Below, piece after piece: positions 1-64,000 of a DNA stretch of 64,000 bases. The notes under the pieces are model-generated. The model was not told the origin of the DNA. It worked only from the letters and a program-made list of their open reading frames with translations, and did not search any database. The translations under genes were made by a program, and so were the position numbers. The stretch is from Mobula hypostoma (taxonomy: Eukaryota). How positions within the stretch are numbered: position 1 is the stretch's first letter; each line of letters begins with the position of its first letter. The stretch spans positions 114,826,001 through 114,890,000 of the forward strand of contig NC_086097.1 of the NCBI RefSeq assembly GCF_963921235.1. Direction: 5' to 3'.

Positions 1-66
1 TCCTATCAGACTGGTTTGCGGTATACTGTATATAAAAAAGCCTGTGCTCAATTCCCTTTGTTACTT

Positions 67-769
67 TGTCACGTACCCCATGACCAGTTAAAGAACCAGC
101 AGAAATGCAAAACACTTTGGACTCCAGTATTGCTATTAACTAATGGTATTTATTAATAACTATGCAATACAGTAATATAAAATCAGAATTATAAAACAGG
201 TTAGCAATGATTATATACAAGTAAGTGTGGAAATATATATGAAAACCAAGCCTCTTCGAGTCTAGGGGTAAATAGATAGTCTTACGATGATGAGTAAAGT
301 TCAGTTCAGTTCGTGGTATTGAGTTGAGTAGTGATGGAGAGAGAGAGAGAGAGAGGAAGAGATCTGAGTCTTCAGTTGAGCTGATGCTGTCAATCTTCCT
401 GTAGTCCTCCGAAATCTTTTAGAAGTCACCAACTGTGACCACAACAAAGGAGATCGTTCTTCTGTGGTGGAAGTATCAACCCAGGCGAGGGTTGGGAGCT
501 GACCTTCTATTTATCTCACCGTGCTGAATACCAACTGTCCATCAAGCAGCTCTATCCTTCTCTCTCTGTAAGAACCTGAAAGCTGCTAGTGTCCTTGCAA
601 AAGTGTAAACATGCTGTCGAAAAACTATAACACCATCTCAGAGCAGTCTTCGCCTCTCTCTCTCTCTTTCTTTTTCTCTCTTTTAACAAGGTTTCTGTTT
701 TCCACAACTCTCTCTCTCTCTCTCTTTCAAAAGCACAGTTCATAGGGGTAATTCAAGGACCCCACCACA
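67..769 (-). mobile_element. Solo LTR related to the LTRs of the Gypsy element at 45201-49695
   Basis: Starts TGTCACGTACCCC and its first ~250 bp align with 45201 onward (TGTTACGTACCCC...GTTAAAGAA.CAGCAGAAATG...). Ends ...CCACCACA. Imperfect 4-bp flanks ACTT/ATTT. Strand taken from the related element. Confidence 0.75.
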
Positions 770-1099
770 ATTTCTTCACTTGGTCTACTTGCTGGTACAG
801 ACAGACCTTGGTTGACCTGTGGCAGGATGAGTGTCTGATAAAATAGCTGGAAACTCATTCTTGAATTCTGAAGAGACTTCTGGACAATCGGCATGGACAG
901 GTTATGCCAAACAGCTAATTTTAGTACTCGTTAACACAAGAAATTATGCAGATGCTGTGAATCTAGAGCAACTGGATTTCTAACATCTGCAGAAACTCTT
1001 GTATTCATGATTTGCTGCTTTACTGCAAAGCCCCTGCGAGGTAGGCCAATCGTGAAGTTTAAATCTTCTTTTCCTCTTTCATGGCTCCCCTTCTGTGTT

Positions 1100-1275
1100 C
1101 TCTGCTGCTCTCTGACTCTTCAACTCCTTCCCCTCCCACAACCTTCATATTCTGGCTTCTTCCTCCTTCCTTTCCAGTCCTGATGAATCGTCTCAGCCCA
1201 AAATGTTGACTGTTTATTTCTCCCTATAGGTGCTGCCTGACCTGCTGGGTTCCTCCAGCATTTTTCATTTGCTAT
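1100..1275 (+). mobile_element. Penelope-like element 3' end fragment with degenerate hammerhead motif
   Basis: CAGTCCTGATGA...AAAATGTTGACTG...GCTGCCTGACCTGCTGGGTTCCTCCAGCA matches the 3' end of the PLE at 57700-57803. Confidence 0.75.
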
Positions 1276-1739
1276 TTCAGTGCTGTGTGACTCTGTGATT
1301 TTATGACTTCTAATGAGGAAGAAGACTGTGCAAGGACAGGAAGCACCTTCTACAAACTGCTGAAGTCAAAAATCTATCTATTCAGCATCATCAGCACATG
1401 GGAATTCTCAGGCCAGAACTTGTAGCACCTATTTTTCATCCTGAACTGATGCAGAACTTACCTTCTGGTCATGAATGAAACTACATTCTGTTGATGTCCA
1501 GAGAGAGAATATGTGTCTGTCCCGTATGTTTGTATAACATGATGATGTTTTCATCACTTAGGCACTGAGCCATCACAGTAACAGAGGAGGTTTTCCGTAT
1601 TTCCCTATGAGAAGGTCAGTAGGGATACCCACCTCATTAGATGTTTTCTTATCCACACTGAATCAATAATCTTTTTGAGTTTAAGTACTAGAAACTTAAT
1701 ATTGCGAGTCATAATTTAAGGTTGTTGGAGGAAAGTATC

Positions 1740-2850
1740 TTCCAAGAAGACCAAACCTTCGTGCAGGGTTTGGAAGCTTATGTGCCTCAATGACCCAGAG
1801 AGCTACGTTGGCTGGAGTCAGGGCCTTGTGCTATGCATCTGGATAGGATCATCCATGTCGAACAGGTCAAAGGTTAGAGGCCAGACTAAGAGTGATCCAC
1901 TGGTCCTCCAGGTTTGGAGGTTCAGTCAGAGCTAACGACCATGACTGATCAAAAAAACGTTGTTACGGAAAGAGCAATGAAGAATCCGAGATCTGTATGT
2001 GATGGTATTCCTGAGTCTCCACCCAGGATTGGCATGACTGACAGTAGTGAAAACTGAGAGGAATCTACTGGCACGATGAAGGAACCTCAGAACACTGCCA
2101 AGATCAAGACAAAAATTGCGTTTTGGAATGTGCGAACTATGTACAACACTGGCAAGCTAGCACAAGTAACCTACATATACTGGGCGTCAGTGAAAGCAGA
2201 AGGACGGGGTCTGGCAGACTAAAGGCAACAACTGGTGGAACAGTTTTATACTCAGGAAGGGAAGATGGTGTAGCTGTCATTTTGAAGAAAAGCATTGAGA
2301 TGTGCTTGTTGGAGTAGAAACAGTCGGCTGATGAGAGTCAGACTGAAAGGGAAGCAAGTGAACATGTCTGTGATCCAGTGCTATGCTCAAATAATGACGG
2401 TGACATTGAAGAAAAGGATGTTTTCTACATACAACTTCAATCAGAGTTAGAGTTACCACCACACCATGACATAATCATCGTCATGGGAGATCTGTACGCC
2501 GAAGCGGGAAATCACACTACACTAGAGTAATATGCATACAAGGATGTGGAATGATGAATAACCATGGTGAAAGACTGGTGGAATTCTGTGCCATGAACAA
2601 TCTGTTCATAGGAGGGACCCTCCTTCCACACCGTGACATCCACAAACTGACATGGTGCTCACCCAATGGACACGACAGGAACCAGATTAACCATTTAATG
2701 GTCAATGGTATGTGGAAACGATCCTTGCAGGATGTAAAGATGAAGAGAGGAGAAGATCCAGGAAGTGATCACCTTGTCGTAGCAGTGATGAAACTCAAGC
2801 TAAGAAGCACTGGGACTAGAACACACGTGCAAAGAAGTTTTAGGTTACAT
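1740..2850 (+). mobile_element. RTE-clade LINE 5' fragment (5' UTR plus degenerate AP endonuclease)
   Basis: Translates to WNVRTM, IIVMGD and NNHGERLVEFCAMNNLFIGGTLLPHRDIHKLTWCSPNG..NQINH..SDH, all APE motifs. Multiple stops and frameshifts. Confidence 0.85.
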
Positions 2851-3076
2851 ACTGAATCTATGCAAACTTCTAAGAAAGTAGAGAAGCTGTCATGCCTCTT
2901 TTTTAGTGGCACATGTGTGCTGGTCTCAGGACAGATCTGCCAAAATGATAAGTCAAAGTCAAAGTACATTTAGTATCAAGGGTACGTATACTTTATACAA
3001 CCTTAAGATTCATCTTCTTACAGGCAGCTACAAAACGGAGAAACCCAATAGATCCCGGTAAAACAAAAGAAGACCA

Positions 3077-3559
3077 TGTCAGTACCTCCAGTTGAATTCT
3101 GTCTTCTTGTGTGTTTCCCCCAGCTGTCAGTCTGTGGTTTTGTATTGCTATGTGCTCCTGTCCCCGCTCCTGGTCTACTCTGGACCCTGTATTACTGAGC
3201 ACTCCGTCTCTCATCTGCTTCTCATTATTACCTGTATTGCTGCCATCTGTGTCTCATTGTGCTCCACCTATCATCTGCCTCTCTGTTTATTGCTCAGTGT
3301 ATTTCAGTCCTGTGTTTTCACCTGTTTATTGTCAGATTGTGCCAGTGAGCCTTTCCAGCATTTGTATCTGTACTCTACCTATCTGAATATTGACTCTGCC
3401 TGATTCCCAATTCTGGTTTTTGGATTTCTCTGGATGTTTTGATCCCTGCCTGAACTTTGTCGCTGATTTTGTTTGCACCTTGGGATTTGTTACTCAATTA
3501 ATATCACTGTGTGCACAGTACTGGGTCTGCGATTGGATCTCTGCTCCAGCGCCCTGACA
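3077..3559. mobile_element. Solo LTR (483 bp) inserted into another repeat
   Basis: TGTCAG...CTGACA terminal inverted repeat. Flanks GACCA/GGCTA are consistent with a decayed 5-bp TSD. Confidence 0.65.
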
Positions 3560-4559
3560 GGCTATCAAACACCCAAAGTGCAGAGAAGAAAAAGAAAGAA
3601 TACTGCAAACAATAAAAGTAAACAAATAGCATTCAGAACTGAAGTTCACAAAAGTGAGTTCACACTGTGATAGTTGCAGGCCACAGTTCAGTGCAGAGAC
3701 AAGTAAACTTGATGAGTAGCGATTTAAATTGGCCTATGCCTCACCTCCGGCGCTGACAACCTGTCCTTTTCAACCTGGCCTGGCGTTTAACTCATCCAAA
3801 CCTTGCTCTCAGCTCTGGACCCTGCCATTTTGATACATTTTTGGGCCACTGCCCCACCACCTCAATTTGGCCCATATCCAGCTTTTCCAATTCGGCTCGG
3901 CACTTAAATCGTTTGAACCTCAGGTCTTTCCTTGGACTCAGGTCTGGGTCTGGGACTCTACATTGCCTCCTCTTGCCTCGCCTTGGTTCCACTGAATTGA
4001 ATTGCCTCCAAGTTGGCTCCAGGAATGGCCAGATGTTGACCAAGAAATTTAAAGTTACTGATAGTTTCCATCTCTGATCCCCCTAATGTGGACTGGCTCT
4101 TGGACTTCAGGTTTCTTCCTCCTGTAGTCAATAATTAATTCTTTGCTTTTGCTGATGTTGAGTTAGAGTTTGTTGTTGTAACACCATTCAATCTCCTTAT
4201 AAGCTGATTTCTCACCACCTTTGATTCAGCCAACTGCAGTTGTGTCGTCAGTAAACTTAAATATGGCTTCAGGGCTGTACTTAGCCTCACACTCATAAGT
4301 ATAAAGCGAGTTGAGTAAGGAGTGAGTAATTAGCGTCAGAACTCTGCCTTGTGTCGAGGAATGATGACCTCATGCAGCAGGAGCACGGACAGTACAATTG
4401 TCCTCTCAAGCTTGCTGCTCCATTTTGTAAAGTCATGGCTGATGCAATCTTGGCCTCAACATCACTCTCCTTCACTTTCCCATACTCCTAGACTTCAGTG
4501 TAGATCAAATATCTATCAACTCCCACCTGAAATGTATTCAATGACTCCACCTTCACAGG

Positions 4560-5900
4560 GATAGAAAATTCCAAGGATTCATTCTTCTGAAACAAGATTT
4601 TCTTCCTTACATAGAATATAGAACATAGAACTGTACAAGATAGTAGAACATATGGTCATGGAGCTCAGAAAAATAGAGGGCTATGGGTAACCCTAGGTAA
4701 TTTCTAAGGTAAGGACATGTTCTGCACAACTTTGTGGGCTGAAGGGCCTGTATTGTGCTATAGGTTTTCTATGTTTCTAAGCTCTTGTGCCGACTCCTTA
4801 ACCTACTCCAAGATCAATCTAACCCTTACCTGCCACATAGCCTTCCATTCTTCAATCATCAATGTGCCGATCTAAGAATGTCTTTGATGATTCTGCCTCT
4901 GCCTCCACCCTGGCAGCACTGCCCACGAACCCTCCACTCTCTGTGCAAAACCTGCGCCTGACATCTCCCCCTATACTTCCCTCCAATCACCTTAAAGTTA
5001 CCGTGTGTCCCCTTGGATTAGCCATCACCACCCTGGGAAAATGCTTCTGGCTGTTCACTTGATCTATACCTCTTATCATCTTGTGCTCATTTGATATAAA
5101 AGTTCAACCTCTAGCTCTCGATACATCCACTCAGAAAATCATCCTCTCAGCATCCACTCCATTAGTCCACCTGAGAATCTTACATGGTCCAGCAAAGTAG
5201 CCTCTCACTGTCCTCTACTCCAATGATTATTGATCTTGCTTTTTGCATGCATTTAAATAAGTTTACTTTCTGTGCTTTATTCACTAGTACCCCCAGATTT
5301 TTTCTGTACCATAACACTTTGTTGTTTCCCTCCATTATAGTTTGCTTTTTCATTCTTCCTTTCAAAGTAGGCAACTTATGTCTCCCCAGTTTATATTCAA
5401 TGTACCAACTTCCTACCCATTTATATAACCTCTCTATATCATTTTGCAACCTCCTCATAACATGCTAACCCACTGGCCTATTTATCATCCACAGATTTAG
5501 TTGCTGTAGCCTAGTCCCTGCATCAAAGTCACAAAAAGTTTTCAAATCCCAGCAGTGATCTCTCTAACAAACCCTCAGTTACAGACTGACAATCAGAAAA
5601 TGACCTACTTACCTTGATTCTATATTTTCCATTGACTAGCCACTCCCCTATCGACACCAGTGTTGATCTTCCAACTTGTCACTTAATCTGTTTTCTCCAG
5701 CTCTCTTCAGTCAGCTCTGTCTCCATGCTGCTGCAATTGCCTTTATTGAAGTTTAGGATCCTAGTTTCAGGCTGCTTCTCACCTTCAAACTGAATTTGAA
5801 TTTTTACCACATTGCCATCACTCTTTCCTCTGGGATCTGTTACAATGAGATCGTTAATTATTTCTGTCTCACTACACAATACCAGATCTGAAATTACGAA
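4560..5900 (-). mobile_element. Cluster of degenerate CR1 fragments
   Basis: Minus-strand translations RRLQNDIERLYKW and ILNFNKGN resemble CR1 ORF2; CR1-type (TTCTATG)n tails. Confidence 0.6.
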
Positions 5901-7079
5901 CTCCTTGGTTGGCTCCTTGATGTAATGCTCTAAGAAACCACACTGAACAGTCTTTATGAGTTCATCCTCAAGAAAGATATTAAAATCTATAAAGAGTAAT
6001 GTAAATAATTAGAAATAACAAAAATGTATTCTAAAACTGTATTTAATTAAAACATGAATCAATAGAAAATCTCAAATAAAATAATTTAAAGCAAAATACT
6101 GATATCTGCCTATTGAGAATACGCATTGAAATGAGTGTGGTGTCACATCTTATCTATTCTGAACAGCCATTGGATCAGAAAGACAGATTCTCTTGCTAGA
6201 ATCCACTCTCATCTTTTCACAACTCCCACTGGGCAGCAGGTGCTGAAGCCTGAGGTCCTGCAACACTAGGTTCAAGAATGGCTACATCCCTGAAAGCATC
6301 CAGTTCTTGAACCATCTGACCAAATTCAGATCAGCACCGTTTAGTGACACAAGGACCACTTTGAACTAAAATGGTCCTTTTCATTGTTTTAATTATGTTC
6401 TCCTTGTAAAAATTGAACTGAGCTGAAAATGAACATTCCTGGACTGTCTTGATGACTTTGTGGTTTGATGTTTCTTATTCCGTGTTTTTCACTCGTTTGC
6501 TTTGCCGTTTGTGCAATTTGTTCTTTTTTTTGTACGCTCTGGGTTTGATGTTTTTCTTTGAATTGGATCCAGGGTTTTCTTTATTTCATGGCTGTCTGTG
6601 GGAAGATGAATCTCAGGTTTGTATACTGTATACATACTTTGATAATAAATATACTTTGAACCTTTGAAAATTGTGTACAATTTATGCTTAATTTTTTTGT
6701 GTGAATGCCACTTAAGTGATGCCATGTGCCTGTGATGCTGCTGCAAGTAAGTGTTTCATGGCATCTGAGAGTAGATGTAGCTGGCATATGAAAATAAACC
6801 TGACTGCAATGTAGTGGCATGACTGAAACAGCAGCATCTCTCACTGAATTAGTCCCAGAATTACAACACATCCTCACGTTGATTTACTTATTTATTTATT
6901 TTTTTCCTTCTATATCATGAGTTGCATTGAACTGCTGCTGCTAAGTTAATAAACACATGCCGGTGATAATAAACCTGATTCTGAAAGATCTGTGACTTGC
7001 CCACATGGAAATGGATGCCTGCTGGAGATCCCCTTTGGAACCTCTGGCCAGATTTAGCACCAATTGTTTCTGTTTATTC

Positions 7080-7348
7080 ATTCATTCATTGAGGTACAGC
7101 GTGAAGTAGGCCTGTCCAGCCCTTTGAGCCACACTACCCAGCAATCCCCCGATTTAATCCTCGCCTAATCAATGACAAATTAACCTAACAACCACTATGT
7201 CTTTGGATTGTGGGAGGAAACCAGAGCACCCAGAGGAAACCCACGTGGTCATGGGGAGAACGTACAACCTCCTCACAGGCTGCGGCTGGAATTGAACCAG
7301 GGTCCGCTGTACTGTAAAGCGTTGTGCTAACCACTACACTACCCTGCC
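7080..7348 (-). mobile_element. V-domain SINE (HE1-like)
   Basis: Minus strand has a tRNA-like head with GGTTCAATTCC B-box followed by GGGTTTCCTCTGGGTGCTCTGGTTTCCTCCCACAATCCAAAGAC (V-domain). Similar copies at ~10850-11100, 24270-24590, 38305-38620, 51900-52170 and 52655-52925. Confidence 0.7.
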
Positions 7349-9010
7349 ACCTTATACGTTGCCAGATTTCTGTTGTAAGGATAAAAACAGATACTAAACA
7401 AGTGCAGTGTTTATTGGACATTACTCTTGGGTTTTTAGCCTAAAGGGACCAAAAAAGTTACTTTCATGTTTAATAGCTCATGTCAATTAGTGTAAATTCT
7501 GTTGATCCTTATTCATACTTCCAGCAATACACATGAGTTCCCAGGCATGCTCCAAGATGTCCGAGGGGCCAAATGAGAGGCACACGGTACTCAGATGCAG
7601 CGGTTCTGAGTAGAAATCTAGAGCAGCGGCATGGACAGGTGATGAAAGATACCTGCAGTCCAGACCTCCACTAGGCGCTCGAACGCCATGCGAGCAGGAA
7701 GCGTGAGGGCCGGTCAGTTGCTGAGCCCAGAGTTCCTGCCTGGAGTTTGTCTGGAGTTCAGCATCTCATCGTCAGCTATTCTGAGGGTAGATAATGAAGA
7801 TCAGCGCATGAAGGCCAATTGGAAGTCCGGAAGTCAAAGACTGATGGCTGAAGCCTGGAGACTGGAAGTCTGCCTAGAGATGGAGGACTGCCTGTTGGGG
7901 GGGAGGGGGAGAGGAAAAGGGGCTTGCCTTGCTTTGTTGCTTGTTGTGTTCTGTTTGTCTGTGTTCTGTGTTGTTCTTCTGAGCATGTTGGCACCTGAAT
8001 GTGTGGCTACACTTACTCTGGCACATCCTTAGGTGCGTTGGTTGTTAACACACACGGCACATTTCACTGTATGTTTTGAGTAATGTCTTGTACAAATACA
8101 TTACTAATAGAAGAGATGCAGAGAAGGAGTCTTGTCCTGTGCCCATGACAGAGCAGAAGGAAGGGCCAGTGCCCATCCTGCTCTCACATGCAGCAGCTGA
8201 TGTTTAGTTTTATGACATCCTCTTGTTCATCACCCAGATGAGGTTCTGATGTACAAACTAGGTCCTTCTCCTGGTGACACCAATAAGGTGTCTATTTAAA
8301 GTGTAGCACTGTACCTTTTAGAAGCCATTCGAAATTTCCAGAAAAACAGGTTTGCTTGAGTGCTGGTGAATTCCTGATGCAGTGCCACAGGGTGATACAG
8401 TCGTAGAGTCATAGAGCACCACAGCACAGAAACAGCCCGTCGGCTCCTCTGTTCTGTGCTAAACTGTTGTACTGCCTAGTCCCATCGACCTGGACCATAG
8501 CCTTCCATACCCCTCCCATGAGTGTACCCATCCAACGTTCTCGTCTGATGTACTTCTGAGGCTTCTTCCTACTGCAAGCTTCCTTAGGTAGGAATGGAAG
8601 TAGAGGTCAATGGCTTGTAGACATTCGTCATGACAGGATATTAGGATAACAATTACGTGTAACCTCTTTAACTAGGATCATCAAGCATCACAAGTAGCAA
8701 CTAATTGATAATGCGTGCCTGGTCATCCTTTCCTAGTGCTAAGATAACAGCTTGCAGTAAATAAGATAAGATAAGATAAAACTGCATTTATCCCAAAGGA
8801 AATTATTGTTGCAAGGTAGCTCAGTCAGAAATATATACTTTAAAATACATAAAGTAAGCATTGAGGAACGAAAAAATACCAATTCTGCATTAAAATGTAA
8901 TAGTGCAAAATACAGATGTGCAATGAAATGATATACTTCTATACTTAGCAACACACATAAAAGTTGCTGGTGAACACAGCAGGCCGGGCAGCATCTATAG
9001 GAAGAGGTAC

Positions 9011-9046
9011 AGTCGACGTTTCCGGCTGAGACCCTTCGTCAGGACT
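9011..9046 (-). ncRNA. Minimal type I hammerhead ribozyme motif
   Basis: Reverse complement reads AGTC-CTGACGA-AGGGTCTCAGCCG-GAAA-CGTC-GACT. Confidence 0.7.
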
Positions 9047-9729
9047 AACTGAAAGAAGAGCTAGTAAGAGATTTGAAAATGGGAGGGGGAGGGGGAGATC
9101 TGAAATGATAGGAGAAGACAGGAGGGGGAGGGATGGAGCCAAGAGCTGGACAATTGATTGGCAAAAGGGATATGAGAGGATCATGGGACAGGAGGCCTAG
9201 GGAGAAAGAAGGGGGGGGAGCCCAGAGGGTGGGCAATAATGGATGAGATACGATGGGGAAGTGGGGCATTAACGGAAGTTAGAGAAGTCAGTGTTCATTC
9301 ATGCCATCAGGTTGGAGGCTACCCAGACGGAATATGAGGTGTTGTTCCGCCAACCTGAGTGTGGCTTCATCTTTACAGTAGAGGAGGCCATGGATAGACA
9401 TGTATAGAATAAGTATAGAATGGGTATAGTATAGTATAGTATAAGCATAGAATGGGTAGCCTCCAACCCGATGGCATGAACACTGACTTCTCTAACTTCC
9501 GTTAATGCCCCACCTCCCCCTCGTACCCCATCCGTTATTGCCCATCCTCTGGGCTTCCCCCCTCCCCCTTTTCTTTCTCCCTAGGCCTCCTGTCCCATGA
9601 TCCTCTCATATCCCTTTTGCCAATCAACTGTCCAGCTCTTGGCTCCATCCCTCCCCCTCCTGTTTTCTCCTATCATTTTGGATCTCCCCCCCCCCCACTT
9701 TCAAATCTCTTACTAGCTCTTCTTTCAGT

Positions 9730-9767
9730 TGGTCCTGACGAAGGGACTCGGCCCGAAATGTCGACTA
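9730..9767 (+). ncRNA. Minimal type I hammerhead ribozyme motif
   Basis: TGGTC-CTGACGA-AGGGACTCGGCCC-GAAA-TGTC-GACTA: helix I, CUGANGA core, helix II, GAAA and GUC cleavage triplet. Confidence 0.7.
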
Positions 9768-10282
9768 TACCTCTTCCTGTAGATGCTGCCTGGCCTGCTG
9801 CATTCACCAGCAACTTTTATGTGTGTTGCTTGAAATTCCAGCATCTGTACATTTTCTCGTGTTTGCGTACTTCTATACTTGAGGAGAAGTTGTGGAGTCT
9901 TCTCTCACCCTGTTGCCCCAGAAACTACAGTGTAGAGTAGAATGCTGGCCACCACTGAGCCACAGAACATCTGTAGCATAGTTCTGCAGACATAATTGAC
10001 AGTGTCTTCACCTTGACCGCACTGAAGGTTCTTTAGCACCTCAAGTCAAAGTCATTTATTGTCATGTGCACAAAAACATGCATGCACAGCTGAAATGATG
10101 CAGCAGTGTCACAGACACATAGCATCAGATAAGCACCATTCATTAGAATTCACAAAGCAAACATAAATTATATACGTTTTTACAAGAAAGAAAATGACTG
10201 GTGCAAAGTTTTCAAGGAGTTCCAGAGCTGAATAGTTTTAGGGAAGTAGCTATATTTCCCTAATCCTAGATCCTAAGAACTT

Positions 10283-10780
10283 TCTACAGGTGCAAAACTG
10301 AGAGCATCTTGACAGACTGCATCACTGCCTGGTTATGGAATTCTACCTCCCTTAAATGCAGGACCCTGCAGAGAGTGGTGCAGACAGCCCAGCACATCTG
10401 TAGTTGTGAACTTCCCATGATTCAGGACATTTACAAGAATGGGTGCATAAAAAGGGCCTGATAGATCATTGGGTACCCAAGTCACCCCAACCACAAACTG
10501 GTCCAGCTGCTACCATCCGTGAAACGGTACCACAGCATAAAAGCCAGGACCAACAGGCTCCAGGACAGCTTCTTCCACCAGACCATCAGACTGATTAACT
10601 CACTTTGATTCGAGTGTACTCTATGTTACAATGACTGTTCTACTTATCATAAATTATTATAAGTTACTACGATTGTACATTGCACATTTAGACCGAGATG
10701 TAATATAAAGATTTTTACTCCTCATGTATGTGAAGGATATAAGAAGTAAAGTCAAGTCAATTCAATTCAATTCAATTCAA
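10283..10780 (+). mobile_element. Rex1/Babar LINE 3' fragment
   Basis: ESILTDCITAW motif and (TTCAA)n tail; nearly the same sequence as 25110-25607. Confidence 0.8.
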
Positions 10781-11104
10781 TCTAGTAATGTGTGATTTCA
10801 GGCAGAGAGGTAAGAGATATGCCAACGATGTGTAATGTGCTTGCAGAATGGTTGTCATGGTAGCAGAATAGTTAATGCAATGCTATTCCATCTCAGGCTG
10901 TTCCATAGTTCAGAGTTCAATTCTAATGTCTCTGTAAGGAGTTTGTACATTCTCCCCATGACCACATGGGTTTCCTCCCGGAGCTCCAATTTCCACCCCA
11001 TTCCAAAGATGTACCGGTTAGTAGGTTAATTGGTAATTGTAAATTATCAAGTGATTAGTCTCGTGTTAAATAGGTGGGTTGCTGGGCAGTGCGGCTCACT
11101 GGGG

Positions 11105-11510
11105 ACTTTTGGTGGAGCTTGAGATCATCAGAGTTATTAGGTATGCGGCAAGGGCCAAGGAAAAGAAGTCAGGTTTAAACAGGGTGACCATTGTGGAATC
11201 ATTCTAAGAATGCAGCGGTGCAAGAGTGGGAGCACTGAGGCTTTGACTCAAGAAGCTACTGGTAAGTTTCTTTATTTCTTATTGCACAGTTAGAGCAGTG
11301 GGAATAACAGTCAGGACAGATGAGTGCTCCTCTTGCAAGGAAAGGGGGGTGGAGCCTGGAAGACCTTCGAAGGTGATAGACAGCTCATGCAGGGTGCCCC
11401 TGAAGCCGTGCCCCTCAATAGCAAGTATATTGTTTTGGATATTATTGGGCGAGGATGACCAACCAGACGAAAACCAGAGCAGTCAAGTCTCTGACACTGA
11501 GTCTGTCTCC
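11105..11510 (+). mobile_element. CR1 5' UTR/ORF1 fragment
   Basis: VRTDECSSC resembles the CR1 ORF1 N-terminal Cys motif; heavily deleted. Confidence 0.5.
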
Positions 11511-11529
11511 CTGCCACTACACAAGCTAT

Positions 11530-14500
11530 ATCAGTATATCAGGAAGGAATAATCACCACTGCCTAGACCACTGCATGGTATCCTGTACTCCCAAATGAAC
11601 TGACGATTCATGGGCCCACCGAGCAAGTGCCAATAATGACATTTGAGGATGGTGGCTGTTAGGAGAGGATGAGGCAGCATGAAGTTCCCCCTTGTTTCGG
11701 ATGGACTCATCGATTTCCTTATGCCCTCCTGGGAGACAATGTTGCTTGGCAATTACCGTTCGTGATGGCAAGGGTATAAAGACAGGTTCCCATTTTGCCT
11801 TTTCCTTTCTTTTTCTTTTTAAATCTTTTTATTAAATAAGTATACAAAAAGGTAAGCCATATAGACACTAATACACTGTTAGAATATAATAAAATTACAG
11901 AAGATATTAATACAAAAAAATACTACAAACAATGTAATTTAAACATAACATACCAAGGTAACATAATAGTATACTGATTTTATATATATATATCAATAGA
12001 GAAAAAGAAAAAAAAACCCCCAAAAAAACCCACCGTGCAACTAACTAAAAGCAAAGCAAAGCAATGGGGTAACTTGAAACCAAACAGAGTTAAACTTAAA
12101 ATCACGTCCTCAATCCCGACCTCCATTAAAAACAGTAAAAAAAACAAGCAGGGTATATATTACATTAAATGAAAATATTGAATAAAAGATCTCCAAGTCT
12201 GTTCAAATTTAAATGAGGAGTCATAAAGATTGCTTCTAATTTTCTCCAGATTCAAGCATAATATCGTCTGAGAAAACCAAAAAAAGGTAGTTGGAGCATT
12301 AAGCTCTTTCCAATGTTGTAAGATGCATCTTTTCACCATTAAAGTAAGAAATGCAATCATTCTACGGGCTGAAGGGGAAAGATTACTGGAAATTTTAGGT
12401 AGTCCAAAGATAGCAGTAATAGGGTGAGGAGAGATATCTATATTCAATACCTTGGAGATAATATTAAAAGTGTCTCTCCAAAAAGTTTCCAAAGTAGGAC
12501 AAGACCAAAACATATGAGTTAAAGAGGCTATCTGCCCCGGACATCTATCACAAAAAGGACTAATATGAGAATAAAAGCGCGCTAACCTATCTTTGGACAT
12601 ATGTGCTCTATGAACAACTTTAAATTGAATTAGGGAATGTTTAGCACAGATAGAGGAAGTATTGATTAATTGTAAAATCTGCCCCCAGTCATCCACAGAA
12701 ATGGTAAACCCCAATTCCTGTTCCCAATCTACCCTAATCTTATCAAATGGAGCTTTCCTAAGTTTCATAATAATATTATAAATCATTGCCGAAGCACCTT
12801 TCTGACATGGATTAAGGTTGATTATAGTATCTAAAATGTATGTAGGAGGAAGCATTGGAAAGGAAGAAAGTATAGTACTTAGGAAATTTCTAACTTGTAG
12901 ATATCTAAAAAAATGTATTCTTGATAAGTTATATTTATTAGATAATTGTTCAAAAGACATAAGAGAACCATCTAAAAATAAATCCAAAAACCGTGAAATA
13001 CCCTTAGTCTTCCAAGTTTGAAAAGCACGATCCGTAAAAGAGGGAGGAAAAAATGTTACCTAAAATAGGAATCGCTAACCCAAATTGATTAAGATCAAAA
13101 AATTTTCTGAATTGAAACCAAATACACAAGGTATATTTAACTATCGGGTTAGACACCTGTTTAAGGCGTTTCAAATCAAAAGGAAGAGAGGAACCTAAAA
13201 TAGAGCCAAGTGTAAAACCCTGAACAGATTGTAATTCCAATGCTACCCATTTAGGAATGGATAGTATATCCTGGTCCAGTAACCAGAATTTCATATGTCG
13301 AATATTAATTGCCCAATAATAAAATCTAAAGTTAGGTAATGCTAAGCTTCCATCTCTCTTAGCTTTCTGTAAATGTATTTTACCCAGTCTCGGGTTTTTA
13401 TTCTGCCAAATAAATGAAGAAATTTTAGAGTCAACTTTGTCAAAAAAGATTTTGGAACAAAGATTGGTAATGCCTGAAATATATATAAAAATTTTGGCAA
13501 AAAAAAACATCTTTAATGCATTAATACGACCAATCAAAGTTAAATATAAAGGAAACCATTTAGATGAGAGTTGAGTAATATGGTCTATTAATGGTAAAAA
13601 GTTAGTCTTAAATAAATCTTTGTATTTACAAGTAATTTTAATCCCAAGATATGAAAAATAATTATTAATCAATTTAAATGGAAATTTATAATATAAGGGA
13701 AGTTGTTTATTAATCGGAAAGAGTTCACTCTTACTAAGATTTAATTTATAACCTGAAAAAAGACCAAATTGTGCTAATAACTCTAAAACAGCCGGGATGG
13801 ATTTTTGAGGATTAGAAATATATAAAAGTAAATCATCAGCATAGAGTGATAATTTATGGGACTTTAAGCCTCGAGTTATCCCAGTAATATTTGGAGATTC
13901 TCGAATGGCAATTGCAAAGAGGTTCTAATGCAATATCAAATAATAAGGGACTAAGAGGACAACCTTGTCGAGTACCTCGAAAAAGAGGGAAAAAAGGTGA
14001 ACTTAAAGAGTTAGTACGGACCGAGGCCACAGGAGAATAATATAACAGCTTAATCCAGGATATAAATTTCGAGCTAAAATTAAACATTTCAAGCACCTTA
14101 AATAAATAAGGCCATTCTACTCTATCAAAAGCTTTCTTGGCATCTAAAGAGATAACACACTCAGGAACATTTTGTGAGGGAGTATAAACGATATTTAACA
14201 GTGTACAAATATTATAAAAAGAGTAACGACCTTTAATAAAACCCGTTTGGTCTTCCGAAATAATAGAGGGAAGTACTTTTTCTAATCTATTTGCTAATAA
14301 CTTAGAAAAAACTTTAGAATCAACATTTAATAAAGATATTGGTCTATAAGATGCACATTGAGCAGGATCTTTATCCTTCTTTAATATTAAAGAAATTGAC
14401 GCTCTATTAAAAGATTCAGGAAGTTTACCAAGTTTCAATGAAGCCTCAAAAACCCTACAGAGCCAAGGGATTAATGAAGGAGCAAAACATTTATAAAATT

Positions 14501-16200
14501 CTACGGTAAACCCATCAGGGCCAGGAACTTTCCCCAAATTCATAGAGAAAATAACATTCTTAATCTCATCCATGGTAATGGGAGTATCTAACATAGAAGA
14601 CATATCCCATTTTGCCTTTTCCAAATGGAATAAACACCTTCCTAATACCAAAAGCAAATTTGCCAAAGGGCGTCGTGATAGAAGTTCCTGTTAACAAATC
14701 AGTTCCCAAAAGGTTTTCAGGTAGCTGGGAGATGAGCATGGGGACAGTCTCAGGAGCTCCCTGTCCGATTGGGAGGTAGATCTTTGTTCATACAGCACCA
14801 GTAAGCGGTCCCCCATATCCCTGGATACAGACTTGCTCCCCAGTTTTACGGATCTCGATTCCCATGTAATAAAGTAACCCCAGCCTCAGTGACCACCAGG
14901 GCGATTTGCCGCTGCTTATTGCCATGTCACCACCAAAGCGTAATAGGTACATACGGCCTCAGGTCTTCCTCTGGGATGCTGGAAATATGAGTTGCTATAG
15001 CAACAGCAGTGGTCCCAGAGCCCTGGCTATACCCCTAGGCAATGGGGTGAGTAAACCGCCATCCAGGGTCAAATTCAGCCAAGCCCAGATATCACCATGG
15101 AAACTTCTGGTTTTTGGGATTAACACTGGGGCTGGAAGGGCAACCAATACCTTTGTCTGGGTCATAAAATGCAGCCTGCTGGGTCACAATACTCATGCTA
15201 TAACACGTAAAGAACACCAGTAGGTACATCATTAATCTTTTCCTTATCCAGCTTTACCTTCAGCAGGGACAGAAATATTTCCTTTCTACTAAGACGGGGG
15301 GGGGGAGGGGGAGGGGAGGGGAGGGAGGGAGGGGGTTTGACGTTCTCTCCCCCCTCCCCTCCCTCCCAAGACAGGAGGAAGGGCTCGTGGATACCTGCTA
15401 CCGAGGCACAGTCATCGGCTGCTTTGGGGCATTTCTTGTTCCATTCATCATGTGCTTAGAATGCTCCTGCTGCTACAAGGATTTAAAAACAACCTGTTCC
15501 CGATCTCCATCTGATGCTTCAAGTTGGGCTAATAGACTGGTAGTCTCGGCGACAATCTAACAAAGCCAACAAGGCTCCTCTCAACCCTATTCCATCAATC
15601 GTGTGCGTGTACCCAGGGAAAGGAGGACAACTTCAGGGTGGTTATAAATGGCAGATTGTGTTTCCATATCACGGAGGTGTGAAATAGCCTCCAGCGGGAG
15701 GATTCCAGGGGCAAGGAGACATAGCCTAATCCAAAGGGTCAGGGTAACGAGTACGGACAGCTTTCAGGGAGCATTTAGCTCCATCAGCCTGACCAGCCCA
15801 CAATTCAGCCAGGACCAATGGGTCTGTCATTAACAGCCCTAAGTGAATCAATTCATTGACATTAAAACAACAATTGGGAGGCTCCTAAATCCCATGGGCG
15901 GGTGAGCCAATTGGGCAAGGAGTCCCCTGGCCACTGACGTAGTCTTTGGGCTAAATCGTGTAACTCGGTGAGGGTGTAGTTACGATAGGGGTCTCAGTAG
16001 TAGTAGGGACAGCCGCTGGAGCTCGATTTTGTTCATCAGCATTCCGGCATTCCTCTTTTCCTTTTATGTGAAAGAGGGAATGAGCCTTGATTAAATTGCT
16101 TTTGTCCTCATCCGAATCACCATCATACCAGGTATCCCGTCACCCACGGCAGTCTGTTCAGGCGTGGATCATTCAGCACGCTCCGTTTCATTTAAAATAG
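11530..16200 (-). mobile_element. Class III (ERV-S/ERV-L-like) endogenous retrovirus relic: gag, pro and deleted pol, interrupted by an L1
   Basis: Minus strand 14970-14625 gives EDLRPYVPITLWW*HGNKQRQIALVVTEAGVTLLHGN...IQGYGG...ISQLPENLLGTDLLTG...FGKFAFGIR. Across the L1 it continues EKAKWEPVFIPLPSRTVIAKQHCLPGGHKEIDESIR, then integrase-type ARWAHESSVHLG. Gag-like AVRTRYPDP...PWN...EAISHLRDM lies near 15660-15780. Outer boundaries approximate. Confidence 0.8.
11806..14604 (-). mobile_element. 5'-truncated L1-clade LINE (ORF2 RT plus C-terminal domain, 3' UTR, A-rich tail)
   Basis: ORFs 13854-14666, 13004-13672 and 12160-12987 contain PGPDGF, YRPISLLN, GTRQGCPLSP, YLGI and CDRC...HMFWSC; YADD at ~13835-13846. 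18-bp TSD TCCCATTTTGCCTTTTCC at 11788-11805 and 14605-14622. Confidence 0.93.
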
Positions 16201-16552
16201 TGAACTGAGAACTTAGAGGCCAACTCAAGCTGCAGTTGCTTGTTTTCCTCAGAGAGTTCAACTATTCTGATACTCAACTTCTACAATGTAGTCATTAAAA
16301 TCCACCCAACTTGAGGCAGAGAATCTCTCTTAGAATGAAAGCCGATATGCTTAAGACATTGTGATACTACACACTGAAGCTTAATGTCAGACAATTCAAC
16401 AAGTACCTTCTTCCAACGTCTGGCAGGACCCCATTTACTCAAAACATTAGCCAGTGAACCAAAACCCTCAGAACGTGATTTTTAATCTATTCAATATACA
16501 TATACTGTAATTGATTTACTTATTTATTATTAATTTATTTTTTTCTTCTTCT

Positions 16553-19348
16553 GATGAACTGAGAGCTTGGATACATACATGGAATTATGATGTAGTGGCC
16601 ATTACAGAGACTTGGCTGGCACCAGGGCAGGAATGGATTCCCAATATTCCTGGATTTCAGTGCTTTAAAAGGGATAGAGAGGGTGGAAAAAGGGGAGGAG
16701 GGGTGACATTACTGGTCAGGGATACTATTACAGCTACAGAAAGGGTGGGTCATGTAGCAAGATCCTCTTTTGAGTCAGTATGGGTGGAAGTCAGAAACAG
16801 GAAGGGAGCAGTTACTATATTAAGGGTATTATATAGGTCCCTTGGTAGCAGCAGAGATACAGAGGAGCAGATTGGGAGGCAGATTTTGGAAAGGTGCAAA
16901 AATAACAGGGTTGTTATCATGGGTGACTTTAACTTCCCTAATATTGATTGGCACCTGATTAGTTCCAAGCGTTTAGACGGGGCAGAGTTTGTTAAGTGTG
17001 TCCAGGATGGATTCCTGTCACAGTATGTGGACAGGCTGACAAGGGGGAATGCCATACTAGATCCAGTACTTGGTAACAAACTGGGTCAGGTCACAGATCT
17101 CTCAGTGGGTGAGCATCAGGGGGACAGTGACCACAGCTCTCTGGCCTTTAGCATTATCATGGAAAAGGATAGAATCAGAGAGGACAGGAAAATTTTTAAT
17201 TGGGGAAGAGTAAATTATGAGGCTATAAGGCTAGAACTTGCGGGTGTGAATTGGGATGATGTTTTTGCAGGGAAATGTACTATGGACATGTGGTCAATGT
17301 TTAGGGATCTCTTGCAGGATGTTAGGGATAAATTTGTCCCGGTGAGGAAGATAAAGAATGGTAGAGTGAAGGAACCATGGGTGACAAGTAAGGTGGAAAA
17401 TCTAGACAGGTGGAAGAAGGCAGCATACATGAGGTTTAGGAAGCAAGGATCAGATGGGTCTATTGAGGAATATAGGGAAGCAAGAAAGGAGCTTAAGAAG
17501 GGGCTGAGGAGAGCAAGAAGGGGGCATGAGAAGGCCTTGGTGAGTAGGGTAAAGGCAAACCCCAAGGCATTCTTCAATTATGTGAAGAACAAAAGGATGA
17601 CAGGAGTGAAGGTAGGACCGATTAGAGATAAAGGTGGGAAGATGTGGCTGGAGGCTGTGGAAGTAAGCGAGGTCCTCAATGAATACTTCTCTTTGGTATT
17701 CACCAATGAGAGGGAACTTGATGATGGTGAGGACAATATGAGTGAGGCTGATGTTCTGGAGCATGTTGATATTAAGGGAGAGGAGGTGTTGGAATTGTTA
17801 AAACACATTAGGGTGGATAAGTCCCCGGGGCCTGACGGAATATTCCCCAGGCTGCTCCACGAGGCGAGGGAAGAGATTGCTGAGCCTCTGGCTAGGATCT
17901 TTATGTCCTCGTTGTCCACGGGACTGGTACCAGAGGAACTGAGGGAGGCGAATGTTTTCCCCTTGTTCAAAAAAGGTAGTAGGGATAATCCGTGTAATTA
18001 TAGACCAGTGAGCTTTACGTCTGTGGCGGGAAAGCTGTTGGAAAAGATCCTTAGAGATAGGATCTATGGACATTTAGAGAATCATGGTCTGATCAGGGAC
18101 AGACAGCACGGCTTTGTGAAGGGCAGATCGTGTCTAACAAGCCTGATAGAGTTCTTTGAGGAGATGACCAGGCATATAGATGAGGGTAGTGAAACGGATG
18201 TGATCTACATGGATTTTAGTAAGGCATTTGACAAGGTTCCAGTGTAGACTTATTCAGAAAATCAGAAGGCATGGGATCCAGGGAAGTTTGGCCAGGTGGA
18301 TTCAGAATTGGCTTGCCTGTAGAAGGCAGGGAGTAGTGGTGGAGGGAGTACATTCAGATAGGAGGGTTGTGACTAGTGGTGTCCCACAAGGATCTGTTCT
18401 GGGACCTCTACTTTTCGTGATTTTTATTAACGAACTGCATGTGAGGATAGAAAGGTGGGTTGGCAAGTTTGCAGACGACACAAAGGTTGGTGGTGTTGTA
18501 GTTAGTGTAGGGGATTGTCGAAGATTACAGAGAGACATTGATAGGATGCAGAAGTGGGCTGAGAAGTGGCAGATGGAGGTCAACCCGGAGAAGTGTGAGG
18601 TGGTACACTTTGGAAGGACAAACTCCAAGGTAGAGTACAAAGTAAATGGCAGGATACTTGGTAGTGCGGAGGTGCGGAGGGATCTGGGGGTACCTGTCCA
18701 CAGATCCCTGAAAGTTGCCTCACAGGTAGATAGGGTAGTTAAGAAAGCTTATGGGGTGTTAGCTTTCATAAGTCGAGGGATAGAGTTTAAGAGTCATGAG
18801 GTAATGATGCAACTCTATAAAACTCTGGTTAGGCCACACTTGGAGTACTCTGTCCAGTTCTGGTCGCCTCACTATAGGAAGGATGTGGGAGCATTGGAAA
18901 GGGTACAGAGGAGATTTACCAGGATGCTGCCTGGTTTAGAGGGTATGGATTATGATCAGAGATTAAGGGAGCTTGGGCTTTACGCTTTGGATAGAAGGAG
19001 GATGACAGGAGACATGATAGAGTTGTACAAGATATTAAGAGGAATAGATAGAGTGGATAGCCAGCGCCTCTTCCCCAGGGCACCACTTGTCAATACAAGA
19101 GAATATGGCTTTAAGGTAAGGAGTGGGAAGTTCAAGGGGGATATTAGAGGAAGGTTTTTTACTCAGAGAGTGGTTGGTGCCTGAGTCAGTGGTGGAGGCA
19201 GATAGACTCGTGAAGTTTAAGAGACTACTAGACAGGTATATGGAGGTATTTAAGTTGGGGGGTTATATGGGAGGCAGGGTTTGAGGGTTGGCACAACATT
19301 GTGGGCCGAAGGGCCTGTAATATGCTGTTCTATTCTATGTTCTCTGTT
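16553..19348 (+). mobile_element. CR1 LINE, near-complete ORF2 (APE endonuclease + RT) with one frameshift at ~18240
   Basis: ORFs 16511-18247 and 18228-19184 contain VAITETWL, MGDFN, SDH, KSPGPDG, YRPVS, QHGF, DFSKAFD, GVPQGSVLGP and FADD. Tail of TTCTATG-type repeats; sits in a TTC-repeat target. Confidence 0.96.
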
Positions 19349-22300
19349 CTTCTTCTTCTATATTATATATTGCATTGAACAAATTTCATGACACATGCCG
19401 GTGATAATAAATCTGCTTCTGATTCTGATCAGTCCACCTGGGCATCTGATAAGTATTGGGTACAGTATTGCTTGACCTCTTCCTTTTCCCTACCCTGCTC
19501 GTCACACCAAAATGTAATGGGCTGGGTTGATCCGACCCAACAATTCAAGTATCCAGGAGATGTGGTAACAAGTGTACAGACACAACAAAGTATCATGAAA
19601 TAGAAAGCACAAATAAACCACACAAAATACTACACAAGAAGTCACAAAGGTTTCCATAAAGATTTCAGGGTTCATGATTCTTAGTCATACTTGCTTGTTG
19701 CCATTAGGGCATCTCTGAGTTCCAACTCGCCCATGAAACCACCCCTGGGTCCTCAGCACCAATCACGATTTCTGCCACTCATTTGAAATCCAATGAAACC
19801 AGGAAGGGCAGCCCAGTAAATACGAGTTTCAGAAGCAGAGGGATATCCTGAAACAGAGGTACTCATTGTTCTTACATTAACTCAGCTTGTATTCTTTCAT
19901 TGAAACACCAAGCTCATTAACTGTGTTCAACATACCCTCAATAATCAATTAGACATTGTAATGGTCACTCCCCATTAGCTCGAGGCAAACAACATTCCTT
20001 TGGTCTTACAGAAAGGGCATTAATGTCTACACACATAAACTACAAGCTTGAATGCAGCCACGAAGAAAGAATCCATCAACCCAGCTCTCAAATTGACCAA
20101 CGAACAATTAGTCATTAACAAACATTAACAGATTTAGAGTGTTTATTCTCTACAAGCTCTTCACAAACTTTACCCACTATGCTGACACACCCCATATGCT
20201 AACAGTTCAGAAAGAGCTAAAATGTCATTTCACCCTCCAGACATTTATCCATTTTTCACAAAATTTAATATAGCATAGGGCACAGCTTTAGAGTAAGGAA
20301 GTATCCTTAGAACAGAAATGAGGAGGAATTTCTTTAGCCAGAGGATAATGAATCTGTAGAGTGCATAGCCACAGATGGCTGTCGAGGCTACATCATTAGA
20401 TATACTTAATGCAGAGACTGATAGCTCTTGATTAGTAAGGGCTTCAAAGGTTTGGGGAGAAGGCAGGTGAATGGGGTTGGGAGGGATAATAAATCAGCCA
20501 TGATGCAATAGTGGAGCAGACCCAATGGGCCAAATGGCTTAATTCTGCTCCTATGAATTATGGATTTATGGTGTAGGAGTGGGAATCTGAATCTTAAGTA
20601 CACATTGAGATTCTAGATTCAGGTTTTACAGTGAAGTGCTTTGCTTGCAGTAACACCTAAGAATGTGCTGGGGGCAGTCCACAAGTGTTGTCACATATTC
20701 CAGTGGCAACATTACATGCCTACAATACTCCACTGAACAACACAGAACACCACAAGCAACAAAACAACAAGAGGAAAACAAGCCCTATTCCTCCCTCCCA
20801 CCCATACATCTACATAGTCCCCTAACACCAGGACACGCTGTCTTCCTTGGCATCCAGTTTCCAGCGGACTTGGACTCACGGATATTGGGTCTTTGACTCA
20901 CCGAGATTCATAGGGGGGTAGATTGGTAAACCCTAATGTATTGTGTGAGGAAATAGCACAATATTTCTGTTGGGTATCTACAAGAATTTCCCTTCTGTTA
21001 GCAGTGTGAGCATCAAGCTGAAATTGAGAGTTTGGCTCACTTTTAGAAATCTATTTGTAAGTAATTAGATTGTTTAAGAATGTATAACACAGAACAAACA
21101 AAATACCAGCTGTACCAATTCCAATGAAGCTAATTCAGTATTCAGGCCAGCATTTGGAAATTAAGGTTGCACTTTTTGACTGCTAATGTTGCAAATCCTC
21201 AATAAAAGATGAGTTCTTATTTAATTTCTCACTTGCAATTCACAATAAAAAATGTACCATTAATTAAAGCATTTCTGAAAGCGATATTAAACTGTCATAT
21301 TCCTATTCATCAATCTGGCTGCTTTGCAATATTCTCTTCTATCATTGTGGATTCTGAAGACAGATTTTATTGTCTGAACAAGCAGGACTGCTGTATAAAA
21401 TCAATAGGGTCTTTGCATATAATACAACTATTATACCAGGGGTTTGCTGCACAGAATTTCAGCCATTTATTCACCTGAAATGATTAGCCATGTCGCTGTA
21501 AAGTAGCATATTAATAAGGTGTGTGATTCATCTGGATATAGGGCAGGTATATGGTGAATTAATCTGGGTCACAGGCACTGCATATTTGGCCAGTTTTTAC
21601 CCTGGGACTTCTGTTTGTGGCTTCAGCAGATGGAGGTAGGTAGGCCTCAGAAAGAGAAACTTTTGCTTCTAAGTTTAGCAAGTTTACACATTTACCTGTA
21701 AAGAACAGACTAGATTTTCTTTCGTGCACTGCGCCATTGTGCACCACACAAAGGAATTTAATCAAAAACACCTCAATAGTACAATAGTTCTATTTAATAC
21801 AAGAGAATGTTTACAACATACGACATGAAATTCTTATTCTCCGCAGACATCCTCAAAACAGAAGAAAATCCCCAAAGAATAAATGACAGAAAAAAACGTA
21901 AGAACCCCAAAGCCGCCTACCCTCCTCTTACACACAAGCAGCAGCATCTACCCTCCCTCTCCCCCTCCCCCCACTTATCCTTACATAAAGCATCAGCATT
22001 TCCACCACCCGCCATGCAGACAACAGCAAAGCCTCCAACAGAGACCATGGTACATCAAAAACTTACTGTTCACTCCAACATTTCAACATCCTCCAGGCGC
22101 TGTCTCTCACAAACAAGGGAGAGACAGATATCACTCCATCCACACCGAGAGGGGAGACACCAGTTGCTGTTTTGATGTTACAGTCCACCTGAAGTGTTGC
22201 TTTTTATTTTGAGTTCCCCGACTCGAGAGTCAGCGGCAAACTCTCACTCACCATCGAGAGAGGGAAAGAGCGATCAATTACTGCGTACAGCCTCCGACAG

Positions 22301-24741
22301 CCTTGCTCGCTGTCTTCAATATTTTGGTTCCCACCACATTTCAGCTAATGACACTGACAAGAATTCATATCCACAGGACAGCATCCCGAAGGTGCCCGAC
22401 TGCAGGCCGAACCTGGACATATTGAAAGTATAGCCAATTGGCAAGCTCCAAGAAGGGGAACATGCTACCATGCAGTACCAAGTTTGAGTGCCGCTGTAGG
22501 TGAAAGACCCTGACTGGACCCCTGCCACTCTGAAAAGGAAAATAGAGATATTGGAAGAGGAAAAATTTAACTGTTTTACTGATGGGTGGGAAGAAGTCAC
22601 CCTCTGATGGCATCTTTAGCTCGTCAAGCACAATCTGAATCTTTGTGTCTAAATCGGTCCTTCTACAAATTATTCTAGACCTTCATGATAGCTTTTCACA
22701 TGGGTGCTTGCTTTGGTATTGTCAAACATGATATCATATGTTGGGATATGAGTGCTAGATGCACAAAATTCATTTGGGTATCTGTGGTCCATGGACGGCA
22801 TGAGTCATCCATGGAGAATCAGGTCTGGTCTGGAGAGGTTTGGCATTAGGGAATGGGACTGGCCAAACTTAGGATGTGGTTAGTTGGTCCCGAGGTGTGA
22901 CTCTCCTAATAGGTGGCTTCTCTTTAAGAAACTGATCTGGTCTCTGCCTCCATGGTTGTCATCACTCCTACCCTTCCCTCTGTTTTCAACTCCTTCATTC
23001 CTTACTGATCATATCATTCAGGCTCCAGATCAAACCTTCAACCATCTTCCCACTGTCATTGCCGATGGACTGGACTCTGAAAAATCGCACTCATTTCTCA
23101 ATCACATTTTATTTACTTGTACACGAGGAGAACAGCAAGGTCCCTGTCACCAAACTGTACTGCAGTCTGAACAGAGAGATATCACTTTTATACAGATTTG
23201 CCTAGCTCTTATTGATATTGACCATTTGGAAAACTGCGGATGTTTGAATTCCTAACTTGCAAGATCAATCTTCATCCACAACACAAGTGTTAAAAGTCAG
23301 TGGAAACTACAAGCTATCAACTGATGACACACTGAAGTTAGTAAAATGATGCCCCTTAATGTCATTTCTTTGAATCCTTCTGTTACCTTCTTATCTTATC
23401 TCATTAAGCCAAAATGTCTCCTGACTCCAGTTGTAAAAAGGAAAACTATGCTCTTCAATGACCTTTCTTGCTTGAGCTGTCTATACTCTATCTGCAATCT
23501 ATCCTTGTCTGGACATTGTGTTAACCTTTGCCTCACCTCAACTTCCACATCACCACCAATTCCTGCCTGATTTGTCTCCAAGCCACCCCTCAGTTGGAAT
23601 CCTAATCATGTCTCCAATTTCTCTTTTCCCTCCAGTTATACATGAACTTAGGCCCTGACATCTTTACATCCAATCATCACCATCATCATCATCATTATGC
23701 GGCATGTCATATGACATGGGTGATTATGGTCCATGATTGTTCCTGGCAAATTTTTCCTCAGAAGTGGTTTGCTATTGCCTTCTTCTGGGCAGTGTCTTTA
23801 CAAGATGGGTGACTGCAGTCATTATTAATACTCTTTAGAGGTTGTCTGCCTGGCATCAGTGGTCACATTACCAGGACTTGTGATAGGCACCAGCAGCTCA
23901 TACCACCATCCACCATCTGCTCCTATGGCTTCACATGACCCTGATCAAGGGGACAAGCGGGTGCCCAAGGGTGACCTGCGGGTTAGCAGAGGGAAGGACC
24001 ATGTTACACGTCCTTTGGTAGAGACTATCTCCACCCCACCCCCCATTTACACCCAATATCTCCTTAATTTAAAATCCCTTCTCCAGTGTCTATTCTCTTG
24101 ACATCTTCCTCCTTAATTAGAAAACCCTCCTCAAATCCAAGCTTGACCTCCACTGGAAGTGGCAAGTTGTCTGGTTAAGAAGTCTTTGTATTTATTTCCA
24201 TATGCAGAATCCGTCCTTCCATGCATAGTTCCACTTGCTGTTGCTCTACGGCCTTGTGTGGCATTAATATGGACCTAGGTACAGTGCAGGTGTAAATATT
24301 AGCTTTGTCACATGTGCATCGAAACATACAGTATAGTGAAATATGTTGTTCGTATCACTGACCAACACAGTCCAAGGATGTGCTGGGGGCAGCCCACAAG
24401 TGACGTCATGCTTCTGGCGCCAACATCTCACTAGCCCTAACCTGTACGCCTTTGGAACGTGGGAGGACACTGGAGCAAACCAACGAAGTCATGCGGAGAG
24501 TGTACAAGCTCCTTGCCAATAGAGATCGGAATCGAACCCTGATCACTGGCACTGTGAAGCATTACGCTAACTGCTATATTACTGTACCACCCATTGCTAC
24601 AAGTTGAAATTGTTGGCTTAGATTCTGAAAAAGTTCTACTTATGTCGTTGCAGCAAGGTTTTACATGCAGCCATACTTTACTGAGGTGGGGGGCATGAGT
24701 TATATATGCACTTGATACAAGAAATAATGTTTTACCACCCA

Positions 24742-25607
24742 CAGCTCCAATCTGCTAATTAAATTTGCTGACGATACTCCACTGATTGGCCTTATCTCAA
24801 ATAATAATGAGGCAGCCTACAGGGAAGAAGCCATCACTCTGACACAGTGGTGTCAAGAAAACAACCTCTCCCTCAATGTCGCAAAAACAAAGGAGCTGGT
24901 TGTGGACTAAAGAGGAATGGAGACAGGCTAAACCCTATTGACATTAATGGATCTGGAGTTGAGAGGGTAAACAGCTTTAAGTTCTTTGCCATACACATCA
25001 CGGAGGATCTCATGTGGTCTGCACATACCGGCGGAGTGGTGAAAAAAACACAACAGTGCCTCTTTCACCTCAGATGGTTGAAGAAGTTTGGCATGAGTTC
25101 CCAAATCCAAAGGACTTTTTACAGGGGCACAACTGAGAGCATCCTGACTGGCTACATCACTGTCTGGTATGGGAACTGAGCTTCTCTCAATCGCAGGACT
25201 CTGCAGAAAGAGGTGCGGACAGCCCAGCGCATTTGTACATGTGAACTTCCCATGATTCAGGACATTTACAGAGACAGGTGTGTAAAAAGGGCATGAAGGA
25301 TCATTGGGAACCCGAGTCACACCAACCACAAACTTTTCCAGCTTCTGCCATCCGGGAAACGGTACCGCACCATTAAAAACAAGACCAACAAGCTCCAGGA
25401 CAGCTTCTTCCACCAGGACATCATACTGATTAATTCCCGCTGATACAATTGTATTTCTATGCTATATTGACTGTCCTGTTATACATACTATTTATTACAA
25501 ATTATTATAAATTGAACATTGCATATTCGGACGGAGACATAATGTAAAAATTTTTACTCCTTATGTATGTGAAGGATGTAAGAAGTAAAGTCAATTCAAT
25601 TCAATTC
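24742..25607 (+). mobile_element. Rex1/Babar LINE 3' portion (RT C-terminus, 3' UTR)
   Basis: KFADD, WCQENNLSLNVAKTKEL and ESILTGYITVWYG motifs; (TTCAA)n tail. Confidence 0.88.
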
Positions 25608-26267
25608 TCACTGTGATAACAGAGTTCTATAACAATAGTGACAAGTTTTAACTCCACAATAGCTGTAGATGAAGACAACTTGCCTCATTGCAGACTCCCA
25701 TGTAGTACTTTGTAAATCCATAGAGGGTGCCAGGTGATATTCCAGGCAATAAAAGTCTTACAGCAAATAGGATTAAATTTATTGTAGCTTTATGTGTCTG
25801 CCTCTCTTGAACATCAAATGATACTTCTGGCATCTTTTCAGGTGCAGGTGCATAATACTTGATATTTTCTTACTTTGTTTCCTGCAAGAGTCTGGGAAGT
25901 CTGAGCTACATTTTCTGGTTCTCCAGTGCATAGCTATCATTTCTTTTTGTTCTCATCAGCTATTCCTATTTAGATGTTTTTGGAAAGAATTAAAGAAAAA
26001 TTGGTGAAACAAACAGAGGTGTTTATCAAGACTGAAAACAAGGAATGGCTATGTTTTTAGCCCAGAAGAGGGGTCTCAGCCGGAAATGTTGACTAGTTAT
26101 TAGTATCTACAGATCCCTAGATGCTGCCTGGCCTGCTGAGCTCTTCCAGCATTGTGTGTATGTGTGTTGCTTTTGATTTTCAGCATCTGCAGATTTTCTC
26201 ATGTTTGTGATTTTAATTCTGTACTTCATTTATACAGTGATCTCTCTTCTCTTGACCTTCCAAACTA

Positions 26268-27275
26268 CTAGACTATAAGACAGAGGAGCAGAATTAAGCC
26301 ATGCAGCCCATTGAGTCTGCTCCACCATTGTATCATAGCTGATTTATTATCCCTCATAACAGCATAACTTCTCCCTGTAATCTTTAACATCCTTACTAAT
26401 CAAGAAGCTATCAGCCTCCGTTTTAAATATACCTAATAGCTTTGCCTCCACAGCCATCTGTGGCAATAAATTCAACAGATACACCACCTTCTGGCTAATG
26501 AAATTCCAGTTCATCTCTATTTTAAAGGGATGATTTTCTATTCTGAGGCTGTGCCCTTAGGTCCTAGACTCCCCCACTGTTGGAAACATCCTCTCCACAT
26601 CCATTTTATTGAGGCCTTCCAATATTTTGTATGTTTCTGTGAGAACCCCCCCCCCCCGCACCCACCCCCATTTAGCGAGTACTGGCCTAGAGCCATCAAA
26701 CGCTTTTCATTCCTTAAATCATTTTATTCCTGGGATCATTCTCATGAACCTCTTCTGGACCCTGTCTAATGCCAGCACATCTTCCTTCGATAAGGGGCCC
26801 AAAACTACTCACAATACTATAAGTGTGGTCTGACCAATGCCTTATAAAACCTCAACATTACCTCCTTGCTTTTATGTTCTATTCCTCTCAAAATGAATGC
26901 TAGCACTGTATTTGCCTTCCATATCACCACCTCAGCCTGCAAGTTAACTTATAGGGAATCCTGCATGAGGACTCACAGATCCCTTTGCATCTCTGATTTC
27001 TGTATTTACTCCCCGTTTAGAAAATAAGACTACATCTTTATTTGTTCGGCTGAAGTGCATGACCAAACACTTCACTACACTCTATTCCATCTGCTACTTC
27101 TTTGCCCATTCTCGTAATCTTTCTAAGTCCTTCTGCAGACTCCCTGTTTCCTTAACACTACCTGCCCGTCCATCTACCTTTGTATCATCCATAAACCTGG
27201 CCACAAAGCCATTAATTCTATCATCCAAATAACTGACATGTAACATGAAAAAATGCCATCCCAACACTGACCACT
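26268..27275 (-). mobile_element. CR1 3' fragment
   Basis: Minus strand matches the RT C-terminus and 3' UTR seen in other CR1 copies (20270-20570, 30280-30820, 63695-64000). Confidence 0.8.
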
Positions 27276-27282
27276 GCAGTAT

Positions 27283-27900
27283 TTCAAATTGCTGACCCTC
27301 TCCACCTCTAATCCCCCGAGTGAGGACTCGCTCATGGACCTCTGCTTTCCTCCTCTGATGATCAGTTCTTTGGTCTTGCTGCCATTGAGTAAGGTGTTAC
27401 TGTTATGGCAGGAGTCAGCCAGATTTTCAGCCTGCCTCCTACATACTGACACCTCACCGCCTTTGATTCAGTCTACAACAGTGGTGTCATTAGCAAGTGT
27501 GAATATGTCATTTTAGCTGTGCTTAGCCACTCAGTCACAAGTGTAAAGTGAGTAGAGAAGGGCATGAAGCACACAGCTTTGTGGTGCACTGGGCTGATGG
27601 AGATTGTGGAGGAGATGTTGTTGCCAATCTGAACTGATTGGGGGTCTGCAACTGAGGAAATCGAGGATCCAATTGCACAAGGAGGTTTTGAGGCCAAGTT
27701 CTCGAAGTTTATTACAGATGGGGAGCAGTGAGAGTGCAGAAACGAGTTCGGTGGGGCAGGAGCAAGCTGAGACAATAGGTCGGCCAGGACATCTCGAAGT
27801 TTATTGATTAGTTTTGTGGGGATGATAGTATCGAATGCCCAGTCGTGGTTGGTAAAGAGCATCCTGATGATACGCCTTTGTTGTCCAGATTTTCCAGGGT
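27283..27900 (-). mobile_element. Rex1/Babar RT fragment with a short embedded PLE fragment (~27715-27790)
   Basis: AFDTIIPTKLINKL motif. 27715-27790 matches the PLE at 55875-55930 in reverse and is flanked by a CTCGAAGTTTATT duplication. Confidence 0.7.
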
Positions 27901-28089
27901 ATCAGTGACAAAAATAACTGCTTTTTGAAGACAAACACACAAAACTGAGATTGTTTGCTCTAAACATGCTGTAGCATGTAACATCAATTCAAGTGCGAGT
28001 GACTGACATTAGTTAGAAGCTGTTTGGCAACAGTCCCCTGCCCCAATTAAGTGACATGATGTCCCAAATAAATGAATGTAATCCTAGCA

Positions 28090-28455
28090 ATTTAGATGTA
28101 TAAGATGATGAGAGGCACTGATTGTGTGGATAGTCAGAGGTTTTTTCCCCAGGGTTGAAATGGCTAACATGAGGGGGCGTAGCTTTAAGGTGCTTGTAAG
28201 TAGGTACAGAGGGGATGTCGGGGGTAAGTTTTTCACACAGGGAATGTTGGGTGTGTAGAATACACTGCCAGTGATGGTGGTGGAGGCATATACAATAGGG
28301 TCTTTTAAGAGACTCTTAGATAGGTACATGGAGCTTAGAAAATTGAGAGCTATGCACTAGGGAAATTCTAGGCAGTGTCTAGAGTAGGTTACATGATCGG
28401 CACAACATTGTGGGCCGAAGGGCCTGTAATGTGCTGTAGATTTCTATGTTCAATG
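28090..28455 (+). mobile_element. CR1 3' end inserted into a pogo/Tigger-like DNA transposon remnant
   Basis: CR1 3' UTR (GGGCCGAAGGGCCTGT...TTCTATG). Host remnant ends CCCAATTAATCGGAATCCACTG-TA at ~28539. Confidence 0.6.
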
Positions 28456-28948
28456 CTCTAATTTTTGTTCTTCAAGAGTTGTCTCAAATAACCAGCTGCA
28501 CTGACTAACAGATGGCCCAATTAATCGGAATCCACTGTATCTGAAAAAAAACTTATGCATTATTGTTTATTAGTTCTAATGCATTTCCTTATTTTCCTGT
28601 AAACAAGAAAATAAATCTCAAGGTAGTACAGGGTGACATATATATATACTTCGATTTTTTTTTTAACTTTAATTAACTTACTTTACATTTGTTTTTCTCA
28701 CTGACCCCATACCGTTAATCTTCTGTCGGGTTCTTTCTGGAGCCGAAGGACAAATGGATGGGATTGGTTTTCACTGCTGACAGAACTCTGGCAGTTAAGG
28801 GTTGGGCATTTGTTACTTGGGGCAGAGCAAAGGTAAGCAAAGCTAAGCAAGATGCTACAGAAGTAATTGTAAGGTTATTATCATAACCATCCATACCAAG
28901 GATAAAAATGCAATGAAAGTTTGTTTTTTTTGCATCAGGTAAAACCTT

Positions 28949-29137
28949 AACACACAAGATGCTGGAGAAACTCAACAGGCCAGGCAGCATCTATGGAAAA
29001 AAGTAAACAGTCAACATTTTGAGCTGAGACACTTCACCAGTACTGATGAAGGGTCTCAGCCTGAAATGTCGACTGTTTACTCTTCTCCATAGATGCTGCC
29101 CGACCTGCTGAGTTCCTCCAGCATTTTGTGTGTGTTG
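28949..29137. repeat. ~190-bp palindrome of two PLE terminal fragments centred on CAGTACTG
   Basis: 28949-29041 is the near reverse complement of 29042-29137. Contains CAGTA-CTGATGA-AGGGTCTCAGCCT-GAAA-TGTC-GACTG. Confidence 0.85.
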
Positions 29138-29145
29138 CTTCGGAA

Positions 29146-29826
29146 TTTTTTTTAGATTATGAGGACACTCAGTCCTCGTTTATTGTCATTTAGAAATGCA
29201 TGCATTAAGAAATGATACAATGTTCCTCCACAGTGATATCACAAAAAAAAGAGGACAAACCAAAGACTAAAACTGACAAAACCACATAATTATAACATAT
29301 AGTTACAGCAGTGCAAAGCAATACCATAATTTGATAAAGAGCAGACCATGGGCACGGTAAAAAAAAATGTCTCAACGTTCCAATCGACTCCCGATAGTCC
29401 CGATAGCAGGCAGCAGAAGGGAGAAACTCTCCCTGCCATAAACCTCCAGGCGCCGACAACTGCCGATGCATTGGAAGCACCCGACCACAGCCGACTCTGA
29501 GTCCATCCGAAAACTTCGAGCCTCCGACCAGCCCTCCGACACTGAGCACCGCGCACCACCTCTGCCGAGCACTTTGACCCTGGCCCCGGCCGCTGAGCAA
29601 CAAGCATAGCCGAGGACTCGGGGCCTTCCCCTCTGGAGATTCTAGATCACACAGTAGCAGCAGCAGCGAAGAAGGTATTTCAGAAGTTTCTCCAGATGTT
29701 CCTCTGTGCTCTCACGTCCGTCTCCATCAAATCAGGATTGTGCATGGCACCCTACTTGACAGATAACAGATATCATCACTGGAGTGGCCGCTACGAGCTG
29801 CGTCGCACCGCCATCTTCTCCTCTTC
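29146..29826 (-). mobile_element. Short non-autonomous retroposon inserted into a PLE terminus
   Basis: CpG-rich. Minus strand starts GAGAAGATGGCGG and ends AATAAA...CATAATCTAAAAAAAA. Splits the PLE terminal motif GTTGCTT.GGA|TTTCCAGCATCTGC. Confidence 0.6.
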
Positions 29827-31179
29827 CATTTCCAGCATCTGCACATTTCCTTGTGTTTAAATGTTCTAAGAAATGCTTCAAGTAACACAGAGTGTATATC
29901 GCTTACATGACAAAATAAACTAAACTAAACATAATGGCATTAGGGCACATTGAGTCTCTTTAACTATATGTTAGCAGCAGGGAAGAAGCTGTCGTTGAAT
30001 CATCAGATTCCTATGTCTCCTGCCTGATGGTAACACTGAGACAAGAGGATGAATGGGTGGTGGGATCCACGATCATGGATGTCACCCTCCTGAAACAACG
30101 TCTCTTATAGATGTCCTCAGTCACGTGGAGAACTGTATCCATGATAGACCTGATCAAGTTCACCATTCTCCTGAGTCACTTTGGTCCTAGTGCATTGGCG
30201 TGTCCACACCAAGCTGTGAGACAGCTGGTCAGAATGTCCTTCAATAACTTGTACATGAACAAAGCTCACCAGTGATTTATAAAGCTGTATTTATAAGGTA
30301 CTGGTCAGACTGAACTCGGAGTATTGTGAGCAATTTTGGGCCCCTAATCTAAGAAAGGATGTGCTGGCATTGGAGAGAGTCATGAGGCGGTGTGTGACAA
30401 TGATCCCAGGAATGAAATGGTTAACATATGGGGAGCATTTGATAGCTTTAGACCTGTACTCACTGAAGTTTAGAAGAATGAAGGGGAAACCTATTGAATA
30501 TTGAAAAGAATACGTTTCCTATGGGGGGAGGTGGATTCTAGGACCTCAGAATAAAAGAATTCCCTTTAGAACATAGATGAGGAGGAATTCCTTTAGGTAG
30601 AGGGTGGTGAATCTGTGGAATTCATTGCCACAGATGCCTGTTGGGGTCAAATCATTGGGTATATTTAAAGCAGAGGTTTGTGGTTTTTGATTAGTTCGGG
30701 TGTCAAAGGTTATGGGGAAAAGGCAGGAGAAAGGGGCTGAAAAGGATAATAAGTCAGCCATAATTGGATGGCAAAGCGGACTTGATAGGCTAATTCTGCT
30801 CCTATGTCTTATGGTCTCATAACTGTAGAAATTTTTGGAGTCGTTGATGACATGCTGAATCTCCTGAATCTTCTAAGAAAGTAGAGTCACTGGTACACAT
30901 CGTTCATGAATGCATCTATGTGCTCGAAGAGATGGATTCTCTTGGATGTTAACACCAAGGAAACTTCCACCAATGACCCTTCAGTGAATACTGGTGCATG
31001 TACACCTGACTTCCCCTTCCTGAAGTCCCGTCATTTTTTGGGATTTGCTGATGTTAAGTTCAAAGTTATTGTTCTAACACACTCAAATTGCTGACCTAAC
31101 CCAATTGTACCAAAAACTCTGATGTACTCTGCCAATTTATATGTGGTGTTGGAGCTAATGCTTGTTCCGTTCGCTGCTC

Positions 31180-31560
31180 CATGACATTTTCTCAGCTTCG
31201 TGCTGAACTGAGACTGAGGCTGTGGCCTGCTCTGGGCTCCGTGATGTGAGGGCCCGCCACGTTTGCTCAGTTCTGCTTTGAACTGAAGCTGAGTCTGCGG
31301 CCTGCTCTGGGATCCGTGATGTGAGGGCCTGCCATGTTTGCTCGGCTCGGAGCCGAACTGAAGCTGAGGCTGCGGCCTGCTCTGGGCTCTGTGTTGTAAG
31401 GGCCTGCGACATTTACTTGGCTCTGCGCTGAACTGAGACTGAGGCTGAGGCTCTACCTGCTCTGGGCTCCGCCACTGAAGGCTCTCCGATGTTTACTCAG
31501 CTCTGTGCTGAACCGAGACTAAACTGTGGCCTGCTCTGTCTGCTCCGGGCTCCATGTCTA
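31180..31560 (+). repeat. Minisatellite, ~63-65 bp unit, 5-6 degenerate copies
   Basis: GAACTGAGACTGAGGCTGTGGCCTGCTCTGGGCTCCGTGATGTGAGGGCC...GTTTGCTC is repeated. Confidence 0.85.
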
Positions 31561-34069
31561 TGGACTCAGTTTTTTTCTGAATGCTATTTGCTTAATTTTA
31601 TTGTTTGGACAATTTGTCTTTTTTTCTGTCTGCACATTGAGGTTTTGATAGTCTTCATTTTTTATGGGTTCTTTTGGGTGTCTTTGTTTTGTGGCTGCTT
31701 GTAAAGAGACATATCCCAATGTATACATTTTTTGATAATAAATGTACTTTGTACTTTGAATTTTCTGAATTCAGGTTCATGGCCACACCAACCCTCCAAT
31801 ACAAACATTTCATATCTCCAAATCATCCATTTTCCTGACGAGCAATATCCTTTCAGCCTCTTGGCTTCTCCATGATCCAAAATCCTCTCTGGCGCCAAAT
31901 CTGTCCCTCTTTCCAATCTCAACCTGTGATCCTACATCTGAACTCAGGTTTCCCACTGTGATCTGATTTGTCCTCAGCTGATCTCCAGTCTACCCCTGTG
32001 ATCCAAATGGTCGGCATTCCTCAATCACTTTCCCACTCTTCCATGATCTTCCAGCATGTGTCACCTCCATCTTCTGATCTTCCTCCATGGTCAGTTCCAC
32101 CAGTAGAAGCTCCTCTTTAAGTTCCCATCACCCCTAACTCTCCAGGCTCTGCTCTCCTTTGGAAAAAGGTGACTGCAGACAATTGATGGGTACTAGGCAG
32201 CATACGCACCTTGTATGGAGACAACCTTGATCTAACGGACTGTCTCATGATTTCAAATTTCAAACTAAGCAATGGCTGGAGACTCAGGGGCAGCCTGTCC
32301 TGGGTGTGTGAGTCAGTGGGGAAGGGGCTTGTTCTGTTGTTGCTGCCTGTGTTGTTCTGCTGAATGTTGTTGGCACGTGATGTTGTCACCAGAATGTGTG
32401 GGGACACTTGCAGGCTGCATACCCTATGTTAAACTGCAGAGTGCCGCACTGCCAGGAATGCCCTTTTCAGATAAAATGTTCTTTTTCTTTGTGATCTAAA
32501 TAAAAGACTCCAAAGGATGTTACGGAGTTCTGCTAATCTCCTGGCTGATAACAATCCTCAACAAACATCATCGCAACAGATGAGCTAGCTATTCGCCAGC
32601 TGTGAGTCCTTGCAATGCTCAGGTTGGCAGCTGTTTACTACACAGTAAAATACTTAATTGGTTGGAAGACACTTAGGGATATCCTGATGTTATTGAAAAA
32701 CATTGCAGGCATACATAAGGGCCATAGCAACCTTGATGACCACTGGCTTTGTTAGCTAAATATACTCTCAGTGAGCACTTTATAAGCTACACTTGTTCAA
32801 GTGCTCGTTAATGCAAATATCTAATCAGTCAATCATGTAGCAGCAACTCAATACGTAAAAGCATGCAGACGTGGTCAAGACATTCCGATGTTGCTCAGAC
32901 TAAACATCAGAACAGGGAAGAAATGTGATATAAGTGACTTTGACTGTGGACTGATCATTGGTGGCAGACAGGGTGGTTTCCCGGGATTTTCATGCACAAC
33001 TGTCTCCAGGGTTTACAGAGAATCGTGCAAAAAAACAAACAAAAAATCCAGTGAGCAGAGTTCTGTGGGTGAAAACATCTTGTTAATTAAAGTGTTCAGA
33101 GGAGAGTGGCCAAACTGGTTCAAACTGACAGGAAGGCGACAGTAATTCAAATGAACATGCATTACAACAGTGGCGTGCAGAAAGGCGTCTGTGAATGCAC
33201 AACACTTCGAACCTGGAAGTGGATGAGTTACAGCAGCAGAAGGCCACGTACAAACTCCCAGCAGCCTCTTTATTAGTGTAGCCCCCCCGGTAAGCCTCAG
33301 GCTCACTCAACTCACTGTCGTCTAGGGGGAGCAGCCTTCAGCCCCGCCAAACTGGGTAATCAAGTTGGTGTGGACGCTGTGCGATGTACCCCATCCGCAA
33401 TACACCATATGTGATTAAATGATTACAATTTATAGATATTACTGGAACTATATAATTAATAGATATAAAATATGAAAAAGAAAGTAAAAGGCACCAAACT
33501 TATCAAAGTTCAATCTCTTCGTGCACAAACAGATGGAGCTCTAGTAACGATCCTCTTCTCACCATTCAATCCCTTCCGACCACCTCGATGCGCTGCCTGG
33601 GACCAACCACGGTCGTCGACCAGACGCTCCACACGAGTCTGTCTTCGTCTCCTCTCCTCGCTGAACACCCTGGACCTTGGACTCCGGCTCGGGGTCCGCC
33701 CCGTCGGCCAGCTCACAGCATCGCGTCCTCTCTCTCTCTCTCCCCATCGCGCCTTCTGCCCAAAAACCCGCGTATCACAATAGCTTACAGACACACAAGA
33801 AAGAATAACATCTATCCCAATTGGTTAGCAACCGAACACAACTCCTCTATAACCCAAACAAGCTGCTAGCGAGAGAACTTTCTCAGCAGTTAACATAACA
33901 AAGAAGCCATTTTGATTAGCCTACGCAGTAACATAAAAGAAGAAACCCCTTACACTCTCCCCCCACTAAATAAAGTCATGTCCTCATGACTTCTAAATAA
34001 ATCGCCAAGCATTCCTGCAGACACAAAAACCCAATCCAGGTACAAACAGTGACATTGCTCCCCAAACAG

Positions 34070-36290
34070 TGGATCTTACATCCGGTCCCACGGGTGCTAC
34101 ATAGGCCAACCTATCTGGGAGTTTCCTAATCCTCTAAGACCTCCATACCCCCTCACCTAAACCCTTCAGGCTCAGACACTACTGGGGATACCTTGGATTT
34201 GCTTACCAAATCCTCTTTTGATCTCTCACTCATGCTCCCACTGCACTTCGGAGCCCCCTGTCCTGTGTCCGGGGCTCCGCTTCTTTTCCTTCAGGGTCCT
34301 GCAGTAACCCAGGCTGCCCACAGCTAGCCCTCTCCACTGCACCTGACTCAGTGGAGGAAGGGCCAAAGGTCTGTTCCTCAATCGAGGGGAAGTTAGCGAA
34401 AGGCAGCATGTACCACACATCCAGCGCATCATTCTTCGAATCCATATTCTTCCTCATTTCCTCAATCAGTAGCTGCTGTTTGATTTTCTCCGAACTGAAG
34501 CACTTAGCCTGGGCTGCCTCTGCAACCTCTTCAGCCTCCTGCAGTCGAGACGTCAGCTTCTCATCCGACTCCTCCAACTCTCACCCCAGGCTCAGTAGTT
34601 CTGACGCACGCTTTGTGTCCATCTCCATCTGGGACGCAATTACACCACCAGCTTCTTCCAATCTGTTCTGGATCAATGTCTTGATTTTCTGCTGATCCTT
34701 TCAAAGGTTGGTCATTGTTTTGTCTCTCTGGATTAATTCATCAGTAAATGACCGCAGTTTTGGCTTGGAATTCCGTTTCTCCGTCTCCACTTTGACGAGC
34801 ATGGACTCCAATTCTTCAAGGGTTGTCCTGGGCTCCGGCACTCGCCTCACATCATCGTCCTCCAAGGCGAATCCAAACCCTAGGCAATCATCCACATACG
34901 CCAGAACTCCAAACACCTCCACATTCCTCATGGTCTTCCTCATGCCCTGCGGGAAGGTTGCAGGGGCTCCGGATATGCCCTGGGGCATCTTTTCGGATCC
35001 AAAGAATCCTAGGGAACCTATAACAGCCATCTTCTCCTTGTCAGCCTCACTTATCTGAATCTGGCAACATTCACTCCTCAGATCCTGCACATTAAATCAC
35101 GTCGCACCATTCAGACAGATCATTGCGTCTTCGGCCCTCAGGGCCGTATTCTGGTCAATGACAGAGCACCTGTTCAGAGTCCTATAATCCACACACACAC
35201 TGCCTACGTCTTCCACGGCTACAGGGGCCAGTTGCTGCGACCTCTCTCTCACCGAGGTGTCTTCAGTGGTCAACTCCCCTCCCTCGTGGCATTTCGGAGT
35301 GTCTACTAAGAGGGTCTCACCCTCAGATACTTCCCTCAGGCCGTAACACAATGGGGTCTCTTTTAAGTTCGGTACCAGCCCAAGGCTGTTACACACGTCC
35401 TCATGAGCAGCTCGAAACGCTGGGTGCACAGACAATGCCCCTATGAACTCCAGGTTCACTAACCAATCATCGTCTTCTGGATAATCACTGGCACTGGTAC
35501 CCCAAACCTCCAGTGCCCTTAATGTTGTCAAGGGTAAATGCTTCAGACACTGGTTGTAAAATGAACTGTACAACAACTTGACCTGCGCCCCGGTGTCGAG
35601 GATGGCTTTAGCATAGCTTCCATCTATTCGTAATGACACACTGGGGCGTGGTCCCTCTAAGCCTTCAGGAATAGGGTCTTTTCCTTTCAGAAGTTCCTTG
35701 GTACATTGCTGGGAACATGCTCCCCCAGAGACCCCAAGCCGTTCCCCCACTGGGCCTCCACTAAATTTCCTGACACCTCTCTGATCAGCTGAACAACTGA
35801 GGGAGGGACTGATCCCCTGAAATGATCCCCCTGGCACTGCAAGCAATTTAGCCGCCCTCCTAGCCAGAGAAGATACACTGAAAGCTTTCCCCCCGCTTTC
35901 AGATTACCGGCAGCTGTCACTACGGTGTGATTGAACCTGACAGTTCTAACACCGTCAACAGCCCGCCTACTCAAACTTTCAACCAATCCCTGTCACTCTC
36001 CCTCAACCAAGCACTGCCACTCATCTAACAACTGAGAGATCCGCTCCGCCCACATCTCGAACGCCTCTGCCCCTTTTGGGGTGGACAATATCCCAAAAGC
36101 CAGGTGGAGCCTGCCATAGCTGGAACATTTATTCGCAGACACTATCTCCGAATTAGACCACTCTTTCCTCTCTCTCCTAACAGTATGGACAGCCCGTGGT
36201 CCTACCACCAACTCATCAGTGCCAGTCTGAACTCGAACAAAGACTCCACCCAACACGCATGCAGTAATAACCAGCAGTCCCAGAGAGACA
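34070..36290 (-). pseudogene. Deleted gag-pol: PNMA-type gag, aspartic protease, truncated RT, myosin-like segment, pol C-terminal tail
   Basis: YGRLHLAFG...GAEAFEMW (gag), ILDTGAQV (protease), [21 protein letters not shown] and AYVDD (RT), RS*RIRKLPDRLAY (tail). No RNase H or DDE core seen. Confidence 0.88.
34419..34840 (-). pseudogene. Captured sarcomeric myosin heavy chain rod fragments (MYH16-like)
   Basis: [46 protein letters not shown] / RLEEAGGVIASQMEMDTKRASELLSLG*ELEE / [30 protein letters not shown], matching conserved MyHC rod motifs LAKVEKEK, RLEEAGGATSAQIE..KKRE.E...RRELEE and RLQEAEE..EA..AK..SLEK.K. Confidence 0.85.
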
Positions 36291-38676
36291 CATATTACTG
36301 ATTTAAACAGGGCAATCAAGCAGCACACAACTGAATTCAATCCCGGTTCCCAGTCGAGCCCCCAAATGTAGCCCCCCCCCCCCCCGGTAAACCTCAGGCT
36401 CACTCAACTCGCTGTCGTCTAGGGGAAGCAGCCTTCGGTCCCGCCAAACTGGGTAATCAAGTTTGTGTGGATGCTGTGTGATTGTACCCCATCCCACCAA
36501 ATAACAGACAAAAAAACCATATGTGATTAAATGATTAGAATTTATAGATATTACTGGAACTATATAATTAATAGAGATAAAATATAAAAGGAAAGTAAAA
36601 GGTGCCAAACTTATCAAAGTTCAACCTCTTCATGCACAAACAGTTGGAGCTCTAGTAATGATCCTCTCTTCACTATTCGATCCCCTCTGACCACCTCAAC
36701 CCACCACCTGGGACCAACCACGGTGGTCGACCAGACGCTCCACAAGAGTCTGTCTTCGTCTCCTCTCCTTGCCGAAGACCCTGGACCTTGGACTCCGGCT
36801 CGAGGTCTGCCCCATTGGCCAGCTCACAGCATCGCATCCACTCTCTCTCTCCCCATCACGCCTTCTGCCCAAAAACCAGTGCATCACAATAGCTTACAGA
36901 CACACAAGAAAGAATAACATCTATCCCAATTGGTTAGCAACCGAACACAACTCCTCTATAACCCAAACAAGCTGCTAGCGAGAGAACTTTCTCAGCAGTT
37001 AACATAGCAAAGAAGCCATTTTAATTAGCCTAAGCAGTAACATAAAAGAAGAAACCCCTTACATACGTTACAGGAGGTACCTAATAAAGTGGCCACTGAG
37101 TGCATGTCTGCTGATGCAAATGGAGCTTCTCTTTGTGAAATGTGACACTCCCTGAGGTGCTGCCAGAGCGGGTAATTTTCATGGCTCCATTGATACAACA
37201 CAGAACAGGTAATTGTCAATCAACTCAGTGCTTTGGTTCATCCGACTCCAGTAAAACAAATGACTGGAGAACACTGCAGGCTAATTCCCACAGTTAGGAA
37301 CTTTATGACCGCCAGAATCACATTACCTCCTGGGTTCCAGCACGCAGGAACCTGCCTGACCTCCAAGACAAATGTATTTGATATAAAATGTGCATGGACA
37401 GCAACTTGCACGGCAAGCTCATTAAAATTGATGGACAGAAAGTCACAGGGAGCACACCCGGAATTTCTTGATCCGAGCTGTCACACTGCCCGAGGAGGAG
37501 AAATTGCAAATGTACTATAACATACACAAAACACGTGTCTCAGAATTCAGAGAAAACTTTGAACTGGACCACGGAATGAATTGAAACTGTGAAGAGCCTA
37601 ATTTCATGCATCTATTTTCACATACTCTTTATTAATATGAATGCAAATTCCACTGCATGAAAGAGAAAAATGGTTCAAATGGTTCAATTTAATATTGGAA
37701 AATGTATGCAGTTCTTATTGAAATTCTTACTCTTTGCAGACGTAAACCAGACAGAACAAAGCACCAAAGAATGAATGACAGAAACATCAGAATCTCAAAG
37801 CCCCCCTCCCCCCCACGCACAAGCAACAAGAGAAGCATCAACGCTCCCCCTCCCCTCACTTACACCAGAAAAAGCACTCCCCCACCTCCACCATGCAAGC
37901 TGCCAAAGAGAACTTGGTCTAGACTCCACCAAAAACTACAGTCCAGAACCCAGTAAGTCAGTACCTCAAACAGGCTCTCTCTCATTAGCCAGCGAGTGGA
38001 GTAAAAGCAGAACAAAAAGGGCAGCTTTTAATTGAACACTAATGATCACATTGCAGTAATTAATAAAGGCTGAAGTCACTTTCTTCCACTAGCTTCTTTG
38101 AGAGATGTGAAGGTTTGATAGGCAGATCACTCTGTCAGTCACAATGAAACACTATTAGCTACTTTTAAATTAGCCAGTCCAGTGATTCAGAAAGCTGAGC
38201 TGTTCAAACCATTAGTATTTGAAGAGGTTGCATGCTCTTCATGTATCTATACCATAACGATGATATTGTTTTAAGACTGAGGAGACACACTTAAACATTA
38301 TACACGGTAGCATTCGTGGTCAGTGCAATCCATTACAGTGCCAGCAATTGCCAGTTGGGGTTCGATTCCTGCTGTTGTCTGTAAAGAGTTTGTACTTTGT
38401 CCCTGTGATCCAGGGGATTCTTCTTGGTGCTTTGGCTTCCTCCCACAATTTGAAGACGTATCGTTAGCGTTAGGTTTTAGGTTTAGTAAACTGTAGGCAT
38501 ACTATGTTGGCACGTAAGTGTGGTGACACTTGTGGGCTGCCCTCAGTACAATACTTAGCGATTTGATTTGATGCAAATGGCACTGTATGTTTTGATGTAC
38601 CTGCGACAAATAAAACTGATTGCTCTCCTTGTTAAATTCTACTCAGTGACAGATATTTGTTTGCTACTTCTTTGTT

Positions 38677-40620
38677 CAGTTCCCCTGCACTACCACCCTC
38701 CTCCATCTGGCAGAACTGGTCCTCACGCTCAATAATTTCTCCATTGGTTCCTCCAACTTTTTCCTAACAGTTCCCCTCCACAACCACCCTCCTCCAACTG
38801 GCAGAACTAGTCCTCAAGCTCAACAATTTTTCCAGCAGCTCCTCCCAATTTCTTCAAATTCCCTGGCCCTAACTGTCTCATTTTCAACATGGATATCCAA
38901 TCCCTATACACTTCTATCCCCTATCAAAGAGGCCTTAAAACTCTCTGCTTCTTTCTCAAAAAAAGATCTAAACATTTTCCCTCCATCACCATCCTCCTCC
39001 ATCTGTCAGAATTGGTCCTCACCCTCAATTGGCTCCTCCAACTTTCTCAAAACTAAAGGGCACCCCAAGTGCCCCAGCTATGAGTGCTTTTTTGTTGGCT
39101 ACAAAGAGCAGTACATGCTCCAAGCCTGCCCTGCTAATGCTCCGCAACTCGTTCTGCACTACATTGATTAATGCATTGGTGCTGCTTCATGCACCCATAC
39201 TGAGCTCATCAATTTCATCAAATTTGCTTTCAACTTCCACTATGCCTTTAAATTCACTTAGTCCATTTCTGACACCACTCTCCCTTTTTGAGATCTCTCT
39301 GTCTCCATCTCTGTAGAAAAACTATTGACATCTTTTATAAACTTACCGATACCCAAGGTTATCTTGACTATACCTCTTCCCACCCTATCTCCTGTAAAAA
39401 TGCTATTCTCTTTTGTCAGTTCCTTTGACTCCACCAAATCTGTTCCAAGCATGAGGCTTTCCTTTCCAGGACATCAGAGATGTTCTCTTTCTTCAAAGAA
39501 TGGGGTTTCCCTTCCTCCACCATTGATGCTGCTCTTACCTGCATCTCCTCTATTTCACAGACATACATGCCCACGCCATCGTCCCACCACTTTAACAAGG
39601 ATAGAGTTCCTCTTGTCCTCACCATCCACCCCATAAGTCTCTACATCCAATACAACATTCTCCATAACTCCAGCCATTTTCAAAGGGATCCTACAACCAA
39701 ACACATCTTTACCTCTTCTCCCTCCCTTTCTCTACTTTCCACAGGGAGTGCTCCCTTCATGATTCCCTTATTCTTTCATTATTTCCCACTGATCTCCTCC
39801 CTGGCACGTAGCCCTACAAGCACAGAAATACTACACCTCTCCATTCACCTCCCTTACGTTCAAGGCCCCAAGCAGTCCTTCCAGGTGAGGCAGCCCTTCA
39901 CCTGCTAACCTGTAGGGGTTGCCTATTGTTTCCAGTGCTCCTAATGCAGCCTCCTCTACATATTTTATAACTCCAAATCAAACCAAAAGAAAAACATAGG
40001 AGTCAGGGCTAAACATGTCTGCTTTGTTTCACTTTAGTGAGGCTCAAAATACACTACAGGTGAGACCCATCATTAATTGGGGCCCACTTTGTCAAGCACC
40101 TCCGCTCCATCTGCCAAAAGCCGAATTTCTGAGTGGCCAGCCATTTTAATTCCGATTCCCATCCCCATGCTGACCTTTCAGTCCATGGCCTCCTCTTTTG
40201 CTAATCACAGGGTAGAGGAGCAACATCTCATATTCTGTCTGGGTAGCCTCCAACCTGATGAAATATTGATTTCTCTTCCCCCTTCCCCTCCCCCGTCACT
40301 CTTCTTCTAATCTCCACTGTAGGCTCTTACCTCTTCCCCTCACCTCCCCTGATACCCCCCTTCTTCCCTTTCTTCCATGGTCTACTCTCCTCCTCTCAGA
40401 TTTCTTCCTCGCCAGCCCTTTTACCTTTCTCACTCACCTGGCTTCAGCTATCATCTTCTAGTTAGTCCTTCCTTCCCTCCCCTACCTTTTTATTCTAGCA
40501 TCTTCCCATTTCCTTTCCAGTCCTGAAGAAGGGTCTTGGCCTGAAACTTTAACTGTTTATTCATTGCCATAGATGCTGCCTGACCTGTTAAGTTCCTCCA
40601 GCATTTTATGTGTTTTGCTC
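38677..40620 (+). mobile_element. Degenerate Penelope-like element (RT, GIY-YIG, 3' end)
   Basis: Colinear with 56030-57803 (FFKEWGFPSSTID, DRVPLVLT, EEQHLIFCLGSLQPD). 5' end carries two extra copies of a ~70-90 bp RT segment. Confidence 0.85.
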
Positions 40621-42252
40621 TTTATGAAATATTTTGAACTAAACAATTTCTTTAAATTAATCTTGGGTCTTAAAGATTTTGCTGGAAATACTTGGGCCTG
40701 AGGTACACTGGCTCTGAGAAGATTTAATGCACACAATGTATATAACATTTTTATAGCCCTTGGAGGCTGAGTTATTGTACTAATTAATTAGGTAACAGCA
40801 TACAAGTCTGTGTACTGAACCAAAAAGCAACACTCTTCTAGGTCCTTTCCTATCTTTGGTAAGAACCCAGCAAACTCCAGACTGAATTCAAAAGCTGCAA
40901 TGCAGGAAATGCAATAATCTGTCTGAACAAAGTAAACTTCTGCAAACAACTGTGTCAGCATTGATGGTTTAAGAATAAATGTCAGTCAACATATCTCCTT
41001 TGCTCTTTGCATCAGTAGTAAGGGATCTTTCATATTCACTTGAGAGAGAAGCTGGGGTGTTAATGAAATGTTTCATCTAAGATACATCATCTCTTACAGT
41101 TTTGGGCAATCAAAGATGGATGTGTATTAATATGAGTCTCAACCTGAAATGATAACATTGTTTGTCTTTCTATAGATATTATCCAAGTATTTTCAGCTTT
41201 TGTTTATATCAAAGTTATTATTTGGTGTGCTCTGTAGGAAATAAAATGAAAACAGAATGGTTTATATAAACCTCACATGCAAAGTTCAACAGAGAGCAAA
41301 TATAAGAAGAAAAAGGTCAGAAACTCCAGATAAATTAGCTTGAAGTTTGTTATATCAAAATCCTAGAATTGTTAAAAATGGATGTGAAAATGATGTGAAG
41401 ATCCCAATATTAGTCAGAAGCAATTTTTTTAATAAAAAGGAATTCATGTTCAATTAGTGAATAAAGTCTTTAGATATAAATATCTGGGCAGACAAGAGAG
41501 AACCTGTAGATATCATATATCTAGAATTCTAAAAGGCATTTGTTGAAACATCACACCACAGTTTGTAATATAAACTTGGTCGGGATTGAGGGTAAGATTT
41601 AGCAACAGGATTGTTTAAAGGATTACAACTGAGGTTACGAGATTTAGTAAAGACATCTATTCACAATTTAAACTTTCTTTTCTTCTAAGTGACTAATGTA
41701 TTTCCAATTCAAAGCTGGCGAGGAAAGTAAACTGTGAGGACACAGCATGTCTGCAAAAGGAGACAGATAATTTAGCAAGTACAGCAGATGGAGTTTAATG
41801 TGGAAAAAATGTGAGCTTGTGCACCTTTATAGAAAGTGTGGACAAACAGAACATTTACAAATGGTGAAAAGAATAATTGGTTTACAGAGGAATCTTTCCT
41901 CAAGAAGGCAGCATCCATTTTTAGGATCCTCACCATCCAGGACCTATCCTCTTTTTATTGATACCATCAGGGAGGAGGTACAGGAGCCTGAAGATAGACT
42001 CTCAACTTTTTAGGAACAGCTTCTTCCCCTCTGCCATCAAATTTCTGAATGGACCATGAATGCATGAACACTACCTCACATTTTGCTTTCTTTTTAACAC
42101 CAATTTATTTTTTAGTATGTATATAACATGCGGTAATTTTTAATGTATTGAGCTGTACTGCTCTGCAAAATTATACATTCATGGCATACGTCAATGAAAA
42201 TAAACCAATTCTGATGTTGATATACTCATTTGTTAGGATCAGAATCTAAATA

Positions 42253-42424
42253 TAGGTGAACCCTACTTTACGGGGAGATTGCATTCCTAAGGAAAGGTCC
42301 AAATCGTGACTATCCACAACGCGAAGTCATGTCATCATGTCATCCAGACATTTTGATATTGATTTGTGAATTGCATAAGAGCCTATTCTGTTACTCGAAC
42401 TGCTCTAACGCAAGGGTCGCTTGT
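42253..42424. mobile_element. Short TA-flanked MITE
   Basis: TA-TAGGTGAACCCT...AGGGTCGCTTG-TA degenerate terminal inverted repeats. Confidence 0.4.
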
Positions 42425-42954
42425 ATATAGTTAGAGTAAACATTTGGGAAGGCAAGTTGTATGTTAGTCTGTATTACAAACATCAAAAGGGTAAGGAGAT
42501 CTTACTGAAGTTGCACAAGTTTGCTGAGATTTCATGAGAAGTATTTCATTCAGATTTGCACCTTACTTCATGAAGGAAGCATTCTTCTTAGTCAGTGCTG
42601 TGCAGGTTCAATACACAGATTTTGGAAACAAGCGTTTCGAATGAAGATGAAAGTTGAGAAAGATTAGCACCAAGGTTAGAGGAGCAATAGAAATAATAAA
42701 GTACAAAGTTTAAATTTCAAAGTAAAATTTATTATCAGAGTACATAAACATCGTCACATACAACCCTGAGATTCTTTCTTCTGCGGGCAAATCTATAGAA
42801 CACTAACTGTAAACAGGATCAATGAAAAGCAAACTGTGCAAATGCAAATATAAATAAATAACAATAAATAACATGAGCATGAAATAACAAGATTAACAGT
42901 CCTTAAAGTGAGACCATTGGTTGTGGGAACTCCAGAAATAGAATGAGTGTAGTT

Positions 42955-44790
42955 ATCTCCCGTTGTTCAAGACCCTGATGGTTGAGGGGTAGTAACTGTT
43001 CTTGAACCTGGTGGTGCAAGTCCTGAGGCAGGACTCACACCTTCTACCTTCTACCTGATGGCAGCAGCGAGAAAAGAGCATGGCCTAGATGGTGAGGATC
43101 TTTGATGACAGATGCTGCTGTTCTATGGCAACGTTTCATGTAGATGCGCTCAATGGTTAGGAGGGCTTTATCCGTGATGTACTGGGCCAAATCCACTACC
43201 TTTTGTAGGATTTTCCACTCAAAGGCATTGGTGTTCCCATACCTGGCTGTAAATGCAGCCAGTCAGTACAATTTTCACCAAGGCTTTTGATGACATGCCA
43301 AATCTCTGCAGACTCCTGAGGAAGTAGAGGCACTGTTGTGCTTTCCTTGCAATCATATTTATATGTTGTATCCAGGGCAGGTCCTCTGAGATAGTGATAG
43401 GACAAGAATTTGAAGTTACTGACCGTCTCCAACTTTGATCCTCTAATGAGTACTGGCTCATGGACCTCTGGTTTCATTCTCCTGAAGTACTACAATCAGT
43501 TCCTTGGTCTTGTTGACATTGAATGAGAGGTTGTTGTTATTACACTACTCAGCCAAATTTTCAATCTCCCTCCTGTATGCTGATTCATCACCACCTTTGA
43601 TACGGCCCACAACAGTGGTGCCATCAGCAAACTTGTTGGAGCTGTACTTAGTCACACAGTCATAGGTTTAACGCGAGTAGGGGAGGGGGACTAAGTACAC
43701 ATCCCTGTGGTGCACTTGTATGATGGAGATTGTGGAGGAGATGTTTTTGTCAATCCAAACTGATTGGGGTCTACAAGTGAGGAAATCCAGGATCCAATTG
43801 CATAAGGGGGTAGTGAGGCCAAGGTTTTAGAGTTTACTAATTACAACGTTTGTAGTTTTGAGGGGATAATGGTACTAAATGCTGAGCTATAACAGATAAA
43901 GAGCATCCTGATGTGTGCATCTTTGCTATCCAGACTGTGTGAAGATCCAATGAGATGACATCTGCTGTGGACCTGTTGCTTCAGTAGGCAAACCGGAGTG
44001 TATCCAAATTGTCACTCTGACAGGAGCTGATATGTTTCAATACCAGCCTCTCAAAACACTTCATCACTGTGGATGTGAGTGCCACTGGGTGACAGTCATT
44101 GAGGTAAGTCAGCAAGCTCATCTTGGGCACCGGTGTGATTGAAGTCTGCTGGAAACCGGTGGGTACCACACACTGCCAGAGCGAGAGGCTGAAGATATCC
44201 ATGAATACACCAGCCAGCTGTTCAGCACAGCTCTTCAGTACTCATCAGGTACTCTGTCTGGATCCGATGCTTTCCTTGGATCCACTCTCTTGAAAGCAGT
44301 TCGCATATCATCTTCATATATACTGAGACCAAAGGATCGTCGGAAGACATGGAGGTGCGCGATGGTTCCTCCTTGTTCTGGTGTCAAAGTGAGCATAGAA
44401 GGCATTGAGCTCATCTATAAGTGAAAATCTGCTGTCCCCTAGATTTAGCTTTGTAGGTGGTTATGCCGTTCAAACCCTACCACAGCTATTGAGAATCCCT
44501 CATTGATTCCAGGTTAGGCCGGAATCTCCACATTGCTGTGAGGTGGCTTTCCAGAGATCATACCTGCACCTCTTGCAGCATTCCTGATTTCTAGACTTGA
44601 ATGCCTCTGATCTGGCTCTCAGCGAATTCCAGGGCTCCTGATTGGGGAGAACTCTAAACGATTTCATGGGGACACACTCATCTACAGCTGTTTTAATAAA
44701 GTCTGTTACAACCCTGGTGTAGTCCTTCAGGTCCTCAGATGAGTGCTTGAACAAAGCCCAGTCCACTGACTGAAGGCTGTCCATAACTGA
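42955..44790 (-). mobile_element. Rex1/Babar LINE ORF2 remnant
   Basis: DIFSLSL..CVVPTGF, LNDCHPVALTSTVMKCFERLVL and ARKAQQCLYFLRSL motifs. Confidence 0.88.
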
Positions 44791-47018
44791 CACAAATGCA
44801 AGCAAGATTGCATTCAATTTTCTCTTAAACATCTTTAATGCTTTGACATGAAGTACTGTTTAAGGTAACCCTAAAGATTTCAGAATTGGACAGAGAACTT
44901 CACCTGTTCGAATCATAAATTTATATGAGTTTAGCATAACAAACTTGGGTTATCTTCTCTGAGGATTGCACCTTGTCACAGCGAGCTCCTGAGTTCCTGA
45001 GAGTAATACTGTCTGGAACTTAGTCCCATGGCAGGAAGGTCAAGGGGCACATTCCAGACAAAGAACGATCCAACTAAGACCTTAGTGGTGGAGCTGGCAG
45101 AAGATGATGACACGTCACAATGGCAATGAAGTCAGAGGATGGCTGTAGCAATGAATGGCTCCCAGTCATCTTATGTGCCATGCCAGTGGACCCTGACCCC
45201 TGTTACGTACCCCGCAACAGGTTAAAGAAGCAGCAGAAATGGAACAAACCTGGAGTCTGGTTTTGCTTTTAACTAGTGCTATTTTTATTAGTAACTACAC
45301 AATGTAGTGATATAAAACCAGATAAATCAAACAGGTTAGCAGAACTTATGTATATACAGTTGTGTAAATATAAAACCCAAACTTCTTCAAGCTTAGGTGG
45401 TAAGGGATACAGTTTCATGATGGAATATAAGATAGTTCAGTTCAATGTTCAGGTTAAGTAATGAGAGATATTTGTAATCCAAAAGGCAAATGTCGTGAGA
45501 TGGCTATTACGTTGATATTCCACAGATTCCACGACAGCAATACCAGATAACGATAGTAGTAGGTTTTATCCCTGAAGCTGTTCCACTCCACACATGAAAT
45601 ATCAATGACAGTGATCTTCAACGAATATCCTTTTAACACAAGTGATACCACACCCGAATTCAGCTTCAGGTCACCCCAAAGTGGTGGCCACAGAATATTC
45701 CAACAGAATCCACGTATGAATTATCACCAACAGTAGTCTATCACTGAGGTACCATCTTTAAGTGGTAAAACTACCAATCCAGGCAAGGATTATCACACAC
45801 AGGTAGTTTCCACACAAGGTTACCCCAAACACACAACTGTAATACCCACTTATCCAGTTCTACGACATACGAAACAACTCCAACAGTGATTTGCCACAGG
45901 GGTGCCTTTCTTCAGTGAACTACCACACCCAGACAAGGGTAACACACACGTGGTATTCACAAAGGTTTTCCCCTCACCAGAGAACCCACTCCTGTGGATT
46001 AACTAAGTGACAATCACACTTCTGTAGTCGAATGGAAACAAACTCACCCTCACGGGCTACTTAGAGAGAGAGTCCAAACAGTGATCTCTTTGACATTGGG
46101 TTTCTTCTGTTTCAAATCTATCGCTCCTCTCTTCTCTTCCTGCAAACTTGTTCTAGTTGCAGAAAACTTGTGAGAGTCATTTATCAATACTCAGGATCGA
46201 TCTAAACTCACCCCTTTTGGGCTACTGAAAGTTTAAACCAGCGAACGATTCACTGGTGTATTCCATTGACCGAATCCATCTTGACTCTGAGCGTGTTTTT
46301 CTGTGTCTGTAACTGTCCTTGTAAAAAGTAAACATGCTGCAGAGAAACCATAACATCGATTGTCCGTCAAATAAATCCACCTCTCTCTCTCTGGAGCAGC
46401 TCAAACAGGGTCCAAAAGTCAGTCTCCTTCTCCTGACGTTTTAAAGTGACAGTCCACAGAAAATATGAACCCTAGGGGTATAAAACCCCTACCCCCAAGA
46501 AAGCAAAATTTTGCTCAAAGAGCAAATTTTTTTTTAAACTGTACATTACGGAATATAAAGCAATACATATGTGATTAACATGTATCACATTCCAGAAGCG
46601 TATACAATTACTAGTTTCTATTTCATTTTTGAACTTAACATTCAAACAGTCAATCTTATTGTCTTTTATTGTTATTGTCTTTATCTTTCACATGCTTTGT
46701 TACAAAAAAAAGTCTAATTCCCGCAAAACCAGATCCCGTTTTATTCAAAATGGCATTTGATCACCCATTGTCCCTTTTCCGCTTCGAAACATAACACTTA
46801 GCCATCATATGATCATCTTGCTTACCAGCTTGCATAAGGCCTTCAAAGACTCCCTGAACTTTACTCTGCACAGGTGCCAACTCACCACTCATGTTTTCTA
46901 AACTAAGCCCAGTCGCTGAACTTCCAAACAGGTTCTTTGTTGCAAACAAATCATTAATTTTATCTCCAAGAACTTCAGTTCTACTGGTTTCCATAATAAC
47001 ACCCACAGATGATCCCTC

Positions 47019-48218
47019 CTAGTCAAAACAACACTTCAAGTTTTGTCTCTCCACACCACAAACTTGGTAAACAACCCCACGTTGTTTATTTCTAAATTCC
47101 AAAACATATTGTAGCAAATTAACATGTAGTGTCTCAGTATCTGAGAGAGCTGCTTCTCTCAGCAAGGTCAAAGGTCTTGAAATCAATCCAAACTTCATAG
47201 GTACTTTATTCAAAAGTCCAGAAACAGCACACTTCCCAATACCGTCAATAACATTTATCTCACCAATTTTCATCTCATCACCTGCTTTTAGAACCCTATC
47301 TAACACAAGTGACTGAGAATCCTCAATTTCCACTAGTACAAAGGTTAACCCCTTATTCACTGAACCAAGTCCATCTGACAGAAAAGGACTGCATTCCTTT
47401 TCCACCGAGTCAGACAACTCAGACCCTAACTGAGTTTCAACACAAGGTTCAGTACCCTGTGAATCCACAGGTACTTCAACAAGCTGAACACAGGCAATTG
47501 GGACTGCCTCTTCTCCTGGGCTTTCATCACTAGTCCCAGTTTCCAGGTTACCCTGATCCTCCCAGCTACTCTCTGAGAAACTCTCACCTGGAGTAAACTC
47601 AACCTCGTGGGTTAGAACAAATTCGTCTGCTAACCTAGCAGACTCCTGCAAGGTAGTGGCACCCTTTTCATCTAGGTATGCCCTTACATCATCGGGGACA
47701 CACTTCTTAAACTCTTCAGTCAAAACCAGCTCTTTCAAGCTGTAAAAATCAGCAGGGTCCAACACTGGACCTCTTTGCTGCAATATCTCTATCTTTTCTA
47801 TCTCGAACCACCTCTGTCTTTCTGCTTCATCCCTTGGCTTGTCTGCCTCCTCAGCCTCGAGCTGTCTTACTCGTAACTCAAACTCGAGCTGTTGCTGTCT
47901 TCGCTTCACCTCGGCCTCGATCCTTAATCTTACCATCCGATACTGGTGCTCAAACCCGCTAGGTTTACTTTCAGAAAACAACTCCGACTCCTCCACTTTA
48001 AACACCTCCTCAGGTACATAATACTCGGCTATTGTCCTCTTTATCTGTGACCCTCTCATGGTCGATTTCACCTTAGTAAGTTTCACCTTTTTAGCAATAC
48101 TCAACAACTCAAACCTTCTGCCGTCCTCTAATGCCTCAGAAGTTGGCGCTTTCAGAAATTTACCAGCATCCATTTCTGCTGTTTTCCACACAAACAAATC
48201 AAAAGGGATTTTCCCCAA
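47019..48218 (-). CDS. Open 399-codon Gag-derived mosaic ORF (Gag N-terminus, coiled coil, SCAN-like capsid segment, catalytically dead protease remnant, integrase-tail fragment)
   Basis: LKELVLTEEFKKCVPDDVRAYLDEKGATTLQESARLADEFVLTH (Gmr1/SCAN-like); EIEDSQSLVL where DTGASQS is expected; NLLQYVLEFR. Likely ATG at 48173. Expression unknown. Confidence 0.7.
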   Translation of the reverse strand: MGKIPFDLFVWKTAEMDAGKFLKAPTSEALEDGRRFELLSIAKKVKLTKVKSTMRGSQIKRTIAEYYVPEEVFKVEESELFSESKPSGFEHQYRMVRLRIEAEVKRRQQQLEFELRVRQLEAEEADKPRDEAERQRWFEIEKIEILQQRGPVLDPADFYSLKELVLTEEFKKCVPDDVRAYLDEKGATTLQESARLADEFVLTHEVEFTPGESFSESSWEDQGNLETGTSDESPGEEAVPIACVQLVEVPVDSQGTEPCVETQLGSELSDSVEKECSPFLSDGLGSVNKGLTFVLVEIEDSQSLVLDRVLKAGDEMKIGEINVIDGIGKCAVSGLLNKVPMKFGLISRPLTLLREAALSDTETLHVNLLQYVLEFRNKQRGVVYQVCGVERQNLKCCFD

Positions 48219-48330
48219 TCAATTCGATTAAGCCCCCAAACAATTTTAAAAAGGCTCCAAACAATTTGTTCATAACCTGGATGCAGGCCCCAGTTTTGTT
48301 AGGGACCCGGGATGGGTTAAAATACAGCAG

Positions 48331-48372
48331 GTAAACAGGAGATCCTGGGCTCAGATCCCAGCAGTGCCTCCA
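48331..48372 (+). tRNA. 3' half of tRNA-Thr including CCA, serving as an extended PBS
   Basis: GTAAACAGGAGATCCTGGGCTCAGATCCCAGCAGTGCCTCCA versus remembered vertebrate tRNA-Thr ...GTAAACAGGAGATCCTGGGTTCGAATCCCAGCGGTGCCT+CCA. Lies 4 nt from the LTR edge. Confidence 0.85.
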
Positions 48373-49531
48373 ATCTTGTTACGTACCCCGTAACGGGTTA
48401 AAAACCAGCAGAAATGGAACACACCTGGAGTCTGGTTTTGCTTTTAACTAATGCTATTTTTATTAGTAACTACATAATACAGTAATATAAAACCAGATAA
48501 ATCAAACAGGTTAGCAGAACTTATGCATATACAGGTGTGTAAATATAAAACCCAAACTTCTTCAAGCTTAGGTGGTAAGGGATACAGTTTTACGATGGAA
48601 TGTAAGATAGTTCAGTTCAATGCTCAGGTTAATTATTGAGAGATATTTGTAATCCAAAAGGCGAATATTGTGAGAAGGCATTTACGTCGATATTTCACAG
48701 ATTCCACGACAGCAATACCAGATAACGATAGTAGTAGGTTTTATCTCCAAAGTTGTTCCACTCCACACACGAAATATCACCGACTGTGATCTTCAATGAA
48801 TATCCTTTCAACACAAGTGGTACCACACCCGAATTCAGCTACGGGTCATCCCAAAGTGGTGGCCACAGATACTCCAACAGAATCCACATATGGATTGTCA
48901 CCAACAGTAGTCTATTACTGAAGTACTGTCTTCGCGTGGTAAAACTATCAACCCAGGCAAGGATTATCACACACAGGTAGTTTCCATACAAGGTTACCCC
49001 AAACACACGACTGTAATAGCCACTTAGCCAGTTCCACGACATACAAAATAACTCCAACAGTGATTTGCCATAGGGGTGCCTTTTTGCAGTGAACTACCAC
49101 ACCCAAACAAAATATATATTCACAAAGGTTTTCCCCTTACCAGAGAACCCACTCCTGCGGATTAACTAAGTGACAATCACACTTTCGTAGTCGAATGGAA
49201 ACAAACTCACCTTCCTGGGCTACTTAGAGAGTGATCTCTTTGTCATTAGGTTTCTTCTGTTTCAAACCTATCTCTCCTCTCTTCTCTTCCTGCAAACTTG
49301 TTCTAGTTGCAGAAAACTTGTGAGAGTCATTTATCAATACTCAGGATTGATCTAAACTCACCCCTTTTGGGCTACTGAAAGTTTAAACCAGCGACCGACT
49401 CACTGGTGTCCTCCATTGACCGAATCCATATTGACTCTGTGCATGTGTTTCTCTGTGTCTGTAACTGTCCTTGTAAAAAGTAAACACTCTGCAGAAAAAC
49501 CATAACATTGATTGTCCATCAAATAACTCCA

Positions 49532-49600
<69 letters not shown>

Positions 49601-51214
49601 GGAGCAGCTCAAACAGTGTCCAAAAGTCAGTCTCATTCTCCCGACGTTTTAAAGTGACAGTCCACAGAAAATATGAACCCTAGTGGTACATAACATCCCA
49701 ATCTGTTCAGGTTGGGGACACAATTGTCATAAGTGCAGTCAAGTATACACAATACAGAGTTTACCAACGGAATCCAAGGATATAATAGTTAAAATAGTTA
49801 AGTTGAATCTTTATAAAGCTTTGGTCTGGCCTGAAATGGCATAGAGTCATAGAGCACTACAACATAGAAACAGGCCCTTCAGCCCATCTAGTCTTTGCCA
49901 AGCTGTTATTATGCTTAGTCTCAGTGACCCACACAGAACCATAGCCATCCATAGCCCTTCCATCCATGTAGTTATCCAAACTTATATGTTGCAATCCATA
50001 AATTCTGCTGGCAGTCATTCCACATTCTCACCACTCTCTGAGTAAAGAAGACACCCCTCAAGTTCCCCTTTTACATATAACGTGCGAACTCTAGTTCTAG
50101 TCTCACTCACCCTCAGTGGAAAAAGCCTGCTTGCATTTACCCTGTCTATATCTCTTCATAATTTTGTATACATCTATCAAATCTCCCTTCATTCTTCTAT
50201 GCTCTAGGGAAAAGAAGACCCTAATTTATTTGTGTTCAATTCTAGATGTAACATTTTTCAAAATTGAATCTAGACCATGATGGGGGTCTGGGATTATCTA
50301 GCTAAAAGGGCTGTAGAAGCAGAAACCTCACAATTCACATCATACTCGGTCACTTGCTTGAAGAGCTGTGACCTTTAGAAATATGAACCAAATACCAGAA
50401 AATGGGATCAGGTTGTGTGGGTCACTTTTGTCTGGCAGAGACATGATGGTCAGAGACATGAATAGCCTTCTTCTGCATCTCAAATTCTCTAGGATTCTGT
50501 GGAGTTTGTTGTAAGTGTGGAAGTGTTTGGCCTTCATGAAGGCTCAGCCTATAAACCAAGGTAGTATTAGTAGTAGTAGTGCAACCACCCGAGTTGAGTA
50601 TGATGGGCTGCTAAGGAGTTATTCCCTTAATGGAAAACTCCAGAATGTTTAACATGCGGTGACTGATGCACAGCTACAACACAGTCCTTGACAGATCAGG
50701 GTCAGGATCCACTGGCATGGCATGCAGGATGATTGGGAACCATTCATTGCTGCAGACGTCCTCTGACATCACTGTCGTTGTGATGTGTCATCATTTTCTG
50801 CAGCTTCACCATTAAGGAGGTGGTTGGATTGCGCTTTGTCTGGAACATCCCCCTTAACCTTACTGGATTGGGCTAAGTTGCAGACAGCATCACTCTCGGG
50901 AACTCAGGAGCTCCCTAGCCCTCCGCCATGACAAAGTGTAATCCTCAGAGAAGGTAACCCAAGGGTGCTATGCTAAACTCATATAAATTTAAGATGAGAA
51001 CATAGTTGAAGTTCTCTGTCCAATTCTGAGTACTTTAGAGTTATCTTAGACAGTACTTCTTCATGCCAAAGCATTAGGTTGGTTAAGAGAACATTTACTG
51101 CAATGAAGGAAGGAAAGACCTGAATTATATGGAGTGTTTTCTGCAAGAGTAGAAAAAAAGTTAAGCAACAATTAAACAAAAATGATGTTGATGTACTTTG
51201 ATAGACTTATTAAT

Positions 51215-51630
51215 AGGAACACAAGAGATTTTGCAGAAGCTGTGAATCCAGAGCAACACACACAAAATGCTTGTGGAATTCAGTAAGTCAGGTAGCACCT
51301 GTAGAGAGGAATAAGCTGTTGATGTTTCAGGCCGAGACCCTTCATCAGCACTGGAAAGCAAGTAGTATAGAAGCCAGAAAGAGGAGGTGAGGGCAGGGGA
51401 AGGAGTACAAGGTGGCAGGTGAGGTGGAAAGTGGGAGTGGTGAGAGGCATATGAAATAAGAAGCTGAGAGGGGAAAGGTGGACGAAGAGAAAGCCTGAGT
51501 ATCAAACACAAAAAAATCTGCAGATGTTGCAAATCCAAGCAACGCACACAAAATGCTGGAGGAACTCAGCAGGCCTGGCAGTTTCTATGGAAAAGAGTAA
51601 ACAGTCTTTTGGGCCAAGACCCTTCATCAG
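51215..51630 (-). mobile_element. Two tandem PLE 3' termini with hammerhead motifs
   Basis: AACACAAGAGATTTTGCAGAAGCTG...GGCCGAGACCCTTCATCAG recurs at 51217-51350 and 51505-51630. Confidence 0.75.
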
Positions 51631-52172
51631 CCTGAATAACAGGAAGCTTTTGCTGGTAAAGTACCAGAGAAAAGATGAGAAAAATTCTTTTCCCTGTGCC
51701 TGCCAAACCTAAACACACCGTAGGTACTGAAAATCTGCAATCAAATCAGGTTAGTCAGAATCTGCAGAGAGAATCTGTCCTAATAAACTTAAGTTGCCCT
51801 TCCACAGGTTTCACCTGAATTGTTGGGTATCTCCAGTGTTTTTGTTTTCGTTTCCTTTTTTTTGCATGATTTCTGTTATTGTGATATATTAATTAATTAA
51901 TTTATTTATTTATAGAGATACTGCGCAGAATAGGCCCTTCTGGCCCTTTGAGCCACACTGCCCAGCAACCTCTGATTTAATCCTAGCTTAATCACGGGAC
52001 AATATACAACGACCAATTAATCCATCAACCGGTACATCTTTGGACTGTGGGAGGAAACCGGGGCACCTGGAAGAAATCCACACGGTGACATGAGGAACAT
52101 GCAAACATCTTACAGTAGCAATGGGAACTCAACCTGGGACACTTGTACTGTAAAGTGATGTCCTAACTAATA

Positions 52173-52365
52173 TGTCTGTTCTTAATAAAGACAAATTTGG
52201 CGTGGATTTGCGTTAGAACATTTTATTACCGAACTGCTGCTCAAACCTGTGCATGCACAATCTGGTCACCATTGTAGTTTCTGGTTCCAGATGAACCCCT
52301 CACTTTACACACTGGGAACTGCAGTTTTTTTTTATTATGCACACAGAATAACACATCTTCCTCTT
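52173..52365 (-). mobile_element. Short Gypsy 3' LTR plus PPT (same family as 59363-59544)
   Basis: Reverse complement aligns with 59363-59544; purine tract AAGAGGAAGATG lies immediately upstream on the minus strand. Confidence 0.75.
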
Positions 52366-54359
52366 GAAAGAAAAACAAGCACGGGAAACAGACAACTCAG
52401 GGTCAGCCATCGTATGCATAGCACCCTGTTACGTTTCCACTGGCATTTTGTGAAAAGAAATTTACAAAGATGATGCCAAGAATGGTGACTATTAGTTGTA
52501 CAGAGGGCTTTACCAGGCTGTGATTGTTCTCTTTGGAAAGGGGCAGCCAAAGATAGATAAATGTAAAAATATGAAACTATGAGAGATTTAGGAAGAGTGA
52601 ACAGGAAGGATCTATGTCTCTCAGCAGAGAAGTTAATCATGGTACATAGCACCAGGATAGTGTAGTGGCTAGTCTGACATTATTATGGCTCGGGGTGTTC
52701 CAGAGCTTGGAGTTCAATTCCGATACCCTCTGTAAGAAGCTTGCATATTCTACATGTGACCGCGTAGATTTCTCTGGTGCTCTGGTTTCCTTCCACAGTC
52801 CAAAGATGTACCGGTTAGCAATTGGTCATTGTAAATTGTCTTGTGATTAGGCAGGGGTTAAATAGATGGGCAGTGCAGCTCGCTGGCATGGATGGCCCTA
52901 TTCCACTCTGTATCTCAATAAATAACATAAACTGGTTTCTATAGATTTACTGGCAAAAGGGAAAATGCTACCAGCATTTAATTTAGTGCTGGAGTTCTTT
53001 GTGGAAATTATGTTTGGAACGATGTCAAAAGCAGAAACTCTTGGAGAAGGCAGGAGAATGGTCATGAAAGGGATAATAAATCAGCCATGATCGAATGATG
53101 GAGCAGACTTGATGGGCCTAATTCTGCTCCTAAGTCTTAGGGTCTGATTTGAAATGAAGCTACATCAGCATTTGATATGCCATAAACTGAAGTTCACAGA
53201 CTAAGAGTTGAGAAATCAAATTAATCAAAATATTGGGATTAAATGTCTTCTGCTAACCTTGAGATTAACAGGCATCTGCTCTTGGACCAGGATTTTTCTT
53301 CTGCTAAATGCATCAATGTGGCTGACGGCTGCATAATGCAACATCAGAGCTGTCCTTTCATAAGTAGCAAGCCGTATTCCAAGATTTGCCACATGCGCGG
53401 CTGAGATGTCTTACCAAGCTCACTCCCTATCAAAGCTTGCATTGAAATTAAATGTCTTTGTCAATCATTTCTTCCTATTCCATTCAACGGAGCTGTTGTA
53501 CTTGCACTATATTAACCTACACAGGATCAGTGGCCATAGTTCCCTGCATGTTCCAGTAAGGGGTCTATCAAATCAGCACAGGGACAGCTGGCTGCATGAA
53601 CTGCAATATGGAAGAGGCCTCTAGTGATAAAGCCAGTGCCAGTGTTTCTCTCTTTGAACTTGCACAACAAAATGTGTGTGGATCCTGGGAGAACTGTTGA
53701 CAACTGAGCAAAAGATTCACGCCAATCAGTGCATATCAGTTGTCTAACTGCCTTTTTTTTGGATGATTTGGGAAGAATATGTTAATTAGTTAATTCAACA
53801 GGTGGTTTAGTAAAATGAATAAGCTGGCATGCACATAATGGACCTAAAATCTCCTTCTGTGCTATGAATCCTTATAATTCTAAGATTATTATTCTCTTTA
53901 CCACTTTGAACATAGAACATGGGACTCTACAGCACAGTACAAGCTCTTCAGCCCATGATGTGCCGACATGAAGATTATTTTAGACAATCCCTCCCCCCAC
54001 ATAGCCCTCTTTTTATTATCCTTGTGCATATCTAAGAGTTTCTTAAATGCTACTAATGTAGCTTCCTCTTCCGTCACCCCTGTAGGGCAATCCACACACC
54101 ACCACTCTGTGTAAAAATCATACCTCTGACTTTCATTCCCCCCCCATACTTTCCTCCAACTACCTTAAAATTATGCCCCCTCATTTTAGCCATTTCCTCC
54201 CTGGGATATAGTCTTTGGCTATCCACTCTACCTATGCCACATATCAAGTCACCTCTCATCCTCCCTCACTCCAAAGAGGAAATCCCTAGCTCACTCAACC
54301 TATTCTCATAAGATATTTAAACGCAAACAACACTATTCACTACTGCGAAGCCTCTTCCG

Positions 54360-57300
54360 GTGATGCCTACACCGAAGAAGTTTAGATCCTCTCTTCGACG
54401 GGAGTTCAGTGAAACCATCTCTCACTGCTCCCCATCTGTTATTTTTTCGGCTCTTCAACTTTTCAACCACACTTTGACTCAGACTCGCTATTACAGCCAT
54501 ATATCCTTTCTTGGAACATGCCTCCGTCGCCAACTTACTCCAGTTGGCTTTAGGATTCGTTTCCAAGCCTCTCAATTTGGACCTTCTGAGGATCCCAGGT
54601 ACTCACATTTTATTGACTCTGCCTCTCGCCGCTTCTCCCGTCAAGCTCTGAAGGCGACTCTCTCCGCCATGAGGAGGTACTTGGTGTCCCTATCCCAGAC
54701 CCTTCCACACCTTCGGGACATTTTCTTTGCCGTCTGTAATGGTCCTACCCGTTATTTCATCCTCCGTCGGATTCACGCCTGCAATCGCCGTTTTTTTGAC
54801 TTTGTCATGTTAGGCAAAGGTCGCAAGATCCTACATCTACGGACTCCAGAGCCTGCCGGCCCCGACGCTAGCAGGCATGAACTTCAGATTGCGGCCACTG
54901 CCATTGATCTCGCCGGCTCCAGCACCTCAGGGCATATTCAAAACCCGGACTCCAGCAACGACCATGGACACCTTCACAGCGATTGCGCAACCACCAACTG
55001 CGACTCCAGCCTTGAACTCCAGGCCGGGTCTTTATGTGCTGCTATTGTGACTCCCGTCTCCCCTTCCCCCACCACCACTCCGCAGCCCCGTCTTCCTCAG
55101 ATCCCACCGTCAACTCCTGGGCCCTCAGAGGCTCCATCTTCCTCTCACCCCAACCCTCCCCTCTCCACTGACACCCCCAGCCTCCCCCTTCCCCCCTCTG
55201 ATCCCAGCTCTCATCCATGCCAGGTCTTTATCATCCCCTCCGACCTTCAACTGTCGGAGGCAGAACGCTCTGTTCTCAGTAAGGGCCTCACCTTTGTCCC
55301 CCTTCGCCCACACCTCAGCGAGTTCCGTGTTCGCCATGATGCGGAACTTTTCCTCCGCCGTCTCCGTCTCCGAGCCTACTTCTTCGGCAAGGACTCTTCC
55401 ACCCCCACCGATGACCCCTTCTCCCGTCTTCAACCCTCCTCTTCTTCATGGACACCCCGCTCTGGTCTTCTGCCTGCTCTGGATCTCTTTATTGCCAACT
55501 GCCGACGGGACATCAACCGTCTCGACTTTACCGCACCTTGTCCCCATTCCAACCTCACTCCTTCGGAACGCTCTGCTCTCCACTCCCTCTGCACTAATCC
55601 TAACCTTATTATTAAACCCGCCGATAAGGGGGCTGCTGTTGTAGTCTGGCGTACTGACCTCTACATTGCTGAGGCACAGCGACACTCGCGGATACCTCCT
55701 CTTATTTACCCCTCGATCGTGACCCCACTAAGGAGCACCAGGCCATTGTCTCCCACACCATCACCGACTTTATCCGCTCAGGGGATCTCCCATCCACTGC
55801 TACCAACCTTATAGTTCCCACAGCCCACACTTCCCGTTTCTACCTCCTACCCAAGATCCGCAAACCTGCCTGTCCTGGCTGACCTATTGTCTCAGCTTGC
55901 TCCTGCCCCACCGAACTCATTTCTGCATACCTCGACACTGTTTTATCACCCCTTGTTCAATCCCTTCCGACCTATGTTCGTGACACTTCTCACGCTCTTA
56001 AACTTTTCGATGATTTTAAGTTCCCTGGCCCCCACCGCTTTATTTTCACCATGGATGTCCAGTCCTTATATACTTCCATCCCCCATCAGGAAGGTCTCAA
56101 AGCTCTATGCTTCTTTTTGGATTCCAGACTTAATCAGTTCCCCTCTACCACCACTCTGCTCCATCTAGCGGAATCAGTCCTTACTCTTAATAATTTCTCC
56201 TTTGGCTCCTCCCACTTCCGCCAAACTAAAGGTGTAGCTATGGGCACCCGTATGGGTCCTAGCTATGCCTGCCTTTTTGTTGGGTTTGTGGAACAATCTA
56301 TGTTCTGTGCCTATTCTGGTATCTGTCCCCCACTTTTCCTTCGCTACATCGACGACTGCATTGGTGCTGCTTCCTGCACGCATGCAGAACTCGTTGACTT
56401 TATTAACTTTGCCTCCAACTTTCACCCTGCCCTCAAGTTTACCTGGTCCATTTCCGACACCTCCCTCCCCTTTCTAGGTCTTTCTGTCTCTGTCTCTGGA
56501 GACAGCTTATCCACTGATGTCTACTATAAGCCTACTGACTCTCACAGCTATCTGGACTATTCCTCTTCTCACCCTGTCTCTTGCAGAAACGCCATCCCCT
56601 TCTCGCAATTCCTCCGTCTCTGCCGCATCTGCTCTCAGGATGAGGCTTTTCATTCTAGGACGAGGGAGATGTCTTCCTTTTTTAAAGAAAGGGGCTTCCC
56701 TTCCTCCACTATCAACTCTGCTCTTAAACGCATCTCCCCCATTTCACGTACATCTGCTCTCACTCCATCCTCCCGCCACCCCACTAGGAATAGGGTTCCC
56801 CTGGTCCTCACCTACAACCCCACCAGCCTCCGGGTCCAACATATTATTCTCCGTAACTTCCGCCACCTCCAACAGGATCCCACCACTAAGCACATCTTTC
56901 CCTCCCCCCCTCTCTCTGCATTCCGCAGTGATCGCTCCCTACACAGCTCCCTTGTTCATTCGTCCCCCCCATCCCTCCCCACTGATCTCCCCCCGGCACT
57001 TATCCGTGTAAGCGGAACAAGTGCTACACATGCCCTTACACTTCCTCCCTTACCACCATTCAGGGCCCCAAACAGTCCTTCCAGGTGAGGCAACACTTCA
57101 CCTGTGAGTCGACTGGGGTGATATACTGCGTCCGGTGCTCCCGATGTGGCCTTCTATATATTGGCGAGACCCGATGTAGACTGGGAGACCACTTTGCTGA
57201 ACATCTACGCTCTGTCCGCCAGAGAAAGCAGGATCTCCCAGTGGCCACACATTTTAATTCCACATCCCATTCCCATTCTGACATGTCTATCCACGGCCTC

Positions 57301-57411
57301 CTCTACTGTAAAGATGAAGCCACACTCAGGTTGGAGGAACAACACCTTATATTCCGTCTGGGTAGCCTCCAACCTGATGGCATGAACATCGACTTCTCTA
57401 ACTTCCGCTAA
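54360..57411 (+). pseudogene. PLE RT-endonuclease ORF with few lesions
   Basis: ORFs 54360-55814, 56051-57088 and 57085-57411. Frameshifts near 55685 and 56995; TGA in place of R of PGRPIV at 55880. Confidence 0.9.
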
Positions 57412-57704
57412 GGCCCCACCTCCCCCTTGTACCCCATCTGTTACTTTTTTTATGCACACATTCTTTCTCTCACTCTCCTTTTTCTCCCTCTGTCCCTCTA
57501 AATATACCTCTTGCCCATCCTCTGGGTTCCCCCCCCCCTTGTCTTTCTTCCCAGACCTCCTGTCCCATGATCCTCTCATATCCCCTTTGCCAATCACCTG
57601 TCCAGCTCTTGGCTCTATCCCTCCCCCTCCTGTCTTCTCCTATCATTTTGGATCTCCCCCTCCCCCTCCAACTTTCAAATCCCTTACTCACTCTTCCTTC
57701 AGTT

Positions 57705-57740
57705 AGTCCTGACGAAGGGTCTCGGCCTGAAACGTCGACT
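57705..57740 (+). ncRNA. Minimal type I hammerhead ribozyme in PLE 3' UTR
   Basis: AGTC-CTGACGA-AGGGTCTCGGCCT-GAAA-CGTC-GACT: intact core with a vestigial helix III. Confidence 0.8.
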
Positions 57741-58261
57741 GCACCTCTTCCTAGAGATGCTGCCTGGCCTGCTGCGTTCACCAGCAACTTTTATGTGTGT
57801 TGCTCTCATAAGATATGTTCTCTCAACCAGGCAAATCCTAATAAATCTCCTCTGCACCCTCTCTAAAGCTTCCAGAGAACATAAATGATATGAAGAGAAA
57901 TAAAAATCTGTTGCAAGGAATACACATTGCATAAACATCACCTTTCTTCCATTTTCACATCCAACCTTGATCCCACATCTCATGATAGTCTTCTCCATAA
58001 GTTTGGACCAAGCCTCATTTTAAATATGCTGATGAGATTTGCATCATTCTTTCCATGTGGCAGTGAGTTGCATCTGCTCATCATTTTCTGTCTAAAAGCA
58101 TGATTTCTTTATCATTTTGTGAGTGATGATTCTGTACTTTAGAGCCTATTATGCTACATGTATTCCAATGCTCGCATTTCTGGAAAAACACCTGATTTTA
58201 ACAACCTTCTAATGGAGTTCTGTATCATGATAAATATACGTTGAGCGATCAAACTAATCCT

Positions 58262-59010
58262 TAACACAAGAGATTCTGCAGATGCTGGAAATCCAGAGTA
58301 ACACACACAAAATGCTGGATGAAATCAGCAGGCAGGGAAGCATCTATGAAAAAGAATAGATAGTCAACATTTCGGGCTGAGACCCTTCATCAGGACTGGA
58401 AAGGAAAGGGGAGGAAGGCAGAATAAGAAGGTAGGGGAGGGGAAAGGGGGTGATGGGGCAAGGAGGAAAGGGGATGAAGCTGGGAGATGATAGGTGGAAA
58501 AAGTAAAGGGCTGAAGAAGAAGATATGTGATAGGAAAGGACAATGGACCATGGGGGAGAGAGGGGAAGAGGAGGAGTATCAGAGGGAGGCAATGGGTAGG
58601 TGAGGAAAAGGGAAGGGAAAAGCAGAATGGGTAATGGAAAAAGAGAGAAGGGGAGGGGAAGAAATTGCTGGAAGTTTGAGAAGTCAATGTTCATGCCATC
58701 AGGTTGGAGGGTACCAGACTGAATATGTGTTGCTCCAGCAACTTGAGAGTAGCCTCATCATGGACGTAGAAGAGGTCATGGACTGGCATATCAGAATGAC
58801 AATGGGAAGTAAATTTAAAAAGGGGTGGCCATTGGGAAATCCCACCTGTTGTGGCAGACAGAACAAAGGAGTTTGACGAAGCGATCCCCCAAACTACGCA
58901 GGTCTCAGTGATGTCGATGAGGCCACAAAGGGAGCACCAAGCACCATGGATAACCACATTAGACTCGCAGGTGAAGTGTTGCCCCAACAAGGAGTACTGT
59001 TTGGGCTCTA
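58262..59010 (-). mobile_element. Degenerate PLE GIY-YIG and 3' end with hammerhead motif (~58361-58398)
   Basis: QHFTCESNVVIHGAWCSLCGLIDITET, HFKFTSHCHSDM-like segment and MNIDFSNF. Confidence 0.85.
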
Positions 59011-59362
59011 AATGTGGAGAGGGAGGAGATAAAGGGGCAAGTGCAGCAGTATCCCAGTCCTTAACAAATTTTGCTTAATTCCTCAACAAGGAACAACCCA
59101 AGATTTTAGTGTAAAATTTGGTCTATGTATGAATGGAAATTAAGTTGATTCACCAAATCATCATACATTCGAAATTACCGAATACAAGATTTTGAATGAC
59201 TGATCTAATGTCTTCACATACTAATAATTATTTATTGGTTAGTACAAGTAATTTGTGAAGCATTCCACTGTAAAAGATCATTGCATGAGTTTTAGTTTTA
59301 GTAATGATTGAATTATTTAAATGACAATTGATCCACTCTTTACCTAGAATTGGTGATTAGTA

Positions 59363-60540
59363 TGTTATAATGTGTGCATAAAAAAAAACTCCTTTTCCCA
59401 GTGGGCAATGGGAGGGGTTCACCCGGAACCAGAAGCTATGATGGTGACCTGGTTGGCACAAATAAGATTGAGCAGCAGTTCATTAATAAAATGATCTGTA
59501 ATAAACCTGCACCAAGTTTGTCTTTATTAAGAACAAACAAAACATGGTGTCAGAAGTTGGCGTGAGGTCTAAACATGGAGAGTAAATGGATACTGTGTGC
59601 AACTGAGAAAGAGACTGCGTGAGTATGAAAGGTGGTAGCAGCAAGTAAGATTACGATGGAGAGAAGCTGAGCAGCAAGGTGAGAGGTCGTTCCCAAAGTT
59701 CAGCAGTCACCAGATTCACCAAGATTGATTCAGATAAGAGACGAGAGTTCCGATGATGGATAAGCTAGGTCCTCCTGCACCTATGCAGTTAACTGGCAAT
59801 CTAACTGATAACTGGATATGCTTTAAGCAGCAATTCAATATATATTTAGCAGCTAGCAGAGCAGGAGAGACTGATGATCAATTGAAAACATCTATTTCTC
59901 TGCATGTAATTGGTGAAGATGTTTTGGACATCTACAACAACTTTCAAATTGATGAGACAGCTTCTACATTCAACACGCTGATGACAAAATTTGTGGAATA
60001 TTTTCTCCCAAGTAAAAATATCACATTTTTTCCCTGTGACCAGAAACAAGGTGATAGGTTTGACCAATACTCGCTGAGCTACACGCACTAAGTCCTGTGA
60101 ATTTGGAAGATAGTGAAACTTACTAGTTAGAGACAGAATAGTTTGGGGAATTCCAGATATAGACTAATAGAAAGACTGCTGCATGAAAAAGAGTTGATGC
60201 TAGAAAAGGCTATGAATTTGTGTAGGACAGCAGAGACTACAGGAGCACAAGCTAAGGAGCTGCACAGGACAGACATAACATTGCATGCTGTGAAAACAGA
60301 AGAGCAGCACACAAGATATTTTCTAAAACAACAGCAATGTAAAGAGAAAGACACAAATATTAAAACAGCAAATGCAAGTAATACACACGTGGAAACAAAT
60401 AGTTCAAAAAGGACCATTAAACCACCTCAGAAATGAATTGAAAGTTGATGAGTGGATAAGGAGCTGTAGTTGATCATTGCAATTGAAGTTGAAATGTTGA
60501 ACTTTTGAAAATTCAAAACAAAAGAAGAGACTGACTGTGT
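59363..60540 (+). mobile_element. Gypsy (Mag/CsRn1-like) 5' remnant: short LTR, tRNA-Leu PBS, degenerate gag
   Basis: LTR 59363-59544 (TGTT...AACA); PBS TGGTGTCAGAAGT at 59545; gag MDKLGPPAPMQLTGNLTDNWICFKQQFNIYL...LHVIGED and ERLLHEKELMLEKAMNLCR. Confidence 0.85.
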
Positions 60541-61619
60541 AATGTAGATATCTTTGTTGGAAAGGATGATTGTTCCTTGCCATTTTAGTATTAAAACAAG
60601 GAGACAAATGAATGAGGATGAACTATTTGAGAGAGCCATAGAGTCATACAGCATGAAAATAGGCCCCTCATTCTAACTCATCTATGCTGACAGTGTTGCT
60701 CAGCAAATTAGCCTCATCCTTCTGGTAAGGCACAGTGCGTTCAACCACTGTTGCTTCTACAGGGTGAACCAAAGGTGTTAGTATCTTTTTTAAATGTCTT
60801 TTTTATGATCGCAAGACCCTGCTGGACATTACGAACTTAAAGCACTGCAGGTCTGCCCCGTAAGCAGTTGCTCATTGGCAGAGAAAGTGAAGGAGCTGGA
60901 CTTGGTGCAGAGTGTGCTGCTGCCGCAACAGAAAGGTATCAGTGTGCAGACTAACAGTGAATGATCATTTTTGTTGCTTTCCTTGTGATTGCAAATCCTT
61001 GTTAGACATTGTTAATGTGGAACGCTGGAAGTCCGAACCACTGGTTTATTGGTGTGTGACAGGGGCAGATGGCAGGGGAGATGCGTGGCTTCAGTTGCAG
61101 CAAGGACTGGGCCTCAAGCTGCAGTGCTGCATGTTTTCAACCACCGAAGAAAGAGGTGTCGGAGTCGTAGCACTCCATCAGAAGCAGTGTGGCACGGTGT
61201 TCAAACTGAAGATATGCTGCCTTCCAGTTTCACTCCACAGAAGACAAGCTACATTGTGTTCGACTACAGATTTCTACACATTCATTCATGGACTCAGGGT
61301 CTTGGTCTTTTCAATGGTTTTCAAATGTTGTTAACGTGCCTAGTCAACTGCAATTTCTGACAGTTCATTTCTAACATGCGCCTTTTTTTGCTTGATGGAG
61401 CTACCTCTGATGTTCCTTTTAAACCTCTTGCCTATGATCTGAAACCTATGCCCTGTTGTTATTGGCATCCCATTCCTGGAGCGATGGCTATGTGCTTTCA
61501 CTCTGTCAATGCCCTTCATCATGCTCTATACACCTATAGGGTCACCCCTCAATCTCCTACATTCTAGGCATTAAAGCCAGAGAATAAAGTCCTGGAGTTC
61601 TTTACTGAGGTACTGTAAC

Positions 61620-62933
61620 CAAGTGGACACTTGAAGGTAGGGTAGTAGATGTTGTCTATATGGACTTCAGTACAGCCTTCGACAAGGTCCTGTATGGGAG
61701 CCTGATCTGGAAGGATATGTCAAATGGGATTCAGGAGAAGCTAGGAAAGTGGAATCAGAATCGGCTCAATAATAGAAGTTCAAAGGTTCTAAGTTCATGG
61801 TTAAAATTGGATACCTGTAACTAGTGGGGTGCCCCAGGGATCAGTGTCAGGACCTTTCTTTTTTATTATTTATGTAAATCCATTAGATATGAATGTATGT
61901 GGTTTAATTAGTAGGATAGCTGTTGATGTAAAATTAGATGATCTGTAATGGTGAAGCAGGTTGCAAGAATTGCAGAGATCTTGATAAGTATGGGAGATAG
62001 CCTAAGGAATGGAAAATAGATTTCAACTTAGATAAGTGTGAGGTGATGCATTTTGAATAGTCAACCCAGGATAGGACTTATATCATGAATGGCAGGACAC
62101 TGACTGGTGTTGTGGAACAAAGGGACCTGGGAGAACAAGTGCACATCTGCCAAAAGAAGGGCCTTGAAGAAGGTTCTCAGCCCAAATCATCGACAATTTA
62201 CTCTTTTCCATTGATGCTACCTGGCCTGCTGAGTTCCTCCAGCATTTTGTGTGTGTTGGTTAGCTGAAACCAACTGCTGAAGTAGATAGGGTGGTGAAGA
62301 AGCTATTTAACATATTGGACTTTATCAGAAAGGGCATTGATTTTAGAGGTAAGGACATTATATTGCATAATTCTTTAGTGAGGCCAAACTTGGTATACTT
62401 GGTACAGTTTGGAGGGTATGGCAACTGGGGTGGCTTATAGAATGTTGCAGTTGGCATAGTTCAGTTATGCCAAAGTGTGTGCATAATGGTGTGTGCTATA
62501 TGCTCTATAATGGTGCAGTCTGTCCTTGTAACTCTTCTTTGTGGAAATAGCAAGCAGGATAGACAAAGGAGAATCATTGGATGTTGTTTACTTGGATTCC
62601 CAGGCCTTTGACAAGATGCTGCACATGCGGCTGCTTCACAAGTTAAGAACACATGGTTTTACAGGAAAGGTACTAGCATGGATAAAGGATTGGCTGATTG
62701 GCAGGAGGCAAAGAGTGGAAATAAAGGGAGATTTTTCTGGTTGGCTGCTGGTAATTAGTTATGTTCCACAGGGGTCTGCGTTGGGACCAATACAATTTAC
62801 ATTATAGCTCAGTTACTTGGATGACAGTATTGATGGCTTTGTCGCCAGATTTGCAGATGATACAAAGTTAAGTCGAGGAGCAAGTAGTGTTGAGGAGGCA
62901 GGGAGTCTGCAGAAGGTCTTAGACAGGTTGGGA
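61620..62933 (+). mobile_element. Degenerate CR1 RT fragments (at least two)
   Basis: DVVYMDFSTAFDKV, GVPQGSV, LDVVYLD..AFDK and FADDTKL motifs; a PLE terminus is embedded at ~62160-62260. Confidence 0.8.
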
Positions 62934-63500
62934 CAGGGGTCCCCAACCTTTTTTGCACCGCGGACCGGTTTAATATTGACAATATTCTTGCGACCAGCCG
63001 ATGGGGGTGGGGGGGGGTTGTTAATCACGATCGGAATGTAGGTGAAACTATGTCACTTATAAGTGGCTAATAATACACTCAATTTCGTTTCTAAAAGGGT
63101 TTATCTAATGAATTTAGTATTAAACACATAGTGCAAATTTTCCTCCCATGAACATAGTGATAAGTCAATTATAAGTCACTTATAAGTCAATAGCATCATA
63201 ACATTTTAAGTAACGTTTGGATATTAAACACACAGCACATACTTTCCTCATATGAACATATAAAATCATTGCAACAAACCAATATTGGTGAATCAGTGGG
63301 AGACTTAGGCTTGTTTCCCTGCAACAAGACGGTCCCATTGAGGGGTGATGGGAGACAGTGATACTCCAAAGGGATTCCTTATGTCCAGTCTATTCCGCAA
63401 TTTAGTTTTCGTTGCATTCATTGCAGAAAATCCTGCTTCACAGAGATACAATGTTGCAAATGGAAGCAACATTTTCGGTGCTTTCGTAGCTATCTCTGGA
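62934..63500. mobile_element. hAT/Charlie-like DNA transposon left end
   Basis: Begins CAGGGGTCCCCAACCTTTTT; right TIR not found. Confidence 0.6.
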
Positions 63501-63502
63501 TA

Positions 63503-63686
63503 TTCAACTCTGCTCTTAAACGCATCTCCCCCATTTCACGTACATCTGCTCTCACTCCATCCTCCCGCCACCCCATGAGGAATAGGGTTCCCCTGGTCCT
63601 CACCTATAACCCCACCAGCCTCCGGGTCTAACATGTTATTCTCCGTAACTTCCGCCACCTCCAACGGGATCCCACCACTAAGCACA
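63503..63686 (+). mobile_element. PLE internal fragment
   Basis: Near-identical to 56712-56893. Confidence 0.9.
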
Positions 63687-63694
63687 GCTTTCCC

Positions 63695-64000
63695 ATAAGA
63701 CCATAAGACCATAAGACAAAGGAGCAGAAGTAGACCATTCGGCCCATCGAGTCTGCTCCACCATTTTATCATGAGCTGATCCATTTTATCCTATTTAGTC
63801 CCACTGCCCCACCTTCTCACCATAACCTTTGATGCCCTGGCTACTCAGATACCTATCAATCTCTGCCTTAAATACACCCAATGACTTGGCCTCCACTGCT
63901 GCCCGTGGCAACAAATTCCATAGATTCACTACCCTCTGACTAAAAAAATTTCTTCGCATTTCTGTTCTGAAAGGGCGCCCTTCAATCCTGAAGTCATGCT
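63695..64000 (-). mobile_element. CR1 3' end, runs off the window
   Basis: (CCATAAGA)n tail and CR1 3' UTR hairpin region. Confidence 0.8.

Follow-up and report, generated by a model that had tools for sequence, protein, structure and literature searches.

A Gypsy-type LTR retrotransposon family carrying a myosin rod fragment in the ray Mobula hypostoma

The window, that is, the whole 64-kb stretch of Mobula hypostoma DNA that we analysed, holds what is very probably an old, dead copy of a non-autonomous Gypsy-type family whose mRNA-derived myosin cargo replaces the integrase. An initial annotation had proposed a gene-transducing family of Gypsy LTR elements with a host coiled coil as cargo, and this is borne out by matches to myosin heavy chains (MyHC) and by LTR-flanked copies: the best matches are MyHC rather than generic coiled coils or retroelement proteins, and the insert is not confined to one copy. 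The chimera is an LTR-flanked family at hundreds to thousands of copies, not a single retrocopy. While this type of event is already known, the copy number is unusual, and literature searches, including passages of a shark and ray genome preprint, turned up no description of the family. It offers a clean vertebrate case of an LTR retrotransposon capturing host mRNA: a single genome shows which gene was the donor, where exactly one splice junction lies, which domain was replaced and how deletions followed. It also provides material for the study of the spreading and shrinking of non-autonomous Gypsy elements.

Anatomy of the window copy

The element and its parts are as follows:

37063-33277, minus strand: whole element copy, ~3.8 kb, old and dead, Ty3/Gypsy-type
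36367..37063, minus strand: 5′ LTR, starting TGTAAGGGG (TGTAAG), with a G-run then CTACA at its end
36340..36366, minus strand: primer-binding-site-like stretch adjoining the 5′ LTR, read from the sequence
35774..36112, minus strand: Gag-like remnant (tblastn, P0006 residues 155-326, 26% identity, E=2e-4)
35280..35819, minus strand: aspartic protease region (ILDTGAQ) with its downstream linker (P0006 437-691)
34845..35270, minus strand: truncated reverse transcriptase (RT), YVDD at 34898-34887, in-frame TGA at 35099-35097
34665..34820, minus strand: myosin rod segment 1, ~MYH7 951-995, stop at 34703-34701
34569..34664, minus strand: myosin rod segment 2 (RLEEAGG...ELEE), ~MYH7 1144-1180, stop at 34583-34581
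34419..34568, minus strand: myosin rod segment 3 (RLQEAEE...ALD), about MYH7 1385-1440
34230..34418, minus strand: open-frame tail (ends ...VGA, then stop), the parental element's 3′ end and not myosin
33955..33967, minus strand: purine-rich tract directly preceding the 3′ LTR, read from the sequence
33277..33954, minus strand: 3′ LTR, aligned to the 5′ LTR, ends read

The two LTRs of the window copy have TG..CA termini and the same direct orientation, and there is no clear target duplication around them (acgta vs ctaat). LTR-pair identity is 90.0% here (89.97% over 688 columns with 18 gaps), 89.7% in L073 and 93.8% in L074, the latter two being other full-length copies with 4-bp target duplications (TCTA and CTTG, respectively). 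The stretch after the 5′ LTR we take to resemble a tRNA-Pro primer site. The closest full-length relative, P0006, is a Gypsy Gag-Pol with RVT_1, RNase H, H2C2 and rve domains, to which tblastn aligned the protease region and linker at 36% identity (residues 437-691, E=9e-29) and the RT at 47% (residues 814-988, E=1e-35), the RT of the window copy stopping at ~988. Pfam matches in the window copy fell under the cut-off for RVP (E=0.0022) and for RVT_1 (20.9 bits vs a cut-off of 29.6, E=3.3e-4), the RVT_1 shortfall concerning an RT copy that is decayed and truncated; the PNMA match of L073, an intact-frame relative, was likewise weak and under cut-off (E=1.3e-4). A minus-strand frame starting at 35096 comprises YVDD, ~14 RT-derived residues and then the three rod segments, the RT remnant continuing in frame into 141 myosin-rod codons over 34841-34419. 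No second copy of the myosin-carrying family was found in the rest of the 64-kb window, and LINEs with endonuclease and RT also lie inside it.

The myosin cargo and its donor gene

A phmmer search against 177,635 distinct PDB sequences gave 11 matches at E<=1, the top nine all sarcomeric myosin heavy chains, led by an MYH7 1361-1425 chimera (E=1.7e-6), and the three segments fell at separate stretches of MYH7 (about 951-995, 1144-1180 and 1385-1434), as had been anticipated. Over 1.84 billion representatives, phmmer returned 27 matches with real myosins weak among them (E ~1e-5 to 5e-4), a word-indexed protein search with the insert returned three matches only, all element-derived gene models, and in the window copy Pfam gave nothing for Myosin_tail at E<=1. 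The nearest matches of the cargo in the PDB and protein searches and in a maximum-likelihood (ML) tree are sarcomeric, not non-muscle, myosins. Segments 2 and 3 adjoin at a single ELEE in the window copy, as the initial annotation had read it.

The donor locus is a myosin gene on contig C68 (~14.66-14.68 Mb). A GT intron start comes directly after its exon A (L096 2322-2410) and an AG stands before its exon B (L089 from 92), with ~2.7 kb between the two exons. In six of eight copies, that of the window among them, the alignment runs without a gap over the joined exons A|B at 85.4-92.7% nucleotide identity, the remaining two having no exon-junction part in the fetched sequence; for the window copy the identity is 87.5% over 96 nt of segment 2. 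The cargo is derived from spliced mRNA and is without the donor intron. Because the C68 gene carries further rod exons that are missing from the element, it is the source and not the recipient.

Placed in an MYH phylogeny, all element variants and the C68 donor form one clade (bootstrap 100, ML tree), and cluster apart from MYH16 sequences. Exons on C36 at 112.72-112.75 Mb are 75-93% identical to most of a shark MYH16 query (69% in one motor exon), while the C68 donor is only 51-67% identical to it, which makes the donor a divergent sarcomeric paralog and puts the genome's MYH16 ortholog on C36. That the donor is this genome's MYH16 is ruled out by the C36 exon identities and the tree placement, so that of the ‘MYH16-like’ label first given to the cargo the resemblance holds and the orthology does not. 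Full-length, myosin-named protein matches of exon B are mostly ‘myosin-16(-like)’ (61-67% identity), with myosin-7-like, myosin-3 and myosin-13 at 62-65%, and naming by exon B is not decisive. A search with a stricter first look found no motor-domain exon near the donor locus. An earlier look for the donor by local tblastn, in the 30 loci that Myosin_tail had turned up, had no match at E<=1e-3, since most of them hold non-muscle myosins.

Origin and deletion history of the chimera

We propose an ancestor in which gag, protease, RT and RNase H would have been followed by a myosin rod fragment, then the closing stretch of the parental element and a 3′ LTR, with the rod fragment (~885 to ~1175, then ~1380 to ~1440, shark myosin numbering) in the place of the integrase. 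The cargo was copied from the spliced mRNA of the divergent C68 paralog, most likely through two RT template switches between co-packaged host mRNA and element RNA; microhomology at the joints is a protein-level hint only, DEEQES against myosin EQEN at the 5′ capture joint and one D in common at the 3′ one. Without an integrase, the chimera would have been replicated with enzymes from a related, very abundant integrase-bearing Gypsy family. Internal deletions during multiplication then produced subfamilies, and that of the window lost the remaining RT, the RNase H and two rod stretches, leaving three pieces directly behind YVDD.

Four older copies (L083-L086) retain an RNase H (P0006 residues 1083-1272, 50-63% identity) that continues into myosin after ..NIDVDVLSRRVPEG.., have an RT 71-76% identical to that of P0006, and show the domain order protease, RT, RNase H, as in Ty3/Gypsy. 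The rod spans shark-MYH16 residues 881-1107 in L083 and L084 and 886-1167 in L085, unbroken over the gap between segments 1 and 2; together, the older copies hold a contiguous rod from ~881/886 to ~1167/1173 (shark MYH16 numbering) plus the third piece, and the longer variant (L073/L074) also bridges most of the segment 1-2 gap. Since RNase H and an unbroken rod both survive in the older copies, the ancestor lost the integrase alone and the three pieces are the outcome of later deletions, the RNase H of the window copy having been lost after the capture. The initial annotation, in which RNase H and integrase were both replaced and three non-adjacent rod pieces captured, was thus right about the integrase and about the layout of the window copy, but not about RNase H or about separate capture events. 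The ELEE join of pieces 2 and 3 is common to every examined variant having both pieces and sits in the middle of donor exon B, and is therefore not a splice event; it is the only join that may date from the capture.

A chance resemblance between coiled coils, with no capture at all, has a negligible probability: it would suit the missing Myosin_tail match and the modest phmmer E-values against real myosins, but is excluded because the window copy matches two host myosin exons at the nucleotide level, and both the 85-93% identity of the copies to these exons, ungapped over the splice junction, and the fully supported clade with the donor argue against it. More has to be said of three separate template switches at capture, which would have joined three distant rod pieces behind YVDD. 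The exact three-piece layout of the window copy and 26 of its 29 sister copies is what such switches would leave, as is the join of pieces 2 and 3 within a shared ELEE in mid exon, away from any splice event; however, the contiguous rods of L083/L084 and L085, the RNase H retained before the rod and the reach of the longer variant over most of the gap between pieces 1 and 2 already contradict the RT-to-piece-1 and piece-1-to-piece-2 joints, and we consider this origin very improbable. Just as little credence is due to a myosin processed pseudogene made by a LINE and inserted into an integrated Gypsy copy, the composite being then transcribed and amplified. Suitable LINEs are present in the window and the genome has intronless copies resembling non-muscle myosins, yet the cargo is an internal rod fragment without the mRNA 3′ end, there is no poly(A) at its 3′ joint, and it replaces the integrase instead of adding to the element; moreover, it is in frame with the upstream RNase H in older copies and continues into the element tail in one open frame. 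Capture, most likely by two template switches, followed by internal deletions is the reading we retain.

Spread of the family, possible helper and possible use of the cargo

A genome-wide DNA search with the 423-nt insert gave 844 first-look candidates and the longer-variant query 2747 (139 scored), figures that are not copy numbers; all 40 candidates scored for the former are 90-92% identical, across many contigs, and LTR-flanked copies confirm mobilisation at the family level. Of the 30 loci fetched, 27 match the window collinearly over the RT/myosin joint, where the other three have ~140-150 extra bases. Each in-frame TGA of the cargo is a stop in three of 29 sister copies and a sense codon in 26: the decay first suggested for the two stops fits, with the correction that they are private or recurrent. 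In contigs of three sequencing runs only guessed to be RNA (X5, X18 and X19), 29-30 of 30 bins are found at a likeness of at least 88%, and the RT/myosin joint is spanned in three contigs, which does not show expression.

A search of the window and of 296,623 bases from further loci, ~50 of them with family copies, found no integrase match at E<=1e-5. The myosin family is non-autonomous, having no integrase and, in the window copy, no complete RT. Searching with an integrase turned up 16,057 first-look candidates, with all 150 scored being 76-85% identical and open frames reaching 1714 aa, and this abundant integrase-bearing relative could supply enzymes in trans. L097, a broken integrase-bearing relative, has a tail-like ..DVWYLFPFAD.. 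downstream of its integrase core, and its DNA likeness is 71.5% from the window tail (~34055) into the 3′ LTR (~33849). Because this relative, the one sampled, shares the tail and LTR start with the family at just ~70-79% DNA identity, a true helper with matching LTRs stays a candidate only.

Pairwise dN/dS of the myosin part is 0.62-0.70 in frame and 0.53-0.81 in two wrong frames used as a control. Selection on the cargo, initially read from the low in-frame values, was rejected on this control: no constraint is detectable, because wrong frames of the same DNA give an equal range. The cargo decays like the remaining element, with no sign of use. Use of the coiled coil or of the unbroken long frame by the element, although compatible with the origin proposed above, is accordingly judged unlikely. 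It would fit the abundant subfamilies, each of which retains one gag-like-to-tail frame despite several independent internal deletions, the open frames of 812 and 836 aa that persist where LTRs differ by 6-10%, and the 81 of 139 scored matches without a stop in 215-240 matched codons; against it stand the dN/dS control, the choice of both long-frame copies as the longest, the bias of protein-based searches to open copies and, in L073 and L074, a protease motif DPG, not DTG. Multimerisation of a Gag-Pol fusion and protection of the RNA from nonsense-mediated decay are among the uses that can be suggested. We give a somewhat better, though still low, chance to the idea that the family's success was not accidental, owing either to subfamilies surviving only with one long frame from the gag-like part across the coiled coil to the parental tail, with the cargo as multimerising domain or RNA-decay shield for the element, or to a ray Gypsy lineage habitually swapping integrase for host mRNAs; were such swapping habitual and amplified, it would be an animal counterpart of gene-shuffling Pack-type elements. 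The first 1200 bases of an RBM25 chimera from the same genome bear no likeness to the myosin family or to P0006.

Acutely transforming v-onc retroviruses carry spliced host sequence in place of replication genes, often as a fusion protein, and need a helper; unlike theirs, the ray cargo is a structural coiled-coil fragment without known growth effect, in an element that is endogenous, germ-line and old. Plant LTR retrotransposons such as maize Bs1 carry captured host gene fragments within an LTR element, as in the rays, with the difference that the host of Bs1 is a plant. LARD and TRIM are non-autonomous LTR elements whose mobility in trans is presumed to depend on autonomous relatives. MaLR is a non-autonomous LTR element moved by its relative MERVL (PMC5131818). 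The ray family is like MaLR, LARD and TRIM in being without its own enzymes, and unlike them in its host cargo and in a helper candidate only ~70-79% alike.

LTR-mediated retrocopies in animals, as summarised in the abstract of Tan et al. (2016, Genome Res 26:1663, PMC5131818), are recent or polymorphic, with 15 in fly, and are put down to template switching at short stretches of similarity, with a product that can be in frame and co-transcribed with the element. The ray chimera shares with them an intronless host mRNA copy with LTR-retrotransposon sequence on both sides, while similarity at the joints is, in the rays, the protein-level hint given above; unlike these retrocopies, for which that abstract gives no amplified families, it is high-copy, has subfamilies and is found in two ray families. 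In crocodilian endogenous retroviruses, according to Chong et al. (2014, Retrovirology 11:71, PMC4299795), nectin3 replaces env in six insertions, with purifying selection on the cargo, capture before a speciation and a spread inferred to be by retrotransposition. There too a host mRNA was captured in an LTR retroelement at the cost of an element gene; compared with that account, the ray family differs in its hundreds to thousands of copies, its gene-fragment cargo replacing integrase, the absence of detected selection on that cargo and its nature as a Gypsy-type retrotransposon, not an ERV.

The chimera is present in gene models of Mobula hypostoma, M. birostris and Hypanus sabinus; Mobula and Hypanus are both within Myliobatiformes, and on these models the chimera appears common to two ray families. 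Element pieces are named ‘myosin-16-like’, ‘myosin heavy chain, skeletal/striated/cardiac muscle-like’ and ‘putative uncharacterized protein MYH16’ in the Mobula and Hypanus models, and because such public gene models are pieces of the element, ray myosin gene counts can be inflated.

Structure of the window copy

The reverse transcriptase (RT) remnant, the myosin-like sequence and a tail share one minus-strand frame between two LTRs that are direct repeats of 90.0% identity, with a primer-site-like stretch directly after the first LTR and a purine tract directly before the second:

37063-36367, minus: 5′ LTR, begins TGTAAG, ends CTACA
from 35096 downwards, minus: single frame of RT remnant, myosin part and tail
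34898-34887, minus: RT YVDD motif, then ~14 more RT-derived residues
~34820 to 34419, minus: three rod-like segments (34820-34665, 34664-34569, 34568-34419) in the RT frame
34703-34701 and 34583-34581, minus: in-frame TGA codons within the myosin part
34232-34230, minus: stop closing the 62-codon tail behind the myosin part
33954-33277, minus: 3′ LTR, begins TGTAAG, ends CTACA

Mapping with P0006, a full-length Gypsy Gag-Pol of Hypanus sabinus, distinguishes four remnants between the LTRs, namely a gag-like part, a protease (ILDTGAQ), the truncated RT, and the myosin part with its tail. In this decayed copy RT and protease give genuine Pfam matches that stay under the curated cut-offs, and no clear target duplication could be read in the flanks of the LTRs. 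With the 141 myosin-like codons as query, the full set of distinct PDB sequences gave 11 matches at E≤1, the top nine all being sarcomeric myosin heavy chains, with segments 1, 2 and 3 aligned at approximately MYH7 951-995, 1144-1180 and 1385-1434. These matches and the reading of the frame therefore uphold the initial annotation, which had described a minus-strand myosin rod in three pieces behind the RT.

Copies in the genome and in other rays

With the 423-nt insert as DNA query, 844 first-look candidates (preliminary matches, not copy numbers) were obtained in the window's own 3.48-Gb genome, and all 40 that were scored match at 90-92% identity over essentially the full length, spread over many contigs. 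The RT/myosin joint is collinear with the window copy in 27 of 30 loci examined, the remaining three (L015, L016 and L023) having ~140-150 extra bases there. P0004, a Hypanus protein matching the insert, gave 2747 further first-look candidates of a longer variant, and each of the 139 scored spans nearly all of the query. In two full-length copies of this variant, L073 and L074, the LTR pairs are 89.7% and 93.8% identical and target duplications of 4 bp (TCTA and CTTG, respectively) are present; each copy has one open frame, of 836 and 812 codons respectively, running from the LTR edge through a gag-like part, protease, deleted RT and myosin part to the tail. The cargo is intronless, lies in one frame between element sequences and has been multiplied together with LTRs and target duplications; the proposal of a gene-transducing LTR family with a host coiled coil was right, and the candidates, LTRs and target duplications speak for a family rather than a lone copy. 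Next to the element copy in L073, at 7625-9379 (minus), lies an open frame of 584 aa resembling a LINE reverse transcriptase.

The initial annotation had asked whether the two stops vanish among copies. Each position is a sense codon in 26 of 29 window-type sister copies and a stop in three, which fits private or recurrent decay, and eight of the 29 have the terminal stop alone within 289 codons. Each of the abundant subfamilies has kept a single frame despite its deletions, and this frame remains open in many copies. Pairwise dN/dS of the myosin part is 0.62-0.70 in frame versus 0.53-0.81 in two wrong frames; because these ranges overlap, no constraint on the myosin part is detectable by this comparison, and the protease-RT part gives a weak dN/dS signal at most.

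The chimera is also present in gene models of Mobula hypostoma, Mobula birostris and Hypanus sabinus, Mobula and Hypanus being Myliobatiformes of separate families, and the element is covered at a likeness of at least 88% by contigs from public runs labelled with a second coded species. As a practical side effect, element copies affect ray myosin gene annotation: element pieces are named myosins by automatic annotation in Mobula and Hypanus (P0002-P0005, P0056-P0061, P0065, P0069 and P0080), and the P0005 'transmembrane protein 192 isoform' model includes part of the element.

The donor myosin

Searching with a real myosin rod recovers the host sarcomeric genes and one divergent locus at ~14.66 Mb of contig C68, which reads ..DLTRELEDLTDRLEEAGGVTASQ then IEMNKKRESELLRLRRELEEA.. 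on two exons ~2.7 kb apart, with GT right after the first exon and AG right before the second. The exon residues are those of the element and are unlike all other host paralogs sampled. When the two exons were joined in silico and compared with eight element copies, six aligned across the junction, all ungapped (L085, 92.2% over 153 nt; L086, 92.7% over 96 nt; L074, 89.8% over 98 nt; L073, 87.8% over 98 nt; the window copy, 87.5% over 96 nt; L023, 85.4% over 96 nt), the other two being without that part in the stretch examined. Because of these alignments, and of additional rod exons at C68 that are absent from the element, the C68 gene is donor rather than recipient, its sequence having been copied as spliced RNA. 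Alignments of element to donor end just past ELEE, mid second exon; splicing therefore did not produce the join to segment 3, which is a deletion or template switch at a repeated ELEE, in keeping with the earlier suggestion that segments 2 and 3 are joined at a shared ELEE.

This donor, at C68 ~14.66-14.683 Mb (loci L096 and L089), is a divergent rod gene of sarcomeric myosin with multiple exons and lies ~0.65 Mb from a tandem myosin cluster at 15.31-15.90 Mb. A motor-domain query, in a stricter first look, found no motor-domain exon near it, and it may be highly divergent or encode a rod alone.

The cargo had been called MYH16-like. Motor-domain and rod queries, both from a shark myosin-16-like protein, place the genome's myosin-16 orthologue on contig C36 (112.72-112.75 Mb), where identity is 75-93% over most of the query and 69% in one motor exon, as against 51-67% for the C68 donor. 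In an ML tree built on an alignment anchored to the same shark protein, all element variants and the C68 donor form one clade and the classical sarcomeric genes another (bootstrap 100 for each); the two join apart from the myosin-16 sequences, where long-branch attraction is possible. Shark myosin-16 is slightly nearer to the least-decayed copies (0.47-0.54) than a lungfish myosin-7-like protein is (0.43-0.52), and automatic annotation has called the element-derived gene models variously myosin-16-like, skeletal, striated or cardiac. From the tree, the identities and these variable names it follows that the cargo is certainly sarcomeric myosin and that the donor is a separate, divergent paralog, distinct from the MYH16 orthologue; 'MYH16-like' is thus fair as a resemblance, but does not identify the donor.

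Several other Myosin_tail matches in the genome are long and intronless, with stops (L031-L033 and L038; contigs C18, C50, C184, C157, C21 and C12, for example). L031, L032, L033 and L038 resemble non-muscle myosin II in local alignments; these loci look like processed pseudogenes, some duplicated, and have no relation to the element's cargo.

Capture, deletion and spread

Five loci, L083-L087, have the element family on both flanks, yet are more complete than other copies, keeping protease (51-65% identical to P0006), RT (71-76%) and RNase H (P0006 residues 1083-1272, 50-63%). Their RNase H continues from its conserved end, ..YRPGS.NIDVDVLSRRVPEG.., directly into the rod at ~885 in shark numbering; the rod is unbroken over residues 881-1107 in L083 and L084, and in L085 reaches 1167, bridging the gap between segments 1 and 2 of other copies. 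The tail behind segment 3 is not myosin and has a counterpart, ..DVWYLFPFAD.., downstream of the integrase core in L097, a broken integrase-bearing relative whose DNA likeness (~70-79%) carries on beyond the purine tract to include the first part of the LTR. The RNase H-to-rod reading and this parental-type tail show that the ancestor was ordered gag, protease, RT, RNase H, myosin rod and parental 3′ end, with integrase alone replaced. Replacement of RNase H and integrase by myosin, as initially proposed, thus stands for integrase but not for RNase H, which is still in front of the rod in L083-L087. The subfamilies are deletion derivatives of the ancestral chimera: in the longer variant a small piece of RNase H remains, with rod from ~948; in L023 RT extends to about P0006 residue 1009, with rod from ~921-925; and in the window type RT extends to about residue 988, with rod from ~945 and the IQNRLE-to-EAGG stretch missing.

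Capture most probably occurred by two reverse transcriptase switches between co-packaged myosin mRNA and element RNA. The protein-level overlaps at the joints (DEEQES versus myosin EQEN, and a common D before VWY) would fit short similarities suited to template switching. Searches of the window and of 296,623 bases of loci, ~50 loci with family copies among them, turned up no integrase. The family would have been copied in trans by a related integrase-bearing family. A candidate helper is the extremely abundant Gypsy family related to P0006, with 16,057 first-look candidates in the whole genome; the 150 that were scored all match the query at 76-85% identity, and in some the open frames exceed 1400 aa. 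Over its first 1200 bases, an RBM25 locus on contig C1 has no likeness to the myosin-carrying family.

The finding is real, and the event is of a known sort, notable for its copy number and readable history. The family is like retroviral oncogene transduction and the gene fragments inside plant LTR elements. Its mechanism also matches LTR-mediated retroposition in animals (PMC5131818) and host-mRNA capture by crocodilian endogenous retroviruses (PMC4299795). It differs from known captures in amplification scale, in having a structural coiled-coil fragment in place of integrase and in host group, and the literature searched held no published description of this family.

The window also contains other repeats:

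54321-57088, plus: G+C-rich stretch with long open frames, weakly matched by RVT_1 and containing YIDD; possibly a Penelope-like element, unrelated to the myosin-carrying family
12160-14690, minus, and 16511-19184, plus: LINE-type elements, one with RVT_1 and zf-RVT, one with Exo_endo_phos and RVT_1
31187-31520 and 38677-38858: short tandem arrays, made up of 3-4 copies of 75-80-bp units and 2 copies of a 91-bp unit

What the first reader, a model, noticed from the sequence alone, without database searches (positions are those of the whole stretch)
34070..35846. Protease, RT pieces, myosin pieces and pol tail all remain in one reading frame despite several large deletions
Seen: ORFs starting at 35846, 35090 and 34577, and the RS*RIRKLPDRLAY tail (codon at 34148), all share the same frame (position mod 3 = 2) and are separated only by point stops. 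This frame crosses at least the RT/myosin junction, two myosin/myosin junctions and the myosin/tail junction. Inference: random junctions keep frame about one time in three each, so the master element was probably selected to keep a translatable fusion. Possible reasons are mRNA stability, cis-packaging, or a Gag-PR-coiled-coil protein that co-assembles with a helper element.
Basis: partly seen in the sequence, partly recalled or inferred. Interest (0 to 1): 0.75.

Follow-up and report, generated by a model that had tools for sequence, protein, structure and literature searches.

The report
Ray retrotransposon keeps frame, not protein
This is a decayed copy of a crippled, myosin-carrying jumping gene of rays whose many internal deletions all stay in reading frame while the encoded protein drifts freely, which likely means the element needed ribosomes to run along its RNA, rather than the protein itself, in order to spread.

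Summary
Largely confirmed. The stretch is the inside of a 3.8-kb non-autonomous Gypsy LTR element of rays in which MYH16-like myosin rod pieces replace RNase H and integrase; the scan has reported this capture family many times elsewhere in this genome. All 8 well-supported pol/myosin junctions and 2 gag junctions keep frame (about 6e-4 under a microhomology-biased null, 8e-3 at the most generous). A natural Mobula protein is open across the RT/myosin/tail junctions, and three Hypanus loci encode a 729-aa open gag-PR-RT-myosin fusion. Between subfamilies 46% of residues differ with no stop where 7-9 are expected, yet changes hit conserved and variable columns alike (33% vs 39%; autonomous RT controls 9% vs 61%), catalytic aspartates are lost in two subfamilies and heptad register is not kept. 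So the frame is constrained and the protein apparently is not. Corrections: the ORF ends at 34232, so the RIRKLPDRLAY tail is outside it and in frame by coincidence; gag lies in another frame, likely the native -1 overlap. Best reading: master RNAs were selected to be translated almost to the 3' LTR, probably to escape nonsense-mediated decay. No DNA of other copies and no expression data were available.

The parts
36367..37063 (-). 5' LTR, 697 nt, TG...CA ends
   Evidence: 48 mismatches in 675 aligned columns against the 3' LTR
36347..36364 (-). primer-binding-site-like stretch directly after the 5' LTR (resemblance to a tRNA-Pro site is recalled, not tested)
   Evidence: sequence
35687..36211 (-). 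deleted PNMA-type gag remnant, frame 1 mod 3; one internal stop (35995), two in-frame internal deletions, no zinc knuckle, ends at stop 35689; no ATG in this frame between 36403 and 36100 in this copy
   Evidence: (PNMA E=0.074)
35762..35768 (-). X XXY YYZ heptamer in the gag frame at the gag/pol overlap; candidate -1 frameshift site (inferred)
   Evidence: three other such heptamers lie in the gag frame; no stimulatory structure above shuffles (z=0.26); one of its places differs in nearly all laid contigs
34230..35768 (-). pol-frame fusion ORF (512 codons, 2 mod 3): protease, linker remnants, RT piece, three myosin pieces, pol C-terminal piece; broken in this copy by stops at 35099, 34703, 34583; ends at 34232
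   Evidence: P0026 aligns without gaps over 35123-34236
35445..35744 (-). aspartic protease region (pol 3-102 of P0171, 59% identity)
35205..35444 (-). three remnants of the protease-RT linker (pol 156-171, 216-230, 352-372) joined in frame
34845..35198 (-). N-terminal part of reverse transcriptase (pol 408-525, 57% identity), YVDD kept, rest of RT absent
34653..34820 (-). myosin rod piece 1 (MYH16-like 946-1001)
34566..34673 (-). myosin rod piece 2 (MYH16-like 1138-1173), after a 143-residue deletion
34470..34580 (-). myosin rod piece 3 (MYH16-like 1377-1413), after a 208-residue deletion shared by other subfamilies
34314..34421 (-). piece of the pol C-terminal region downstream of integrase (pol 1339-1374, 33% identity)
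33967..34229 (-). pol-derived tail beyond the ORF end, with the RIRKLPDRLAY motif; changes frame freely against relatives
33955..33966 (-). polypurine tract
   Evidence: sequence
33277..33954 (-). 3' LTR, 678 nt, TG...CA ends

Best explanation
This is one decayed copy of a non-autonomous Gypsy LTR element of rays that carries myosin rod sequence in place of RNase H and integrase, and whose master copies were likely selected to keep ribosomes running almost to the 3' LTR, probably to protect the RNA from nonsense-mediated decay, with the protein sequence itself largely free to drift. Shown: the anatomy, the in-frame junctions, open natural relatives in two ray genera, near-neutral amino-acid change, frame changes beyond the ORF end, and a stop count in this copy that fits decay after insertion. 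Inferred: capture and deletions arose by template switching during reverse transcription; a helper element supplied Gag and Pol; in this subfamily ribosomes would enter the pol-myosin frame by the native -1 frameshift, whereas the Hypanus subfamily has gag and pol joined in one ORF; masters with an early stop or frameshift would have had a long 3' UTR, less stable RNA and fewer offspring. The myosin would be cargo that was kept in frame, not a working coiled coil.
For: Junctions 10 of 10 in frame; 1.7e-5 at one in three, 5.6e-4 with microhomology bias, 7.7e-3 at the most generous values. P0026 (Mobula hypostoma) is open and gap-free over the RT, myosin and tail junctions. P0004, P0014, P0019 (three Hypanus sabinus loci) are open for 729 aa. 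P0004 vs P0022: 134 of 292 aligned residues differ; after removing within-subfamily branches about 158 missense changes predict 7.3-9.0 stops, none present. Element-vs-element differences at conserved vs variable columns: 44/132 vs 57/148, p=0.39 (RT plus myosin); gag 9/27 vs 18/46; 1,980 autonomous RT pairs of similar identity give 8.8% vs 61%. Mean BLOSUM62 of RT changes -0.17 to -0.81, neutral expectation -0.4, autonomous +0.30 +/- 0.29. Protease Asp absent in 8 of 8 Hypanus proteins that cover it; first RT Asp absent in 3 of 3 Mobula birostris proteins. 2 of 10 distinct myosin deletions are multiples of 7, before skip-residue correction. The Hypanus ORF reads about 45 gag codons off frame. 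Four frame changes beyond the ORF end, none inside. Only 1 indel row reaches 30% share among contigs of four runs, and it rests on one contig, so the frames are not private to this copy. Minor joints: 8 of 18 entries are multiples of 3. This copy: 3 stops, 3.2-3.9 expected. Frameshift and readthrough protect RNAs from NMD (PMC10141005, passages).
Against: No DNA of other copies was obtained, so no dN/dS and no per-copy junction count. Relatives were found by protein search, which cannot return subfamilies with a broken frame, and this copy was picked because it looked in frame. The stop test uses a nonsense-per-missense ratio from the code alone (0.046-0.057); other pairs give weaker results (2.0-5.8 stops expected). 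YVDD or YLDD is kept in 14 of 17 element proteins that cover it, and conserved columns change slightly less often, so weak protein constraint is not excluded. The -1 frameshift is inferred from six pol proteins that start 25-27 residues before the protease-leader motif, not from an autonomous element's DNA; eight other relatives run gag into pol in one frame; no stimulator was found. No gag-frame ATG in this copy. NMD as the agent is not tested at all. The one tested precedent (IAP 1D1) is reported as a protein acting in cis.
Confidence: 0.6

Rival explanations
1. The fused protein itself acts in cis, as reported for mouse IAP 1D1: a sequence-tolerant Gag remnant or coiled coil co-assembles with helper Gag and carries its own RNA into particles.
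For: IAP 1D1 has an in-frame gag-pol deletion whose fusion protein is reported to help retrotransposition in cis (PMC6466679 and PMC7411935, passages). The gag N-terminal capsid piece is kept in this copy and in Hypanus. Unchecked notes report in-frame capture of SUDS3, SH3KBP1 and RABEP1 pieces by other Gypsy families of this genome; that these are coiled-coil proteins is partly the notes' wording and partly recalled.
Against: Gag, RT and myosin pieces all drift at conserved columns; heptad register is not kept; subfamilies keep different myosin pieces; the zinc knuckle is gone and Hypanus reads part of gag off frame. A protein role would not need the frame to stay open through dead RT remnants to near the 3' end.
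Confidence: 0.2
2. No selection: template switches at in-frame microhomologies, plus ascertainment of open copies by annotation and by the first reader, give the pattern.
For: In-frame share reaches 0.56 in element DNA and 0.7-0.9 for long homologies in simulated myosin DNA. Both myosin/myosin junctions lie on repeated peptides. 14 of 17 young Drosophila LTR retrocopies have their longest ORF in frame with the parent (PMC5131818, passage). Only open proteins can be found by protein search.
Against: Microhomology does not explain the missing stops over 46% amino-acid divergence, nor the contrast with the tail beyond the ORF end, nor the minor joints at 8 of 18 (p=0.004, rough). Even the generous null gives 7.7e-3.
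Confidence: 0.13
3. A host-domesticated gag-myosin chimeric gene under organism-level selection seeded the copies.
For: Some copies are annotated as genes or gene isoforms in RefSeq. PNMA-type gag genes were domesticated in mammals (PMC5009743, passage).
Against: Many loci and subfamilies with different deletions, near-neutral amino-acid change, and neutral decay of this copy.
Confidence: 0.03

Closest known systems
Mouse IAP 1D1 non-autonomous subtype (PMC6466679 and PMC7411935, passages; the primary paper, Saito et al. 2008, was not held)
   Same: Internally deleted, helper-dependent LTR element whose deletion leaves an open gag-pol fusion; translation matters for its spread.
   Different: IAP is a class II endogenous retrovirus with one 1.9-kb deletion and no host cargo, and its fusion protein is reported to act in cis. 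Here a Gypsy element kept frame through at least 10 junctions including host sequence, across ray genera, with the protein drifting.
LTR-mediated retrocopies of animals (Tan et al. 2016, PMC5131818, passages)
   Same: Host mRNA piece replaces part of the internal ORF between two LTRs; template switching at microsimilarity; further rounds of copying as a non-autonomous element.
   Different: Those are young and low-copy, and 14 of 21 older ones had loss-of-function changes. This family is old and abundant and its master lines stayed open.
Maize Bs1 (PMC13317346 and PMC5131818, passages)
   Same: Non-autonomous LTR element with host pieces joined into one hybrid ORF, one of them off frame.
   Different: Plant, three donor genes, 1-5 copies; read as a new chimeric gene, not as frame-only constraint.
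[quoted passage not shown] 1995; title only, seen in the reference list of PMC4395149)
   Same: Helper-dependent deleted genome under selection for an open frame, whatever it encodes: what this element appears to work like.
   Different: RNA virus in cell passage, not a germ-line retroelement; no relationship.

Membership tests
Ty3/Gypsy LTR retrotransposon, PNMA-gag type | Two direct LTRs with TG...CA ends, polypurine tract before the 3' LTR | tested here: met
Ty3/Gypsy LTR retrotransposon, PNMA-gag type | gag, protease and RT homologous to Gypsy, donor order PR-RT-RNaseH-IN | tested here: met
   57-59% identity to P0171, which has that order; weak PNMA hit
Ty3/Gypsy LTR retrotransposon, PNMA-gag type | Complete RT, RNase H and integrase (autonomy) | tested here: not met
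   pol 526-1338 has no match in the element: non-autonomous derivative
Ty3/Gypsy LTR retrotransposon, PNMA-gag type | tRNA primer-binding site and target-site duplication | tested here: inconclusive
   PBS likeness is recalled only; the flanks printed show no clear duplication
Ty3/Gypsy LTR retrotransposon, PNMA-gag type | -1 frameshift between gag and pol | tested here: inconclusive
   offset and heptamer present; no stimulator; no DNA of an autonomous element
LTR-mediated retrocopy (Tan et al. 2016) | Host coding sequence replaces part of the internal ORF | tested here: met
LTR-mediated retrocopy (Tan et al. 2016) | Cargo is intron-free (from spliced mRNA) | tested here: inconclusive
   relatives are colinear with MYH16 over up to 115-120 residues, but no genomic MYH16 DNA was on hand
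LTR-mediated retrocopy (Tan et al. 2016) | Microsimilarity at switch points | not testable with these tools
   donor DNA not available; peptide repeats seen at the two myosin/myosin junctions
LTR-mediated retrocopy (Tan et al. 2016) | Further copying as a non-autonomous element | tested here: met
   6,574-8,431 contigs laid in each of three large runs of three organisms; many RefSeq loci
IAP 1D1 subtype | Class II endogenous retrovirus ancestry | tested here: not met
   closest relatives are Gypsy pol proteins: works like it, not a member
IAP 1D1 subtype | Deletion joins gag and pol in one open frame | tested here: inconclusive
   met in the Hypanus subfamily; not in this copy, where gag and pol are offset by one base
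IAP 1D1 subtype | Fusion protein promotes retrotransposition in cis | not testable with these tools
   needs an assay; sequence drift argues against a sequence-specific role

The most novel reading that the evidence does not exclude
In rays, non-autonomous Gypsy elements obey a general rule: the RNA must be translated nearly to its 3' end to spread. The rule filters deletions and host-mRNA captures (MYH16 here; SUDS3, SH3KBP1 and RABEP1 in unchecked notes) for reading frame alone, so selfish RNA-level selection mass-produces hundreds to thousands of open chimeric ORFs with no selection on the protein. That is a long-running natural experiment on decay surveillance of retroelement RNA and a factory of raw material for new genes.
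Probability: 0.3. Interest if true: 0.75.

Novelty: new variant of a known kind. Interest (0 to 1): 0.57.

Why it matters
Open frames are routinely read as a sign of protein function. This family separates the two: stops and frameshifts are purged over about 45% amino-acid divergence while conserved residues are not spared. If it holds, it shows that non-autonomous LTR elements can be selected for translation as such, gives a natural test of whether nonsense-mediated decay restrains retroelement RNA in a vertebrate germ line, explains why host-gene captures in these elements are in frame, and accounts for false 'myosin-like' gene models in ray annotations.

Tried and rejected
No genome is held for this window. 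No locus came from metagenome contigs or viral contigs, so no DNA-level dN/dS. A search for long relatives of the Mobula myosin part found nothing among 1,689 candidates. Rfam: 0 matches over 33000-37300. No tRNA in the window. The 81 nt after the heptamer fold no better than shuffles. No RNA holder was listed on record; run X5 is only guessed to be RNA, so expression is untested. Codon positions of 27 shown near-fixed differences inside the ORF (13 first, 5 second, 9 third) show no third-position excess, but they are 27 of 292 rows and mostly private to this copy, so they say little. Contig depth is not a copy number and is not used as one. Rejected: the tail as part of the fusion; a working protease or RT; a coiled coil with kept register; counting the in-frame deletions of relatives towards the statistic (they are ascertained). 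The donor is MYH16-like: skate or shark MYH16 ranks first for 3 of 4 element proteins and ties for the fourth, by small margins. Literature searches for this family or for frame-only constraint in non-autonomous LTR elements found nothing relevant; the library lacks most subscription papers and Repbase was not searched. No supplements were read. No structure or complex job was run.

Full report
What is there. The finding lies inside a 3.8-kb LTR element on the minus strand, 37063 to 33277. The LTRs are 697 and 678 nt, begin TG, end CA and differ at 48 of 675 aligned columns. The 2.4-kb interior holds a gag remnant, protease, part of RT, three myosin rod pieces and a pol tail. The closest autonomous relative found, P0171 (unnamed ENA contig, PR-RT-RNase H-integrase), is 57-59% identical in protease and RT and matches up to the 3' LTR; its residues 526-1338 have no counterpart. 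The myosin pieces match sarcomeric rods and map to shark MYH16-like P0280 at 946-1001, 1138-1173 and 1377-1413. Named relatives are from Hypanus sabinus, Mobula birostris and M. hypostoma. Contigs of three organisms cover all 30 bins, 6,574 to 8,431 laid per large run. Earlier notes of this scan describe the same capture family many times; the new question is the frame.

The observation. The four coordinates share frame 2 mod 3, with 7 stops between 35903 and 34070. With all frames searched, every pol or MYH16 block from 35744 to 34314 falls in that frame. Counting only joins with a clear block on each side gives 8: pol 102/156, about 188/216, 230/352, 374/408, RT/myosin, two myosin/myosin, myosin/pol tail. 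Two joins inside gag keep the gag frame (the flanking hits are short, 18-25 bits). Two corrections follow. First, the ORF ends at 34232: P0026 aligns without a gap from 35123 to 34236 and ends there, and from about 34245 onward the sequence changes frame four times against P0030, P0024 and P0171. The RIRKLPDRLAY motif is in frame by coincidence, and the tail serves as an internal control. Second, gag is one base off the pol frame. Only one indel row reaches 30% share in four runs, on one contig, so this offset is family-wide. It is likely the native arrangement: six pol proteins of the nearest lineage (P0007, P0171, P0172, P0029, P0069, P0076, and P0028 makes seven rows, three of them one cluster) start at a methionine 25-27 residues before the protease leader, while eight more distant ones run on from gag. 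A slippery-form heptamer sits at 35768-35762, but three others occur in the gag frame and no stimulator was found. PNMA3, of the same gag type, frameshifts at about 20% (PMC5009743, passage).

Is it chance? One in three is too low a null. Pairs of positions sharing 2-7 bases are in frame 35-42% of the time in this element's own DNA (56% at 8 bases, n=34) and 40-89% in simulated myosin rod DNA. Ten of ten then has probability 5.6e-4, or 7.7e-3 at the most generous values. Minor joints in other copies give 8 of 18 entries in multiples of three (17 joints, from the 15 of 95 rows and 12 of 29 insert rows shown; one strand-switch row and two insertion rows dropped; nine have unknown inserts; some lie outside the ORF); Fisher p=0.004, rough. 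A second test does not depend on junctions. Natural open proteins exist: P0026 across this copy's own junctions, three 729-aa Hypanus ORFs at separate loci, and P0022 with a longer myosin stretch. P0004 and P0022 differ at 134 of 292 aligned residues; removing within-subfamily branches leaves about 158 missense changes, for which the code predicts 7.3-9.0 stops; there are none. Five other pairs predict 2.0-5.8 each and share branches, so they are not multiplied. This copy's 3 stops fit the 3.2-3.9 expected from decay after insertion. The limit is ascertainment: a protein search cannot return a subfamily with a broken frame, and no DNA of other copies was obtained.

Is the protein under selection? 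It appears not. Columns conserved in 121 autonomous-type RTs (of 136 examined) or 117 myosins (of 120) change between element subfamilies about as often as variable columns: RT 14/43 vs 29/73, myosin 30/89 vs 28/75, pooled p=0.39; gag 9/27 vs 18/46. Autonomous RT pairs of similar identity give 8.8% vs 61%. None of 21 RT pairs or 22 myosin pairs shows a significant difference, though each is small. The changes score like random point mutations. The protease aspartate is absent in 8 of 8 Hypanus proteins covering it and the first RT aspartate in 3 of 3 M. birostris proteins; against this, the YxDD motif is kept in 14 of 17. Of 10 distinct myosin deletions 2 are multiples of seven. The Hypanus ORF passes from the gag frame into the pol frame early and reads about 45 gag codons off frame.

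How it most likely works. Inferred: during reverse transcription in a particle, template switches replaced the RT end, RNase H and integrase with MYH16-like mRNA, as described for animal LTR retrocopies (PMC5131818, passages); later switches shortened gag, pol and myosin differently in different subfamilies. A helper supplied the proteins. Among master copies, those translated to within a few hundred bases of the 3' LTR left more offspring. The simplest agent is nonsense-mediated decay: unspliced retroviral RNAs with long 3' UTRs are targets, and frameshifting or readthrough ribosomes clear the decay factors (PMC10141005, passages). This fits a constraint on frame only, tolerance of frame changes at the far 3' end, and ORF ends that differ by some 25 codons between subfamilies. 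It is not tested here. The main rival is an IAP 1D1-like fusion protein acting in cis, which the drift makes less likely but does not exclude if the role tolerates any sequence. Unchecked notes on in-frame SUDS3, SH3KBP1 and RABEP1 captures in this genome suggest the rule is wider; they are leads only. A second deleted LTR element in this window also keeps a 399-codon open frame, not analysed.

Comparison and verdict. It is a non-autonomous Gypsy derivative and an LTR-mediated retrocopy by the features that could be tested. [quoted passage not shown] Four searches found no paper on this family or on frame-only constraint in such elements, within a library that lacks most subscription journals. 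New variant of a known kind; interest 0.57.

Noticed in passing
window 45201-49544, minus strand: A second deleted LTR element (LTRs about 1.17 kb, 90% identical, 2-kb interior) with a 399-codon open frame at 48218-47019 that has a weak SCAN hit (E=0.0024) and resembles SCAN-gag Gypsy proteins (atlas score 0.86, a lead only). It may be another case of frame retention, without host cargo.
   Followed up: partly
window 44816-45199 and 50699-51095: Inverted arms of about 400 nt (80% identical) flank that second element, as if it sits inside a DNA transposon or foldback element.
   Followed up: no
RefSeq proteins P0004, P0022, P0024, P0027, P0032, P0068, P0089, P0170: Element copies are annotated as myosin heavy chain-like, MYH16, transmembrane protein 192 isoform X1 or glutathione S-transferase theta-2 isoform X1; these names are misleading, and the last two may be element exons attached to host gene models.
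   Followed up: no
protein P0031: An unrelated N-terminal part of about 57 residues is joined in frame to the element's myosin and tail pieces; possibly a host exon spliced into an element copy, or a gene-model artefact.
   Followed up: no
window 31187-31520: Array of about 75-nt units, four to five copies at 75-81% identity.
   Followed up: no
window 8947-9830 and 57281-57804: A long near-palindromic repeat (91-97% complementary arms) with a second partial copy 48 kb away.
   Followed up: no
window 37064-37100 and 33250-33276: The element's flanks look like the two halves of a short inverted repeat, with no clear target-site duplication.
   Followed up: partly
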